From NCBI GenBank assembly GCA_963785725.1, contig CAWAWS010000039.1:448001-512000 (forward strand): a DNA stretch of 64,000 nucleotides, in the 5' to 3' direction. A program made the translations under genes and the position numbers. The DNA is from an uncultured delta proteobacterium (lineage in GTDB: Bacteria > Myxococcota_A > Polyangia > Palsa-1104). The notes under the pieces are model-generated. The model had not been told where the DNA came from. It was given only the letters and a program-made list of their open reading frames with translations, and did no database searches. This document shows, one piece after another, positions 1 through 64,000 of the stretch (its first letter is position 1; each line of letters opens with the position of its first letter).

Positions 1-419
1 GCCAGCCGCGCCAACTGCGGATGGCTCAGCCGCTTCGCCGCCACAGTCGCCGGCAGATCGGGCGCGCGCGCCGACGGATGATGCAGCGTCGGCACCGCCG
101 CGTACAGCGCGCCCAACAGCTGCGCGGCCGCGCCGGCGTCGTCGAGCAGCGCGGCGTCGCAGTCGAACGGCGCGGCCGCGACGCCGCAGCCGATGTCGCC
201 GCCGACCGCCGCCGGATAGACGAGCCGCGTCGTCGCCGCCACCGTGCCGATGCAGACGTCGCCGGCCAGGTGCACGTCGGGCATGACGGCGATGCGGCGC
301 ACGTCGTCGGCGCGCGCCAGCCGCTGCAGCGCCGCCGCGACCTCGGCCGGCAGCGGCTCGGTCAACCACGCGTCGATCGTGGCCGCAGCAGACGTGACGG
401 TTGCCGTTTCATGCGTCAT
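1..419 (-). CDS. rtcB: RtcB-family RNA ligase, N-terminal part (runs off the window)
   Basis: Not in the ORF track. Manual translation from ATG at 419 gives MTHETATV...IAVMPDVHLAGDVCIGTVAATTRLVYPAAVGGDIGCG, with the RtcB MPDxH and VGxDIGCG motifs. ATGA overlap with the upstream stop. Confidence 0.88.
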   Translation of the reverse strand, partial: MTHETATVTSAAATIDAWLTEPLPAEVAAALQRLARADDVRRIAVMPDVHLAGDVCIGTVAATTRLVYPAAVGGDIGCGVAAAPFDCDAALLDDAGAAAQLLGALYAAVPTLHHPSARAPDLPATVAAKRLSHPQLARL

Positions 420-838
420 TCCGGCACCTCCGCTTGCAGCGCCGGCACGATGCGAAAGGCCAGCTCCGGCGTGCGTTTTCGCTGCAGCGCTTGCGCGATC
501 TCCTGCCGCAAGAAGCCACGTAATTCACCCAAATGCGCCAACAGCTTGGCGACGTCGACCGACAACGCGCCGGCCGGATACAGCGTCACCATCAGCCGCG
601 AGCCGTCGGGCGCCGGCTCGACCGACATGACCGACAAGTCGCGCACCAACGAATCGCGCGACGACGAGAGCGCGACGCCCAGCGTGCGCTCGACTTCGCG
701 GCACAGCTGCCGCGTCTTTCGTTCACTCCGTTCGTCGCGCTGCGCTTGCGGCGCACCAAAGAAGACGGACGGATCACCAATGTTACCGCACTCGTCCGGC
801 GGCGACGCGCGCCTCCGGCGATCTCGAGAAGAGCTCAT
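416..838 (-). CDS. rbfA: Ribosome-binding factor A-like protein (probably a paralog)
   Basis: C-terminus GFLRQEIAQALQRKRTPELAF resembles RbfA (GFLR..L...R..PEL.F); also V..VE.APD.S. Start set at MSSSRD after GGGAG. Not in the infB-truB context. Confidence 0.7.
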   Translation of the reverse strand: MSSSRDRRRRASPPDECGNIGDPSVFFGAPQAQRDERSERKTRQLCREVERTLGVALSSSRDSLVRDLSVMSVEPAPDGSRLMVTLYPAGALSVDVAKLLAHLGELRGFLRQEIAQALQRKRTPELAFRIVPALQAEVPE

Positions 839-853
839 GAAAACTCCCACCAG

Positions 854-873
854 GCGACGGCAAGAGCCGTCGC
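854..873. promoter_or_regulatory. Perfect 8-bp hairpin next to the rbfA-like ribosome binding site
   Basis: gcgacggc-aaga-gccgtcgc. Confidence 0.45.
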
Positions 874-933
874 GCTCGTGTCCACGACCGATTGAAATGG
901 GTGAGAGCCTGGCGGACGCGGCGGAGCGGAATG

Positions 934-984
934 CTACCGAGCGACGAAGCCGAGGCTCGACGAGAAACGAAGATTCACACGCAT
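934..984 (-). CDS. Candidate 16-aa leader peptide MRVNLRFSSSLGFVAR
   Basis: AAGGAGG (991-997 on the minus strand) lies 6 nt before the ATG. The TAG stop is about 95 nt upstream of the rbfA-like start. Confidence 0.55.
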   Translation of the reverse strand: MRVNLRFSSSLGFVAR

Positions 985-1160
985 GGTCGGCCTCCTTCGG
1001 CTTCGCGTTCGCGAGAGTGCGATGAGCGAAGCCGGCAAGGTAAAGATCGCTGCGCCAATCGTCAAGCGCGTCGTCGCAAACGGCTACGGCGACATGCGTT
1101 TCGTCACGGGTTGCGCGCGGCTCTTTTGACGCGGCGTCGGCGAACCTGGCAAGCTGAGGC

Positions 1161-2336
1161 GTGCGATTTGCTTTGGCGTCCTTCGCGGTCCTCACCGTCG
1201 CCTGTTCGGCGCCGACCGCCGTCGTCGTCGACTTGACCCTCGCCTCCGGCGATGCGACGCCGTCGACGTTGACGGCCAGCGTTTACGATCGCACGCACGC
1301 GCTGACGCTGCTGCGCACCGTGCCCGATCCGCGCTTTCCCGGCGCGCTGGCGCTGACCGGCCTGCCCGACTCCGCCGAGCCGCTGCGCATCGCCTTCGAC
1401 GACCCGGTCGCGCTCGCCGGCGTCACCGTCGAGCTCGCGCCGCATCACACGACGCACGTCGCCGCCGAGCTGACCGTCGCCACCGTCGACAGCGACTTGG
1501 ACGGCGTGTCCGACGCCATCGACAACTGCACGTTCGTCGCCAATCCCGACCAAGCCGACGCCAACGGCGACGGCACCGGCGACGCGTGCGCCGGCGGCCG
1601 CGACGCAGGCGCGAGCTCGGACTTGGCCTACGACGTCCCGCGCGATCTGTATGGGGCCGTCGCCAGCGCGTGCCCGATCGCCGGCACGACGCTGTGCGAA
1701 GGCTGGGAGAACGGCATCCCTGCGATCTGGCAGCCCGCCACCGACAACACCGTCACGTCCAGCGTCACCATCGACAGCGTGCACACCTACAAGGGCAACG
1801 GCGCGCTGCACCTGCACACCGCGGCCAAAGCCGGCGGCGTCTACACCGAGACCGACCTGGCGGAGACGGCGTCGTTCCCGCTGGCGACGGCGTACATGCG
1901 CACGTACGTCTACTTGCCGAGCGCCACCGAGCCGCTCGACTCGTCGATCTTGTCGCTCTACCAAAGCGACGCCGAGCCCTACGAAAACGCCTATCTCACG
2001 CTCGATAGCGGCGGGCACCTCGGCTTCGTGGACACGGTGGCGAAGTCGTCGCCGGTGTTGACCGCGCCGACGGCGATGCCGACCGATCGCTGGGTCTGCC
2101 TCGAGTGGTCGTTCACCGATCAGACGAGCGACATGGCCGGCGCCAGCGGCGCGCTCGACGTCTGGATCGACGGCGCCGAGGTGCCGGCGCTGCATGCGAC
2201 GATGAACGTCGCGTCGTGGCCGCCGTTCACGGAGTTCGCGCTCGCGCTCAACAACGAATCCGACCCGCGCCCGGCCGGCAGCGACATCTGGTTCGACGAG
2301 CTGGCCATCGGCCCGGCGCGCATCGGCTGCGAGTGA
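1161..2336 (+). CDS. Lipoprotein with thrombospondin type-3 Ca-binding repeat and a C-terminal beta-sandwich (lyase/Cip1-like) domain
   Basis: Lipobox LTVAC; DSDLDGVSDAIDNCTFVANPDQADANGDGTGDAC; C-terminal W.C.EW...DIWFDELAI..RIGC. Confidence 0.7.
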   Translation: MRFALASFAVLTVACSAPTAVVVDLTLASGDATPSTLTASVYDRTHALTLLRTVPDPRFPGALALTGLPDSAEPLRIAFDDPVALAGVTVELAPHHTTHVAAELTVATVDSDLDGVSDAIDNCTFVANPDQADANGDGTGDACAGGRDAGASSDLAYDVPRDLYGAVASACPIAGTTLCEGWENGIPAIWQPATDNTVTSSVTIDSVHTYKGNGALHLHTAAKAGGVYTETDLAETASFPLATAYMRTYVYLPSATEPLDSSILSLYQSDAEPYENAYLTLDSGGHLGFVDTVAKSSPVLTAPTAMPTDRWVCLEWSFTDQTSDMAGASGALDVWIDGAEVPALHATMNVASWPPFTEFALALNNESDPRPAGSDIWFDELAIGPARIGCE

Positions 2337-2506
2337 CCGAGCGTGTCAAAAATAATCACCCGTCTTCGATGTATAAGTACATGAAACAGCTGACCTTGCG
2401 ATTGACGCAGCCGGGTAAGTTGCGATTACATCTGACCAAACAGTCAGGCGGAACTATCTATTGAATAAGGTATGATGTTCGTCGTCGTACCAGCGTGGAG
2501 GAAGTC

Positions 2507-3283
2507 ATGAAGACCCTGCAGATTGCGTCGCTCTCGCTCGTCCTGTTCGGATCGGGCTTGGCGTCCGCTCAAGAGCCGGCGGAAGACGCCCAGCCGCAGG
2601 CGATCCAACCGGCATCGCCACAACCGACCATGCAGCCGCCGGCGCCGCGCGTCGTGCCCGCGCCGCCGCAAACGCAGCAGCAGCAAATCGCCGTCGAGCC
2701 ACAGGCGCAGCAGCAGGCGCCTGCGAACGGCCAGTGGGTGTACACGCAGCAGAACGGCTGGCTGTGGATGCCCTATGGCCAGGAATATATGTCGCAGACG
2801 ACGGACGCCGAGGGCGCGCCCTACGAATATGTCTACGAGCCTAGCTACGGCTGGAACTGGGTCGCGGCGCCGTGGACGATCGGCATCGGCGTGAGCCCGT
2901 TCTTCGGCGTCTACGGTCCGGGCCGCTTCGGCTGGTACCATCCCGGCTTCTACACGCCGGGCTGGGCTTACGCGCACGGCTACGGTCGCGGTTACGGCTA
3001 CGGGGGTCGCGGCTTCTACGGTCACGGCGGTTACTACGGCGGCTATCGCGGCGCGCCGGCGTTCCGCGCCGGTGTCGGCGTCGGCTTCCGCGGCGCGCCC
3101 GGCGTGTATCGCGGCGGCGTCGGCTTCCGCGGCCCGTCGGTGGGCGTCGGCTTCCGCGGTCCGGTCGGCGGCGGCTTTCACGGCGCGGTCGGCGGCGGCT
3201 TCCACGGGGGTGGCGGCTTCCACGGCGGCGGCGGCGGCGGCTTCCACGGCGGTGGCGGCGGTCACGGCGGCGGTCACCGCTAA
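2507..3283 (+). CDS. Secreted protein with a Gln/Pro-rich linker, a Trp/Tyr-rich core and a Gly-rich GF[RH]G-repeat tail
   Basis: GGAGG before ATG 2507; signal peptide ending ASA-Q; low-complexity tail. Confidence 0.75.
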   Translation: MKTLQIASLSLVLFGSGLASAQEPAEDAQPQAIQPASPQPTMQPPAPRVVPAPPQTQQQQIAVEPQAQQQAPANGQWVYTQQNGWLWMPYGQEYMSQTTDAEGAPYEYVYEPSYGWNWVAAPWTIGIGVSPFFGVYGPGRFGWYHPGFYTPGWAYAHGYGRGYGYGGRGFYGHGGYYGGYRGAPAFRAGVGVGFRGAPGVYRGGVGFRGPSVGVGFRGPVGGGFHGAVGGGFHGGGGFHGGGGGGFHGGGGGHGGGHR

Positions 3284-3461
3284 CCAGCCCGCAGCATCAC
3301 CCGCAGCGATCGCGTAACACTCGCAACAAACCCCTCATTTCACGCTCGAGAAGTACCGCGCGGCCGAGACGGCAAGGCCGCGCGGTCGCTGCGCCGTCGG
3401 CACGTCCGCGGCGGGGCGCGGCAGTTAGACAAGGCCGCGCGGTCGCTGATATAATCGAAGG

Positions 3462-3749
3462 ATGCGGCTTCTCTTAATCCTAGCGCTGGGCCTCGGGGTC
3501 ATCGGCTGCGGCGACGACGACATGAAGCCCACCGTCGACGCGTCGCTGCCTCGCTGTGCGGGCCAGCCCAACCAAGGCGGGCTCTGCTCGCCCGACGTCA
3601 ACCAGCCGTGCGTCGACGCGTCGCTGCTCTTGTGCTCGTGCGAGTGCGGCTTCTTGTGGATCTGCGGCCTCAACATCGCCTGCGACATGGGCACGGTCAC
3701 GATCACGCCGCTCGACATGACCGGCGTCGACCTCTCCAGCCACGATTAG
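3462..3749 (+). CDS. Small Cys-rich lipoprotein
   Basis: Lipobox GVIGC followed by 8 further Cys. Confidence 0.65.
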   Translation: MRLLLILALGLGVIGCGDDDMKPTVDASLPRCAGQPNQGGLCSPDVNQPCVDASLLLCSCECGFLWICGLNIACDMGTVTITPLDMTGVDLSSHD

Positions 3750-3806
3750 CGCTGCCTACGATGCGGTTTCGCGTCCGCATTTCGTGGTAGGAGAACGATC
3801 CCTCAA

Positions 3807-5051
3807 ATGGCGTCTTGCGGACTCGATTTCGGCACCAGCAACAGCACCGTCGCGCTGCCGTCGGGGCAAGCGCTCCCCATCGATCCCAACGCGCCGTCGC
3901 CGCGGCTGTTTCGTTCGGTGCTGTTCTTTCCCGAAGAGGCCAAGAACGTGCTCGCCGGGTTCGCGGCCATCGAGGAGTATCTCGAGCGCTCCGAAGGTCG
4001 CTTCATTCAGTCGGTCAAAGGCTGGCTGCCGTCGACGTCGTTCACGGCGACGCAGATTCGCAACAAGGCGTTCAAGCTCGAGGATCTGATCGCGCTACTG
4101 CTGCGGCGGATTCGCGAAGCGGCCGAGAGCGCGGCCGGCACGACGCTCGAAGAGGTGACGCTCGGTAGGCCGGCGGTGTTCTCGCCCGACGCCGCCGCCG
4201 ACGCGCACGCCGAGGCGCGCCTGCGCCGCGCGGCCGAGCTGGCCGGCTTCCGCGACATTCGCTTCCTCATCGAGCCGATCGCGGCGGCCTTGGCGTACGA
4301 AGCGACGCTGACGCACGACGAATTGGTGCTCGTGGCCGACTTCGGCGCCGGCACGTCGGACCTGACGCTGATGCGGCTCGGTCCCGGTCGCGGCGGCGCG
4401 CGCGATCGGCGCGCCGACGTCGTGGCATCGGGCGGCATCGACATCGGCGGCGATCGCTTCGACGCCGCCATCATGCGGCACAAGCTCTTGCGGCACTTCG
4501 GCGCCGGATCGACGTACGAGCAGCAGGGCAAGCAGATGCCGATCCCCAATCACATCTTGGGGAAGCTGCTGTCGTGGCACGAGATGTCGTTCATTCGCGA
4601 GCGCTCGACGCAGCAGCTCATCGATCGCATGCTGTACGCGAGCGACAACGTGCCGGCGATCGAGGCGCTGTACGATCTCGTCGAGGAGAACTTGGGCTAT
4701 CGGCTGTTTCGCGCGATCGAGGCGGCCAAGATTCGCCTGTCGGCGGGCGACGCGACGACGATCGACTTCGAAGAGGCGCGCATCAGCATTCACGAGCCGA
4801 TCACGCGCGCCGAGTTCGAGCAGTTCTCGGCGCCGCTGTTGGCCGGTTTGGCGACGACGACGCAGGAAGTGCTCGACCGCGCGCAAGTGGCGCCTAGCGC
4901 GATCGATTCGGTGTTCTTGACCGGCGGCTCGTCGCAGATTCCGGCGGTGCGGCGGCTGTTCGGGCAGCAGTTCGGCGACGCCAAGCTGCGCACGGCCGAC
5001 GCGTTCACCAGCGTCGCCGAAGGCCTCGGCCGCAGCGCCGGCGCGCGGTAA
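3807..5051 (+). CDS. yegD: Hsp70-family ATPase lacking the substrate-binding domain (YegD-like)
   Basis: GLDFGTSNS, EPIAAA, DFGAGTSD, IGGDRFD, VFLTGGSS; 414 aa. Confidence 0.85.
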   Translation: MASCGLDFGTSNSTVALPSGQALPIDPNAPSPRLFRSVLFFPEEAKNVLAGFAAIEEYLERSEGRFIQSVKGWLPSTSFTATQIRNKAFKLEDLIALLLRRIREAAESAAGTTLEEVTLGRPAVFSPDAAADAHAEARLRRAAELAGFRDIRFLIEPIAAALAYEATLTHDELVLVADFGAGTSDLTLMRLGPGRGGARDRRADVVASGGIDIGGDRFDAAIMRHKLLRHFGAGSTYEQQGKQMPIPNHILGKLLSWHEMSFIRERSTQQLIDRMLYASDNVPAIEALYDLVEENLGYRLFRAIEAAKIRLSAGDATTIDFEEARISIHEPITRAEFEQFSAPLLAGLATTTQEVLDRAQVAPSAIDSVFLTGGSSQIPAVRRLFGQQFGDAKLRTADAFTSVAEGLGRSAGAR

Positions 5052-5267
5052 AGCCAAGCATCGCTTCAGCCATTTCGCCTACCGTTCGATCTAACTGGAC
5101 GTTCGTCGCGCCTAGTCTAGTCGGCGTAGCCAAACGCGCTCGATCGGGCGCGACGCTGGCTTCTCCGGCGCGAACGAAGTGGCCGGGCGCGACTGCAAAC
5201 GAACGTGCGCGACGGTTGATCGCGCGCACACGAGGCCCCGATTTGGCGCGCGGGTACACTCACGAGG

Positions 5268-5564
5268 ATGGCCAAGCTCATCGATTGTGCGACGTGCGGC
5301 GGGCTGATTCCGGCGGATCGACGCTGCTGTCCCCATTGCCATTGTAAGACTTCGTTGTGGAAGCATTGGGCGCTGGCGCTGTCGGCCGCGCTCGGGCTCG
5401 GCGCCGCCGGCTGCGACTCGACGACGGTTGTCACGCACTACGGCGGCGCGATGATCGGCGGTGGCGGCGGAAGCAGCGGCGGCGGCGGCACGATCGCGCG
5501 CGACATGGCCGTGCCCGACTCGAGCGGCGGCGACGACGCGGGGAATCCCGACGGCGGCAAGTGA
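5268..5564 (+). CDS. Putative radical SAM substrate: zinc ribbon + lipobox + HYG motif + Gly-rich tail
   Basis: CATC...CPHC, hydrophobic stretch ending GAAGC, then TTVVTHYGG. Its stop overlaps the rSAM GTG. Confidence 0.7.
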   Translation: MAKLIDCATCGGLIPADRRCCPHCHCKTSLWKHWALALSAALGLGAAGCDSTTVVTHYGGAMIGGGGGSSGGGGTIARDMAVPDSSGGDDAGNPDGGK

Positions 5565-6811
5565 CCGACGAGCTCGTGCAGCTGCGGCAGTCGTCGCGGC
5601 GGCCCGATCACGCGCGCGCTGAGCATCCGCGTTATGTCGTGTGGGAGCTGACGCTGAAGTGCGATCAGCGCTGCGCGCACTGCGGCTCGCGCGCGGCCGA
5701 GGCGCGCGACGACGAGCTGACGACGGACGAGGCGCTCGACGTCGTGCGCCAGCTTCAGGCGGCGGGCGCGCAAGAGGTGACGCTCATCGGCGGCGAGGCC
5801 TATTTGCACGCGGGATTCCTCGCCGTCGCGCGCGCCGTCGTCGCCGCCGGCATGCGCCTGACGATGACGACCGGTGGCCGCGCGCTCACCGCCGAATTGG
5901 CCGCGCAGCTGGCCGCCGTCGGCATGTACTCGGTCGCCGTCAGCGTCGACGGGCTGCGCGCCACGCACGATCTCGTGCGCGCGCGGCGCGGCAGCTTCGA
6001 TGACGCGCTGGCGGCCATCGCCCACGTGCGCGCGGCCGGGTTGCCGGCCGGCTGCAACACGGTCGTCAATCGGCTGAACGTCGACGAGCTGGAGACGCTG
6101 TTCGAGACGCTGGTGGCGGCGGGAATTCGCGGCTGGCAGGTGCAGCTGGTCGTGCCGATGGGGCGCGCCGCCGACCGACCGGACCTCTTGCTGCAGCCGT
6201 GGCAGCTGCTCGAGCTGGTGCCGCGGATCGCGCGGCTCAAAGAGCGCGCCTTCGCCGCCGGCATCCTGCTCATGCCCGGCAATAATGTCGGTTACTACAG
6301 CCGCGACGAGAAGCTCTTGCGCTCGGTCGAGCCCGGCGGCCGCGATCATTGGCGCGGCTGTCAGGCCGGCCGCTTCGTCATGGGCATCGAGTCGAACGGC
6401 GCCGTCAAAGGCTGCCCGTCCTTGCCGACGCGCGGGTACGTCGGCGGCAACGTGCGCGACCGCTCGCTGGCCAGCATCTGGGACGACACGCCCGAGCTCG
6501 CCTTCGCCCGCGTCCGTACCGTCGACGATTTGTGGGGCTTTTGTCGCAGCTGCCCGTTCGCCGAGAGCTGCCTCGCCGGCTGCACGTTCACGACGCATTC
6601 GTTGCTCGGTCGCCCCGGCAATAATGTCTATTGTCATTATAGGGCCAAGACGTTGGCCGCCGAGGGCTTGCGCGAGCGGCTGGTGCCGGCGGCGCGCGCG
6701 CCGGGCGAGCCGTTCGATTACGGCCGCTACGACATCGTGTGTGAACCGATCGACGCGCCGGCGCCGCCGCCCGCGCGGGGCCTGGCCGCATTGCGCGTCT
6801 GGCGCGGCTGA
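5561..6811 (+). CDS. Radical SAM/SPASM peptide maturase, PlpX/splicease-like
   Basis: VVWELTLKCDQRCAHCGSRA (CxxxCxxC); SPASM GCQAG..VKGCPSL..FCRSC..CLAGC; C-terminal GRPGNNVYCHYRA. GTG start overlaps the precursor stop. Confidence 0.88.
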   Translation: MTDELVQLRQSSRRPDHARAEHPRYVVWELTLKCDQRCAHCGSRAAEARDDELTTDEALDVVRQLQAAGAQEVTLIGGEAYLHAGFLAVARAVVAAGMRLTMTTGGRALTAELAAQLAAVGMYSVAVSVDGLRATHDLVRARRGSFDDALAAIAHVRAAGLPAGCNTVVNRLNVDELETLFETLVAAGIRGWQVQLVVPMGRAADRPDLLLQPWQLLELVPRIARLKERAFAAGILLMPGNNVGYYSRDEKLLRSVEPGGRDHWRGCQAGRFVMGIESNGAVKGCPSLPTRGYVGGNVRDRSLASIWDDTPELAFARVRTVDDLWGFCRSCPFAESCLAGCTFTTHSLLGRPGNNVYCHYRAKTLAAEGLRERLVPAARAPGEPFDYGRYDIVCEPIDAPAPPPARGLAALRVWRG

Positions 6812-6940
6812 TCCTCGGCGCCGCCGGCGGCGCCACGAATCACGGCGAGCTCGTAGGCGCGCCAATAATGACGGGAATCGCGGTTAATTTTTCGTCGCGC
6901 AGGCGATGACGCGAATTGCGGCTGCGCGGCGCGCTGGGGA

Positions 6941-7741
6941 TTAGGCGAATTGCGGCTGCGCGGCGCAGACGGCCGCGAAATCGGCGGGCGCATCCGACGG
7001 GCGCGGCGCGTCGGCGCGCGCGAGGCGTTCGAGCCAGCGACGGTCGAGCGGGCGCGCCAAATCGGCGGCGACGACGGCGGCGGCGGTCGTTTGCGCCTTG
7101 TCGCCGATGGGATCGCCGACGCCGACGGCCCAGCCGGCGACGAGCAGCGCCACGCGCGTCGCCGTCGACGCGCTGTAGGTCACGAGCGTGCAGCGCGGGC
7201 CGGCCGTGGCGCGCAGCGCGCGGAAGGCGGCGATCGTCCACAGCGACGGGTTGGCGCGCGGCGAAAACGGATCCCAGAAGACGATGTCGGCGCGCTCGGT
7301 CTCGCGGTGCAGGCAGTCGAGCAGCTCGCCGTGACGGAGCAGCCAGCGGGTGCGTGCGTCTTCATGGCCGCCGTCGGCGAGGAGGGTGCGCGCGGCGTGG
7401 CCGTGGTCGCCGTCGAGGCCGAAGGCGGCGGCGTGGTCGAGCGCCAGCGTCAACGCGCCCAAGTCGCGCTCGAAGCTGACGAGGTGCAGCTGTGCGGCGT
7501 CGTGTGGCGCGCGGGCGGATTCGGCGCGCGCGGCGACGGCGTTCGAGCCCGCGCCGAGGCCGACGTCGAAGACGACGAGCGGCGCCGTCGCGTCGCGCAG
7601 GCGGTCGCCGAGTCGGGACTGCTGCACGTAGAGCCGGTCGGCCTCGACGAGCGGGCCGACGCCGGGATGCATGACCTCGCCCGCGTCCAAGGAGCGCATG
7701 GCGAGCGTGCCGCCGCGCGTGCGGACGACTTCGTGGGTCAT
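6941..7741 (-). CDS. MnmC-type SAM methyltransferase (MnmD domain only)
   Basis: VFDVGLGAGSN, FWDPFSPRANPSLW, LVTYSAS. The ORF extension upstream of MTHEVV is repeat sequence. Confidence 0.8.
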   Translation of the reverse strand: MTHEVVRTRGGTLAMRSLDAGEVMHPGVGPLVEADRLYVQQSRLGDRLRDATAPLVVFDVGLGAGSNAVAARAESARAPHDAAQLHLVSFERDLGALTLALDHAAAFGLDGDHGHAARTLLADGGHEDARTRWLLRHGELLDCLHRETERADIVFWDPFSPRANPSLWTIAAFRALRATAGPRCTLVTYSASTATRVALLVAGWAVGVGDPIGDKAQTTAAAVVAADLARPLDRRWLERLARADAPRPSDAPADFAAVCAAQPQFA

Positions 7742-8165
7742 GCGCGCGCTCGACGGCGGAGCGGGCGCGTCATTCGGCACGCGATGCGCGCCCGATGGCC
7801 TGCGTGGCGCGTCATCGGACGCGGCTGTAGCGGTTGCGCGGCGAGCGCGACGCGGTTGCGCGGCGAGCGCGACGCGGTTGCCTGGCGAGCGCGACGCGGT
7901 TGTGCGGCGAGCGCGACGCGGGCGCGCGGTTCGCGAGCATGGGCGCGCCGTGCGAGTCGCGCGGCGCGAGCGCGGCGGGTTCGTCGTTCGCGAACATGGG
8001 TTCGCGGCGTGCGTCGCGCGGCGAGCGCGAAGCCGGCATGCAGCTCGCACGGCGTGCGTCGCGCGGCGAGCGCGAAGCCGGCGTGCAGCTCGCGAAAATG
8101 AGCGCGCGGCGTGGGCTCAGCGACGAGCGCGACGCCGACGCGCGCGTCGCGCTCGAGCGTTCGCC
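7742..8165. repeat. Degenerate GC-rich tandem repeats between tgt and the MnmC-type gene
   Basis: Core gcgcggcgagcgcga recurs many times; near-perfect 45-bp pair at ~8005 and ~8050. Confidence 0.75.
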
Positions 8166-8170
8166 GCAGA

Positions 8171-9301
8171 TCAGGCGCGCACCTCGGCGTGCTCGTGCCG
8201 GTCGATGCGCGCCAGCTTGTCGCGCGCGAACGCCGCGTACTCCCCCGCGTCGATGGCCGCGCGCACATCGCGCATCAGCTGCAAATAATGGTGCAGATTG
8301 TGCGTCGTCAACAGCCGCGGACCGAGCGGCTCGCCGCACTTCAGGAGGTGGAACAGATAGGCGCGGCTGAAGCGGGCGCAGGTCGAGCAGGCGCATTCGG
8401 CGTCGAGCGGCGCCTCCGAGCTGCGATATTCGGTGCGGCTGATCTTCACGCGGCCCGTCGACGTGAAGGCCGTGCCCTGCCAGGCGAGCGACGTCGGGAT
8501 GACGCAATCGAACATGTCGACGCCCCAGCCGACGGCGCGCAAGAGGTCGGGCGGCGTGCCGACGCCCATGAGGTAACGAGGACGATCGACCGGCAATAGA
8601 TCGGCGGCGAGCGCCGTCATCTCCTCGCGCTGCTCGCGCGTGTCGCCGACGGCCAGGCCGCCGATGGCGAAGCCGTCGAACGGATGCTCGCACAAGAACT
8701 GCACCGACTCTTGGCGCAGCTGCGGCACGACGCCGCCTTGCACGATCGCGAACAGCGCCTGCTCGGTCGTGCGCGCGGCTAGGCTGCGCAGCGCCCAGCG
8801 ATGCGTGCGCTCCATCGCGGCGCGCATCGTCGGCTCGTCGGCGGTGGAGTCGATGCACTCGTCGAGGACCATCATGATGTCGGAGCCGATGGCGGTCTGC
8901 ATTTCGATCGAGCGTTCGGGCGACAGCAGATGCGGGCGGCCGTCGATGTAGCTGCGGAAACGCGCGCCCTCTTCGGTCATGACGCGATTCGAGGGCAGCG
9001 AGAAGATCTGATAGCCGCCGGAATCGGTGAGCACCGGGCGCGGCCACTGCATGAACTGATGGATGCCGCCGAACTGCCGAAACAGCTCGGGACCCGGACG
9101 CAGCAAGAGGTGATAGGTGTTGGCGAGGACGATGGGCGCATCGAGGGCGAGCATTTCGTCCGACGACAGGCCGGTGACGGTCGCGCGCGTGCCGACGGCT
9201 TGGAAGACGGGCGTCTCGACGCTGCCGTGCGCGGTGTGGAAGGTGCCGCGACGGGCGCGCGAGCCCGGATCCCGGGCGCCGAGGGTGAAACGGAACGACA
9301 T
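8171..9301 (-). CDS. tgt: tRNA-guanine transglycosylase
   Basis: LANTYHL, LTDSGGYQIFSL, FAIVQGG, PRYLMGVG, GVDMFDCV, Zn site CACSTC...HNL. Confidence 0.96.
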   Translation of the reverse strand: MSFRFTLGARDPGSRARRGTFHTAHGSVETPVFQAVGTRATVTGLSSDEMLALDAPIVLANTYHLLLRPGPELFRQFGGIHQFMQWPRPVLTDSGGYQIFSLPSNRVMTEEGARFRSYIDGRPHLLSPERSIEMQTAIGSDIMMVLDECIDSTADEPTMRAAMERTHRWALRSLAARTTEQALFAIVQGGVVPQLRQESVQFLCEHPFDGFAIGGLAVGDTREQREEMTALAADLLPVDRPRYLMGVGTPPDLLRAVGWGVDMFDCVIPTSLAWQGTAFTSTGRVKISRTEYRSSEAPLDAECACSTCARFSRAYLFHLLKCGEPLGPRLLTTHNLHHYLQLMRDVRAAIDAGEYAAFARDKLARIDRHEHAEVRA

Positions 9302-9471
9302 GGGCGCAGCCTAGCAAACGCGCCGGCGGGAAGCGCACGAATCTGCGGTGTTCGACGTAGACGCCGTGAAATTGTGGCGGTTGCGTCGTCGATCGCGCGC
9401 CGGGCTGCCTTTGCCTGTCCCGGCTGGAGCGAATACCGGGAGGTTCCGTCGACAGCCGGTGCGCCTACGCT

Positions 9472-10836
9472 ATGATGATGCTCGACATGAATGACCGAGC
9501 CGATGCGCTGGTGATCTTCGGGGCTACGGGCGACCTCGCCTTCAAACAGATCTTCCCCGCCGTCCAGGCGCTGGCTGCCAACGGTCGCTGCGACGTGCCC
9601 GTCGTCGGCGTCGCGCGCGAAGAGTGGGGCATCTCCGAATTCCGCAAGCGCGTCGACGACAGCCTGACCGCCAACGCCGGCAAGCCGACCCGCGTCGACG
9701 AGCAGCTGGGCGCGCGGCTGCGCTACGTCGGCGGCGATTATCGCGACGAGGCGACGTTCACGAAGCTCAAAGCGGCGCTCGCCGGCACCCAGGCGCCGCT
9801 GTTCTACCTGGCGATTCCGTCGAGCATGTTCGCCACCGTCGTGCAGGCGCTGCAAAAGGCCGGGCTGACCGAGCACGCGCGCGTCGTCGTCGAGAAGCCG
9901 TTCGCGCGCGATTTCGCCTCGGCGCGCGAGCTGAACGCCAAGCTGGAGGCGGTCTTCCCGCAGGATCGGCTGTTTCGCATCGACCATTTCCTCGGGAAAG
10001 AGCCGGTGCAAAATCTGCTCTATTTCCGCTTCGCCAACGCGATCATGGAGCCGCTGTGGAACCGCGAGCACATCGAGAGCGTGCAGATTACGATGGCCGA
10101 GAATTTCGGCGTCAAAGGGCGGGGCGCGTTTTACGAGGAGACCGGCGCCATTCGTGACGTCGTGCAGAATCATCTGCTGCAGGTGACGGCGCATCTGGCG
10201 ATGGATCCGCCGTCGGCGGGCGAGTCGCCGCGGCAGGAGAGCGCGCGCCTGTTGGCGGCGATCGAGCCGCTGCAGCCCGGCGACGTCGTGCGCGGGCAGT
10301 TCCGCGGATATCGGCAGGAAAAAGGCGTCGATCCGCGGTCCAACGTCGAGACCTACGCGGCGGTGCGGCTGCATATCGACACCTGGCGTTGGGCGGGCGT
10401 CCCCTTTTACATTCGCGCCGGTAAGTGTCTGCCGGTGACGGCGACGGAAGTCTTTGTGACGTTCAAGCGGCCGCCGTTTTCGGTGTTCGGCGAGCCGGTC
10501 AGCGAGATGAAGAACTACGCGCGCATGCGGTTGGGGCCGACGGTGAACATCGCGGTCGGGATGCGCGTGAAGAAGGAGGGCGAGGCCATGGTCGGCGAGC
10601 CGGTCGAGCTGTTGGCGACGGAGGCGCAGGCCAAGCTGTTGGCGTACGAGCGGCTGCTCGGGGATGCGATGCGCGGCGATCAGACGCTGTTTGCGTCCGA
10701 GGCGCAGGTCGAGGCCGAATGGCGCGTCGTCGACGGGATCTTGAGCGAGTCGACGCCGCCGGTGGAGTACGAGCCGGGATCGTGGGGTCCGCCGACAGAC
10801 GCGCTGTTGCCGGGCGGCTGGCACGATCCCGTCTGA
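9472..10836 (+). CDS. zwf: Glucose-6-phosphate 1-dehydrogenase
   Basis: [45 protein letters not shown]. Confidence 0.95.
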
Positions 10837-10893
10837 GCAGGCGCGGCGAAGCGGCGAAGCGGCGGTCGCGGTCGCTTCGGACGACCGGCCGCA

Positions 10894-11002
10894 CCGCGTA
10901 TCACGGCCGATGCGATGCGTCGAAGCCGATGCGCTGTATCACGGTCGATGCGCCGTATCACGGCCGATGCGGCGTATATCACGGCCGATGCGCCGTATCG
11001 GC
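10894..11002. repeat. About 4-5 copies of a 19-bp direct repeat upstream of the kinase
   Basis: gtatcacgg(c/t)cgatgcg(c/g)c units. Confidence 0.8.
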
Positions 11003-11121
11003 TCGCGCTGACGGTGTCGCCGCGGGCGGACGGTCACGGCCGCGGGCCGCCCCTGATCGCCGCGCGCCACTGCCGTCGCCGACGCACGCCGTCGCCGCTT
11101 CGCTGCTAAGATCTTCGTCCC

Positions 11122-14314
<3,193 letters not shown>

Positions 14315-14328
<14 letters not shown>

Positions 14329-14755
14329 CGCCGAAATTACGCCGTATCGCGGCAGGCGCCGATACAGCGTAGCGCTGGGAATACGCTGTATCGAAGCGCA
14401 ATCGTCGATACGACGTAGCGCGGAGGATACGCTGTATCGAAGCGCGGTCGCCGATACGGCGCAGCGTGGGGAACGCGCTGTATTGAACCGCGAGCGCCGA
14501 TACGGCGTAGCGTGGGGAATGAGCTGTATCGAAGCGCGAGTGCCGATACGGCGTGGTGCGGAGAATACGCCGCGCGGTCGCCGATACAGCGTAGCGCGGA
14601 GAATACGATGTATTGAAGCGCGAACGCCGATACGGCGCAGCGTGGGGAACGCTTCTGTATTGAAGCGCGGTCGCCGATACGGCGTAGCGCGGAAAATACG
14701 CCGTATCAGGCGCGGCTATCGATACACTGTAGCGTCGAAAATACGCTGTATCGCG
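14315..14755. repeat. Tandem array of ~10 x 46-bp palindromic units
   Basis: Consensus ccGATACrGCGTAgcgyggrgaaTACGCyGTATCgaagcgcgrtcg; each unit has an inverted repeat; no unique spacers. Confidence 0.88.
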
Positions 14756-14857
14756 GCGGTCGATCCGAAACGTCTGCCGATCGACCGCCGGTGCCGGACC
14801 AGCGACTGCCGGCTTGCCGCAGCCGACCGTGGACTGCCGGCCGACCGCGGTGGCGCG

Positions 14858-14893
14858 GCGATACGCCGTAGCGGCCGCGCTACGGCGTATCGC
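14858..14893. terminator. Perfect 16-bp stem-loop between convergent genes, related to the array unit
   Basis: gcgatacgccgtagcg-gccg-cgctacggcgtatcgc; no U-tract. Confidence 0.5.
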
Positions 14894-14905
14894 GCGCCCG
14901 CGCCG

Positions 14906-16006
14906 CTAGTCGACGCCGTCCGCGAGCCAGACGCCCCCCTCGGCGCTGCGCGTGGCGATCGTCGGACAAGGCGGCAGCAAAACCCCGTTGCAGATGCCGT
15001 TGAAGCCGAGCTCGGGATGCCGCATTTTGCCGACGCAAGTGGCTCCCGTCGGCGTCCAATAGGCCTCGACCTGCTGAATCTCGCTGTCCTCGATGTGCGA
15101 CGAATCATCGATCAAGATCTGCGTGCCCGAGATCGTGTAGTAGCTGCTGTCGCCGCAATATGACGCGCGCTTCATGTGCAGCCCGGCCGCGAAGAAGTAG
15201 TCGCTGCCGCTGGCGTAGGGATAGCCCCACCAATAGACGGTCGCGATGCCGCCGCGGCGACAGGAGAGCGTGACCGTGTCCACCGTCGTCGCGTCGCGCG
15301 TGACCGCCGCCGTCGTCGGATTGACGGCGATGCCGCGCTGGAACACGACCGGATCGAGCTTGCCGTTGGCGTCGTAGCAGTACGATTGATCGGTCGTCGC
15401 GCCCTCGACCTTCCACGTCATGTCGTACTTGCGCAGCGGCCGCACGCCCGCCTCCGTCAGCACCGAGTCGAACCCAATGACGTACATATCGAGCTTGCCC
15501 GTCGCCGGATCGGCGAAGCTCAGGTGCAGCTTCAGGTTCACCAGCGCCGCATTGCTGACGTCGATCAGCGTACCGTTGGTCTCTTGCAGCACCCAGGTCG
15601 GCACGGTGTTGGTCTCCGTCACCGACTTGACCTCGAGCCCGGTGACGCCCTGATAGTCGGCCGACCAGACGCTGCCCGGCTCCGGCAACATCAGCCACTG
15701 ATTCTGCCGGGAGTCGTAGTAGCGCGCCTGAAACGTCACCGCCGTGCCCGTGTTCTGGAAGCTGGTGATCATCGCCTGCAGCGTGTCGTCGATATAGGCG
15801 TGGCCGCCCTCGTCGGTGTAGACGCCGACGCCGTTCGACATGGTGCAGTCGGTCGTCGGATCGGGACAGCGGTACTTGATCTCCGCCGTTTCGCTGCCGG
15901 TCGTCATCGTAGGCGGCGTCGTCTCCACGCCACAGCCGCCACACAACAACAGCGCGAACAGCACGCCCCCTTTGCTTCGCTCGCTGCCTGTCATTCCCAT
16001 GTTCAT
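14906..16006 (-). CDS. Secreted/lipoprotein with an ADYC-type Cys-containing C-terminal domain
   Basis: LSC..GGIA....WGY...HMKRASYCGD..YTISGTQI...EAYWTPTGATC; GGAGGGG before ATG 16006; LLLCGGC. Confidence 0.72.
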   Translation of the reverse strand: MNMGMTGSERSKGGVLFALLLCGGCGVETTPPTMTTGSETAEIKYRCPDPTTDCTMSNGVGVYTDEGGHAYIDDTLQAMITSFQNTGTAVTFQARYYDSRQNQWLMLPEPGSVWSADYQGVTGLEVKSVTETNTVPTWVLQETNGTLIDVSNAALVNLKLHLSFADPATGKLDMYVIGFDSVLTEAGVRPLRKYDMTWKVEGATTDQSYCYDANGKLDPVVFQRGIAVNPTTAAVTRDATTVDTVTLSCRRGGIATVYWWGYPYASGSDYFFAAGLHMKRASYCGDSSYYTISGTQILIDDSSHIEDSEIQQVEAYWTPTGATCVGKMRHPELGFNGICNGVLLPPCPTIATRSAEGGVWLADGVD

Positions 16007-16128
16007 TCCCCTCCGAATTCGTGACCCGCCGTACCCCTCAGCAAAGGGCGGGCCGCTGTCGTCATGGCGGCGAGCGCCCATAAGTCCACGGCCGGCGCGG
16101 GTTTCGCAGCGGCACGTGCCTCGACACC

Positions 16129-16144
16129 GCGGCGATTGTGCCAG
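16129..16144 (-). promoter_or_regulatory. Possible sigma54 -24/-12 promoter for the ADYC gene
   Basis: CTGGCACAATCGCCGC has GG-N10-GC spacing, but the -12 box is weak (CCGC rather than TTGC). Confidence 0.3.
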
Positions 16145-16195
16145 AACGTGTCAGCCGGCTACTCGCGGCGCCGCATGTATAATCGCGCCAGCCTC

Positions 16196-17614
16196 GTGGA
16201 CCATCCGACCCTTCCCCCCAGCGAACCCGGCCAGCGCGGCGGTAATGATGACGCCGATCATGTACCCGGCCTCGTCCTCGTTTTTTGCAGCGGCGCGCCG
16301 CGCGCGGAGGTCATGCGCCTCACGTCGGGCGCGCTCGAGCTCGGGCGCGGCGAAGGCGCCGCCGGCAAGCTCGCCGACGGTCGCGTCTCGCGCCGCCACG
16401 CGCTCGTCGAGCATGACGGCGGCGGCTTTCGCGTCACCGATCTCGGCAGCCAAAACGGCACCAGCGCCGACGCGCAGCCGCTGCCACCGCACACGCCGAC
16501 GACGCTGCAACGCCTACTGCGCGTGGGCGATTCGCTGTTGATGCCGCTGCCCGACGTGCGCCCGCTCGAGCGTCATCCGCTGCGGCGCGTCGACGGCATG
16601 ATCCGCGGCGCGGCGCTGCAGCTGGTGCTCGAGGACGCGGCGCGCGCGGCACGGGCCGGCGCGACTTTGCATATTCGCGGCGAGAGCGGCAGCGGCAAGG
16701 AGGGCGTGGCGCAGGCGTTCCATCGCGCCGCCGCGCGCGACGGCGGCCAGCTCGTCGCCGTCAACTGCGCGTCGATCCCGCCCAATTTGGCCGAGCGGCT
16801 GCTGTTCGGCGCCAAGCGCGGCGCCTACTCGGGCGCCGAGAGCGACGCCGCCGGTTATGTGCAAGAGGCCGACGGCGGCACGCTCTTCCTCGACGAGGTG
16901 GCCGAGCTCGACTTGGCGGTGCAGGCGAAGCTCTTGCGCGTGCTCGAGTCGAAGGAGCTCTTGCCGCTCGGCGCTTCCAAGCCGCGTAAAGTCGACTTCC
17001 AGTTCTGCTCGGCGACGCACAAAGATCTGCGAGCGCTCGTTGCTGGTGAGCGGCTGCGCGAGGATCTGTACTTTCGCATCGGCCGGCCGGCGTTGACGCT
17101 GCCGCCGCTGCGCAATCGTCCCGAGGAGATTCCGGCGCTGGTCGCCGACGAGCTGAGTCGCGCGACGCCGCCGGCGAGCGCGCACGTGTCGCTCGTCGAG
17201 CAGTGTCTGTTGCGCGCGTGGCCGGGCAACGTGCGCGAGCTCTTGGCCGAAGTGCGGGCGGCGGCGCAGACGGCGGCGCGCGACGGTGGGCGCGTCATGG
17301 CGCAGCATCTGTCGCCGACGGCGGGCAGCGCGTTCGGCGGGACGGCGGCGATGGCGACGGCAGCCGGCGCGGCGCTCCCGGCCGGCGATCCGGCGGGCAC
17401 GCCGACGTCGACGCCGACGCCGCGCAAGCGCATGCCGCAAGTCGACGACGATTGGCGACGGCGGATCCAGGACGCGCTGCGCGTCAACGGCGGCAACATC
17501 GCGGCGACGGCGCGGGCGCTCGGCCTGCATCGCACGCAGCTGCGCCGGCTGCTCGAGCGTCATCAGATCGACGTCGCCGACAGCGGCAGCGACGACGATT
17601 CCGTCGACGACTGA
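16196..17614 (+). CDS. FHA-domain sigma54-type enhancer-binding protein (AAA+, Fis-type HTH)
   Basis: FHA GR..SRRHA..DLGSQNGT; GESGSGKE; GAYSGA (GAFTGA variant); LFLDEV; WPGNVREL; NIAATARALG. Start uncertain. Confidence 0.9.
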   Translation: MDHPTLPPSEPGQRGGNDDADHVPGLVLVFCSGAPRAEVMRLTSGALELGRGEGAAGKLADGRVSRRHALVEHDGGGFRVTDLGSQNGTSADAQPLPPHTPTTLQRLLRVGDSLLMPLPDVRPLERHPLRRVDGMIRGAALQLVLEDAARAARAGATLHIRGESGSGKEGVAQAFHRAAARDGGQLVAVNCASIPPNLAERLLFGAKRGAYSGAESDAAGYVQEADGGTLFLDEVAELDLAVQAKLLRVLESKELLPLGASKPRKVDFQFCSATHKDLRALVAGERLREDLYFRIGRPALTLPPLRNRPEEIPALVADELSRATPPASAHVSLVEQCLLRAWPGNVRELLAEVRAAAQTAARDGGRVMAQHLSPTAGSAFGGTAAMATAAGAALPAGDPAGTPTSTPTPRKRMPQVDDDWRRRIQDALRVNGGNIAATARALGLHRTQLRRLLERHQIDVADSGSDDDSVDD

Positions 17615-17723
17615 AGCCGGCGCCACGACCGACGCGCCCGAGCGCGCCACCGAGTCGCCGTCAGGCGCGACGACGCGGGCTTGGTCGCGAGCTGCCTTTT
17701 GCGGCTGCGAAAGCCATGCGGTT

Positions 17724-17871
17724 GATCGGCGGAGGCGTGTCTCGGCAACGCGCCAATGGTCGCGCGCACCACAGAATGCAGGCGCGACGCGACATCCGAT
17801 CGGCGGAGGCGTGTCTCGGCAACGCGCCAATGGTCGCGCGCTGCACGGAATGCAGGCGCGAGGCGACATCG
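17724..17871. repeat. Two copies of a 74-bp direct repeat
   Basis: gatcggcggaggcgtgtctcggcaacgcgccaatggtcgcgcgc at 17724 and 17798. Confidence 0.85.
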
Positions 17872-17952
17872 AAGCGAGCGGTTGCTGCGCATACGACGCC
17901 GCTCTGTCGACGAATACCGCTGCGTTCGTCAGGATCGCGGGTGCGCTCGTTA

Positions 17953-18582
17953 CTATGGCGCGGTCGGACGCGTGAGCGGGCGTTGCATGCGGCGAAAGCC
18001 GTCGAGCCCGCGGCGACCGCGATAGGGACGCTCGCCGACGACGACGAAGCCGAGCCGTTCGTAGAGCCGCTGTGCGCGCGGGTTGCCGAACGAGACGTCG
18101 AATTCGGCGACGGTCAGCGACAGATCGGGCGTCGTGCACACATGCGCGAGGAACGCGGCGAACAGGCCTTGGCTGCGGCGATCGGCGACGACACAGGCGT
18201 TGGCGAGGAACAGGCTGTCGCGGCGCGGCGTGGCGAAGAGCGACGTCAGCGCCAACGAGCGCCACACCGCGCGCAAGAAGCGGCCGACGCCGAGCGCGCC
18301 GAAGGCCGAGCGCAGCGTGTGCAGCGACAAGCGGTTGATGTCGCGGCCGCGGTAGGCGGTCAGGGTGGCGACGAGCTGGCCGTCGGCGGCGATGGCGACG
18401 ATTTGGTGGCGATAGCCGAAGATGCCGTCGCCGCGCAGGAAGTCGCGGCGCAGGAACGGCTCGGGCCCGTCGTCGCCGAAGCGGAAGCAGGCGTCGACGA
18501 GGCCGCGCGACGACTCGTACATCAGCGGCACGACGGCGTCGGCGTCTTCGGGGCGCGCGGGGCGAAAGTGGAGCTCGGTCAT
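17953..18582 (-). CDS. GNAT N-acetyltransferase (in the lstF position)
   Basis: FRPARPED, acetyl-CoA motif RRSQGL, NPRAQRLYERLGF; ATGA overlap with the NRPS stop. Confidence 0.88.
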   Translation of the reverse strand: MTELHFRPARPEDADAVVPLMYESSRGLVDACFRFGDDGPEPFLRRDFLRGDGIFGYRHQIVAIAADGQLVATLTAYRGRDINRLSLHTLRSAFGALGVGRFLRAVWRSLALTSLFATPRRDSLFLANACVVADRRSQGLFAAFLAHVCTTPDLSLTVAEFDVSFGNPRAQRLYERLGFVVVGERPYRGRRGLDGFRRMQRPLTRPTAP

Positions 18583-21500
18583 GTCTGGGCCTCGGCGGCG
18601 GCGGCGCGGCGGACGTCGCGGATGGCGGCGCATAGTCCGCCCAGCGTCGGGCGGCGCAAGATGGGGCGAATGTGCTGCATGAAGCGCGGCTCGAGGTCGG
18701 CGCCGACGATGCGATGGCCGATGGCGGCGAAGAGCTGGACCATTTGCAGCGAGTCGCCGCCGAGGGCGTGGAAGTCGCTGTCGGGGTGGATGGCGGCGGC
18801 GTCGACGGCGAGCAGCTCGGACCAAATGGCGGCGACGGCCGCGGTCAGCGCGTCCGCCGATGCGGCCGGCGCGCCGTTTGCGCCGTGGACGGCCGCGGTT
18901 TGCGCGTCGGCGCGCGGCGACGCGAGCTGGGGCGCGTCCGCGCCGCGCGACGCGAGCTGGGGAGCGTGCGAGGCGAGCGGCGCGAGCTGGGGCGCGTTCG
19001 GCGAGAGTGGGGGCGCGTTCGCGGCGAGCGGCGCGACGATGTTCGCGGCGGGCGTGGCGAGGGTCGCGTCGCCGTCAGATGACGTCGGTGCGGTCGCCGC
19101 GCGCTGCATGTGGTCGGCGGGATTCGGCAGCCGCCGTAAGTCGGCCTTGCCGTTGACGGTCAGCGCAATCTCGTCGACCGCGAAGATGAACGACGGGATC
19201 ATGAACGCCGGCAGCTGACGCTCGAGCGCCCGTCGCAGCGCCGCCTCATCGACGACCGCGTGGCGCCGGGTTTCGTCCGCGCCCGTCGGCTGCGCGCCGG
19301 CGAGCGAGGTCTGCGCGGCGGTTTCGTCGATCACTGCGGGCCGACGAGATGCGTTGGCTGGCGTTGCCTGCGCGTCGGCGAGCGAGGTTCGCGAGGCGGC
19401 TTCGTCGCCGCTCGCTGCGCTTCGCGCGCGTTCGCCATCGATCGCGCTCGGCACGTAATACGCGCACAAGATCGGATCGCCGCCGGCGCCGCCCGCTCGC
19501 GCGCGACCGACGACCAGCGCCTGCGCCACGCCCGGCTGCGCCGCGATCACCGCCTCGATTTCGCCCGGCTCGATGCGATGGCCGCGAATCTTCACCTGCT
19601 CGTCGGCGCGGCCGAGGAACTCGAGCAGGCCGCGACCGTTCAGCCGTGCCAGGTCGCCGGTTCGATAGGCGCGGCGACCGTCAAGTAGCTTGACGAATCG
19701 TTCGCGATTCAGATCCGGACGGTCCAGATAGCCGCGCGCCAGACAGTCGCCGGCCAAGTACAGCTCGCCGCTGGCGCCGCGTGCGACTGGGCGGCGGTCG
19801 GCGTCGAGGAGGTGGGCTTGCATGTTGCGGCCGGGGACGCCGATGGGCACGGCCGCCAAGTCGCCGTCGCGCGCGGCGTCGAAGACGTGGCAGACGCAGC
19901 CGATGGTGGCCTCGGTGGGGCCGTATTCGTTGACGATGCGGCAGTCGGCGCCGAAGCGCGCTTGCGCTTTGCGTGCGAGCGTCATCGTAAGCTGCTCGCC
20001 GCCGACGATGAGCGTGCGAAAGCCGCGCGGCGCCGCTCCCTCGAGCTGCGTGATGAGCTGAAGGTGCGTCGGCGTCAGCTTGAGCGCGTTGGCGCCGCTG
20101 TCGTGCAGGATCGTGCGCAGCGTCAGATGATCGAGCGCCTCGGGCACGAGCGCGATGCTGCCGCCGGCCAGCAGCGGCGGGAAGATCGCCGTCGCCGTGA
20201 GGTCGAACGCGAGCGACGTGAAGAGCGCGAAGCGGCTGCCGGCGTCGATGCCGTAGGCCGCTTGGGCCCAGCCGACGTAGTTGACGAGGCTGCGATGCTC
20301 GATCTGCACGCCCTTCGGCTGCCCGGTCGACCCCGAAGTGTACAAAATGTAAGCAAGCGATCGAGGATCCTCGTCGATCGGCGTGAAGACACGATGTCTT
20401 TCCGTCGGCCTGAAAGCGCTGGGTTCGTTCGTCGGCGGCACGGCGCCGTGCGTGTCGACCGCCGCGACCGCGCTGTGCCCGTCGGTCGGTGCGACGGCGC
20501 TGTGCCCGTCGGTCGGTGCGACGGCGCTGTGCCCGTCGGTCGGCACGACGGCGCTGTATCTGTCGCGCGGCGCAACCGCGCTGTGTCCATCGAGCTGCCC
20601 AACGGAGCCGTGTTCGTCGAGCGGCGCAATGGCACTGTGTTCGTCGAGCGGTGCAACGGCACTGTGTTCGTCGGTCGGCGGAACCGGGCCGTGTCTGTCG
20701 ACCGCGACAACGGCGACGCGCGTGTCGGTCGGCGCAACGGTGGCGTGTGCTTCAGTCGGCACAAGGGCGCTGCGGTCTGCGGTCGACATCGCCGCGTCGT
20801 CGCCGAGCTCGTGGGCGAGCGCGAGGGCGCCGGTGAAGACGCCGTCGAGCCGCGCGGCGTGGGCGCGCGTCGTCAGGCAGAGCGCGGCGCGGGCGTCGGT
20901 CAGCAGCCAGCCGAGCCGCTCGGCGGGATATTGCGGATCGAGCGGCAGATAAGCGGCTCCAGCTTTGATGATGCCGAACATCATTACGATCGCTTGCGGA
21001 TCGCGGTCGACGAGCAGGCCGACGACTGCGCCGGCGCCGACGCCGCGGGCTCGCAGTGCGGCGGCCACGGCGTCCGAGCGTCGCGCCAGCGCAGCGTAGG
21101 TCACGGTCTCGTCGCCGCACACGAGCGCGACGGCGTCTGGCGTGCGCGCCGCCTGGTCGGCGAACAGGCCGGCGACCGTGCGCGCCGGAATCGGCGCCGC
21201 CGTGTCGTTGGCCGCCCACTCATCCAGGGACGGTCGAGAGCCGTCGTCATCATTAGTGGCGTCGGCCGGCGCTGGGGTCGTAGCCGGGCGTTCTTTGGCA
21301 GCGGCGCTCGGATGCTGTAGCCGGTCTGGCGCGCGGAGGTCTTCGCCGTCCAGCGTTCCAATGTCATTCCGCTCGGGCGCCGACACCGCGTCGAGACGCG
21401 GTTGAACGCTAACGTTGCGCGAGGGCGAGTTCGTGCCGTTGGCTATGGCTTCGCTGCGCGAGGGCGGGTTCGTGCCGTTGGCGACGCCGTCGCTGCGCGA

Positions 21501-22826
21501 GGGCGAGTTCGTGCCGTCGGTGACGGCTTCGCTGCGCGAGGGCGGGTTCGTGCCGTCGGCGACGCCTTCGCTGCGCGAGGGCGAGTTCGTGCCGTTGGCG
21601 ACGCCTTCGCTGCGCGACGGCGGGTTCGCGTCGCCGGTGACGGCTTCGCTGCTCGGCTGCTCGACGGCGGTGACGATGCGGTCGAGCAGCGCGTCGGCCG
21701 CGGCCGCGACCTCGGCGGGACAGACCAGCGTCAGCTCGACTCGATCGCGACACTCGATGGCGACGAGCGACAACGCCGCCAGCGGCACATGCACCGGCAG
21801 CGAATAGATCGTCGTCGCGCGGAAATCGCCACCGGACAGCGCCCGCGGATCGACGCGCCCGAGGTGCGACAGGATGGCCGTCGCCGCGAAATGTCCACGC
21901 CGGCGCAGACGCAACGACGCTTTGATGATGCTCGTCATCATCCAGATCGGCATCTTCGCCAGCGCGCCTTCCGAACCATCGACGGCGAGCTCGCGCTTCT
22001 CCGCCAACGCCGACAACAGCTGCTCGTAGAGGCCTTCCCAGGGTTCGTTCGGCTGCGCGTCGAGGAAGATGGGCAGGCTCAAGTTGCTCGTCGCGGACAG
22101 CGCCGGCGCATGACGGCGCAGATCGACGGGCACCATGAAGCGCAAACGCGTGCCGGGCGCGGCGTTGGCGGCCAACGTCGCCGCCAGCTTGGCGACGAGG
22201 CCGGGCTGCGCGCCGGCGAGCGTGCGCCGCTTCCAGACGAACGCGTCCGCTGCGTCTTGCGCGTTCGCCGCCGTCGTGGCGAGCGGCGACGGGCAGTCGA
22301 ACGTCGGTCGCGTCCGGCGATGGCGGGCGCCGAGCTGCGTCAAGAGCGCGACGTCGGTCATCGTCGCGGCGGCGGCGCGCAGCGGCTCACCGCGATAGGC
22401 GCGCCAGATCTCGTGGGCCCATATGAGCGCGCCCTTGCCGTCCATGACGCCGTGGAACGCGCGAATGATGACGGTCGTACGCATTGGGCGGCGGACGACG
22501 ACGACTTCGCAGGTCGGGCCGGCCTGCACGTCGAGCGACTGACGCCAGCGCGGCGACTCTTCGTCGGGCCGTTCGTCGCCGTCGACGACCGTGACCGGCG
22601 GCGCGACACCGCTCTCGACCCACTGCTTGCCGTCGAGGACGAGGCGCGCGCCCGGGCAGGCGGCCGCAGCTTCGGCGACGGCGCGCGTGAGCCGCGCCAA
22701 ATCGACGTCGCCCTCGCCGTCGATGAAGAGCTGAATCGCGAACGGCCCGGCGATGCGCGCGCCGGCCAAGTACAGCCGTTCGTTGGGCGAAACGTCGCGC
22801 CGAAATGTTGGAGTCGCCGTCATCAT
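18579..22826 (-). CDS. Single-module NRPS: condensation/acyltransferase - adenylation - PCP (LstE-like)
   Basis: FHGVMDG, YILYTSGSTGQPKGV, NEYGPTE, YRTGDL, QVKIRGHRIEPGEIE, NGK, PCP FHALGGDSL; no TE domain. Confidence 0.92.
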   Translation of the reverse strand: MMTATPTFRRDVSPNERLYLAGARIAGPFAIQLFIDGEGDVDLARLTRAVAEAAAACPGARLVLDGKQWVESGVAPPVTVVDGDERPDEESPRWRQSLDVQAGPTCEVVVVRRPMRTTVIIRAFHGVMDGKGALIWAHEIWRAYRGEPLRAAAATMTDVALLTQLGARHRRTRPTFDCPSPLATTAANAQDAADAFVWKRRTLAGAQPGLVAKLAATLAANAAPGTRLRFMVPVDLRRHAPALSATSNLSLPIFLDAQPNEPWEGLYEQLLSALAEKRELAVDGSEGALAKMPIWMMTSIIKASLRLRRRGHFAATAILSHLGRVDPRALSGGDFRATTIYSLPVHVPLAALSLVAIECRDRVELTLVCPAEVAAAADALLDRIVTAVEQPSSEAVTGDANPPSRSEGVANGTNSPSRSEGVADGTNPPSRSEAVTDGTNSPSRSDGVANGTNPPSRSEAIANGTNSPSRNVSVQPRLDAVSAPERNDIGTLDGEDLRAPDRLQHPSAAAKERPATTPAPADATNDDDGSRPSLDEWAANDTAAPIPARTVAGLFADQAARTPDAVALVCGDETVTYAALARRSDAVAAALRARGVGAGAVVGLLVDRDPQAIVMMFGIIKAGAAYLPLDPQYPAERLGWLLTDARAALCLTTRAHAARLDGVFTGALALAHELGDDAAMSTADRSALVPTEAHATVAPTDTRVAVVAVDRHGPVPPTDEHSAVAPLDEHSAIAPLDEHGSVGQLDGHSAVAPRDRYSAVVPTDGHSAVAPTDGHSAVAPTDGHSAVAAVDTHGAVPPTNEPSAFRPTERHRVFTPIDEDPRSLAYILYTSGSTGQPKGVQIEHRSLVNYVGWAQAAYGIDAGSRFALFTSLAFDLTATAIFPPLLAGGSIALVPEALDHLTLRTILHDSGANALKLTPTHLQLITQLEGAAPRGFRTLIVGGEQLTMTLARKAQARFGADCRIVNEYGPTEATIGCVCHVFDAARDGDLAAVPIGVPGRNMQAHLLDADRRPVARGASGELYLAGDCLARGYLDRPDLNRERFVKLLDGRRAYRTGDLARLNGRGLLEFLGRADEQVKIRGHRIEPGEIEAVIAAQPGVAQALVVGRARAGGAGGDPILCAYYVPSAIDGERARSAASGDEAASRTSLADAQATPANASRRPAVIDETAAQTSLAGAQPTGADETRRHAVVDEAALRRALERQLPAFMIPSFIFAVDEIALTVNGKADLRRLPNPADHMQRAATAPTSSDGDATLATPAANIVAPLAANAPPLSPNAPQLAPLASHAPQLASRGADAPQLASPRADAQTAAVHGANGAPAASADALTAAVAAIWSELLAVDAAAIHPDSDFHALGGDSLQMVQLFAAIGHRIVGADLEPRFMQHIRPILRRPTLGGLCAAIRDVRRAAAAEAQT
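20375..20785 (-). repeat. In-frame 27-bp (9-aa) repeat, ~15 degenerate copies, inside the A domain
   Basis: TDGHSAVAP-like units just before the A3 motif. Confidence 0.88.
21415..21655 (-). repeat. In-frame 39-bp (13-aa) repeat x6 in the C-A linker
   Basis: SRSE[GA]V[AT][ND]GTN[SP]P. Confidence 0.9.
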
Positions 22827-23176
22827 TAGGCCTGCCGGCTGCCGCAATGACGGCGATCGCGCGTCAGCCCAGGACGGCGTCGCAGCGCGCGCGGTGAAGT
22901 GTGGGGCGAGCTTGGCGTCGTGTGCGTGATGGGCGCCGCTGGTTGGGAAAAGGCGTCGTGCCGAAATGTTGGAGTCGCCGTCATCATTAGGCCTGCCGAC
23001 TGCCGCAATGACGCCGATCGAGCATCAGCCGAGAACGGCGTCGCAGCGCGCGCGGTGAAGCGTGCGGCGAGCTCGGCGTCGGGCACGTCGTCATTTGACG
23101 ACCGCCTGAATCGGCCGCGAAATCGCCGTGCGGCAGTTCGGGCGAGCGTGGCGTCGGGCACGTCGTCATTTGACGA
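22800..23176 (-). repeat. Duplicated gene-junction sequence forming two coupled mini-ORFs (23169-22987 and 22987-22826)
   Basis: A ~120-bp block including the NRPS start recurs at a 161-bp period; the reductase 3' end recurs at a 75-bp period; ATGA, TAATG and TAATG overlaps. Confidence 0.8.
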
Positions 23177-24225
23177 ACCGCGTGAATTCGTCGAGGCCGC
23201 CGATTTCGTCGACCCAGTCGCGCAATCGGCGTAGGCCGGTCGGCTGATCGATCGTCGGGCGAAATCCGAAGTCGCGGCGCGCGGCGGTCGTGTCGTACGT
23301 CGCCGTCAGCGTCAGGAGGCCGAGCGCGTAGCGCGACAGCGGCGGGGAGCGGCGATCGCCGAGGCCGGGCAGCTGCCACAAGACGTCGATGGCGCGGGCC
23401 AGCGCGCGCGCCATCGGCAACGGTATGCGCCGGCGCACGCGCGGCAGCTCGAACAGCTCGGCGAGCACGTTCGCGAACGGCCAGACGTCGGTCGGCTCGG
23501 CGTCGCACACGAAGTAGGCCTTGCCGCCGACCGCCGGCGAGCGCGCCGCCTGCAGGCATGCGGCGGCGGCGTGGTCGACGTAACAGAGGCTCGCCTTGAA
23601 CGCGCTTGCCGCCCGAGAGGTCGGGCAGTCGACCGGCGGCCAGCTTGGCGACGATCTTCGGCAGGAAGCCGGTGCGATCGCGCGGTCCCCAGATGCCGCG
23701 CGGCCGAATGGCGCAGGTGACGAAGCCGCGGCCGTTGGCGCCGAGGACGAGCTGCTCGGCCAGCGCCTTGGTCTCCGAGTACAAGTTCACGAAGCGAGGC
23801 GGATAAGGATAGCGCTCATCAATGGCCACCTGATCGCGATCGTCGGCGACGACGCTGGGGCTGCTGACGAACACGAAGCGGCTGACGCCGTTGCGGCGCG
23901 CGGCGTCGACGAGGGCGCGCGTGCCGGCGACGTTGGCGTCCCAGAATTGACGGCGCGTGCCGAAGTCGCTGACGCGCGCGGCCGAGTGGTAGACGACGTC
24001 GACGCCGCGCGTGGCGGCGGCGAGCGACTTGGGCTCGGTGACGTCGCCGGGGACGAGCTCGACGGCGCCTCGGTCGCTGGCGGTAACGGCGGCCGAGCGC
24101 GCGCGCAAATGAGCCGTGTCGCTCGTCGGCCGAACGAGCGCGCGCACGTCGTCACCGGCGGCGAGGCAGTGGTCGACGAGGTGGCCGCCCAAGAAGCCGG
24201 AGGCGCCGGTGACGAGGACCTTCAC
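23166..24225 (-). pseudogene. NAD(P)-dependent 3beta-HSD/OleD-like reductase (LstD-like) with a +1 frameshift at ~23595-23600 (may be a sequencing error)
   Basis: VLVTGASGFLGG, YSETK, RPRGIWGPRD in one frame; ASLCYVDHAA..GKAYFV..RRDFGFRP in another; span is 3n+1. Confidence 0.85.
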
Positions 24226-24587
24226 GTGCTCGGTCCCACGGGAAAGCGAGGCCGGACGAGGCGGCCGCCCAAGAAGTCGGCCGAACTGGCTGTGACTGCT
24301 CTCCGCTTGCACGGCCGTAAGGCAAAACCAGGCGTGACGAGCACGGCGCCCGAGCAATGCGCGGTGCCGGCCGCGCTCGCCGTTCCGCGGCGCGGCGGCG
24401 CGGCGAAGCCAGGCGGGACGAGCACGCCGCGCCCGAAATCCACCGCGTTGCGCGGCGGCGCGGCGAAGCTAGGCGCGACGAGCACGCCGCGCCCGAAATC
24501 CAACGCGCGGCGCGGCGGCACGGCGAAGCCAGGCGCGAGGAGCACGCCGCGCCCGAAATCCACCGCGCCGCCGATCAACGCCTTCAC
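24222..24587 (-). repeat. 60-bp repeat x3 plus a partial copy, forming a 121-aa ORF coupled at both ends
   Basis: agcacgccgcgcccgaaatcca at 24421, 24481 and 24541. Its GTG overlaps the ligase TGA; its TGA overlaps the reductase GTG. Confidence 0.8.
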
Positions 24588-26821
24588 GTGCGCGGCCCCG
24601 CTCCGGCGTCGAGGAACTTCCACCACGTCGCGCCATACAAGAACGTGTAAGCCACCGTTTGCGTCCGCGAGTAGCCGGCGCGCCGACCGCGCGGCAACGC
24701 CGTGAACAGCTGCAGCCCATGCACGACGACGCTCAGGAACACGTCGATCGCCCACAGCACCCGCAACAGCGACGGCAGCGGCACGACGAGGCCAATGATG
24801 ATGAACAACCAACCCGCGAGCGGAATCAGCTTGAGCGCGTGCGGCGGCGGCGCCAGCTGACGCGCGGCCCATTCGGCCAGCTGCCCGCGGTCGATCTTGG
24901 CGTTGTGGCGAATGTCGACGGGAAAGCCGCGATGAAACAGGAACGCGCGCGCGCCGCGCGTCAACGGATTCGCGGCCGCCAGCGCGATGAGCTGCCGCTC
25001 GATGGCCGGCCGGTTCCGCCACTGGTCGCGCTGCAGCTCGACGCACACCACCGGCTGTTGCGCGCCGATCGGCCCGACACCGACGAGCGCGCTGCGATAG
25101 ACGGCCGGATGCGCGTCGAAAATGCCCTCCCATTGCGCCGTGTACTGCGGTCCGCGCACCGTGTGCACCGTCTGGCTCTTGCGCCCGGCGAACCAGACGC
25201 GTCCGTCGCCGTCGACGCGGCCGAGGTCGCCCGTGCGATGCCAGCTGCGCGCGCCGTCTTCGATCTTCATGAGCGCGTTCGACTCGGGCGACTCGTGATA
25301 GCGGCGACTGACGAGCGGCCCGGCGATCGTCAGCTCGCCCACCTCGCCCGGCGCCGCCAGCAGCGCGTTGGACCAGCGCGTGATCGGGTCGTCGCTCGTG
25401 CGAATGACGCGCAGCTGCAGCGACGGCAGCGGCCGGCCGACGCAGCTGCCGTGGCCAGCCGCGCTGCGCGCCGAGAGCGAGCCCGCATGCTCGCCGTTCT
25501 TGGGAGATGATGCGTCTGCGAGCGTGGCATTTCCCGACCGAAGCGCGCCGTCCCGCGCGGGTCGGCCGGCGGCGCCATCGCCTGCGGCCGCAGCGACCGC
25601 GGCGGCAGCGCCGGTCACCGCATCGCCCGCGGCCGCGTCGCCGGTCGCCGCCGCGCCGGTCGCCGCCGCGCCGGTCACGGCATCGCCCGCGGCCGCGTCG
25701 CCGGTCGCCGCCGCGCCGGTCACGGCATCGCCCGCGGCCGCGCCGGTCGCCGCCGCGCCAGTCGCCGCGTCGCCGGCCGCCGTATCGCCGAACAGCTCGT
25801 CGGCGGCGATCGACGCGATCGGCAGCGCCTCGGTCGCGCCATACGTCACGTGCAGCCGCGCGTCCGCCGCCATTAGCCCGACGAACCGCCGCGCGATCGA
25901 CGGCAACACCGGCGCGCCGCCCGCAATCACCCGCCGCAGCGAAGGCAACTTATGATGATGCTCGACCGCATAGTCGCCCACCCGCCGCAAGAACGCGGGC
26001 GACGCGAACATATGCGTGACCTCGTGCTGCGCGATCGTCGCGATCATCGCCGCCGCGTCCGCCAGCGCCGGCCGGTTGGGATCGATCGGCGGCAAGATCG
26101 TCGTCGCGCCGATCAGCAAATGAAAGGCCGTGAACAGCGGCAGCGGCGCCAGCGCGACATCATCCGGCCCGTGCGCGAACTCGTGCTCGATGCTGCCGAT
26201 CATGGCGTCGGCGATGCCATGCGTGTACTCGACGCCTTTGGCCGGCCCGGTGGCGCCGGTCGTGAAGTTGATCATCAAGAGATCGTCGGCGCGCGTCTCG
26301 GCGATCGGAAACGGCCCGCTCGGCGCCGTGAAAGCGGCCGGCGGCGGCAGCGTGGCGCCGGTCCAGCCGAGCTTGCGCCCGACGGTGACCCAGCTCCGTA
26401 ACGACTCGAACGAGCGCGGAAACAGCACGCGCACGACGTGCGCCGCCGGAATGCCGACGAGCGCGTCGGCCCCGACGGTGCGATAGGCGTGCAGCATGCG
26501 TCCGAGGCCCATGCCCGGGTCGACGACGACCGGTACGGCGCCTACCTTGAACAGCGCGAACAGCACCGTGAACAGCTCGGGGCTTGGCTTGACCATGAGC
26601 AGCGTCTTCGTACCGCGCCCGATCCTGGCCGCGACCAGCGCGTGCGCCCAGCGGTCCGACTCCTCGTCGAGCTCGCGGAACGTCTTCGACGCATAATGAT
26701 GACGTGCGTCAGCATTGAAGTAGAGCGCGCGCTTGTCCGGCCAGCGCCGCGCGTTTTCCCGCAGCCGCGTGGCGACGTTCAACGGCGAGGCGTGCGGCGT
26801 CTGTGGCGCGAGCGTAGCCAA
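24584..26821 (-). CDS. OleC/LstC-type adenylate-forming beta-lactone synthetase with a C-terminal membrane extension
   Basis: DPGMG, FTTGATGPAKGV, YGATEALP, WHRTGDLG, WFAGRKS, OleC-type FPVDIRHNAKIDR; TTG start. Confidence 0.88.
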   Translation of the reverse strand: MATLAPQTPHASPLNVATRLRENARRWPDKRALYFNADARHHYASKTFRELDEESDRWAHALVAARIGRGTKTLLMVKPSPELFTVLFALFKVGAVPVVVDPGMGLGRMLHAYRTVGADALVGIPAAHVVRVLFPRSFESLRSWVTVGRKLGWTGATLPPPAAFTAPSGPFPIAETRADDLLMINFTTGATGPAKGVEYTHGIADAMIGSIEHEFAHGPDDVALAPLPLFTAFHLLIGATTILPPIDPNRPALADAAAMIATIAQHEVTHMFASPAFLRRVGDYAVEHHHKLPSLRRVIAGGAPVLPSIARRFVGLMAADARLHVTYGATEALPIASIAADELFGDTAAGDAATGAAATGAAAGDAVTGAAATGDAAAGDAVTGAAATGAAATGDAAAGDAVTGAAAAVAAAAGDGAAGRPARDGALRSGNATLADASSPKNGEHAGSLSARSAAGHGSCVGRPLPSLQLRVIRTSDDPITRWSNALLAAPGEVGELTIAGPLVSRRYHESPESNALMKIEDGARSWHRTGDLGRVDGDGRVWFAGRKSQTVHTVRGPQYTAQWEGIFDAHPAVYRSALVGVGPIGAQQPVVCVELQRDQWRNRPAIERQLIALAAANPLTRGARAFLFHRGFPVDIRHNAKIDRGQLAEWAARQLAPPPHALKLIPLAGWLFIIIGLVVPLPSLLRVLWAIDVFLSVVVHGLQLFTALPRGRRAGYSRTQTVAYTFLYGATWWKFLDAGAGPRT
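25575..25790 (-). repeat. In-frame 15-bp Ala/Gly-rich repeat in the ligase
   Basis: G[DA]A[AV][TA] units. Confidence 0.8.
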
Positions 26822-26826
26822 TGATG

Positions 26827-27711
26827 TTAGCGACGATAGATTGTGCAGGCGGTGGTCAGGCCGGCGCCGGCGGATACGAACAAGACCTGCTCGAAGCGCG
26901 CCGTCTGACCGCTCTTGCCGCCCTCATGAAAGCCGAGCGTCAGCGCCGACGTGTGCGGGTCGCCGCCGACGTCGACGCGTACCGTCGCCGCGTCGTCCAC
27001 TTTGAGCTGCGCGGCCAAGGCGGCGCCGAAGCGCGGCGTCACCTGCGACGTCACCAGCAGCGTCTTGCCGAGGTCGATGCGCTCGGCGACGACGTATTCG
27101 TGCACGGCGTCGCGCGCCAGCTCGATGAGCCGCTCGGCGTACCCGTCGTCGGTGTGCACGCTGATTCGCTCGCGTCCGTTCGGCCCGTCCTCGACGAGCA
27201 CGCCCTGCCGGCCGACGAAGCCGTCGTTGGAGTCGCGCACTTGCAGCCGGCCGAAGCCGCGCCCGTCGTCGGCGTCGTGCTGCAGCAGCATCGCCGCGCC
27301 CATCGTCGCGTAGGGAAAGCCGGGCACGTTCGTGCGCCCCGACGGATGCGCGTCGCTCGACACGATCAAGATCGACTGCCCGCGATCGACCGCCAAGAAC
27401 GCGCTCGCCACCTGAATCGCATTCAAGATGCCGCAGCCGCCGTTCATGAGGTCGAGCGACAACGCCGCCTTCTTCGTCGGAAACTTCACGTAATCGAGGT
27501 TGAGCCCGATCTCCTTGGCGACGAGCGCCGCCATCGCCGGCTCGACCATGTTGGCGTCGCGATAGACGCCGACGTTGATGAGCATGTCGATCTCTTCGAT
27601 GGCGACTCCCGCGTTCGCGAGGCAGTCCTTGGCGGCGAGGGCCGCGTGTGCGATGGAGCTGCCGATCCGGCCGTCGGTGGAGACGCCGGTCGCTTTGATG
27701 ATGGCGCCCAT
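26827..27711 (-). CDS. KAS III/thiolase-fold protein with degenerate catalytic residues (LstB-like)
   Basis: IDMLINVGVYRD..EPAMAA, DLMNGGCG; SQ in place of HQ, GDPHTS in place of GNT; AGAGL. Confidence 0.8.
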   Translation of the reverse strand: MGAIIKATGVSTDGRIGSSIAHAALAAKDCLANAGVAIEEIDMLINVGVYRDANMVEPAMAALVAKEIGLNLDYVKFPTKKAALSLDLMNGGCGILNAIQVASAFLAVDRGQSILIVSSDAHPSGRTNVPGFPYATMGAAMLLQHDADDGRGFGRLQVRDSNDGFVGRQGVLVEDGPNGRERISVHTDDGYAERLIELARDAVHEYVVAERIDLGKTLLVTSQVTPRFGAALAAQLKVDDAATVRVDVGGDPHTSALTLGFHEGGKSGQTARFEQVLFVSAGAGLTTACTIYRR

Positions 27712-27713
27712 CG

Positions 27714-28766
27714 TTAGGCCGCCTCGAGCGAGCTGATCGTCGCCGCCAAGCAGCCGGTCACGACGCCCGACGCCGCGGGCACGAGCAGAAACTTTGCGCC
27801 GCGCTTCACCTTCTTCTCCTGCAGATGCTGATAGAGCACGATGAAATGCGAGGTCGTCGCCGTGTTGCCGAGCTGCTCGACCGATACCAGCGACTGCGGC
27901 ATCTCGGTTCCGAAGATCGTGCTCGCGTGGCGCGAAAACTTGCGAATCGCCTTCGTCCCCACTTGGTGGTGCACGATATAATCGTATTTCTCCGCCGCGA
28001 ACGTCGTCCCGCGCTTGGCCAGGAAATCCATATGGAAGCGCGGCCACAGCTGAATGCGCTCTTCTTTATGCATTTCGGCGTTATTCGTATACAGCGCTGG
28101 TCCCGAATGCTCGATGCTCGGCATTCCGATACAAAGCTTCGAATATTCGGCGCAGGTCATGAGCTCGATATAATGAATCTTGTCGGCGTCGTTCTCCGCG
28201 CGATCGAGAATGACGGCCGCGCCCGAATCGCCGACGGTGAGCGAGCCGAACTGCGAGTCGAACGGCTCCTTGATCTCCTGGACGGCGGTATCGGCGATCG
28301 GCGTGATGCATTCGCCGGAGACGACCATTCCGTTACGAACGATGCCGGCGCGAATCATGCGATCGAGCAGGTGAACGCCGGTCATCATTCCCGCGCAGGC
28401 ATTGGAGACGTCGAAATGAATGGCCGAATGCGCGCCCAAACCGCGCTTCAAATGCAGCGCGAATGACGGCTCGAAATGCATCGCATAACTGCCGCCTTTA
28501 TATCGAGTAATCGACGCCGAGATAATGACGTCGAGATCGCGCGCGCGATAACGCGAGCGCTTCAAGCAGTCGCGCGCCGCCAACATCGCCAGCGCGAACG
28601 AGTCTTCGAACGACTCCGCCCGTTTGTCGTGCACGCGCCGCGTCTCGATGCCCGTGATCTCCTGCAGGTCGAACAGCGGCTCGAATTGCATCTGGCTGAT
28701 CAAGTCGCGCGTCGACACCTTCGTCGACGGCAAGTAGGCACCCAAAGCTTCGAACCGCGTATCCAT
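27714..28766 (-). CDS. KAS III/OleA-type Claisen condensing enzyme (LstA-like)
   Basis: GAYLP, ITGIETRR, FDVSNACAG, GDSGAA, HHQVG, GNTA; GGAGG before MDTRF. Confidence 0.9.
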   Translation of the reverse strand: MDTRFEALGAYLPSTKVSTRDLISQMQFEPLFDLQEITGIETRRVHDKRAESFEDSFALAMLAARDCLKRSRYRARDLDVIISASITRYKGGSYAMHFEPSFALHLKRGLGAHSAIHFDVSNACAGMMTGVHLLDRMIRAGIVRNGMVVSGECITPIADTAVQEIKEPFDSQFGSLTVGDSGAAVILDRAENDADKIHYIELMTCAEYSKLCIGMPSIEHSGPALYTNNAEMHKEERIQLWPRFHMDFLAKRGTTFAAEKYDYIVHHQVGTKAIRKFSRHASTIFGTEMPQSLVSVEQLGNTATTSHFIVLYQHLQEKKVKRGAKFLLVPAASGVVTGCLAATISSLEAA

Positions 28767-29753
28767 CCGTCCTCCGTTGAAGGCGCCCGCTTGTGCAAGC
28801 AAGGTGCCCTCGTGTTTCAGCGCCAAAGCCAGGCGGATGGCGGCTTCCAGAAATCGACCCTGGAGACTGCAGCCCCGCTTCTAAGTCCCCGTGGGGACAG
28901 CTGTACTCGGCGTGCGCTGTATAGGACGCAGTGGCCCTTACAACGTCGCCCTGGCCGCGTCTCGTCGTCGCGTCGAGCTTTCGACCCCGCCGTTACGCGC
29001 TACATCTCCATACCCCAAATCGATGCCGCGGTGAGTCAAAATGTTTCGGTCGGCGCGAATTAAATGATTCGCCGCGCGCATTCCACGCGGATGTCGGATA
29101 GTTGCGCTCGCCCGAGAAAATACGAAGAAAAAGCCGCTCGTGAGGCATCTACGTGACGAGAAGACGAGCGTGGCGCAAATCGGAAACATGGCAATCGAGG
29201 CTGCTCGGCGAATGCGAAATGTGAGCGGAGACGGCGACCGCGGCCGCGAAGCCATCGCGAACGACGCGGCGCTGTGCCTATATGGACGCGAGGCCGCGCG
29301 AGCTTGGGCTGCAGACGAAACATTCGGCGTGCATTTTCGCCGCGCGAAAACGGCGATCTCGGCAATCGCTACGGCCGCCACGGTCGTACCGTTGGTATGA
29401 CGCGCGCTGACGTGGTGTTGCGAGCGACACCGGCGCGAAATCGGCGCGAACGCGGTGCGCGCTCGACGCCGCGAAACCCGCGCGACGCCAGCGCGCGAGC
29501 GCGCCGCTTCGTCGACGGGCGCGGCGCGAATTTGGCCCGACCATTTCGCCCTCGACAGCGGGCGCTACGTTCGCTATCAAGCGTCGCGGCCAGGACCTCG
29601 CGCGGCGCGGCCCCAGCCTCGGCGCGATGCGTCATGGCACCAACGAGAAGTGCTCTTTAGTATCGCCGCTTTCGTAGGGTATAAGGAGCGCGTTGGTGGG
29701 CGGCGGGCAGGACGGGTCGCTCACATTTCACGAATCTGGACGGTGCTGCTTTG

Positions 29754-30773
29754 ATGAATAACGCGCATAAGATCGACTCCGCTCCGCTCGCGCCCGAGCT
29801 CTGCCTGCGCATGCATGACTTGATGGTGCGCGCCCGCGTTCTCGAAGAGCGGCTCGTCTCCATGTATCGCCAAGGCGATGGTTACTTTTGGATCGGCGGC
29901 CCCGGCGAAGAGGCGTTCAACGTGCCGCTCGGCCTGCTGGTGAAAAAGGGGCAGGGCGTGCAGTACGATTATCTGCACCTGCACTATCGCTCGTCGGCGA
30001 CGCTGCTGGCGATGGGCGCCGACCCCGTCGATTCCTTGCGGCAAATGAAGAACACCGCGACCGATCCTTATTCGCGCGGGCGTAATTTCGCCGGCCATTA
30101 CTCGGTCAATAAATGGAATATCCCGCCCGTTTCCTCGCCGATCGAAGTGCAATATTCGATCGCGCCCGGAACGGCGTTGGCGCAAAAGCGCGCCGGCGGC
30201 GACGGCATCACCATCGTCACCGGCGGCGACGCCGGCACCGCCGAAGGCGACTTCGCGACCTGCCTCGTATGGAGCTCGCGCCGCGGCCACGAATTACCGT
30301 TACTCATTCTCGTCACCAACAATCGCTGGGGTATTTCGACGAGCTGGGATGGCCAGCACGGCGAAGAGCGCATCTCCGATCGCGGCAAAGCGTTCGGCAT
30401 GCCGACGCGCACCATCGACGGCAACGATCCCGAAGTCAGCTATCGCGCGCTGCAAGAGGCGATGGATTACGTGCGCCGCGAGCGGAAGCCCTATTTGCTC
30501 GAGGCGAACGTGTCGCGGCTTTACGGGCATTCGTCGGCGTCGGGCGCGAACTTCGTGCAGAGCGAGAACGACTGCTTGGCGCGCTTCGAGTCGACGCTGG
30601 AGGAGCGCAAGCTGATTACGCGCGCGCAAGCCGACGAGACGCGGGCGCAATACACGCAAGAGCTGTTGAAGGCGCATAAGCGCATTCGCGACGAAGCGCA
30701 GCCGTCGGGCGACGATATCTTCAAGCACGTCTTTGCCGACGCGCCCGCGTTCGACGATCAGGAGGTCGGCTGA
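29754..30773 (+). CDS. 2-oxoacid (probably branched-chain) dehydrogenase E1 alpha
   Basis: TPP motif GDAGTAEGDF...NNRWGIS, IDGND, RLYGHSS. Confidence 0.88.
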   Translation: MNNAHKIDSAPLAPELCLRMHDLMVRARVLEERLVSMYRQGDGYFWIGGPGEEAFNVPLGLLVKKGQGVQYDYLHLHYRSSATLLAMGADPVDSLRQMKNTATDPYSRGRNFAGHYSVNKWNIPPVSSPIEVQYSIAPGTALAQKRAGGDGITIVTGGDAGTAEGDFATCLVWSSRRGHELPLLILVTNNRWGISTSWDGQHGEERISDRGKAFGMPTRTIDGNDPEVSYRALQEAMDYVRRERKPYLLEANVSRLYGHSSASGANFVQSENDCLARFESTLEERKLITRAQADETRAQYTQELLKAHKRIRDEAQPSGDDIFKHVFADAPAFDDQEVG

Positions 30774-31837
30774 TGTCGACGATGGTGCAGGCGATTCGCA
30801 TGGCGCTGCATGTCGGCGAAGAGCGCCTCGGCGTCACCGACATCTTCGGCGAGGACGTCGGACCGCCGCTCGGCGGCGCCTTTACGCAGACGCAGGGCCT
30901 GAAGACGTCGTGGAATTCGCCGCTCGACGAGCGCGGCATCGTCGGCGCGGCCATCGGGCTCGCGCTCGCGGGTCAGCGTCCCGTCGCCGAGATTCAGTTC
31001 TGCGACTATGCGTTCAACGCGATCGATCTATTGAAGCTGGCGGGCAACATTCGCTGGTCGTCGGCGGGCGATTGGGAAGTGCCGATGGTGCTGATGACGC
31101 CCGTCGGCGCCGGTATTCGCGGCAGTATTTATCATTCGCACTCGTTCGACGCGCAGGCGACGCGTCTGGCCGGCTGGAAAGTGGTCATGCCGTCCAATCC
31201 GCGCGACGCCTACGGCCTCATGTTGTCGGCGATTCGCGATCCGAACCCGGTCATGTATTTGATGCCCAAGGCGCTGCTGCGGGTCAAAGGCGGCGAGGGT
31301 CAGGACGTTCCCGGCGAGCCGGCGAATCCGCGCGAGCTGTCGAAGATGATCGACGCGCCGCTCGGCGAAGGGCGCAGCGATTGGTCGCCCAATTGGCCGG
31401 CGCTCGAAGAGCTGTTCGTGCCCATCGGCAAGGCGCGCGTCGCGCGCGCCGGTCGCGACGTCACGCTGATTACCTACGGTCGCAACGTGCATATGGCGCT
31501 GGCGTCGGCCGAGGAGTTGGCGGCCGAAGGCATCGACGTCGAGATCATCGATTTGCGCTCGCTGCATCCTTACGATTGGCCGGCGATCGTCGAGAGCGTC
31601 ACCAAGACGAACCGCGTCATGTGCGTCAATGAGGACACCGAGATCACCAACTTCGGTGAGCACTTGATTCGCCGCATCGTCGAGGAGCTGTTCTACCAGC
31701 TGCACGCGCCGCCGAAGCTGTTGGCGGGCGCGCACGTTCCGGGCGTCGGGCTCGCCGACAACCTCGAGCACGCCAGCGTGCCGCAGACCGGCCGCATCAC
31801 GGCCGCGCTCCGCGAGCTCGCCAAGCACGTGCCTTAA
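30773..31837 (+). CDS. 2-oxoacid dehydrogenase E1 beta
   Basis: GEDVG..GGAF, PVAEIQFCDY, IIDLRSLHP. Confidence 0.9.
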   Translation: MSTMVQAIRMALHVGEERLGVTDIFGEDVGPPLGGAFTQTQGLKTSWNSPLDERGIVGAAIGLALAGQRPVAEIQFCDYAFNAIDLLKLAGNIRWSSAGDWEVPMVLMTPVGAGIRGSIYHSHSFDAQATRLAGWKVVMPSNPRDAYGLMLSAIRDPNPVMYLMPKALLRVKGGEGQDVPGEPANPRELSKMIDAPLGEGRSDWSPNWPALEELFVPIGKARVARAGRDVTLITYGRNVHMALASAEELAAEGIDVEIIDLRSLHPYDWPAIVESVTKTNRVMCVNEDTEITNFGEHLIRRIVEELFYQLHAPPKLLAGAHVPGVGLADNLEHASVPQTGRITAALRELAKHVP

Positions 31838-31877
31838 CTCGTTTAGTTTCTGGGTTTATAAATCGAGTTTCAGAATG

Positions 31878-31908
31878 AGACGCCGGCGCGATGAATGCGC
31901 CGGCGTCT
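31878..31908. terminator. 12-bp stem-loop between convergent genes
   Basis: agacgccggcgc-gatgaat-gcgccggcgtct. Confidence 0.6.
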
Positions 31909-31919
31909 TCGTATTGGCG

Positions 31920-34097
<2,178 letters not shown>

Positions 34098-34217
34098 ACG
34101 CGCATCGAAACACGCCTGACGTGGCGGTTCAATGTGTCGCCGTCACTCGCAAAGAGTGACAAATTCCTTATACTACCCATTAGCGCGAGCGTATCGCCGC
34201 GCCAGGAGGCCTCCAAA

Positions 34218-34577
34218 ATGGACGATGCCATCGTTTCCCGCACCAAGAATCCCGCAAAGGCCAAGAAAGCCGCGAAAGACCCGCGACGACCAGGCGAGCT
34301 ATGCAAAGCCGAGCCCGGTAAATGGCTGCCGCTCGTCGATCGCAATCGCTGCGAGGGCAAAGACGATTGCGTCGTCGTCTGCCCTTATGACGTGTTCGAG
34401 GTGCGCCGCATCGACGACGCCGATTACGCCAAGCTCGGCCTCTTCGGCAAGCTCAAGAGCCGCGCGCACGGCCGCAAAACCGCGTACACGCCGCACGCCG
34501 ATGCGTGTCACGCCTGCGGCTTATGCGTCGTCGCCTGCCCGGAAAAGGCGATCAAGCTCGTCCTCGCGTCGCCTTAG
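34218..34577 (+). CDS. Dicluster 4Fe-4S ferredoxin-like protein
   Basis: CEGKDDCVVVCP and CHACGLCVVACP; AGGAGG upstream. Confidence 0.85.
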   Translation: MDDAIVSRTKNPAKAKKAAKDPRRPGELCKAEPGKWLPLVDRNRCEGKDDCVVVCPYDVFEVRRIDDADYAKLGLFGKLKSRAHGRKTAYTPHADACHACGLCVVACPEKAIKLVLASP

Positions 34578-34713
34578 CGTCGCCGTCACTCCGCACTAAA
34601 CCGTCAATCGATCGCGACCTCGCGACTGTCTCCAATTCGTGCGGCCGGCGTCGGCGCCGCTGAATACTTAACCCAACGGTTAACGATCGCGATCGCCGGA
34701 ATGGACGCGTTGA

Positions 34714-35421
34714 TCATTCGGCGCACATGGCGAGCAGCTTGATGACGGTGTTCCAATTGCGGCCGGTACTGACAGCTTTCAGCTTGCCGTCGAACCACGC
34801 GTTGGTCAGCTTCGAGCGACCGAGGCCGTTCGGGCAGCGAAGGTAAATGTCGCGCCCGCGCACGACGAACTCGTCGGGCGGCGAGCGCGCCGGATCGAGC
34901 GTCGCCACGTCGGTCGCCGACGGCTGCCGATCGAGGAACATGACGACGAGCCGTGCCGGATCGGCGTCCTTGGTGAAATACGGGTTCGAACGCGCGCACT
35001 CGGCCAGCTCGGCCTGACTGCGCAAGACGAGCGGCACCGCCGCGCCGAAGCGCGCGACGAGCGCGCGCTCGACGGCGGCGTGCAGCCCTTTGACGACGGT
35101 GGCGCTCGCGCGAAACACGACATTGCCGCTTTGAATGTACGTGCGCACGTCGCTGCAGCCGACACCGCTGAATAACGCGCTCAAGTCCTTCATCGGGATC
35201 ATGTTGTTGCCGCCGACGTTGATGCCGCGCATGAGCGCCACGTAGACGTCACCGCCTGCTTTCGCGCCGGTCGCGGTCGTGTCGAGCGCGGCAGGTTGTC
35301 GCCCCGCGGCCGCCGGCTTCGTTGTCGGCGCTTTGGTCGGGGCTTTCGCCGGCTTCTTTGCCGCGGCTTTCGCCTGTGGGCTTAGCGTCTTCGGCGTAGC
35401 GGGCTTCTTCGATGCGGCCAT
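34714..35421 (-). CDS. DUF1697 protein with a Lys/Ala/Pro-rich N-terminus
   Basis: YVALMRGINVGG, VRTYIQSGNVVF, TGRNWNTV. Confidence 0.88.
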   Translation of the reverse strand: MAASKKPATPKTLSPQAKAAAKKPAKAPTKAPTTKPAAAGRQPAALDTTATGAKAGGDVYVALMRGINVGGNNMIPMKDLSALFSGVGCSDVRTYIQSGNVVFRASATVVKGLHAAVERALVARFGAAVPLVLRSQAELAECARSNPYFTKDADPARLVVMFLDRQPSATDVATLDPARSPPDEFVVRGRDIYLRCPNGLGRSKLTNAWFDGKLKAVSTGRNWNTVIKLLAMCAE

Positions 35422-35620
35422 GGCGAAACTGGAGCACGTGCGGCCGCCGTCGAGCAAGCGTCCATTGAATGGGCCGGGTAGCTCGCTCCCCAACTGTCTC
35501 GTCGTCAATACGAAATCGGACCGACAGCGAACCATAAGTCGGCGTAGCCACTTACGCCGACTGTGGTCTTTCGTTTGCACCGCCCAATCAATGACCGCGC
35601 GCGCGGTCGGAGGTCACGAC

Positions 35621-37237
35621 ATGCAGCGGTGCGCGGCGCAGCTCGGACGACGATTCAGCTTCGGCTGCTGCGCACTCGCGCTCGTCGGCGCCATCGGCTG
35701 TTCGTCGTCGAACATTCGCACGCTCGACGGCGGCGCCGACGATCTGGCGCAGCCGGCGACTGTCTCCGATATGAGCCACTCGGCGGCGCCCGGCGATATG
35801 GCGCCACCCGCCGATATGACGCCCGATCCGAATATCGAGCTCATGCACGAGCGTGCCGATACGGCGATCGCGACACTGATGCTCAATTTCTGGCCGACGT
35901 TGGCCGCGAATACGACGGTGTTCGATTGGTCTTATGCGCACTATTGGGACGCGCTCGTCGACGCCGCCGAGCGCCGCGGCGACAACGCCTACAGCGGCAC
36001 GATCCTGATGTTCTATCAGCTGCAAAATCAGCGCGGCTGGACCGACGACTATTACGACGACGAAAACTGGATCACGCTGTCGTTATTGCATTCCTATTCG
36101 TTGACCAACGATCCGATGTATTTGAATCAAGCGAAATTCGTCTTCGCCGATATCATGATGGGCTGGGATACGACCTGCTGCGGCGCGCATCCGGGCGGCA
36201 TTTGGTGGCATAAACCGAACGACAGCAAGGTCACCGCCATCAACGCCGGCGCCGTCATTTCCGCGTCGGAGCTGTACAAATATACGCAGGACACGACCTA
36301 TCTCGACTTCGCGAAAAAGACGTATGCCTATTGGTCGACGTATATGGTCGATCAAACGACGGGTCATGTTTACGACGGCATTTCGACGGCTGGTGTCATC
36401 AATACGACGTGGACGTTTACCTATAACGAAGGCCTATTCATCGGCGCTGTCTTGGCGCTTCATTCGGTGACGCAAGACGATACGATTCTGCCGCTGGCGC
36501 ATAAAGTCGCCGGCTTCATGCTGGCGTCGGAGATGGAGACGGTCTCGTTCGGGACGATTCTCTCCGACGGCAAATGCAGCGGCGACGGTCAGATGTTCAA
36601 AGGCGTCGGCGCCCGCTATTTGGAGCAGCTGTATGCGCTCGATATGACGCATACCGAATATCGCGACTTCTTGTCGCGCTCGGGCACGGCGGCGTGGACG
36701 CTGGCGCGCGATCCGGCGTCGGGCGACATCTCCTGCGATTGGATGGGCCCGTTCGACGCGACGACCGGCGACGTCGGCTCGCTCGGCTCGGCGTCGGTCG
36801 GCCTGGCCGCGGCCGCCAAAGCGTTGGGCACGGCCGCGCAGCGACCGGCGCTGCAATACGAGGCCGAAGAGGGCAACTTGCATGGCGTCGGCTTGGAGGC
36901 CACGCACGGCGGCTTCTCCGGTTGGGGCTATTTGGCCGGCTGGGGCAGCGACGGGCAATCGGTCGATATCCTCGTCGACGCGCCCAAAGCCGGCGCTTAC
37001 ACGGCGACCCTGCGTTATGCCACCGGCGACGCCGCCAGTCGCGCCATCAGCGTCAACGGCGCGAGCGTCAATGCCAAGCTCGCGTTCCCGTCGACGGGAA
37101 ATTACGACACGTACGCGACCGTGACGCAGCCGCTGACACTGACGGCGGGGCGCAACACGATGACGGTCGCGTTCAGCGCGGCGGCCGGCAGCGGCGGATA
37201 TCTCAACCTCGATCGCATTCAGCTCACGGCGAACTAA
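35621..37237 (+). CDS. GH76 alpha-1,6-mannanase-like lipoprotein with a C-terminal CBM35/CBM6
   Basis: Lipobox AIGC; YYDDENW, GGIWW, TYNEG, FKG; YEAEEG...NLDRI. Confidence 0.88.
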   Translation: MQRCAAQLGRRFSFGCCALALVGAIGCSSSNIRTLDGGADDLAQPATVSDMSHSAAPGDMAPPADMTPDPNIELMHERADTAIATLMLNFWPTLAANTTVFDWSYAHYWDALVDAAERRGDNAYSGTILMFYQLQNQRGWTDDYYDDENWITLSLLHSYSLTNDPMYLNQAKFVFADIMMGWDTTCCGAHPGGIWWHKPNDSKVTAINAGAVISASELYKYTQDTTYLDFAKKTYAYWSTYMVDQTTGHVYDGISTAGVINTTWTFTYNEGLFIGAVLALHSVTQDDTILPLAHKVAGFMLASEMETVSFGTILSDGKCSGDGQMFKGVGARYLEQLYALDMTHTEYRDFLSRSGTAAWTLARDPASGDISCDWMGPFDATTGDVGSLGSASVGLAAAAKALGTAAQRPALQYEAEEGNLHGVGLEATHGGFSGWGYLAGWGSDGQSVDILVDAPKAGAYTATLRYATGDAASRAISVNGASVNAKLAFPSTGNYDTYATVTQPLTLTAGRNTMTVAFSAAAGSGGYLNLDRIQLTAN

Positions 37238-37260
37238 TCGACTCGAAAGGAAGCGATCCA

Positions 37261-40119
37261 ATGCGCGGCCCCTCTCTGCTTCTACTTATGCTCTGCGTTC
37301 CCGTGTTCGCAGTGGGATGTGCCAATTCCTCGCCGGGCAATTCCGGCGGCGGCGGCGGCGCGGCCGGAGGGTCGGCCGGCGGCACCGCGGGCGGCGGCAC
37401 GGCCGGCGGTGGCACGGCCGGCGGCGGCGGCGGCGCGCCGGTCCAAGACTTCGGCCCGCCGATGTACGGCACCGGCGGCACGTGGTCGTTCGACGAGGCC
37501 TCCGGCAAGACCGCGAGCGGCGCCGTGCTCGAAGGCGCGCCCGCGTGGACCGTCGGCAAAGTCAACGCCGCGCTGCACTTCGGCGGCAAGTCCGACGACG
37601 TCGCCACCGCCAATCCCGCGCTCGACAACAGCCAAAGCTTCTCCGTCGCCGCCTGGGTGCGGCTCGATCGCACCGACGTGCCGATGGCCATCTTGAGCCT
37701 CGATGGCCGCACGACCAGCGCCGTCACGCTCGGCTTCTGGCCCACGTCGTCGACGGGCGCGGGCGGCCTCGGCATCGCGTTCCCCGCCAGCGACAGCGAC
37801 AGCGCGCAGGTCACGCGCGTCGTCTCGTCGTTCATCCCCGTCGCCGACGTTTGGTATCACCTGGCCGCCGTCTACGACGCCAGCGCGCACAGCGTGCAGC
37901 TCTACGTCGACGGCAGCGCCAACGCGCAGGCGACCGTAGCCGCGTCGTTCTCGGGCGAAGCGGCGACGCACATCGGCCGCGGCCTCGCCGGCGGCGCCGG
38001 CGTCGACTACTTCGCCGGCGTCATCGACGAGGTGCGCTTGTCGCCGGGCACGCTCGCCGCCGGCGACGTCAGCACGCTCTTCGCCGCCGCCGCCGCCACC
38101 ACGCCCGTCCGTCCGCCGGCGGTGCCGCTGATCGTGCGCGGGCCGTATGTCAGCACGTGGATGGCCGCCGACAACACCGCCGGCAATTGGCCGACGTTCT
38201 GGACCGGCGCCGTCAAAGCCATCACCGGCATCGTCCGCGTCGACGGCAAAGCTTACTTGCTCATCGGCGCGCCCACCGGCATCACCAGCAACGCCACGCA
38301 GGTGAGCCTGGAAATTACGGCCACGCAGTCGCGTTACGTTTACGCCGCCGGCGGCATGCACGTCTATGTCGACTTCGTCTCGCCCGTCGAAGCCACCGAT
38401 TCCAAGAAGCTGTCGATGCCCTTCGGCTTCATCAACGTCCAGGCCGTCTCCGTCGACGGCAACGCGCACGACACCAGCTTTTACTTCGACATCTCCGGCG
38501 AATGGGCGCACGGCGACTCGACGCAGAACATCGGCTGGACGCGCAACGACGTCGCGGCGACGCCGAGCACGGTCAGCGCCTTCGCCGTCACGCCCTCGTC
38601 GCCGACGCAGTTCGGCGAGTCCAACGACTACGCGTCGTGGGGCACCGCCGTGTTCGCCACTGCCACGACGGGGATTAAATATCAGTCGGGCGCCGACACG
38701 ACGGTGCGGCCGCTCTTCATCGGCGGCGGCTCGCTCGCCAATACGATCGACACCGTGCAGCCGCGCCCGATCAACCAGAATTGGCCTGTTTTCGCCTACG
38801 AATCCGATCTCGGCATGGTCAACGGCACGCCGTCGGCGTCGCGCACATTCGTGCTCGGCAACGTGCGTCAGCCGGCCGGCAACTATCAAAGCGCGCCGCT
38901 GCCGCCCTTGTGGCAGGCCTATTGGCCGACGTGGCAGGCGATGCTCACCGACGCCTACGCCGACGCCGTCGGCGGCACGCTGGTGCAGCGCGCCGATGCG
39001 CTCGACGACAAAGTGTCCGAGGACGCCGTCGCCGCCGGCGGCTGGCACTACGCCGGCCTGTGCGCGCTGGCGTTGCGGCAAGCATTCGGCGGCGTCGAGC
39101 TCGTCAACACCGGCGCCGATCCGTGGATGTACCTAAAGGAAATCTCCAGCGACGGCAATCTCTCGACCGTCGACGTCATCTATCCGGCGATGCCCGCTTA
39201 CCTCTATGCGAACCCGTTATTGCTTCGTTATCTGCTCGAGCCGCTCTTGATTTACGGCGAGAACACGACGCTCTGGCAACAGCCGTTCGCCGAGCACGAC
39301 TTGGGCGCGCATTATCCCATCGGCGACGGTCACAACGCCGGCACCGACTCGTCGCAGCCGCTCGGCGGCGGCGAGAATATGCCGGTCGAAGAGTCGGCCA
39401 ATATGCTGATCATGACCGGCGCCTATTTGAAGTACGCCAATAGCCCGGACGCCACGATGTTCGTGAACAGCCATTATACGATATTGAAGAAATGGGCCGA
39501 CTATCTGGTGGCGAATGCGCTCGATCCGGGGTCGCAGAATCAGACCGACGATTTCACCGGCTTCATCGCGCACAGCTCGAACTTGGCGCTAAAGGGAATC
39601 CTCGGCTTGGGCGCGATGGCGCAGATCTCGACCGCGGTCGGTCAGACGACGGACGCGAACAACTATAAGACGACGTCGCAAAGCTACATTACGCAGTGGA
39701 GCCAAAAGTCGCAGGACTCGACGATGACGCACTTGAAGCTCGCGTATGACGGCGACGACACGACCTGGAGCCTCAAATACAACTCCTATCCCGATCGTCT
39801 GCTCGGCCTCGGATTGATTCCTGCCGCGACACTGGCGGAAGAGACGACGTGGTATGCGCAGCAAAAAGCGGCCTATGGCTATCCGCTCGATAGCCGTCAC
39901 ACCTACACCAAGGCCGATTGGGAGATGTGGATGGCGGCCGGCGTCGGCGACCCCGCGCTGCGTCAAAACGTGGTCGACGCGCTCTACCATTTCGCCAACG
40001 CCACGCCCTCGCGCGTGCCCTTCACCGACTGGTATGACACCGTCGCTGGTACGCAGAACGGCTTCCAAGCGCGACCGGTCATCGGCGGCCTCTTCTCGCT
40101 CATGACCTTGGGGAATTAG
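37261..40119 (+). CDS. Lipoprotein: LamG domain + GtaA 'glutaminase'-family domains (DUF5127/DUF4965-like)
   Basis: Lipobox AVGC; WYHLAAVYD..LYVDG; PPAVPLIVRGPY, KEISSDGN.STVDV, HDLG, MPVEES, TDDF, YTKADW. Confidence 0.85.
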   Translation: MRGPSLLLLMLCVPVFAVGCANSSPGNSGGGGGAAGGSAGGTAGGGTAGGGTAGGGGGAPVQDFGPPMYGTGGTWSFDEASGKTASGAVLEGAPAWTVGKVNAALHFGGKSDDVATANPALDNSQSFSVAAWVRLDRTDVPMAILSLDGRTTSAVTLGFWPTSSTGAGGLGIAFPASDSDSAQVTRVVSSFIPVADVWYHLAAVYDASAHSVQLYVDGSANAQATVAASFSGEAATHIGRGLAGGAGVDYFAGVIDEVRLSPGTLAAGDVSTLFAAAAATTPVRPPAVPLIVRGPYVSTWMAADNTAGNWPTFWTGAVKAITGIVRVDGKAYLLIGAPTGITSNATQVSLEITATQSRYVYAAGGMHVYVDFVSPVEATDSKKLSMPFGFINVQAVSVDGNAHDTSFYFDISGEWAHGDSTQNIGWTRNDVAATPSTVSAFAVTPSSPTQFGESNDYASWGTAVFATATTGIKYQSGADTTVRPLFIGGGSLANTIDTVQPRPINQNWPVFAYESDLGMVNGTPSASRTFVLGNVRQPAGNYQSAPLPPLWQAYWPTWQAMLTDAYADAVGGTLVQRADALDDKVSEDAVAAGGWHYAGLCALALRQAFGGVELVNTGADPWMYLKEISSDGNLSTVDVIYPAMPAYLYANPLLLRYLLEPLLIYGENTTLWQQPFAEHDLGAHYPIGDGHNAGTDSSQPLGGGENMPVEESANMLIMTGAYLKYANSPDATMFVNSHYTILKKWADYLVANALDPGSQNQTDDFTGFIAHSSNLALKGILGLGAMAQISTAVGQTTDANNYKTTSQSYITQWSQKSQDSTMTHLKLAYDGDDTTWSLKYNSYPDRLLGLGLIPAATLAEETTWYAQQKAAYGYPLDSRHTYTKADWEMWMAAGVGDPALRQNVVDALYHFANATPSRVPFTDWYDTVAGTQNGFQARPVIGGLFSLMTLGN

Positions 40120-40213
40120 CCGACTTTGACGCACATCGACGAGCTGCTTTGACGACGACGAATCAAACTTAGTTTGATAGTCAGTTGGCATACGGTTTCT
40201 GTACCGTACGCAA

Positions 40214-42433
40214 ATGGCTCGCTGTACCGGGTCCGTTTCCCCGCTCGCTACAATCTCCTTATCGCTCATTCTCTCGGCGTGCGCGCCCAGCGTCGCGCCG
40301 GTTAGCCCGGGTGGCGGCAACGGCGGGCAAGCCGGCGGCGGTGGCTCGGCCGGCGGTGGCATCGGCATGGCCGGCGGCGGCGGATCCGCGGGCGCCGGCG
40401 GCGCCGACTTGGCCGTCGGCGGCAGCGTCGATATGGCCAGCGACGGCGGCGCCGGCAATGGCGGCAGCCCCGACCTGGCCGGCGCCGCCGATATGGCGCT
40501 GCCGAGCACGCCGACGACGGGCATCATCTCCGTCAGCAACGGCGACGTGCGGCTCGACTACAACGCCGACATCGGCACCGCGTCCTTCTATTACGACAAC
40601 GTCCCCAAAATAACCGACTTCTATGCCGGCGTGCAGCTCACGACCTATGTCACCAGCAAGCAATATACGACGCGCTATGTGCAAACGAGCGGCACGACGA
40701 CGACGGTGACCAGCGTCGGCGCCGGATTGCCGAACATGCAGCAGCTCTTCGTGCTCGACGGCGGCAATCACTTCCTGACGCGCGTCATCATGCAAGGCTC
40801 GCAATTGAGCACCAATTGGATCGCGCCCGTCGTCATGGATACCGCCGGCGGCGTCGACGTCGGCAGCTATACCGATTCGCGACTGTTATGGGTGCCGTGG
40901 GATAACGACGCCTGGGTCACCTATAACGCCGGCTCGATGAATAGCAGCGGCACGTCATTCAATGCCGCCGCCTTTTACGACAACACCAGCCGCAACGGAA
41001 TCGTCGTCGGCGCCATCACGCACGATACGTGGAAGACCGGCGTCTATTACAGCGGCTCCAACAACAAGCTCGACGCGCTCAACGTCTTCGGCGGCGCCAC
41101 CGATTCGACTTATACGCACGACGTGTTGCCGCACGGCAAAGTGACCGGCGACTCGCTCTATTCGCCGTTCGTCTTCGTCGGTTACGACGCCGATTGGCGC
41201 GATCTGTTGGAAGAATATGCCGACACCAACACGACCATCGACTCCAAGTTGGCGTGGAGCGGCGGCGTTCCTTTTGGCTGGAATAGCTGGGGCAAGATTC
41301 AGACGAATATCAGCTACGACAAAGCGGTCGCCGTCTCCGATTATATCGCCGGCAATTTGCAGCCGAATAACTTCGTCAACAACGGCACCGTTTACGTCAA
41401 CCTCGATTCTTATTGGGACAACTTGAGCGACGCGCAATTGACGGCGTTCGTCGCGCACTGCAAAGCGAACAATCAAAAGGCCGGCATTTATTGGGCGCCC
41501 TTCGTCGATTGGGGCTTGTCGGCGACGCGAGCCGTGGAAGGCTCGGCCAGCGACACCTACGGGCAGATCTGGCTGCGCGACGGCAGCGGCAATCCCATCG
41601 AGGTCGACGGCGCTTATGCCGTCGATCCGACGCACGAAGGCACGAAGACGCGCATCAATTACTTCATCGACAAGTTCAAGAGCCAAGGCTTCGAGTACAT
41701 CAAGCTGGACTTCTTGTCGCATGGCGCGCTCGAGAGCAGCGTGCGCGCCGATCCGACGGTCCAGACCGGCATTCAGGCCTATAACCAAGGCATGCAGTAC
41801 ATCGTCAATCGCATCGCCGGGACGATGTTCATCAGCGAATCGATCTCGCCGTTATTTCCGTTCAAGTATGCGCACGCGCGCCGGCTCGCCTGCGATACGT
41901 ATGGCGCCGATACCGGCTCGATGAGCACGCAATACGAGCTCAATTCGCTCAATTACGGCTGGTGGATGAATGACAAGCTGTATACCTACAACGATCCCGA
42001 TGAAATGCTGTTCGAAGGGTTCAGCGCCGGCGCAAATATGAGCCGCCTCGTCTCGGGCGCGATATCGGGGACGATATTCTTGAACGGCGACGATCTCACG
42101 GAGACGACCGGTCAAGGGCTGGCCAAGGCGAACCTGACCAATTCGGAATTCAATTGGATCGCGAGCTTGGGGAATACGTTTCGGCCGGTCGAAGGCAATA
42201 CCGGAACGAGCGCGACCGACGTCTATATGATGACGATTCCCGGCAGCACGTTCCTCGCCATCTTCAACTTCGGCACCAGCAGCGAGACCAAGAGCATCGA
42301 CCTGGCGCGTATCGGCCTCGTCGACGGCACGTGGTATTGGGTCGAGGATATGTGGGCGGGAACGACGAGCTATTTGAATGCGCTCAATATCGAGGTCGAC
42401 GCCAATTCGGCCAAGCTGCTGCACGTTTATTAG
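40214..42433 (+). CDS. Alpha-galactosidase-like (clan GH-D, GH36/GH27) lipoprotein
   Basis: Lipobox LSAC; PFGWNSW, NLDSYW, GFEYIKLDF, YNDPD. Confidence 0.8.
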   Translation: MARCTGSVSPLATISLSLILSACAPSVAPVSPGGGNGGQAGGGGSAGGGIGMAGGGGSAGAGGADLAVGGSVDMASDGGAGNGGSPDLAGAADMALPSTPTTGIISVSNGDVRLDYNADIGTASFYYDNVPKITDFYAGVQLTTYVTSKQYTTRYVQTSGTTTTVTSVGAGLPNMQQLFVLDGGNHFLTRVIMQGSQLSTNWIAPVVMDTAGGVDVGSYTDSRLLWVPWDNDAWVTYNAGSMNSSGTSFNAAAFYDNTSRNGIVVGAITHDTWKTGVYYSGSNNKLDALNVFGGATDSTYTHDVLPHGKVTGDSLYSPFVFVGYDADWRDLLEEYADTNTTIDSKLAWSGGVPFGWNSWGKIQTNISYDKAVAVSDYIAGNLQPNNFVNNGTVYVNLDSYWDNLSDAQLTAFVAHCKANNQKAGIYWAPFVDWGLSATRAVEGSASDTYGQIWLRDGSGNPIEVDGAYAVDPTHEGTKTRINYFIDKFKSQGFEYIKLDFLSHGALESSVRADPTVQTGIQAYNQGMQYIVNRIAGTMFISESISPLFPFKYAHARRLACDTYGADTGSMSTQYELNSLNYGWWMNDKLYTYNDPDEMLFEGFSAGANMSRLVSGAISGTIFLNGDDLTETTGQGLAKANLTNSEFNWIASLGNTFRPVEGNTGTSATDVYMMTIPGSTFLAIFNFGTSSETKSIDLARIGLVDGTWYWVEDMWAGTTSYLNALNIEVDANSAKLLHVY

Positions 42434-42633
42434 CTACGAATATCGAGCCGATATTCATGCGCTAGACGCTCCGGTCGCGAAATGCGCAAATCGCGACATG
42501 CGGAGCGTCGGCGATAGAGCGGCGAGGCGCGCGCATTCGGGTGCGACTGTCGCACGCTTACGGCCATACGCCGTTGCGCCTCTATTTCGCGACCACGGCC
42601 GATGTCGCGACCGAACACTTCGACGAGTCGATA

Positions 42634-44109
42634 TCAGCGGCCGAGCGCGGTCGCGATCGTCGAAGCCCACTGCCACGGCGCCGTTTGATTGCCCGGTAAT
42701 GAATTGAAGTATTCCCAGCTGGCGATGCCGCCCAGCTCTTGATGCTCGGTCAATAAGCTCGTAATCGTCGCTTGCTGGCCGGCAACGCTGACGAACCCCG
42801 AGCCGCCGTTGGCGGAGTTGCTGAGCACGCCGGCGACGAGTTTCTCCGCGGGAATCAGCGCGCGCGCGACGATGGTGTCGTAATCGGCGCCGGTCGCGAA
42901 TGAGCCCCAACCATTATAGAACTGCACGTTGAACCAGGAAATGTTCGAGCCCGTGTCGCGATAGAGCTGCTCGTAATCGAACCCCGATAGATTGCCGGCG
43001 GCGTGCAGCGCGGCCGCGACCGGCGCCAACGTAATGACGAAACCAGCGCCATAATCGCTGCGCAGCTGTTGAATGACCTTTTCGATACCCGCCAATGACA
43101 TCGTCTCTTCGACATCCAGATCGACGCCGTCCAAATGATACGTATCGATGATGCCTTTGAGCAGCGGATAGTAACCGGCGAAGTTGCTGTCGAGGCCGGC
43201 GAAGCTGCCTTTGGCCGCGCCGCCGATCATCGCCTCGACGCGCACACCCTGCGTCTGCATCGTCGCCAGCTCTTTCCACATTTGCGTGAACATCGGGTCG
43301 CTCGGCGGATTGTTGTTCAAATGCACCGTCAGATCCGACTGCAAATGAAAGGCGCCGACCGCGATATCGCTGACGCGCGTGGCGTTCGTCGTCAACGGCA
43401 ACGGGGATACATACGTGCTGCCGCTATATTGCGTTTGGTAATAGACGACGACGCGGCCATTGCCGACGCCGTGCGCCGGCACCGTCCAAGTCTGATTGGC
43501 GGCGGCGCTGCAGTCGTACAGCTGCATGCGCGTCCCGGCGGCGGTGCTGGCGCCGGTGGCGTCGAGGCATTTGTTGGCGTGCGGATTGATGATTTCGTGG
43601 CTCGTCGTCTCGATCCATTCCTGCGCGTCGGTGCCGTTGCAGGCCCACACTTGCACGAGCGTGCCGTCGGTCGTGCCCGAGGACGAGACGTCGAGGCAGT
43701 AGCCGAGCGCGCGGATGGTGCCGTCGGGCTCGAAGGTCCAGCGTTGATTAGCGGCGCCGCTGCATGTGCCGAGCTGCACGGCGGTGCCGAGGCCGATGTC
43801 GGCGCTGGCGTCGACTTCGACGCAGACGCCGGCCGGGTCGACGATCTCGCCGGCGTGGTCGATGGCCAAGTCGACCGGTTGCGCGAGGTCGGGCATGCTC
43901 GCGCCGCCGCCGCCGCCGGCTTGGCCGCCGCCGGCTTGGCCGCTACCACCGGCGCTGCCGCCGCCGCCGGCTTGGCCGCTCAGGTCGCTTCCCATGCCGG
44001 CGTCGTGCGGCGACAAGTCGTACTTGGGGCCCGAGCAGCCGATGACGAGCGTCAACGGCAGCGCCAACGCCGCCGACCACGAGACCAGCAGCAGACGAGG
44101 GAGTGTCAC
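42634..44109 (-). CDS. Lipoprotein: ricin B lectin (CBM13) + GH18 (CTS3/endo-beta-N-acetylglucosaminidase-like)
   Basis: Lipobox VIGC; QxW repeats NQRW/AQEW/NQTW; VYYQT, GGAA.GSF, DGVDLDVE, QFYNGWG. Confidence 0.88.
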   Translation of the reverse strand: MTLPRLLLVSWSAALALPLTLVIGCSGPKYDLSPHDAGMGSDLSGQAGGGGSAGGSGQAGGGQAGGGGGASMPDLAQPVDLAIDHAGEIVDPAGVCVEVDASADIGLGTAVQLGTCSGAANQRWTFEPDGTIRALGYCLDVSSSGTTDGTLVQVWACNGTDAQEWIETTSHEIINPHANKCLDATGASTAAGTRMQLYDCSAAANQTWTVPAHGVGNGRVVVYYQTQYSGSTYVSPLPLTTNATRVSDIAVGAFHLQSDLTVHLNNNPPSDPMFTQMWKELATMQTQGVRVEAMIGGAAKGSFAGLDSNFAGYYPLLKGIIDTYHLDGVDLDVEETMSLAGIEKVIQQLRSDYGAGFVITLAPVAAALHAAGNLSGFDYEQLYRDTGSNISWFNVQFYNGWGSFATGADYDTIVARALIPAEKLVAGVLSNSANGGSGFVSVAGQQATITSLLTEHQELGGIASWEYFNSLPGNQTAPWQWASTIATALGR

Positions 44110-44336
44110 GCCGTCGCTCACTGCACGGCGCCTGCCAAGCGCGCACGTCGATGGGCGCGCGCCGTTCCCGTCGCTGCGGCCGCCGATCCGAGGTCGGGGT
44201 GCGTGAGTGCCTGAGGCGCGCCGCCCCGGGCGACGTGGCGTGGCGCCCCGCCGGCACCGGCTATTACCGCGAATTCCGCTGTCTCGCGCGCGATCCAGCG
44301 ACGGCAGGTGCGCCACGTCGACGACGCGCCGCGCGA

Positions 44337-44717
44337 CTATTGGCTGGCGACTTCGGCGGTGCGGACGAGGCAGCTGAGGCGCAAGTTGTCGCGCGTCATG
44401 CCGTACGCCGAGCCGGGCACGCCGCGGCCCGATTCCAACGCCTCGCCGATGAGCACCACCGCGTCGCAACCATGGCTCGCGGCCTCCTCGCGGCCACGCG
44501 CGAGCGCGGTCTCGAGCTTCGTGCCGCTGCAGGTGATGAGGCCGACCTCGCGATAGCCGCCCGCCGGCCGCGCGGTCATGACCTGCACCGCCGACGGATC
44601 GCGCAGCTGCGCCGCGTATTGCCCCGTCTGCGTGAAGTCCGACGTATAGCAGCCGCCCGTCGTCGCCATCCCCAGTGCCATCGCCAACCCGAGCATCGTC
44701 TTCGTCTTGCGCAACAT
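44337..44717 (-). CDS. Small lipoprotein, YbjQ-like fold possible
   Basis: TTGGC lipobox; YREVGLI...AASHGCDAVV. Confidence 0.6.
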   Translation of the reverse strand: MLRKTKTMLGLAMALGMATTGGCYTSDFTQTGQYAAQLRDPSAVQVMTARPAGGYREVGLITCSGTKLETALARGREEAASHGCDAVVLIGEALESGRGVPGSAYGMTRDNLRLSCLVRTAEVASQ

Positions 44718-44979
44718 GTTCGTCTCTCCCCGACGCTTCGTTGAAACGTGATGCGCCCACCTAGAGCAAGCGACGATCCAAGTCGAGCCGTCGCCGAATT
44801 CGTTGGCGCGCCAAGGGTTGTCGGGCGCGTTTGTGGCGCCGAGAACCACAGCCGGCCGATGCCACAGCCATCGCGCAATCTCGCGGCGCGCGCGTCATCC
44901 GCCGGCAAACCGCGGCGATCGCGTCCGGCCGCGGCCAACGCCTGCGCAGGACGCCGTTGGTGCTTATGCTCCGCTGCGA

Positions 44980-45705
44980 ATGCGCGCCTTGACCTTCATG
45001 CTCGTCGTCGTCGTCGCCGGCTGCTCCCACTCTCCGCGGCCGCGCGCGCCGATGGGCGCCGTGCGCTCGTCGCTCGTCGGCGCGCGCGCCGAGACCGTGG
45101 TGTTCTTCCTGCCCGGCCGCAAAGATCGCGCGCGCGTCTTCGAGGACAAGGGCCTGTTCGACATCGTCCGCGAGAAGCACTTCCCGGCCGACCTCATCGG
45201 CGCCGACGCCCACGCCGGCTATTACGAGCGCGGCACGTTCGAGCGCCGCTTCGACGTCGATGTGGTCGAGCCGGCGCGCAAACGCGGCTACGCCCATCTG
45301 ATCATCGTCGGCGTCAGCTTGGGCGGCTACGGCGCCGTGCGCTACGCCATGCGCCATCCCGGACGCGTCGAGACGCTCGTGCTGCTCTCGCCGTTCCTCG
45401 GCGCCGGCTCGTCGATGCAGGAGCTGGCCGACGCCGACGATCCCGACTTCGCGCGCACGTGGGAGTGGCTGCGGCGCTATCCGGGCGAGCCGCGTGCGCG
45501 TGCCGCCGCCGGCTATCCGCGCATCGTGCTCGGCTACGCCGAGGAGGACTTGCTGTTGCACAGCGACAGCGAGCTGAAGAAGCTGTTGCCGCCGGCGGAC
45601 GTCGTGACGATCCCCATCGGCGCGCACGAGTGGATCGCCTGGCGCAAGCTGCTCGGCGTCGTCCTCGACAAACACTTGATGGACCCGCCAGCGACGCCGA
45701 AATAG
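44980..45705 (+). CDS. Alpha/beta-hydrolase lipoprotein
   Basis: Lipobox VAGC; GVSLGG; GAHEW. Confidence 0.82.
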   Translation: MRALTFMLVVVVAGCSHSPRPRAPMGAVRSSLVGARAETVVFFLPGRKDRARVFEDKGLFDIVREKHFPADLIGADAHAGYYERGTFERRFDVDVVEPARKRGYAHLIIVGVSLGGYGAVRYAMRHPGRVETLVLLSPFLGAGSSMQELADADDPDFARTWEWLRRYPGEPRARAAAGYPRIVLGYAEEDLLLHSDSELKKLLPPADVVTIPIGAHEWIAWRKLLGVVLDKHLMDPPATPK

Positions 45706-45735
45706 CCGGTTTTGGTGACATATTGAGCCTCGGGA

Positions 45736-46722
45736 ATGAACCATAAGAAGCGTCAGCCGTGGACGCCGAGCGCCGAGCAGATGCGCCATTGGCCGGCGGG
45801 AATCTCGGGCAACGCCATCAACGGGCAGGGCGAAGGCAAGCCGCGGCGGCCGTCGGTGGTGTATTGGCAGCTGCCGCCGGAGTCGATTCCGCACGGGCCG
45901 TTGCAGACGTACTTTTATGCGCGCACGGCGGCCGCCGACGAGCGCGTGGCCGAAGCGCGGCGCGAGCGCCAGCAGGCGCTGGAGCTGCCGCTCGATCCGA
46001 TCGCGGCCGTGCCCGTCGCGCGCGCGGCCGGCGAGTGGGCGACGGCCGCGAAGGCGGCTGCGCGCGACGCCGGCGCCGACGACGCCGGCGTGACCGACAT
46101 GCGCGCCGACTACGTCTTCGCCGGGCACGGCGTCCCGACGCAAAAGTGGATGATCGTCCTCGCGCTGGCGCAGGACTATCCGGCCATCGCCAGCGCGCCG
46201 TCGACGCGCGCGCTCTGCGAGATCACGCGGCAATATGCGCGCGGAATTCGCACGGCCAAGACGCTGGCGAGCTGGATTCGCCGCCAAGGCTACGACGCGC
46301 TGCCGTATGGCGGTCCGATGGCGGGCGCGTTCTTGCTGATTCCGGCGGCCATCGAGGCGGGGCTGGGCGAGCTCGGCAAACACGGCTCGATGATCCATCG
46401 TCGCTTCGGCGCCAACTTTCGGCTCGCCTGCGTGCTCACCGACCTGCCGCTCGTCGCCGATGGGCGCGACCGCTTCGGCGCCGACGACTTCTGCGCCAGC
46501 TGCCGCGTCTGCGTCGACGCCTGCCCGCCGGACGCCATCGCGCCGCGCAAGCAGCTCGTCCGCGGCGAAGAGCGCTGGTACGTCGACTTCGACAAGTGCC
46601 TGCCCTATTTCAATGAGCACGAGAGCTGCGCCATCTGCTTGGCGGTCTGCCCGTTCAGCCGGCCGCAGATCGGGCCGCGGCTCGTCGACAAGCTCGCCCT
46701 CCGCCGCGCGCGCCGCGGCTGA
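45736..46722 (+). CDS. Reductive dehalogenase/QueG-superfamily 2x[4Fe-4S] protein
   Basis: AGLGELGKHG..FG.NFRL..VLTDLPL; FCASCRVCVDACP; C...CAICLAVCPF. Confidence 0.78.
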   Translation: MNHKKRQPWTPSAEQMRHWPAGISGNAINGQGEGKPRRPSVVYWQLPPESIPHGPLQTYFYARTAAADERVAEARRERQQALELPLDPIAAVPVARAAGEWATAAKAAARDAGADDAGVTDMRADYVFAGHGVPTQKWMIVLALAQDYPAIASAPSTRALCEITRQYARGIRTAKTLASWIRRQGYDALPYGGPMAGAFLLIPAAIEAGLGELGKHGSMIHRRFGANFRLACVLTDLPLVADGRDRFGADDFCASCRVCVDACPPDAIAPRKQLVRGEERWYVDFDKCLPYFNEHESCAICLAVCPFSRPQIGPRLVDKLALRRARRG

Positions 46723-46766
46723 TCGCCCTCGCCGACCAGCCGCGCGCGTCCGACGAATCAGCGCTA

Positions 46767-47756
46767 CTAGTTGGGGATGAAGATGAGGGTGAGCTGCGTG
46801 CGATAGAAGCCCATCTGGCCCGTCGACGTGGCGCCGAGGAGATAGACCGGGTACGTGCCGGCGGCGGCGGCGGGGAAGATCGCGGTGCGGGTCATTGCCT
46901 CGGTGTCGTTCGGCGTCAAGTAGAAGTACTCGGCGTCGCCGCTGCCGGCCGACGCGGTGGCCGAGGTGGAGAGGGTGAGCTCGCCGGACGTGACGCCGCC
47001 GGCCAGGCAGTCGTAGCCGGCGCCGGTGGCGGGCGACGCGCAGTAGACGTCGGCGGAGCCGATGGCCACGATGGTTCCCGGGCCGGGCACGGTGAGGCTC
47101 GCCGTCTGGGTCGACACGGTCGCCGCGGCGGTGGATGCGATGACGGGGCCGGCCGAGTAGGTGGTGACGGCCGGGGTCTTGCCGTTGGCGGCGCTGGGAT
47201 CGCCGTTGCAGGCGTAGCTGGTGGCGACGACTTCGCCGGGATCGAGGACGCCGTTGCCGTTGGTGTCGGGCCCGGTCTGGATCTTGGTGCCGCCGTCGGC
47301 GCAGTTGGCACCGGCGGGCTCGTTCGAGCTCAAGATGAGCATCGGCGTGCCGTTGCAGATGTTGCGCGTCGAGGTGACCTCGGTCGGATCGAGGACGCCG
47401 TTGCCGTTGGTGTCCGGTCCCGTCTGAATCTGCACGCCGCCGCCCGGGCAGGTGGTGCCGTCGGGGATCGGGCCGGCATTGGTGATGTAAGAGACGCCGT
47501 TGGTGCCGTTGGTGCCGTTGGTTCCGTCGGTCCCGTCCGTGCCGTTACAGACGTAGCGCGTCTGCGTCACTTCGCCGGGATCGAGCACGCCGTTGCCGTT
47601 CTTGTCCTCGCCGACCGTGATCGCGACTCCGCCGTTCGGGCAGTTCGCGCCCGCCGGCTCGGTCGCCGTGGCCACGAGCGCGTCATGCCCGTTGCCTCCG
47701 CACGCCGCCACGATCGCGAATAACGCCGCCCCCCAAACCATCGCTTGCTTGTGCAT
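46767..47756 (-). CDS. Surface lipoprotein with three Cys-bridged DxNGNGVLD repeats and a short GTN/GTD triplet run
   Basis: Lipobox VAAC; 3x C..GG.....G.D.NGNGVLDP.EV......CNG. Confidence 0.8.
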   Translation of the reverse strand: MHKQAMVWGAALFAIVAACGGNGHDALVATATEPAGANCPNGGVAITVGEDKNGNGVLDPGEVTQTRYVCNGTDGTDGTNGTNGTNGVSYITNAGPIPDGTTCPGGGVQIQTGPDTNGNGVLDPTEVTSTRNICNGTPMLILSSNEPAGANCADGGTKIQTGPDTNGNGVLDPGEVVATSYACNGDPSAANGKTPAVTTYSAGPVIASTAAATVSTQTASLTVPGPGTIVAIGSADVYCASPATGAGYDCLAGGVTSGELTLSTSATASAGSGDAEYFYLTPNDTEAMTRTAIFPAAAAGTYPVYLLGATSTGQMGFYRTQLTLIFIPN

Positions 47757-48002
47757 GTCACCCCTCCGCCGCGCACGGTAACAGAAGAGGCGTATGCGAA
47801 AATGCAGTCGGGCCTACCGCCGCGACGCCCGGCCGGTCGATTTCGCAGGGAATCGTCCGTCGCTGCTGTGATTGGGGGCGCGCGTGGGTGCGGGGCCGAC
47901 CGACGCGCCCACGGCCCGACCGTCGCGACCGATGCGCCCTCGCCCGGCCGGCCCGACATACGCGCCGCTGCCCGACAGGCGCGCGCCGCCGCCGCCGTCC
48001 GC

Positions 48003-48992
48003 CTACTTCGCGCCGCGCGCTTCTTCGCTGCGAAAGTACGCCGCCTTGCGCGCGCGCATGACGTTGCCGAGCGGCCGATGCACCGCCAGCGCGTTCCACG
48101 GATCGAACGTCGTCGCCTCCACCGCCGCCGTCAGCTGATCCGCCTGCCCGTCGCCGATCGACTGCGGCGGAATCGTCAGCCGCCCCACCGTCACGAACGG
48201 CGCCTCCGCCTCCGGCCACGCGTTGGTCGCGTCCTCGATCGGCGTCGTCGCCTCGTCGACGAAGAACTGCAGCTGCAGCGCGAAGCGCACCGGTCCGCGT
48301 CCGAGCTGCGCCCGCATGTCGCTCGCCCAATCGAGCGCTCGCGCCGACGACAGCGCCGACGTCTCCGGCGAAATCCGCACGCGCATCGCATAAGGCCCAC
48401 ACGCGATCGGCGCCGCGCTGTAAAACGGCTCGCTGGCGAAGCCGGTGAACTTCCCGCCCTGCGCCATCGTCAGCTGCTTCAGGAGCTTGATCGCGCCCAA
48501 CAAACCGTGCTCGTGCACCAAGTGTTTGACGAGCGCGATCGGGCCTTCGGCCGCCGCCAACACCAGCCCGACGAACGGCTCGACGCGCGCGAAACCGAAC
48601 GCCGCCCGCTGAATGAGCGCGAACTCCTGCGACTTGCACTCGCCGCCGTCGAGCGCGTTCTTGCCGCTGACGCCGAGCACCTTGATGCCGAAGCCGCGAA
48701 TGTCGCCGCGCGAGTCGGCCTGCTTCTCCATGCTGCCGTTGGACAAGCGAATGCGCGCGTCGTACGTCGCCGCTTGGGCGAACAGGCCGTGGCGCGCGTG
48801 CTCGGGCAGGTCGGCGAAGACTTCCAGGCTCGCGCTGAGGCCGGTGACCTGCTTGCGATGGAGCGCGCGTCCGTTGCCGTATTTGGCCGACTTGCGCTTC
48901 TGCATGGCGACGAGCTGCTGGGCGAACCCGTCGAAGCGGTCGTCCTCGCCCGGCTCGATCGTCTCCTGCCACTGCGTGCTGGGTGGTTTCAC
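48003..48992 (-). CDS. Catalase-related small heme protein
   Basis: RALHRK, GLFA, IRLSNG, DIRGFGIKV, TPIEDA..W, FDPW..L..HRPLG.VMRARKAAY. Confidence 0.78.
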   Translation of the reverse strand: MKPPSTQWQETIEPGEDDRFDGFAQQLVAMQKRKSAKYGNGRALHRKQVTGLSASLEVFADLPEHARHGLFAQAATYDARIRLSNGSMEKQADSRGDIRGFGIKVLGVSGKNALDGGECKSQEFALIQRAAFGFARVEPFVGLVLAAAEGPIALVKHLVHEHGLLGAIKLLKQLTMAQGGKFTGFASEPFYSAAPIACGPYAMRVRISPETSALSSARALDWASDMRAQLGRGPVRFALQLQFFVDEATTPIEDATNAWPEAEAPFVTVGRLTIPPQSIGDGQADQLTAAVEATTFDPWNALAVHRPLGNVMRARKAAYFRSEEARGAK

Positions 48993-49391
48993 GAAGGCCT
49001 CGCTCGTTGAATGAAGGACGACGACTGCGACGACCGCCGACGATACCGACGGCGCTCGGCCTCCGCAAGCGCACAACCGCTCGCGTTTGCCGCGCTACAG
49101 CGGCGGCTCGTCGCGCACACGTCGGCGTCGTTGGTCCGCGGCATGCGGCGTCCGCAGCCGACCGCGCGCCGCATTCCGCAGCCGCTGACGCGTAGACGGG
49201 CGCGCCACTCCGCGCGCCCGTGCATTCGCCGGCTTGCGCCGCGCGTGCTGTAGACCGGCGCGCCACGGATGCCGCCGGTTCGGTCGCGCTCGCCGGCTCC
49301 TGCAGCTGACGTCAGCTCGATCCGCGACCTCTATTTTCGACAGTTATCGCGCGTTTCCCGCGAGGCATATCGCTTGCACAACGTCGCGCGC

Positions 49392-50714
49392 ATGAAACGC
49401 ATCGCGCTCCCACTTCTCGTCTTCATGGCCGGCTGCGGCGGCTCGTCCGGCGACACCAGCATCACGACCACCCCCACCGGCTCGCAGCTCGTCATCGACG
49501 ACGACGACTTCGAGTTCGATCCCACCATCCCGCAAACGCCGACCGCGGCCACCACGTTCATCATCACCAACCAAGGTCACACGCGCACCGGACAGCTGAC
49601 CGCCATCGTCAGCGGCGACGACGACTACGCCTTCACGATCACCCAAGACAGCTGCACGAGCCAGGTGCTCGTCGCCGGCGCCATGTGCCGCGTCGCCGTC
49701 GCGCTCGCCGCGTCGCGCATCGGCGCGTTCGAGGCCGACCTACGCGTGAGCGGCCTGCCCGGCGGTATCGCCAAGGCGCACGTGCACGGCGAGGTCGAGG
49801 ACGCGACGCTCGTCATCTCGCCCATCGACTTCGGCGGCGTCCCGACCGGCACGACCGGCCCCACGCTCACCGTCAGCATCACCAACGCCAGCAGCGTCGA
49901 CAGCGGTGCGCTCGCGCTCAGCCCGTTCAGCAGCACCGAGATCGCCGTCGTCGCCGACAAATGCACGGGCGTGTCGCTCGGCAGCGGCCAGGTGTGCACG
50001 CTGCAGCTGGCCTACGCGCCCGCGCTCGGCGACAGCAATCCGCTGGCCGACTCGCTCGTCGTGTCGGCTCCGTCCGCCGGCGCCGTCGCGCAGCCGATCA
50101 CCGGCTCGCCGATCTTGCCGGCCGCGCTCAGCGTCGAGGATTACGACTTCGGCAGCTACGGCGCGCATTACGGCCCGTTTACGACGCACGCGATGACCGT
50201 GACCAACTCGGGCTCGCTCACCGCCAAAGTTGGCGTCGTCGCGCTCGCCAATCCGACGCTGAGCGGCTTCGTCATCACCGCCGATCATTGCACCGGCGTC
50301 GCGTTGGCCGGCGGCGCCACCTGCGATGTCGACGTGCGCTCGCTCTCGTACAACGTCACGACGAGCACCGCCGTCGCGCTCGCCGACACGCTCACCGTCA
50401 AATTCCAAAGCGGCGTCACCGCCACCGCACAGATCAGCGGCAGCGTCAGCATCGACTACATCACGAGTAGCATCGGCGTGTCGCCGTCGACCGACTACGG
50501 CTCCGTCACTTCCAGCGACGGCCAGACGGCAGACCTTTCGGAGTCCACCTTCTTCTGGCCGCTGCATCCGACGGCGGCGGTCACGCTCACCGCGCAACCC
50601 AAAGCCGGCCACATCTTCAACGGCTGGACGCAGGGCATTTGCAGCAGCATCGGGCCAAACACCTGCACCTTCACGCCGGCTCCCGGCATCGTGCTCTTCG
50701 CCTACTTCAACTGA
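49392..50714 (+). CDS. Lipoprotein with three ASH/choice-of-anchor-D-like Ig domains and a C-terminal InlB-B-like repeat
   Basis: Lipobox MAGC; repeated F.I..D.C....L..G..C; VTLTAQP..G..F.GW. Confidence 0.75.
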   Translation: MKRIALPLLVFMAGCGGSSGDTSITTTPTGSQLVIDDDDFEFDPTIPQTPTAATTFIITNQGHTRTGQLTAIVSGDDDYAFTITQDSCTSQVLVAGAMCRVAVALAASRIGAFEADLRVSGLPGGIAKAHVHGEVEDATLVISPIDFGGVPTGTTGPTLTVSITNASSVDSGALALSPFSSTEIAVVADKCTGVSLGSGQVCTLQLAYAPALGDSNPLADSLVVSAPSAGAVAQPITGSPILPAALSVEDYDFGSYGAHYGPFTTHAMTVTNSGSLTAKVGVVALANPTLSGFVITADHCTGVALAGGATCDVDVRSLSYNVTTSTAVALADTLTVKFQSGVTATAQISGSVSIDYITSSIGVSPSTDYGSVTSSDGQTADLSESTFFWPLHPTAAVTLTAQPKAGHIFNGWTQGICSSIGPNTCTFTPAPGIVLFAYFN

Positions 50715-50722
50715 CGCGCGAC

Positions 50723-51268
50723 TTATGGCTGCGCGTGCGCTTCGACGTGGCCGGCATCGCTGCGACCAACGACGACGCTCACCGCGGCCGGCACTTCCAC
50801 GCGCGTCGCGGTCGCCGTCGGATTTGTGGTCGCGGCCGCCGCGTCGTTGGCGCGCATGCCGGCGAGCAGCGGCGCGCCTTTGTCACTCTTGGGCGGACGG
50901 CCGCGCCGCTTCGCCAGCGGCTCGCCCGCCGCCGTCGCCGCGTCGACGGCGCGCGTGCGTCGCGGCAGCGCGATGGGCTCGAGGCGCGCCTCCAGCTGCG
51001 CGTCACCTTCCGCGAACACGCGCAAATAACCGAACGCGCGATGGGCACGCGTCAACAGCGCCTCCTGCTGCTCGCCGAGGAGCTGGCGCGCCGTCTCCAG
51101 CGCCGCCTCCGCGTCGGCGACGGCATCGGCGGCCGCTTCGACGTCGTGCGCGGCGCTCGCCAAGAGCTCGCCGTCGACATCGGGAAAACGCAGCGTGGCC
51201 AGCTCACCGGCCAACAGCTGCATCAAGGAGCGCACGGGCGCGGGAACCGGATCCATGCCGTTATCCAT
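50723..51268 (-). CDS. Hypothetical helical protein with an AT-hook-like motif
   Basis: RFPDVD..L coiled segment; KRRGRPPK. Confidence 0.65.
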   Translation of the reverse strand: MDNGMDPVPAPVRSLMQLLAGELATLRFPDVDGELLASAAHDVEAAADAVADAEAALETARQLLGEQQEALLTRAHRAFGYLRVFAEGDAQLEARLEPIALPRRTRAVDAATAAGEPLAKRRGRPPKSDKGAPLLAGMRANDAAAATTNPTATATRVEVPAAVSVVVGRSDAGHVEAHAQP

Positions 51269-51395
51269 GAACTGAACATAAGTGCAGTTGATGGGAATGC
51301 GCAAGAAATTCTTCGCGCGGCCAACGCCAATGACGACGTGGGCGACGGAAACTCCGTTGGGCGCCGCGACCGAATGCGGCTAGATTCTCTCGGCT

Positions 51396-52094
51396 ATGTC
51401 GAGCCTTCCGAACACGGGCGTGCAGCGAATCGTCCATCACGAAGATGCCATCGGTTGGTTGTTGGCCAAAGGGCGCATCGCGGGCGCCAGCATCATCACG
51501 TCGCTGCCCGATGTCTCGGAGCTGCCTAGCCTCGGCTTCGACGGCTGGCGCCGCTGGTTCGTCGACGCCGCCGCCTTGTCGATGGAGTGCGCCAGCGACG
51601 ACGGCGTCGCCATCTTCTTCCAGAGCGACATTCGTCATCACGGCGCGTGGATCGACAAGGGCGCCATGGTCACCGAAGCCGCGCAGCGCACCGGCATGAC
51701 GCCGCTGTTCCACAAGATCGTGTGTCGCTTGCCGCCGGGAACGCCGACGTCGGGACGCGCCAGCTACGCGCACCTGCTCGGCTTCTCGCGTACGCCGCGA
51801 CCGCCGCGGCGCGCGACGCCCGACGTGCTCGCCGACGGCGGCTTCCGGCCGGGCAAGAAGGCGATGGGCGTCAACGCGTGCAAGGAGGCGTGCGAGTTCG
51901 TCCGCCGCGACACGAGCAATCACACCGTCGTCGATCCCTTTTGCGGCTGGGGCACCGTGCTCGCCGTCGCCAACGCGCTCGGCTTGCACGCCGTCGGCGT
52001 CGATCATTCGGAGCGCATGTGCCGGCGGGCGCGCGCGCTCGAGATCGACTTGGCCGCGCCCATGGCCATCGAATCGGCCGAGCTCTCGCGTTGA
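51396..52094 (+). CDS. SAM-dependent methyltransferase, N6/N4 DNA MTase-like fold with an atypical motif IV
   Basis: VVDPFCGWGT (motif I); IITSLPD where TSPPY is expected. Confidence 0.75.
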   Translation: MSSLPNTGVQRIVHHEDAIGWLLAKGRIAGASIITSLPDVSELPSLGFDGWRRWFVDAAALSMECASDDGVAIFFQSDIRHHGAWIDKGAMVTEAAQRTGMTPLFHKIVCRLPPGTPTSGRASYAHLLGFSRTPRPPRRATPDVLADGGFRPGKKAMGVNACKEACEFVRRDTSNHTVVDPFCGWGTVLAVANALGLHAVGVDHSERMCRRARALEIDLAAPMAIESAELSR

Positions 52095-53272
52095 CGCTGC
52101 CTTTGCCGCGGCCGGTTTGCGAGCGCTGTCGCCGGCCGACGGTGGTCTGCTTCTGCGCGCACTTGCCGCAGCTGCCGACGCGAACGCGCGTGCTCGTGCT
52201 GCAGCATCTGCGCGAACGGCGCGTCGGCATCGGCACGGCGCGCATGGCGCATCTGGCGCTGCCCAATTCGATCATGCGCGTTGGCATCGACTTCGAGCGC
52301 GACGCGGTGGTCAAGGCGACGCTGGCGGAGCGCGCGGCGAGCTACATCCTGTTTCCCGGGCCGAACGCCGTCGACGTGCGCGCGCTCGATCCGGCGCAGC
52401 CGATCACGCTCGTCGTCGTCGACGGCACGTGGTCGCAGGCGCGCACGCTGATTCGCGTCAACCCGACCTTGGCGGCGTTGCCGCGGCTGGCGTTTTCGCC
52501 GCGGCAGACGAGCGAGTACAACCGCATTCGCCGCGAGCCGGCCGACTTCTGCGTGTCGACGATCGAGGCGCTCACCGAGGTCTTGCGCGCGCTCGAGCCC
52601 GACGGTGACCGCTTCGAAGAGGTGCTGGCGCCGTTTCGCGCGATGGTCGAGCGGCAAGCGCGCTTCGCCGTCGAGGTGCAGTCGCATCGTCATCAGCGCC
52701 TGCACGAAGGCGAGCGGCGGCCGCCGCGCAGCCGGCGCCAAGTGCTGGGCGAGCGGCTGCAGGCCGAGTGGGCGCGGCTCGTGTGTGTGCAAGGCGAAGC
52801 CAACGGCTGGCCGGCGCGCGACCCGGCGCGACAAGATCCGGAGACGGTGCACTTCGTCGCGCTCAGGCCGGCGACGGGTGAACGCTTCGAAGCGCGCGTC
52901 GCGCCGCGGCGGCCGCTGGCGCCGATGACGCCGCGTCACGTCGGCCTGGCCGAGCCCGAGCTGCGCGCCGGCGGCACGGTCGCGCAGTGGCATGCGGCGT
53001 GGCAAGCGTTCGCGCGGCCGCATGACGTCGTCGTGCAGTGGGGCAGCTTCGCGACCAATCTGGCGACGGATGAGGGGCTGGCGCTGGCGACGCGGCGCAT
53101 CGATCTGCGCGGCGAGCTGTCGTACGCGGGGATTCGACCGCGCGGCGGCACGCTCGACGCGTCGGTCGCGCAGCTGGGCGCGCAGGTCGCGCCCGTCGAC
53201 TTCGCCGGACGCGCCGGCGAGCGGCTGGCGCAGCTGCACGCCGTCCTCATCGCGCTCGTCAGGCCGCAGTAA
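52091..53272 (+). CDS. DTW-domain tRNA aminocarboxypropyltransferase (TapT-like) with a C-terminal extra domain
   Basis: C.RC.RP...C.C, LQH..E, VDGTWSQA, STIEA; TTG start overlaps the upstream TGA. Confidence 0.85.
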   Translation: MTLPLPRPVCERCRRPTVVCFCAHLPQLPTRTRVLVLQHLRERRVGIGTARMAHLALPNSIMRVGIDFERDAVVKATLAERAASYILFPGPNAVDVRALDPAQPITLVVVDGTWSQARTLIRVNPTLAALPRLAFSPRQTSEYNRIRREPADFCVSTIEALTEVLRALEPDGDRFEEVLAPFRAMVERQARFAVEVQSHRHQRLHEGERRPPRSRRQVLGERLQAEWARLVCVQGEANGWPARDPARQDPETVHFVALRPATGERFEARVAPRRPLAPMTPRHVGLAEPELRAGGTVAQWHAAWQAFARPHDVVVQWGSFATNLATDEGLALATRRIDLRGELSYAGIRPRGGTLDASVAQLGAQVAPVDFAGRAGERLAQLHAVLIALVRPQ

Positions 53273-53280
53273 CCGACCGT

Positions 53281-53682
53281 CGTGCAATCGCCACGCGCAT
53301 CCTCTATGCCGGCGTCATCGGCGGCGGTGTCATCGACGGCGCGATCGGCCTGGGCGGCTTGGCCACCATGATCGGCGGTGCCAATAATGTCGCTCATCAT
53401 CATTCGGCCCTTGGTTGGCGCATCGTCAACTACGTCTTCGGCGGCCTCAACCTCGCCCTCGGGCTCACTTGGGGCATCCTCGCGGCCAACCGCACCATCG
53501 ACCCGACGCTCGGCGTCGCCGTGGCCGTCCCGCACTTGGCCATCGGCGCCGCCAATCTGGCCGTCGCGGTCCTCTCGACACGCCACAGCCACGACGTCGT
53601 CGCCTTGTCGATCGCGCCCATGGCCGGCCGCGACGTCAGCGGTCACTCCATCAATGGCGTCAGCCTGCAAATGACGTTCTGA
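53281..53682 (+). pseudogene. 5'-truncated paralog of the downstream membrane protein
   Basis: Aligns with 53983-54474 (TMIGGAN..GWRI.NYVF.GLNL..PMAGRDVSGHSI.GVSL.MTF). Homology extends upstream of the first usable start, and there is no signal peptide. Confidence 0.55.
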
Positions 53683-53982
53683 ACGACTGCGCCAACGCCT
53701 CGACCGTCCACTTCGCCCGCCATCGCCACCGCACGTCCCGCGCGACGACATCGACGCCGACTCGACCCGCCGACGCCGCTGCGACGTTGCGCGCGCCTGC
53801 TCGAGCGCGTCAGGCCGCCACCGGCTCGGTCGCGCCGCGCACCGTTCGGCGTCCGTCAGCCACGTCAACGATTGCGCGTCTGCGCTGTCGAGGCTTCACC
53901 GCGATGTGCGGCAAGCACGCGCCAAGCCCTTGTCGGGCGCGGCTTTCGGACTTGCGCACCGTCTTTGCAATGCGCGCTCGGT

Positions 53983-54474
53983 ATGAAATTGCAGACGCTC
54001 ATCGCCGCGCTCGCCATCGCCGCCATCACCCTCGCCCCGACGCGCGCCCACGCCGACTGCGATGAAGACGCCAGCTGTGGAAACGGTATCGCCGTCGCCA
54101 TCGCCGGCATCGCCATCGGCGGCTCCATCGAAGCCTCGCTGGCCGTCGCCGGCGTCGTCACGATGATCGGCGGCGCCAACGATCTCGGGCACCATCGCGC
54201 GAGCCGCGGCTGGCGCATTGCCAACTACGTCTTCGCCGGCCTCAACCTCGGCGCCGCCTTGGCCTGGGGCATCGTCGCCGCCGATCACATCGACACCAGC
54301 CTCGCCCTCAGCTTCGCCGCGCCACACTTGGCCGTCGGCGCCGCCGACTTGACGGTCGCGGTGCTCTCGTCGGTGCACAGCCGCGACGTCGTCGCGCTGT
54401 CGCTCGCCCCGATGGCCGGCCGCGACGTCAGCGGCCACAGCATCAGTGGCGTCAGCCTCAAAATGACGTTCTAG
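53983..54474 (+). CDS. Exported membrane protein
   Basis: Signal peptide AHA-D; three hydrophobic segments; C-terminal Phe. Confidence 0.7.
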   Translation: MKLQTLIAALAIAAITLAPTRAHADCDEDASCGNGIAVAIAGIAIGGSIEASLAVAGVVTMIGGANDLGHHRASRGWRIANYVFAGLNLGAALAWGIVAADHIDTSLALSFAAPHLAVGAADLTVAVLSSVHSRDVVALSLAPMAGRDVSGHSISGVSLKMTF

Positions 54475-54540
54475 CGCGCTCGGTCTGAGCCTTCCGCGGC
54501 GCGCCGCCGTCGACGCGCCAAACGCGAACTGCTACGACGA

Positions 54541-55068
54541 CTACAGCTTGGACGCCGGCACGATCTTCATCAGCAGACGCCGCTCGAGCGCCGTGCGTTC
54601 GGCCAGCTTCTGCTCGTCGCGGCCGAGCGCGCGCTTCGTCGTCGCCGATTGCAGCTCGTCGTCAGCCATCGCCGCCACCGCCGTCAGCATACGCATCGCC
54701 ACCAGCTCCTCGCGCGCCGTCGCCGTCTGCGCGCGCAACGCGATCAGCTGCTCGCGCGCCGCCGCCTTCTCGTCGCGCAGCGCCGTTCGTCGCGCGTTGG
54801 CGTCGTTCGCATCGGGCTCCGACGTCGTCGACTGCCGGCTCGCGCGCGCCGTCGTCTTCTCGTCGCGCGCCGCCGCCTTGCGCTGCTCCTTGGCCACTTC
54901 GTTGGCGTCGCGCCGTCGCTGCTTCATCGCTTCCTTGAACGCGACCTGCTTCGGATCGTTGGCGCGAAACTCCTTCGCCCGCGCGTAGGCTTTCTTGCGC
55001 AGCTGCTTGGCGAATTCCTTGCGTGACAGCTTCGCGTCTTTTTCTTTGGAGATCTGGTCGTCGTCCAT
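54541..55068 (-). CDS. Hypothetical charged coiled-coil protein
   Basis: Host-like codon usage; Lys/Arg/Glu-rich helix. Confidence 0.6.
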   Translation of the reverse strand: MDDDQISKEKDAKLSRKEFAKQLRKKAYARAKEFRANDPKQVAFKEAMKQRRRDANEVAKEQRKAAARDEKTTARASRQSTTSEPDANDANARRTALRDEKAAAREQLIALRAQTATAREELVAMRMLTAVAAMADDELQSATTKRALGRDEQKLAERTALERRLLMKIVPASKL

Positions 55069-55069
55069 C

Positions 55070-55267
55070 TCAGCCCAATCTTTCCACGAGATGCAGCGGC
55101 GCGCGATCGCGATCCTTCAGCGCCAAGATGTCTTTGAGATAACGCTCCGTCGCTTGATCCAACAGTGGCACGCGCTCGTCGGTCTTGGACATGCCGAGCA
55201 CGTCGCGAATGAGGCTGTACAGATCCGCTGCACCGTCGAGAATCATGGCCTGCTTCCGGTGATCCAT
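55070..55267 (-). CDS. Small hypothetical protein
   Basis: GGAGG upstream; ends 1 nt before the next gene. Confidence 0.5.
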   Translation of the reverse strand: MDHRKQAMILDGAADLYSLIRDVLGMSKTDERVPLLDQATERYLKDILALKDRDRAPLHLVERLG

Positions 55268-55393
55268 GGCGCCCCTCCAGGATGGTTATAGCTACACTGA
55301 TCGGATGTTCAGATCAAGGCGGCGCGCACGAAAAATGGATCGGCATGCAGTGACAAATAGTTACGAAGCGATCTCGGCCGCTCGCGATCATTG

Positions 55394-55411
55394 CTGACAC
55401 TACGCTGTCAG
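55394..55411. promoter_or_regulatory. Palindromic operator CTGACA-N6-TGTCAG upstream of the VOC gene
   Basis: ctgaca-ctacgc-tgtcag. Confidence 0.55.
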
Positions 55412-55462
55412 TTGCGGCTGCTACTCCTTGCGAAAGACGACGTCTTTGACGGCTCAAGGAGA

Positions 55463-55852
55463 ATGAACATGAAGCTCGCCTCGGTTCGCCTCGTCACCAA
55501 CGATCTCGATCGCCTCATCGCGTTTTACCAGCTGCTCACGGGCGTGGATGCCACGCGCGTGGCGCCGGAGTTTGCCGAGGTTCGCCTGGCCGGCGCCGTG
55601 CTGGCGCTGTCGACCGAGCGGATGGTCAAGCAGTTCAACGCCGGCGTGTGCGTCGCGGCCGCCAATCGCTCGGCGATCCTCGAGCTGCAGCTCGATCACG
55701 CCAACGACGTCGATGGCCTGCACTCGCGCTTGGCCGACGCGCGGGTCGACATCGCCATGCCGCCGACGACGATGCCGTGGGGTAATCGCTCGCTGTTGCT
55801 GCGCGATCCCGACGGCAACGTCGTCAACGTCTTCGCGCGGCCGGCGCCATAG
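55463..55852 (+). CDS. VOC/glyoxalase-bleomycin resistance family protein
   Basis: PWGNRSLLLRDPDGNVV; AAGGAG upstream. Confidence 0.9.
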   Translation: MNMKLASVRLVTNDLDRLIAFYQLLTGVDATRVAPEFAEVRLAGAVLALSTERMVKQFNAGVCVAAANRSAILELQLDHANDVDGLHSRLADARVDIAMPPTTMPWGNRSLLLRDPDGNVVNVFARPAP

Positions 55853-55881
55853 AAGACACGCCGATCTGCTAGCCTCGCTGC

Positions 55882-57003
55882 GTGCAACGGCGAGTGGTCT
55901 TGTTCGCGGGCGGCGGCACGGGCGGGCACATCTATCCCAATGTCGCGATCGTCGAGAAGCTGGCCGCGCTGCGCGCCGATCTGACGCCGTATTTCTTGGT
56001 GTCCGATCGTCCGGGCGACGCCGCGATGCTCGATCGGCTGGGATATCGCTATGCGCGCAGCCCGGTGCGTCCGCTGCCGCGGTTGAGCCGGCCGCTGGAA
56101 GTGGCGCGCTTTCTTTGGCGTTGGCGACAGGCGGTCGCGGCGGTGCGCGCGCTGTTGGCGTCGCAGCCGATCGCGGCGCTCGTCGCGACCGGCGGCTTCG
56201 TGTCGGGTCCCGCGATCGTGGCGGCGGCGCGCATGGGCTTGCCGCGCGCGCTCGTCAATTTGGATGCGCTGCCGGGAAGGGCGAACCGCCGGCTCGCGCG
56301 CTCGGCTTCACAGGTGCTGACGGTCTATCCGAGTGCCGTGCTGCCGACGGCGACGCCGATTGGCTTTCCGCTGCGTGCCGCGTCGCGCACGCCGGGAAGC
56401 CAGGCGGAGGCGCGTGCCGCGCTCGGGCTGGCGCTCGAGCCGCACGTGCCGCTGCTCTTCGTCACCGGCGCGACCCACGGCGCGGAATCGATCGTTCGCA
56501 TGATGACGGCTTGGTGCGAGTCGGTGGAGTGGCGTCGGTCGCTGCAAGGCTGGCACGTGCTGCACCAATGCGGCGCCTTGCCGCTCGAGCCCATCGCGCG
56601 CGCTTACGCCGCCGCGGGATTGCACGCGACGGCCGTGGCCACGGTGGCCCAGATGGGCTGCGCGTTCGGCGCGGCCGATCTGGCCATCGGTCGCGCCGGC
56701 GCCGGCACCGTCGCCGAGGCGTGGGCCAATGCCACACCGACCGTCTTCCTTCCCAATCCCTACCACCACGACCAACACCAGCGACACAATGCGCAGCCGA
56801 TGGTCGATGCGGGTGGTGCGCTCGTTCTGCAAGATCGGATCGACGCGCCCGCCAATCTCGCGGCCACGGTTCCCGTCATTGCGCAGCTGTTGAGCGACGA
56901 ATCGCGCCGGCGGACGATGCACGCAGCCCTGTTGGCCTCGCGACCTTCCGATGGCGCAGCGGCGGTGGCGGCATGGATCTCGGCGGTCGTCGCCGCTCGC
57001 TAG
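55882..57003 (+). CDS. MurG-like GT28 glycosyltransferase
   Basis: AGGGTGGHIYP, TGGFVSGP, GFPLR, GRAGAGTVAE, HQRHNA. Confidence 0.85.
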   Translation: MQRRVVLFAGGGTGGHIYPNVAIVEKLAALRADLTPYFLVSDRPGDAAMLDRLGYRYARSPVRPLPRLSRPLEVARFLWRWRQAVAAVRALLASQPIAALVATGGFVSGPAIVAAARMGLPRALVNLDALPGRANRRLARSASQVLTVYPSAVLPTATPIGFPLRAASRTPGSQAEARAALGLALEPHVPLLFVTGATHGAESIVRMMTAWCESVEWRRSLQGWHVLHQCGALPLEPIARAYAAAGLHATAVATVAQMGCAFGAADLAIGRAGAGTVAEAWANATPTVFLPNPYHHDQHQRHNAQPMVDAGGALVLQDRIDAPANLAATVPVIAQLLSDESRRRTMHAALLASRPSDGAAAVAAWISAVVAAR

Positions 57004-57031
57004 TCGAGGATGCGCTCGAGCGGCGGAAATG

Positions 57032-57787
57032 CTAGTGCTTGATGCGATTGAGCGCGGCGAACGTCTGCGGATAGCGGCCTTCGGCCTCGGCGTTGCTCAG
57101 GAACTTCACGCGCTCGACGAACACCTCGGGCGCGTTCGGATGCGCCTTCAGGAGCTGCATCGTCTCGGCGATGTAGTCGGCCAGCGGCAGCATCTCCGGA
57201 TTCTGCTTTTGCCCCGGCAAGAGATCCGTCTGCACGCCCGGCGGCACGAGCTCGATGACCTCGGTCGTCGTGCCCGCCAGCTGCGCGCGCAAGCTCTGCG
57301 AATAGGAGTGAATCGCCGCCTTCGTCGCGCAGTACGTGGGCGTCAGCGTCAGCGGCACGAACGCCAAGCCCGACGAAACCGTCATGATCGTCGAGCGCGG
57401 CTGCCGGCGTAACAGCGGCAAGAACGCCTGCGTCAGCCGAATCGGGCCGAGCAGATTCGTCGTCACGATGGCCACCGCGTCCGCCACATCGTCGGGCTGC
57501 TCGAGCAGCTTCTCGACGCGCATGATGCCGGCGTTGTTGACGAGCACGTTCAGCGTCGGCTGCTCCGCCGTCATCTGCGCCGCCAGCTTGTGGATCGCGG
57601 CCGCGTCGTCGACGTCGAGCACGACCGACTTCATGCCGCGATGGGCCGCCGTCACCTCGTCGAGCGCCGCCTTGCGCCGGCCGGTGATGATGACCTGGTT
57701 GTCGAGCGCGTGGAACGACTCGGCCAGCGCGCGACCGATGCCGGTGCCGCCGCCGGTGATGAGGATCGTATTGCCGCTGATGTTCAT
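57032..57787 (-). CDS. Short-chain dehydrogenase (DltE-like)
   Basis: TGGGTGIG, NNAG, YCATKAA. Confidence 0.92.
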   Translation of the reverse strand: MNISGNTILITGGGTGIGRALAESFHALDNQVIITGRRKAALDEVTAAHRGMKSVVLDVDDAAAIHKLAAQMTAEQPTLNVLVNNAGIMRVEKLLEQPDDVADAVAIVTTNLLGPIRLTQAFLPLLRRQPRSTIMTVSSGLAFVPLTLTPTYCATKAAIHSYSQSLRAQLAGTTTEVIELVPPGVQTDLLPGQKQNPEMLPLADYIAETMQLLKAHPNAPEVFVERVKFLSNAEAEGRYPQTFAALNRIKH

Positions 57788-57809
57788 GTGCACCCTCCGT
57801 CGCCGGGAA

Positions 57810-57826
57810 ATATAGAGCTGGAATAT
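57810..57826. promoter_or_regulatory. LysR-type box in the divergent promoter
   Basis: ATAT-N9-ATAT in the AT-rich gap between the SDR and LysR genes. Confidence 0.55.
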
Positions 57827-57859
57827 GCAGTAATACAGTGAATAAGATGTATGTGACAC

Positions 57860-58810
57860 ATGAACACAGTTTATGAACGCGATCTCGACCTCAACCTGCT
57901 GCGCGTGTTCGCCGTCGTCGCCGATGCCGGCAGCGTCACCGTCGCCGCGTCGCGGCTGTATCTGACGCAGCCGGCGGTGAGCGCCGCCTTGCGCCGCTTC
58001 GCCGCGTTCGTCGGCGCCGAGCTGTTCGCGCGCCAAGGGCGCGGCCTCGTCTTGACCAGCCGCGGCGCCGAGCTGTTGGCGGCGACGCGTCATCACTTGG
58101 GCCCGCTCGTCGACGCCGTGATGGCGCCGCCGACGTTCGATCCGCGCAGCTCGACGGCGACGGTGCGCCTCGGCCTGTCGGAGTCGACCGAAGGCTGGAT
58201 CCTGCCGCCGCTGCTGGCGATCTTGCGCGACGAGGCGCCGGGGCTGCAGATCCTCGTCCTGCCGGTGCAGTTTCGGACGATCGAGGAGGCGCTGTTGTCG
58301 CGGCGCGTGGATCTGGCGGTCAGCATCGCCGACGAGCTGCCGAAGTCGGTGCAGCGACGGGCGCTGTTCACGTCGGGCTTCGTGTGCGTCTTCGATCCGC
58401 GGCACGTGAAGCTGACGAAGAGCCTGTCGGAGAAGGACTACTTCGCGCACGAGCACGTCGTCGTGTCGTACGCGGGCGACGTGCGCGGCATCGTCGAGGA
58501 CGCGACCGGCAAGAGCCGCAAGGTGCGCGTCTCGGTGCCGTCGTTCAACGCCGTCGCCGACGTCGTCGCCGGCTCGGCGCTGCTGGCGACGCTGCCGGAG
58601 ACGATGGCGCGCCATCTGTTGCGCCATCGTCCCGAGCTGCGCGCGCTGCCGATGCCGTTCTCGCTCGAAGGCTCGGCGATGGAGCTGTTGTGGCTCAAGC
58701 TCGCCGACGAAGATCCGGTGTCGCGCTTCATGCGCGGCGTCGTCGAGCGCGCGTTGCCGTCAGCGCCGCTGAACGTCGCCAAGCCGCGTCGGAAGAAGCC
58801 GAAACGTTAG
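57860..58810 (+). CDS. LysR-family regulator
   Basis: DLNLLRVF..SVTVAASRLYLTQPAVSAALRR. Confidence 0.93.
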   Translation: MNTVYERDLDLNLLRVFAVVADAGSVTVAASRLYLTQPAVSAALRRFAAFVGAELFARQGRGLVLTSRGAELLAATRHHLGPLVDAVMAPPTFDPRSSTATVRLGLSESTEGWILPPLLAILRDEAPGLQILVLPVQFRTIEEALLSRRVDLAVSIADELPKSVQRRALFTSGFVCVFDPRHVKLTKSLSEKDYFAHEHVVVSYAGDVRGIVEDATGKSRKVRVSVPSFNAVADVVAGSALLATLPETMARHLLRHRPELRALPMPFSLEGSAMELLWLKLADEDPVSRFMRGVVERALPSAPLNVAKPRRKKPKR

Positions 58811-58822
58811 TCGCGCGGGCGG

Positions 58823-59503
58823 TTACGGCTCGTAGTCGGCGAGCAGCGCCGGCGGGCCGCCGCGCGGGTCGTTGGCCAGCGCGCGCTCGGGAATGCCGCC
58901 GGTCACGCGCTCCGTCGCCAGCGTGCCGCGCAGCCACAAGGTGCGCTCGACCATGACGCGAAAGACGCGCTCCATCGCCTGCCGCACGGGCGCGCCGTCG
59001 AGGATGCCGAGCGCGCGCGCGATCGCCTCCAGCGTCGCCAGCCGGCCGGCGTGAAATTCGGCGCGCAGGCGATAGATCGTCGGCTCGTCGGGCGGCAGCG
59101 TCACGCACGGCACGCCGGTCAAGCCGGCCACGCGGTTGGGCACTTTCGAGGCCTGCCGCCACGTTCCATCGGGCACGATCAGCGTCACCGGCCGCGGCGA
59201 CTGCGCGTACTCGGTGATCGGCACCGCCTGCTCATGCGGGAACAAGAGCAGCGGCTGGCGCGCGGGATCGTCGACGAAGCGCGGCTCGGGCTCGTTCATC
59301 ACGCCGCGCAGCATGACCTCGCTGTTGGGCAGGCAGCGCGTGGCCAACAGGCCCGTATTCGTCGGTTTCCGCTCTTCGATGCGATGGATGACGAGCACGA
59401 GCCGCGTCCGCGTCTGCAGCTGCGGGATCAGATCGCACACGCACAGCACGTCGTGCATGCGGCAGCGACGGCAGCGCGCCTCGACGTTGTCGCGCCTACT
59501 CAT
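58823..59503 (-). CDS. DTW-domain tRNA aminocarboxypropyltransferase (second copy)
   Basis: CRRC....CVC, KPTNTG, PDGTWRQA, LATLEA. Confidence 0.9.
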   Translation of the reverse strand: MSRRDNVEARCRRCRMHDVLCVCDLIPQLQTRTRLVLVIHRIEERKPTNTGLLATRCLPNSEVMLRGVMNEPEPRFVDDPARQPLLLFPHEQAVPITEYAQSPRPVTLIVPDGTWRQASKVPNRVAGLTGVPCVTLPPDEPTIYRLRAEFHAGRLATLEAIARALGILDGAPVRQAMERVFRVMVERTLWLRGTLATERVTGGIPERALANDPRGGPPALLADYEP

Positions 59504-60194
59504 GCGCTACGACCCGCGGCAGCTGTAGCAGCTGGAGCGGCAAACCCAAGTCTTCGGGCGTGGGCGCGTGCACGACCATGGGCGCGCGCGTCGTGGGGTG
59601 CGCGAACGCCAGATAATGCGCGTGCAGCGCCAGCCGATGCAGCTGATACGTCGCGCGATAATGACGATTGAGCGCGCCCGAGCCGTAGTTGACGTCGCCG
59701 ATGAGCGGATGGCTCAGGTGCTTCATGTGCCGGCGAATCTGATGCAGCCGTCCGGTCTCCGGCATCGCTTCCACGAGCGAGCAGCGGTCGATGGGCGAGC
59801 GCGCGATCAGGCGAAAGCGCGTCACCGCCGGCACGCGTTCGCCCGCCTCCTTCTTCGGCACGGGGTGGTCGATGACGCCGGCTTGGGGCGGCTGTCCGCG
59901 CACCAGCGCCAGGTAGCGCTTGTCGACGCGGCCGGCTTCGAAGTCGCCGCACAGCGTGGCCGCGGCGTCGCGATGGCGCGCGAACAAGAGCACGCCGCTG
60001 GTCGCGCGATCGAGCCGATGCACGACGTGGACGTGCGCGCCGACCGCGTCGCGGACGCGAAAGAGGGCCACGTCGTCGTCGTCGTCCCAGCCGCGATGGA
60101 CGAGCAGCCCCGACGGCTTGTTGGCGACGACGATGTCCGCGTCGGCGTACAACAGCTCGATGCCGATGGGGGCGGCGGAAGCGGGCGAAACCAT
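59496..60194 (-). CDS. RluA-family pseudouridine synthase (TruC-like)
   Basis: NKPSGLLVH, HRLDRATSG, TGRLHQIRRH, GDVNYG. Confidence 0.92.
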   Translation of the reverse strand: MVSPASAAPIGIELLYADADIVVANKPSGLLVHRGWDDDDDVALFRVRDAVGAHVHVVHRLDRATSGVLLFARHRDAAATLCGDFEAGRVDKRYLALVRGQPPQAGVIDHPVPKKEAGERVPAVTRFRLIARSPIDRCSLVEAMPETGRLHQIRRHMKHLSHPLIGDVNYGSGALNRHYRATYQLHRLALHAHYLAFAHPTTRAPMVVHAPTPEDLGLPLQLLQLPRVVAHE

Positions 60195-60365
60195 GCGCAG
60201 GCAGGGTGTACCGCAGTTTTACGGAGCCGTCGGACCATTTTGCGCCGTCCGGGCGATCGTCAACCGGAAGTTTCCCAGTGATGCCGGCAGCCTCCGGCGC
60301 CACTCGCTAAAGTACGCGATATCGCTGGGAACGCGCTTGGTGCGGCGGTTGCGATAGCGCCAACC

Positions 60366-61559
60366 ATGAACCTTCGTACGACCTTGGCTCTGACGCTCGT
60401 GACGGCGATGTGCGGCTGCGGCGGCGCGATGGACAGCAGCGGCAAAGACGGCAACGGCGCCGGCGGCGGCAGCACGAGCAACGGCGGCGGCAGCACGTCG
60501 AGCGGCGGCGGCAGCACGAGCAATGGCGGTGGCAACACGTCGAGCGGCGGCGGCAGCGGCGCCAGCGCGCCGCCTTCGCTCGTGTTCAGCCCGTACAAAG
60601 ACACCAGCATCAACATGAACTGGAACACGAACCTCATCACCACCAACGTCTCGGGCACGCCGACCGGCCTCGCCGCCGACCTGACGAAGAACGGCGGCAA
60701 GACCATCACGCTCGCGTTCGCGACCGGCGAGTGCGGCAGCGAGAACTTCGGCGGCGTGCCCGGCGCGGCGATGGCGACCGCCAACGTCTCGGTGTTGAGC
60801 GGCGCCGGCGTCGACTACATCGTCTCGACCGGTGGCGCGGCCGGCTCGTTCACCTGCGGCAGCGACGCCGGCTTCCAGACGTTCGTCGGCCGTTGGGCTT
60901 CCGACAACTTGATCGGCATCGACTTCGACATCGAAGCCGGCCAGTCGACGCAGGTGATCGGCGACCTCATCACGCGGATCAAGTCGGCACACGCCATGTA
61001 TCCGAAGCTGCGCTTCAGCTTGACCCTGGCGACGCTGGCCGACAACGCCGGCGACGCCACGGCCAAGTCGCTCGGCGCCGGCGCGCCCGACAGCTTCAAC
61101 AGCTTCGGCGACAACACGCTGGCGGCGGTCAAGAGCGTGCTCGGCTTCGACGGCACTGCCGCGACCTGGCCGAGCTACGTCACGGTCAACTTGATGACCA
61201 TGGATTACGGCAGCCCGTCGAAGAACGTCTGCGTCGTCGCCAATTCGTTGTGCCAAATGGGGCAGTCGGCGCTGCAGGCCGCCTACAACTTGCACGATCA
61301 CTTCGGCGTGCCCTACAGCAACATCGAGCTCACGCCCATGATCGGCGGCAACGACGCGCAGGACGAGAAGTTCACGCTCGACGACGTCGACACCGTCTCG
61401 CAGTTCGCCATCGCGCAGGGCTTGGCCGGCGTGCACCACTGGTCGTACGACCGCGACGACGACTGCAGCGACACCTACGCCTCGCCGACGTGCAACTCCA
61501 TCGGCAACGCCGGCACTTACGGTTACTTGAAGCGCTTCCTCGCCGCCGGCATGCACTAA
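60366..61559 (+). CDS. GH18 chitinase-like lipoprotein
   Basis: Lipobox MCGC; FSPYKD, GIDFDIE, VNLMTMDYG, LTPMIG, WSYDRD. Confidence 0.85.
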   Translation: MNLRTTLALTLVTAMCGCGGAMDSSGKDGNGAGGGSTSNGGGSTSSGGGSTSNGGGNTSSGGGSGASAPPSLVFSPYKDTSINMNWNTNLITTNVSGTPTGLAADLTKNGGKTITLAFATGECGSENFGGVPGAAMATANVSVLSGAGVDYIVSTGGAAGSFTCGSDAGFQTFVGRWASDNLIGIDFDIEAGQSTQVIGDLITRIKSAHAMYPKLRFSLTLATLADNAGDATAKSLGAGAPDSFNSFGDNTLAAVKSVLGFDGTAATWPSYVTVNLMTMDYGSPSKNVCVVANSLCQMGQSALQAAYNLHDHFGVPYSNIELTPMIGGNDAQDEKFTLDDVDTVSQFAIAQGLAGVHHWSYDRDDDCSDTYASPTCNSIGNAGTYGYLKRFLAAGMH

Positions 61560-61600
61560 CCAAGGCTGGCGCGCGGCCGCGCTCGCGGTAAGCTGCGCCG

Positions 61601-62125
61601 ATGGACGCCCATCACGACCAAGTCGCCCGTCGCCGCGCCGAGCTCGCGGCCACGCCGCCGCGCCTCTACTTCGCCTATTCGACCATCCTCGACAGCCAAG
61701 CGTTCGACGAATGGCGTACGCAGCACGGCTATCAAGACTTCCGCCTGCCCGAGAGTCGCCTCGCCGAAGCCGTCGACCTCGATCTCGTTTACGACTTTCC
61801 GTCGCGCTGGTGGGGTGGTCGCGTCGCCGGCCTCGTCGACAAGCCCGGCGCCAAAATTTATGGACGGGTCTATGAAATCGCCGGCGCCGACTGGCCGATC
61901 CTCGAGCACAAAGAGGGCGCCGTCACCGGCATGTCGGTCGCGCGCCCGGTCAAGCTCGTCGTCGACGGCCAGGAGGTCGCCGCCAGCGCGTTCACGACCA
62001 ATCCCGGCCGCGCGTCGAGCGACGGGCCGGTGAGCGCGCGCTTCTTGGAGGCGCTCGTGCGCGGCGCCAAGAGCGCGCAATTGCCCGCCGAATACATCGC
62101 ACGCCTCGCGTCCGGCGCGCGTTGA
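61601..62125 (+). CDS. Gamma-glutamylcyclotransferase-like protein
   Basis: YFAYS, W.G.VA.L, YGRVYEI, LEHKEG, LPAEYI. Confidence 0.75.
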   Translation: MDAHHDQVARRRAELAATPPRLYFAYSTILDSQAFDEWRTQHGYQDFRLPESRLAEAVDLDLVYDFPSRWWGGRVAGLVDKPGAKIYGRVYEIAGADWPILEHKEGAVTGMSVARPVKLVVDGQEVAASAFTTNPGRASSDGPVSARFLEALVRGAKSAQLPAEYIARLASGAR

Positions 62126-62129
62126 CGCG

Positions 62130-63551
62130 TTGACGCGCGCTCACCAGTATCGCGCCGACCCGCGCACGCCGGCGCTCGGTGCCGGCTTCTTCGACGTCGT
62201 GACCGCGGCGCAGTTTCCGCGGCATATTTTGCGCTTTCGCAATCAGCGCTGGGCGGCGCGCGTCGGCTTGGACGGGCTCGACGACGCGGCTTGGACGGCG
62301 CATTTCGCGCAATTTCAGCCGCTGCCGGACAACCTGCCGCAGCCGTTGGCGCTGCGTTATCACGGCTATCAATTCCGCACCTACAACGCCTATCTCGGCG
62401 ACGGGCGCGGCTTCTTGTTCGCGCAGCTGCGCGACGCCCGCGACGGCCGGCTGCTCGACCTCGGCACCAAAGGCTCGGGCCGCACGCCGTGGTCGCGCAA
62501 CGGCGACGGCAAGCTGACGCTCAAGGGCGGCGTGCGCGAGATCTTGGCCACCGAAATGTTGGAGGCGCTCGGCGTCTACACGTCCAAGTCGTTCAGCCTC
62601 TTCGAGACCGGCGAAGCCTTGATGCGCGGTGACGAGCCCTCGCCGACGCGCAGCTCGGTGCTGGTGCGCTTGAGCCACAGCCACGTCCGCTTCGGCACGT
62701 TCGAGCGACAAGCGCGCGAGGAGGACAAAGCCGCGCTCGTGCGCCTGTGCGACTTCACCGCCGCCACCTATTTCCCGCAGCTCGGCGACGGCAATCCCGA
62801 GCGCCTGTTCGCCGAGATCGTGCGCGGCGCCGCCCAGCTCACCGGCAGCTGGATGGCCGCCGGCTTCGTCCACGGCGTGCTCAACACCGACAACATGAAC
62901 GTCACCGGCGAGAGCTTCGACTACGGCCCATGGCGCTTCTTGCCGCACCTCGATCCGCTGTTCACCGCCGCCTACTTCGACGACGCCAAGCTCTACGCCT
63001 ACGGCCGCCAGCCGGAGTCGGTGCGCTGGAACTTGGAGCGGCTCGCCGATGCGCTCGTCACCATCGCGCCGCGTTCGCATTTGGAGCGCGCGTTGGTCGA
63101 ATTCGAAGCGCTGTATCTGCAGTCGCTGACGACGCAGCTGCTGGCGCGACTGGGGATTGCGCCGATCGATCGCGTGTCCGATGCCATCTTGGGCGGGCAA
63201 ATCCTCTGTTTCCTGCAGCGGACGCAGCTGCCGTTCGATCGCTTCTTCTTCGACTGGTTCGGCGGCGCGGCAGCGACGGCGCGCGCGCTCGCCGGCCCCT
63301 TCGCCAACGCCTACGACGCCGCGGATTTCGCGCCCGTCCGGCGCGCCTTCGAAGCGCGCGCGCCGACCGCGCCGGCGGCGCTCGGCGATCCCTATTGGCT
63401 CGGCGCCGGTCCGACGACCATGCACATCGACGAGGTCGAGCGCGTCTGGTCCGCCATCGCCGAGCGCGACGACTGGCAGCCGTTCGAGCGCAAGATCGCC
63501 GACGTGCGCGCCCTCGGTCGCTTGCTCGGCCACGCGCCCATCGCCCCTTGA
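62130..63551 (+). CDS. selO: Protein adenylyltransferase SelO/YdiU
   Basis: YHGYQF, LGDGRG, KGSGRTPWSR.GDG, GFVHGVLNTDNM, FDYGP. Confidence 0.93.
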   Translation: MTRAHQYRADPRTPALGAGFFDVVTAAQFPRHILRFRNQRWAARVGLDGLDDAAWTAHFAQFQPLPDNLPQPLALRYHGYQFRTYNAYLGDGRGFLFAQLRDARDGRLLDLGTKGSGRTPWSRNGDGKLTLKGGVREILATEMLEALGVYTSKSFSLFETGEALMRGDEPSPTRSSVLVRLSHSHVRFGTFERQAREEDKAALVRLCDFTAATYFPQLGDGNPERLFAEIVRGAAQLTGSWMAAGFVHGVLNTDNMNVTGESFDYGPWRFLPHLDPLFTAAYFDDAKLYAYGRQPESVRWNLERLADALVTIAPRSHLERALVEFEALYLQSLTTQLLARLGIAPIDRVSDAILGGQILCFLQRTQLPFDRFFFDWFGGAAATARALAGPFANAYDAADFAPVRRAFEARAPTAPAALGDPYWLGAGPTTMHIDEVERVWSAIAERDDWQPFERKIADVRALGRLLGHAPIAP

Positions 63552-63575
63552 GTTGGCGCGCGTTACAATCGGCGC

Positions 63576-63947
63576 ATGACGACGATCGAGATTCTCGGCG
63601 GTAAGCTGCAGCTGACGGTGAACGGCCTCGACGTCATCCTCGCCTTCAAACGCCACTTGGAGATTCCGCTGGCGCACGTGCGCGGCGCCGTCGTCGGTAT
63701 CACGCCGGCGGCGCACGAGCAGCTGCGCAAGAGCTGGAAAGCGCCGGGCTCGAGCGTGGCAGGCGTGCTCACCGCCGGCAGCTACGTCGACGACGGCCGC
63801 TGGATGTTTTGGGACGTGCACCACTCCGGCGAGCACGCGATCACGATCACGATCGCGCACGAGCGCTACGAAGCGATCGTCGTCGATGTCGAGGATCCGG
63901 CGGCGACCGTCGCCAAGATCGACTATTTCCTGCAGCGCCAAGCCTGA
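63576..63947 (+). CDS. Hypothetical protein (bacterial PH-like)
   Basis: LEIPLAHV, APG......G.Y, FWDV, VVDVEDP. Confidence 0.65.
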   Translation: MTTIEILGGKLQLTVNGLDVILAFKRHLEIPLAHVRGAVVGITPAAHEQLRKSWKAPGSSVAGVLTAGSYVDDGRWMFWDVHHSGEHAITITIAHERYEAIVVDVEDPAATVAKIDYFLQRQA

Positions 63948-64000
63948 CGTTACGCGGTTGAAACGGCGACGTTCGCGAGTCGTCGCGCGACAGTCGACAG

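Follow-up and report, generated by a model that had tools for sequence, protein, structure and literature searches.

Lipstatin is the parent compound of the drug orlistat, and its relatives covalently inhibit lipases and other serine hydrolases. Esterastin, from Streptomyces lavendulae MD4-C1, bears what we take to be an N-acetyl-asparagine ester; no esterastin gene cluster was found in the literature searched. The lstABCDEF cluster of Streptomyces toxytricini, which we know from its published description, has genes A to E followed by a capping gene, with a single NRPS, a triad-bearing KAS III and its triad-less Glu partner, a beta-lactone synthetase and a reductase. One account places a formyltransferase gene in the lipstatin cluster (10.1101/856955), and activity is described as requiring E57 of NltB and E60 of LstB (10.1101/856955; PMC12141560). 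The nltABCD loci of Nocardia hold A to D orthologues in the same order and have no A domain or capping gene, with a stand-alone C-like gene instead. The oleABCD systems of Xanthomonas and Shewanella share with these pathways OleC- and OleD-like enzymes and the logic of head-to-head condensation, which is carried out there by an OleA homodimer, and beta-lactones are the reported products of oleACD clusters that have no oleB (PMC7064751).

The locus described here occupies positions 17953-28766 of a 64-kb window (the whole stretch of DNA that was analysed) and consists of six co-oriented genes, all on the minus strand. In operon order, these encode an LstA/NltA-type KAS III of 350 aa (27714..28766, PF08545/PF08541), a second KAS III-like protein of 294 aa that corresponds to the LstB/NltB-type partner (26827..27711), an OleC/LstC-type beta-lactone synthetase of 745 aa (24584..26821, PRK09274), a 3beta-HSD-type reductase of the LstD/OleD type whose reading frame is interrupted by a single additional base near 23595 (23166..24225, PF01073), an LstE-type NRPS of about 1415 aa with C-like, A and PCP domains (18579..22826, AMP-binding and PP-binding matches), and a GNAT-type acetyltransferase of 209 aa (17953..18582). 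The ATG of this last gene overlaps the stop codon of the NRPS gene, so the two are translationally coupled. Gene calls and domain matches bear out the six genes and the order given in an earlier sequence-only reading, and gene identities and order uphold its assignment to a lipstatin-family beta-lactone operon. Because the identical six genes occur in identical order in 7 of the loci examined, the arrangement is not due to chance. As that reading had also stated, no alpha/beta-hydrolase is present among the operon ORFs, and the closest hydrolase is a prolyl oligopeptidase (31920-34097) located past the divergent E1 genes. An intergenic region of approximately 1 kb (28767..29750) is presumed to be a divergent promoter region common to the operon and the E1 alpha/beta genes. 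Tandem repeats are frequent over the entire window. The reductase/NRPS junction (22793..23176, repeat families D5 and D11) is duplicated: the NRPS start lies within a 135-nt unit present in two copies, and the region around the reductase stop is repeated as well. The repeat search also placed three 60-nt tandem copies in the gap between the ligase and reductase genes (24386..24568), where one related soil contig skips 84 bases.

The first KAS III carries the catalytic triad C123-H267-N301, which is invariant in 42 aligned homologues, and is 58-68% identical to actinomycete homologues that head A-D operons. The partner subunit has no Cys-His-Asn triad, with Gly/Ala at the catalytic Cys position, and has a Glu57 that is invariant in 23 aligned rows and bears the same residue number as E57 of NltB. 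Since the triad and Glu57 agree with the essential residues of LstAB and NltAB, they were counted for a lipstatin-family pathway, and they relate the pair to LstA/B as the sequence-only reading had supposed. The OleA model scored 130 bits on the KAS pair, far under its cut-off of 285 bits. Judged by sequence, the pair is of the LstAB type and not OleA. The locus further differs from oleABCD in having no OleB and in the addition of the NRPS and GNAT genes, and no second OleA or OleC above cut-off was found elsewhere in the assembly (88% complete). The ligase matched PRK09274 with 581.6 bits (cut-off 478), the runner-up models were 2 olefin beta-lactone synthetase models, both under cut-off, and ordinary acyl-CoA ligase models gave at most 158 bits. 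In a four-gene tree this protein groups with the NltC-locus proteins; together with the PRK09274 match, this places it apart from ordinary acyl-CoA ligases. Identities to the nltABCD products are 58-61% for A, 35-39% for B, about 40-45% for C and 49-58% for D. The hydrophobic C-terminal tail of the ligase, where a weak DUF1145 match lies, is common to many homologues.

Read in two different frames, the halves of the reductase align with each of 7 whole homologues, which indicates a one-base shift near 23595, and homologues at 90% identity are unbroken (348 aa). Frameshifts were found in 15 of 130 ordinary test genes of the source assembly vs 2 of 114 in relatives, and the former count implies an expected rate of about one in 3,300 codons. 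Given this high frameshift background and the whole homologues at 90% identity, the extra base in the reductase gene probably arose as an assembly error. The cluster had been called complete: all six genes are indeed there, but completeness hinges on the frameshift being such an error, which is likely.

The NRPS has a C-A-PCP architecture with an HxxxDG motif (H125, D129) and the PCP serine in GGDSL. Its C-like domain had no Pfam match and was not recognised by PDB sequence search; it was assigned by its predicted fold (pLDDT 93), for which Foldseek returned condensation domains (best E 2e-20). The A-domain code, with positions placed from known motif anchors, is DLTKIGEIGK; the PDB search listed GrsA for this domain (1amu, E 2.7e-45). 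A code that differs at one residue, DLTKIGEVGK, is treated alongside Asn/beta-cyano-Ala domains in a report that also describes Asn and Asp as hard to tell apart from A-domain codes (PMC12283262). In another report, the similar code DATKIGEVGK belongs to an Asn/Asp domain, DLTKVGHVGK loads Asp, and at code position 7 Glu is given as the Asn-type residue and His as the Asp-type residue (PMC10391617). The code found here is thus of the Asn type, and Asn is its predicted substrate. It differs from the DIFALGG-type code of the formyltransferase loci, that of S. virginiae among them, and in lacking a Leu-type code the operon departs from a strict lipstatin cluster (N-formyl-Leu). The assembly contains 2 PPTase-family genes.

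The sixth gene matches Pfam GNAT models only under cut-off, and in the acetyl-CoA motif region its product carries a Phe at a place taken by Tyr/Gly in most homologues. However, its product is 45-61% identical to 8 homologues, all 4 of the 4 scanned homologues exceed the PF00583 cut-off, and its Atlas features gave 0.98 for GNAT. We compared A-domain codes with capping genes in 28 related loci, among which the capping family was confirmed for 4 GNAT and 6 formyltransferases. The 11 loci with a DLTK code comprised 7 with a GNAT gene (3 of these being Krasilnikovia kin), 1 with a formyltransferase and 3 with neither in the stretch examined, whereas all 17 loci with other codes had a formyltransferase and none a GNAT. 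The two capping genes never occurred together (0 of 28). Code and capping enzyme hence offer a simple rule by which these operons can be divided into a formyl type and an acetyl-Asn type, with the DLTK locus that has a formyltransferase and the 3 that have neither gene as exceptions. The earlier claim that the locus has the composition and order of lstA-F stands for the order A to E plus a capping gene. It does not stand for the capping gene itself and the A-domain code: since the sixth gene encodes a GNAT where lipstatin has a formyltransferase, the operon is not exactly lstA-F. Its host differs too, being a probable myxobacterium and not an actinomycete. The Asn-type code together with the acetyltransferase makes an esterastin relative likelier than lipstatin, so that of the two names in the label "lipstatin/esterastin-type" the second fits better. 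The N-acetyl-Asn ester of esterastin is what an Asn-code NRPS and a GNAT would add, a likeness drawn from the structure of esterastin and, for the operon, from sequence only. By this rule for code and cap, the operon offers candidate genes for esterastin.

In the pathway that we propose, the KAS III subunits would act as a heterodimer to which the first contributes Cys123, His267 and Asn301 and the second Glu57, residues that are present in the two proteins. By analogy with LstAB and NltAB, this heterodimer would carry out a head-to-head condensation of a 3-hydroxyacyl-CoA with a second acyl-CoA, the acyl chains being drawn from the host fatty-acid pool. The reductase would reduce the resulting beta-keto acid, provided that the frameshift is an error, and beta-lactone formation, by adenylation of the acid and ring closure, would fall to the OleC-type enzyme, as its relatives NltC and OleC suggest. 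The A domain is predicted from its code to load Asn onto the PCP, the GNAT that co-occurs with this code may acetylate the Asn amine, and the C domain, if it acts as its predicted fold suggests, would esterify acetyl-Asn to the free hydroxyl of the chain. Because the operon has no OleB, the lactone would stay as the warhead. The probable product of this six-gene lipstatin-family operon with a GNAT is therefore an esterastin-type compound, in which a dialkyl beta-lactone carries an N-acetyl-asparaginyl ester, and it is predicted to inhibit serine lipases and esterases.

The same pathway could carry another decoration, if the residue loaded by the NRPS is Asp or a modified form of Asn, or if the amine is left free and the GNAT serves, e.g., self-protection. 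The overlap of Asp and Asn codes, with one Asn-code domain that also loads Asp, would fit this, as would the weak GNAT scores and the 4 of 11 Asn-code loci with no GNAT in the stretch examined. The Glu at code position 7, the coupling of the GNAT to the NRPS and its mutual exclusion with formyltransferases make it rather unlikely. We also consider it unlikely that the operon is decaying, with a real frameshift and real repeat insertions, so that the strain would make nothing or only the beta-keto intermediate. In favour of decay are the one-base shift, the failure to find the operon in 4 genus-mates, and the lengthening of the NRPS by insertions, the nearest whole homologue having 1063 aa. The NRPS has 5 low-complexity insertions, 2 of them inside the A domain, and with the 102-aa repeat insertion at residues 349-450 of the ligase there are 6, of 12-141 aa, missing from most homologues. 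However, all of them keep the frame and leave the catalytic motifs intact, tandem repeats are common window-wide, and ordinary genes of this assembly are themselves often frameshifted. Finally, if the beta-lactone were an intermediate, a hydrolase encoded elsewhere would decarboxylate or open it, and the end product would be an olefin or an amino-acyl lipid serving as an envelope surfactant. Outside the operon, the genome encodes two haloalkane-dehalogenase-like hydrolases that are candidate OleB proteins, the best NCBIfam matches of the operon include OleC and OleD models, and the ligase tail is of a membrane type. The hydrolase-free operon, the LstAB-type KAS pair and the beta-lactones reported from oleB-free clusters argue against such a fate, which we hold to be very unlikely.

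The host is likely a myxobacterium of the class Polyangia, an assignment based on the labels of close relatives: two window proteins outside the operon fall into 90% clusters with "Polyangia bacterium" records, and genus-mates share the gene order of the left flank. This agrees with the myxobacterium-like host proposed before. The operon might instead be actinomycete DNA that was mis-joined or recently transferred into the contig, as 78 of the best 80 named loci in an alignment-based contig search were from actinomycetes (a contig search with one protein sequence gave no matches), and the left flank is syntenic in genus-mates that lack the operon, the synteny ending after a sigma-54 regulator. 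We regard this origin as scarcely credible. The operon genes lie outside the actinomycete clade (100/100), their GC3 of 0.80-0.92 matches the flanks, and relatives at the 90% level occur in many independent assemblies. Nesting with Micromonosporaceae, and with it recent transfer from this family, was rejected with a p-AU of 5.7e-10, an optimistic value because the family was picked after the identity table and a first tree had been seen. A single-gene KAS tree was a quick tree that served as a side check only. Judged by its Polyangia-clustered flanks and the position of the operon genes, the contig appears neither actinobacterial nor chimeric.

The sequence-only reading knew the family from actinomycetes only, which goes too far for the core: counterparts of LstA/B are described as widespread (PMC12141560), and a Sandaracinaceae MAG and a further genome of the host's own class also have A-D gene sets. 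The six-gene loci of Krasilnikovia, Streptomyces inhibens, Streptomyces sp. HNM0575 and an Actinomycetota MAG, all actinomycete hosts, share composition, order and the Asn-type code (44-68% identity per gene), but form a separate clade without the long repeat insertions, and are uncharacterised. The cultured Krasilnikovia and Streptomyces carriers are practical test objects. The myxobacterial copy indicates that the full aminoacylating pathway extends beyond actinomycetes, and it may use other acyl chains. What is new here is the variant and its host; pathway and chemistry are already known, with no new mechanism, and the gain concerns the range, evolution and analogues of the lipstatin family. 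A wider reading, which we offer as speculative and on balance doubtful, is that the Asn and GNAT operon is the esterastin-type gene set and, of all forms of the family, the commonest and possibly the oldest; that it is native to an uncultured lineage from soil, with myxobacteria among its members, from which the actinomycete lipstatin and nocardiolactone clusters branch off as one clade; and that the product of the myxobacterium is a new lipase inhibitor, whose chains are perhaps branched owing to priming by the adjoining 2-oxo-acid dehydrogenase. Related DNA was also found across parts of the operon in 2 soil runs.

Six genes in one orientation occupy the minus strand from 28766 down to 17953, and family scans identified them as a KAS III (gene 1, PF08545/PF08541), a weaker KAS III (gene 2), an AMP-binding protein (gene 3), a 3beta-HSD reductase (gene 4), an NRPS containing an A and a PCP domain (gene 5), and a protein of 209 aa whose GNAT matches are weak (gene 6). 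This bears out the co-oriented KAS III, KAS III-like, ligase, reductase and NRPS genes named in an earlier sequence-only reading, which had also correctly noted that no alpha/beta-hydrolase is present: scans of the operon's genes found no hydrolase inside it. Genes 1-2-3 are tightly spaced, genes 5 and 6 share an ATGA overlap, and tandem duplications occupy gaps 3-4 and 4-5. Many degenerate tandem duplications are spread over the entire window, both within coding loops and where genes adjoin (66 TRF rows; for example 14307-14753, 20431-20715, 21416-21652, and 25579-25790), and some are absent from related soil contigs. The left neighbour of the operon is a sigma-54 activator; the stretch 11122-17614 encodes a Ser/Thr kinase-TPR, an ADYC-domain protein, and an FHA-sigma-54 activator, the first and last being syntenic in genus-mates. 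On the right lie divergent 2-oxo-acid dehydrogenase E1 alpha/beta genes (29751-31837), one homologue of which is named 2-oxoisovalerate dehydrogenase. Across 3 genus-mates and 1 family member, these genes find no match better than 28-30%; they may have arrived together with the operon, and their products could supply branched primers.

Residues C123, H267, and N301 of gene 1 were invariant in an alignment of 42 homologues, and gene 2 lacks the catalytic Cys and carries a Glu, E57, invariant in 23 aligned rows. The LstA triad is C128-H271-N305, LstB E60 is essential, and the two proteins are reported to be active solely as a heterodimer (PMC12141560), while NltB lacks the triad and requires E57 (10.1101/856955). 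As in LstA/LstB, a triad subunit is paired with a triad-less Glu subunit. Because these residues match and gene 1 scored 130 bits against an OleA-type model with a cut-off of 285, which rules out OleA identity, genes 1-2 are assigned by sequence to the LstAB type. Gene 3, the sole gene of its kind in the assembly, scored 581.6 bits against PRK09274 (cut-off 478); two olefin beta-lactone synthetase models ranked next but fell short of their cut-offs (458 and 408 bits), and no ordinary ligase model exceeded 158 bits, which argues against an ordinary acyl-CoA ligase. Gene 4 matched 7/7 whole homologues in two frames that switch near 23595, and its three nearest database homologues (90, 90, and 83% identity) are whole and uninterrupted across this point. 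For the background rate, 20 stretches of two genus-mates supplied 189 intact ORFs, and an orthologue was present in the window's assembly for 130 of these: 15/130 orthologues (about 12%) were frameshifted there, versus 2/114 frameshifted in the relatives in the reverse test. About one break from assembly error is therefore expected in an operon of this size, and such an error probably explains the gene 4 break; at this rate, broken genes in this assembly should not be called pseudogenes without reads.

The N-terminal 395 aa of the NRPS had no Pfam match and no PDB sequence match. Its AlphaFold2 model (pLDDT 93) resembled condensation domains, with 279 matches at E ≤0.001 and a best E of 2e-20, and the HxxxDG motif is conserved, so this part is predicted to be a condensation domain. 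This C-like domain, absent from Pfam, matches 35/400 genomes of a phylum sample (including loci L224-L242) at 29-39% identity. The A-domain code, at positions set by motif anchors, is DLTKIGEIGK. DLTKIGEVGK is treated among Asn/beta-cyano-Ala domains (PMC12283262), whereas Asn or Asp is loaded with DATKIGEVGK and Asp with DLTKVGHVGK (PMC10391617). The best call from the code is therefore Asn, with Asp as the alternative. Asn-type codes occur in 27 of 39 database NRPS homologues below 1500 aa; a Dactylosporangium homologue (P0330) has an Asp-type code, predicting an Asp analogue.

Gene 6 shares 45-61% identity with 8 homologues, 4/4 of those scanned exceed the PF00583 cut-off, and Atlas assigns gene 6 to the GNATs with near certainty. 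The claim that the operon has the composition of lstA-F is wrong at this point, because the lipstatin cluster has a formyltransferase there (10.1101/856955) and the window operon a GNAT. Searching with the KAS alignment yielded at least 159 loci (80 from genomes and 79 from metagenomes, among the matches listed); in 28 of them, two truncated NRPSs being dropped, the code of an LstE-type NRPS could be read. Among the matches listed, loci with a DLTK code carried a GNAT in 7/11 cases, a formyltransferase in 1/11, and neither within the fetched stretch in 3/11; loci with other codes carried a formyltransferase in 17/17 and a GNAT in 0/17, counts that are inflated by kin (three Krasilnikovia). Esterastin bears N-acetyl-Asn, the same group that an Asn-code NRPS and a GNAT would add. 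The passages on esterastin that were consulted named no biosynthetic genes, and subscription papers may already describe such a cluster. Streptomyces sp. NPDC007205 (L050) combines an Asn code with a formyltransferase, predicting an N-formyl-Asn analogue, and two Actinoplanes loci (L020 and L021) have an Asn code and no capping gene nearby, predicting a free-amine analogue.

On balance, we think it rather probable that the operon encodes the lipstatin-family pathway in full, from heterodimeric condensation to acetyl-Asn ester transfer. The heterodimer of genes 1-2 would condense a 3-hydroxyacyl-CoA and a second acyl-CoA head to head, the keto group would be reduced, and the beta-lactone would be closed in an ATP-dependent step; Asn would be loaded, its amine N-acetylated, and the acetyl-Asn transferred as an ester onto the chain hydroxyl. 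Residues, families, gene order, and co-variation are observed, and we infer each chemical step, the step order, and the acyl chains. Beta-lactones are the reported end product of clusters with oleACD and without oleB (PMC7064751). Counted against the mechanism are the gene 4 frameshift, six in-frame insertions in the ligase and NRPS, the score of gene 6 itself below the Pfam GNAT cut-off, and two HLD-like hydrolases elsewhere in the assembly that are OleB candidates.

The operon is distributed patchily. None of 60 relatives gave a close KAS match, a KAS match at 1e-50 occurred in 13/400 class genomes and a GNAT at 1e-20 in 0/400, and the left flank alone is common to genus-mates and the window. 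A chimeric contig is unlikely, since related soil contigs run across the junction of NRPS and GNAT and that of KAS B and ligase, and GC3 in the six genes (0.80-0.92) agrees with the flanks (0.81-0.90). Two window proteins outside the operon fall in the same 90% clusters as 'Polyangia bacterium' records, supporting the earlier view of a myxobacterium-like genome; within the 90% cluster to which the KAS gene belongs, one sequence bears an accession from the same series and is presumably linked to those records. A contig of 35,075 bases carries a KAS homologue, and a contig of equal length an E1-beta homologue; the two are probably a single contig, which would repeat the operon-E1 linkage. A tree of four genes, with 30 rows and 1383 columns under LG+G4, united 20 rows in one clade (100/100), 19 of these being named actinomycetes; the window grouped loosely (81/98) with a Sandaracinaceae MAG, an own-class genome, and two metagenome contigs, in a tree whose root is set by two long-branched metagenome rows and where most sister rows lack a host name. 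Constraining the window with Micromonosporaceae was rejected (p-AU 5.7e-10), and the NRPS tree grouped it at 100/100 with 9 unnamed metagenomic proteins that carry the Asn code, separate from every named actinomycete. Host, linkage, GC3, and tree results thus make a recent gift from actinomycetes unlikely, and the actinobacterial or chimeric contig that the sequence-only reading had allowed for is likewise improbable.

The pathway type is already known, and LstAB counterparts are reported to be widespread (PMC12141560). What is new is the full aminoacylating, acetyl-Asn-type operon in Polyangia, together with the code/capping rule and its cultured carriers; no report of a myxobacterial lipstatin-type cluster was found among titles and abstract openings, and a literature search found no paper on a myxobacterial beta-lactone lipase inhibitor. 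The twelve class loci inspected together with their flanks comprised 10 with A+B alone, 1 with A-B-C on a short contig, and 1 containing a PKS, A-D, a stand-alone C, and a thioesterase. The LstA/LstB-like pairs of class genomes in L213-L221 (37-42% identity), where the other operon genes are absent from the fetched stretches, suggest heterodimeric KAS III serving other pathways. Unlike the window operon with its C-A-PCP NRPS, nocardiolactone-type loci have a stand-alone C-like gene and no A domain: all 45/45 Nocardia loci with room past the reductase (among L032-L094) encode a stand-alone LstE C-like homologue of ~400 aa with 36-40% identity to the LstE domain, as at 14912-16174 of L039, where an MMPL exporter comes next. 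Since the nocardiolactone paper describes nltABCD alone (10.1101/856955), the actual Nocardia product may undergo an additional esterification and be exported. In L211 (contig C92 of G070, another genome of the class; 8251-19984), a modular PKS lies directly upstream of A-B-C-D, and after these four genes come a C-like gene standing alone and a thioesterase gene, which suggests a PKS-fed beta-lactone variant. In the Sandaracinaceae MAG locus L023 (10001-17934), the place of the NRPS after A-B-C-D is taken by two glycosyltransferases, one GT2/21-like and the other EryCIII-like; the product of this locus is possibly a glycosylated beta-lactone lipid.
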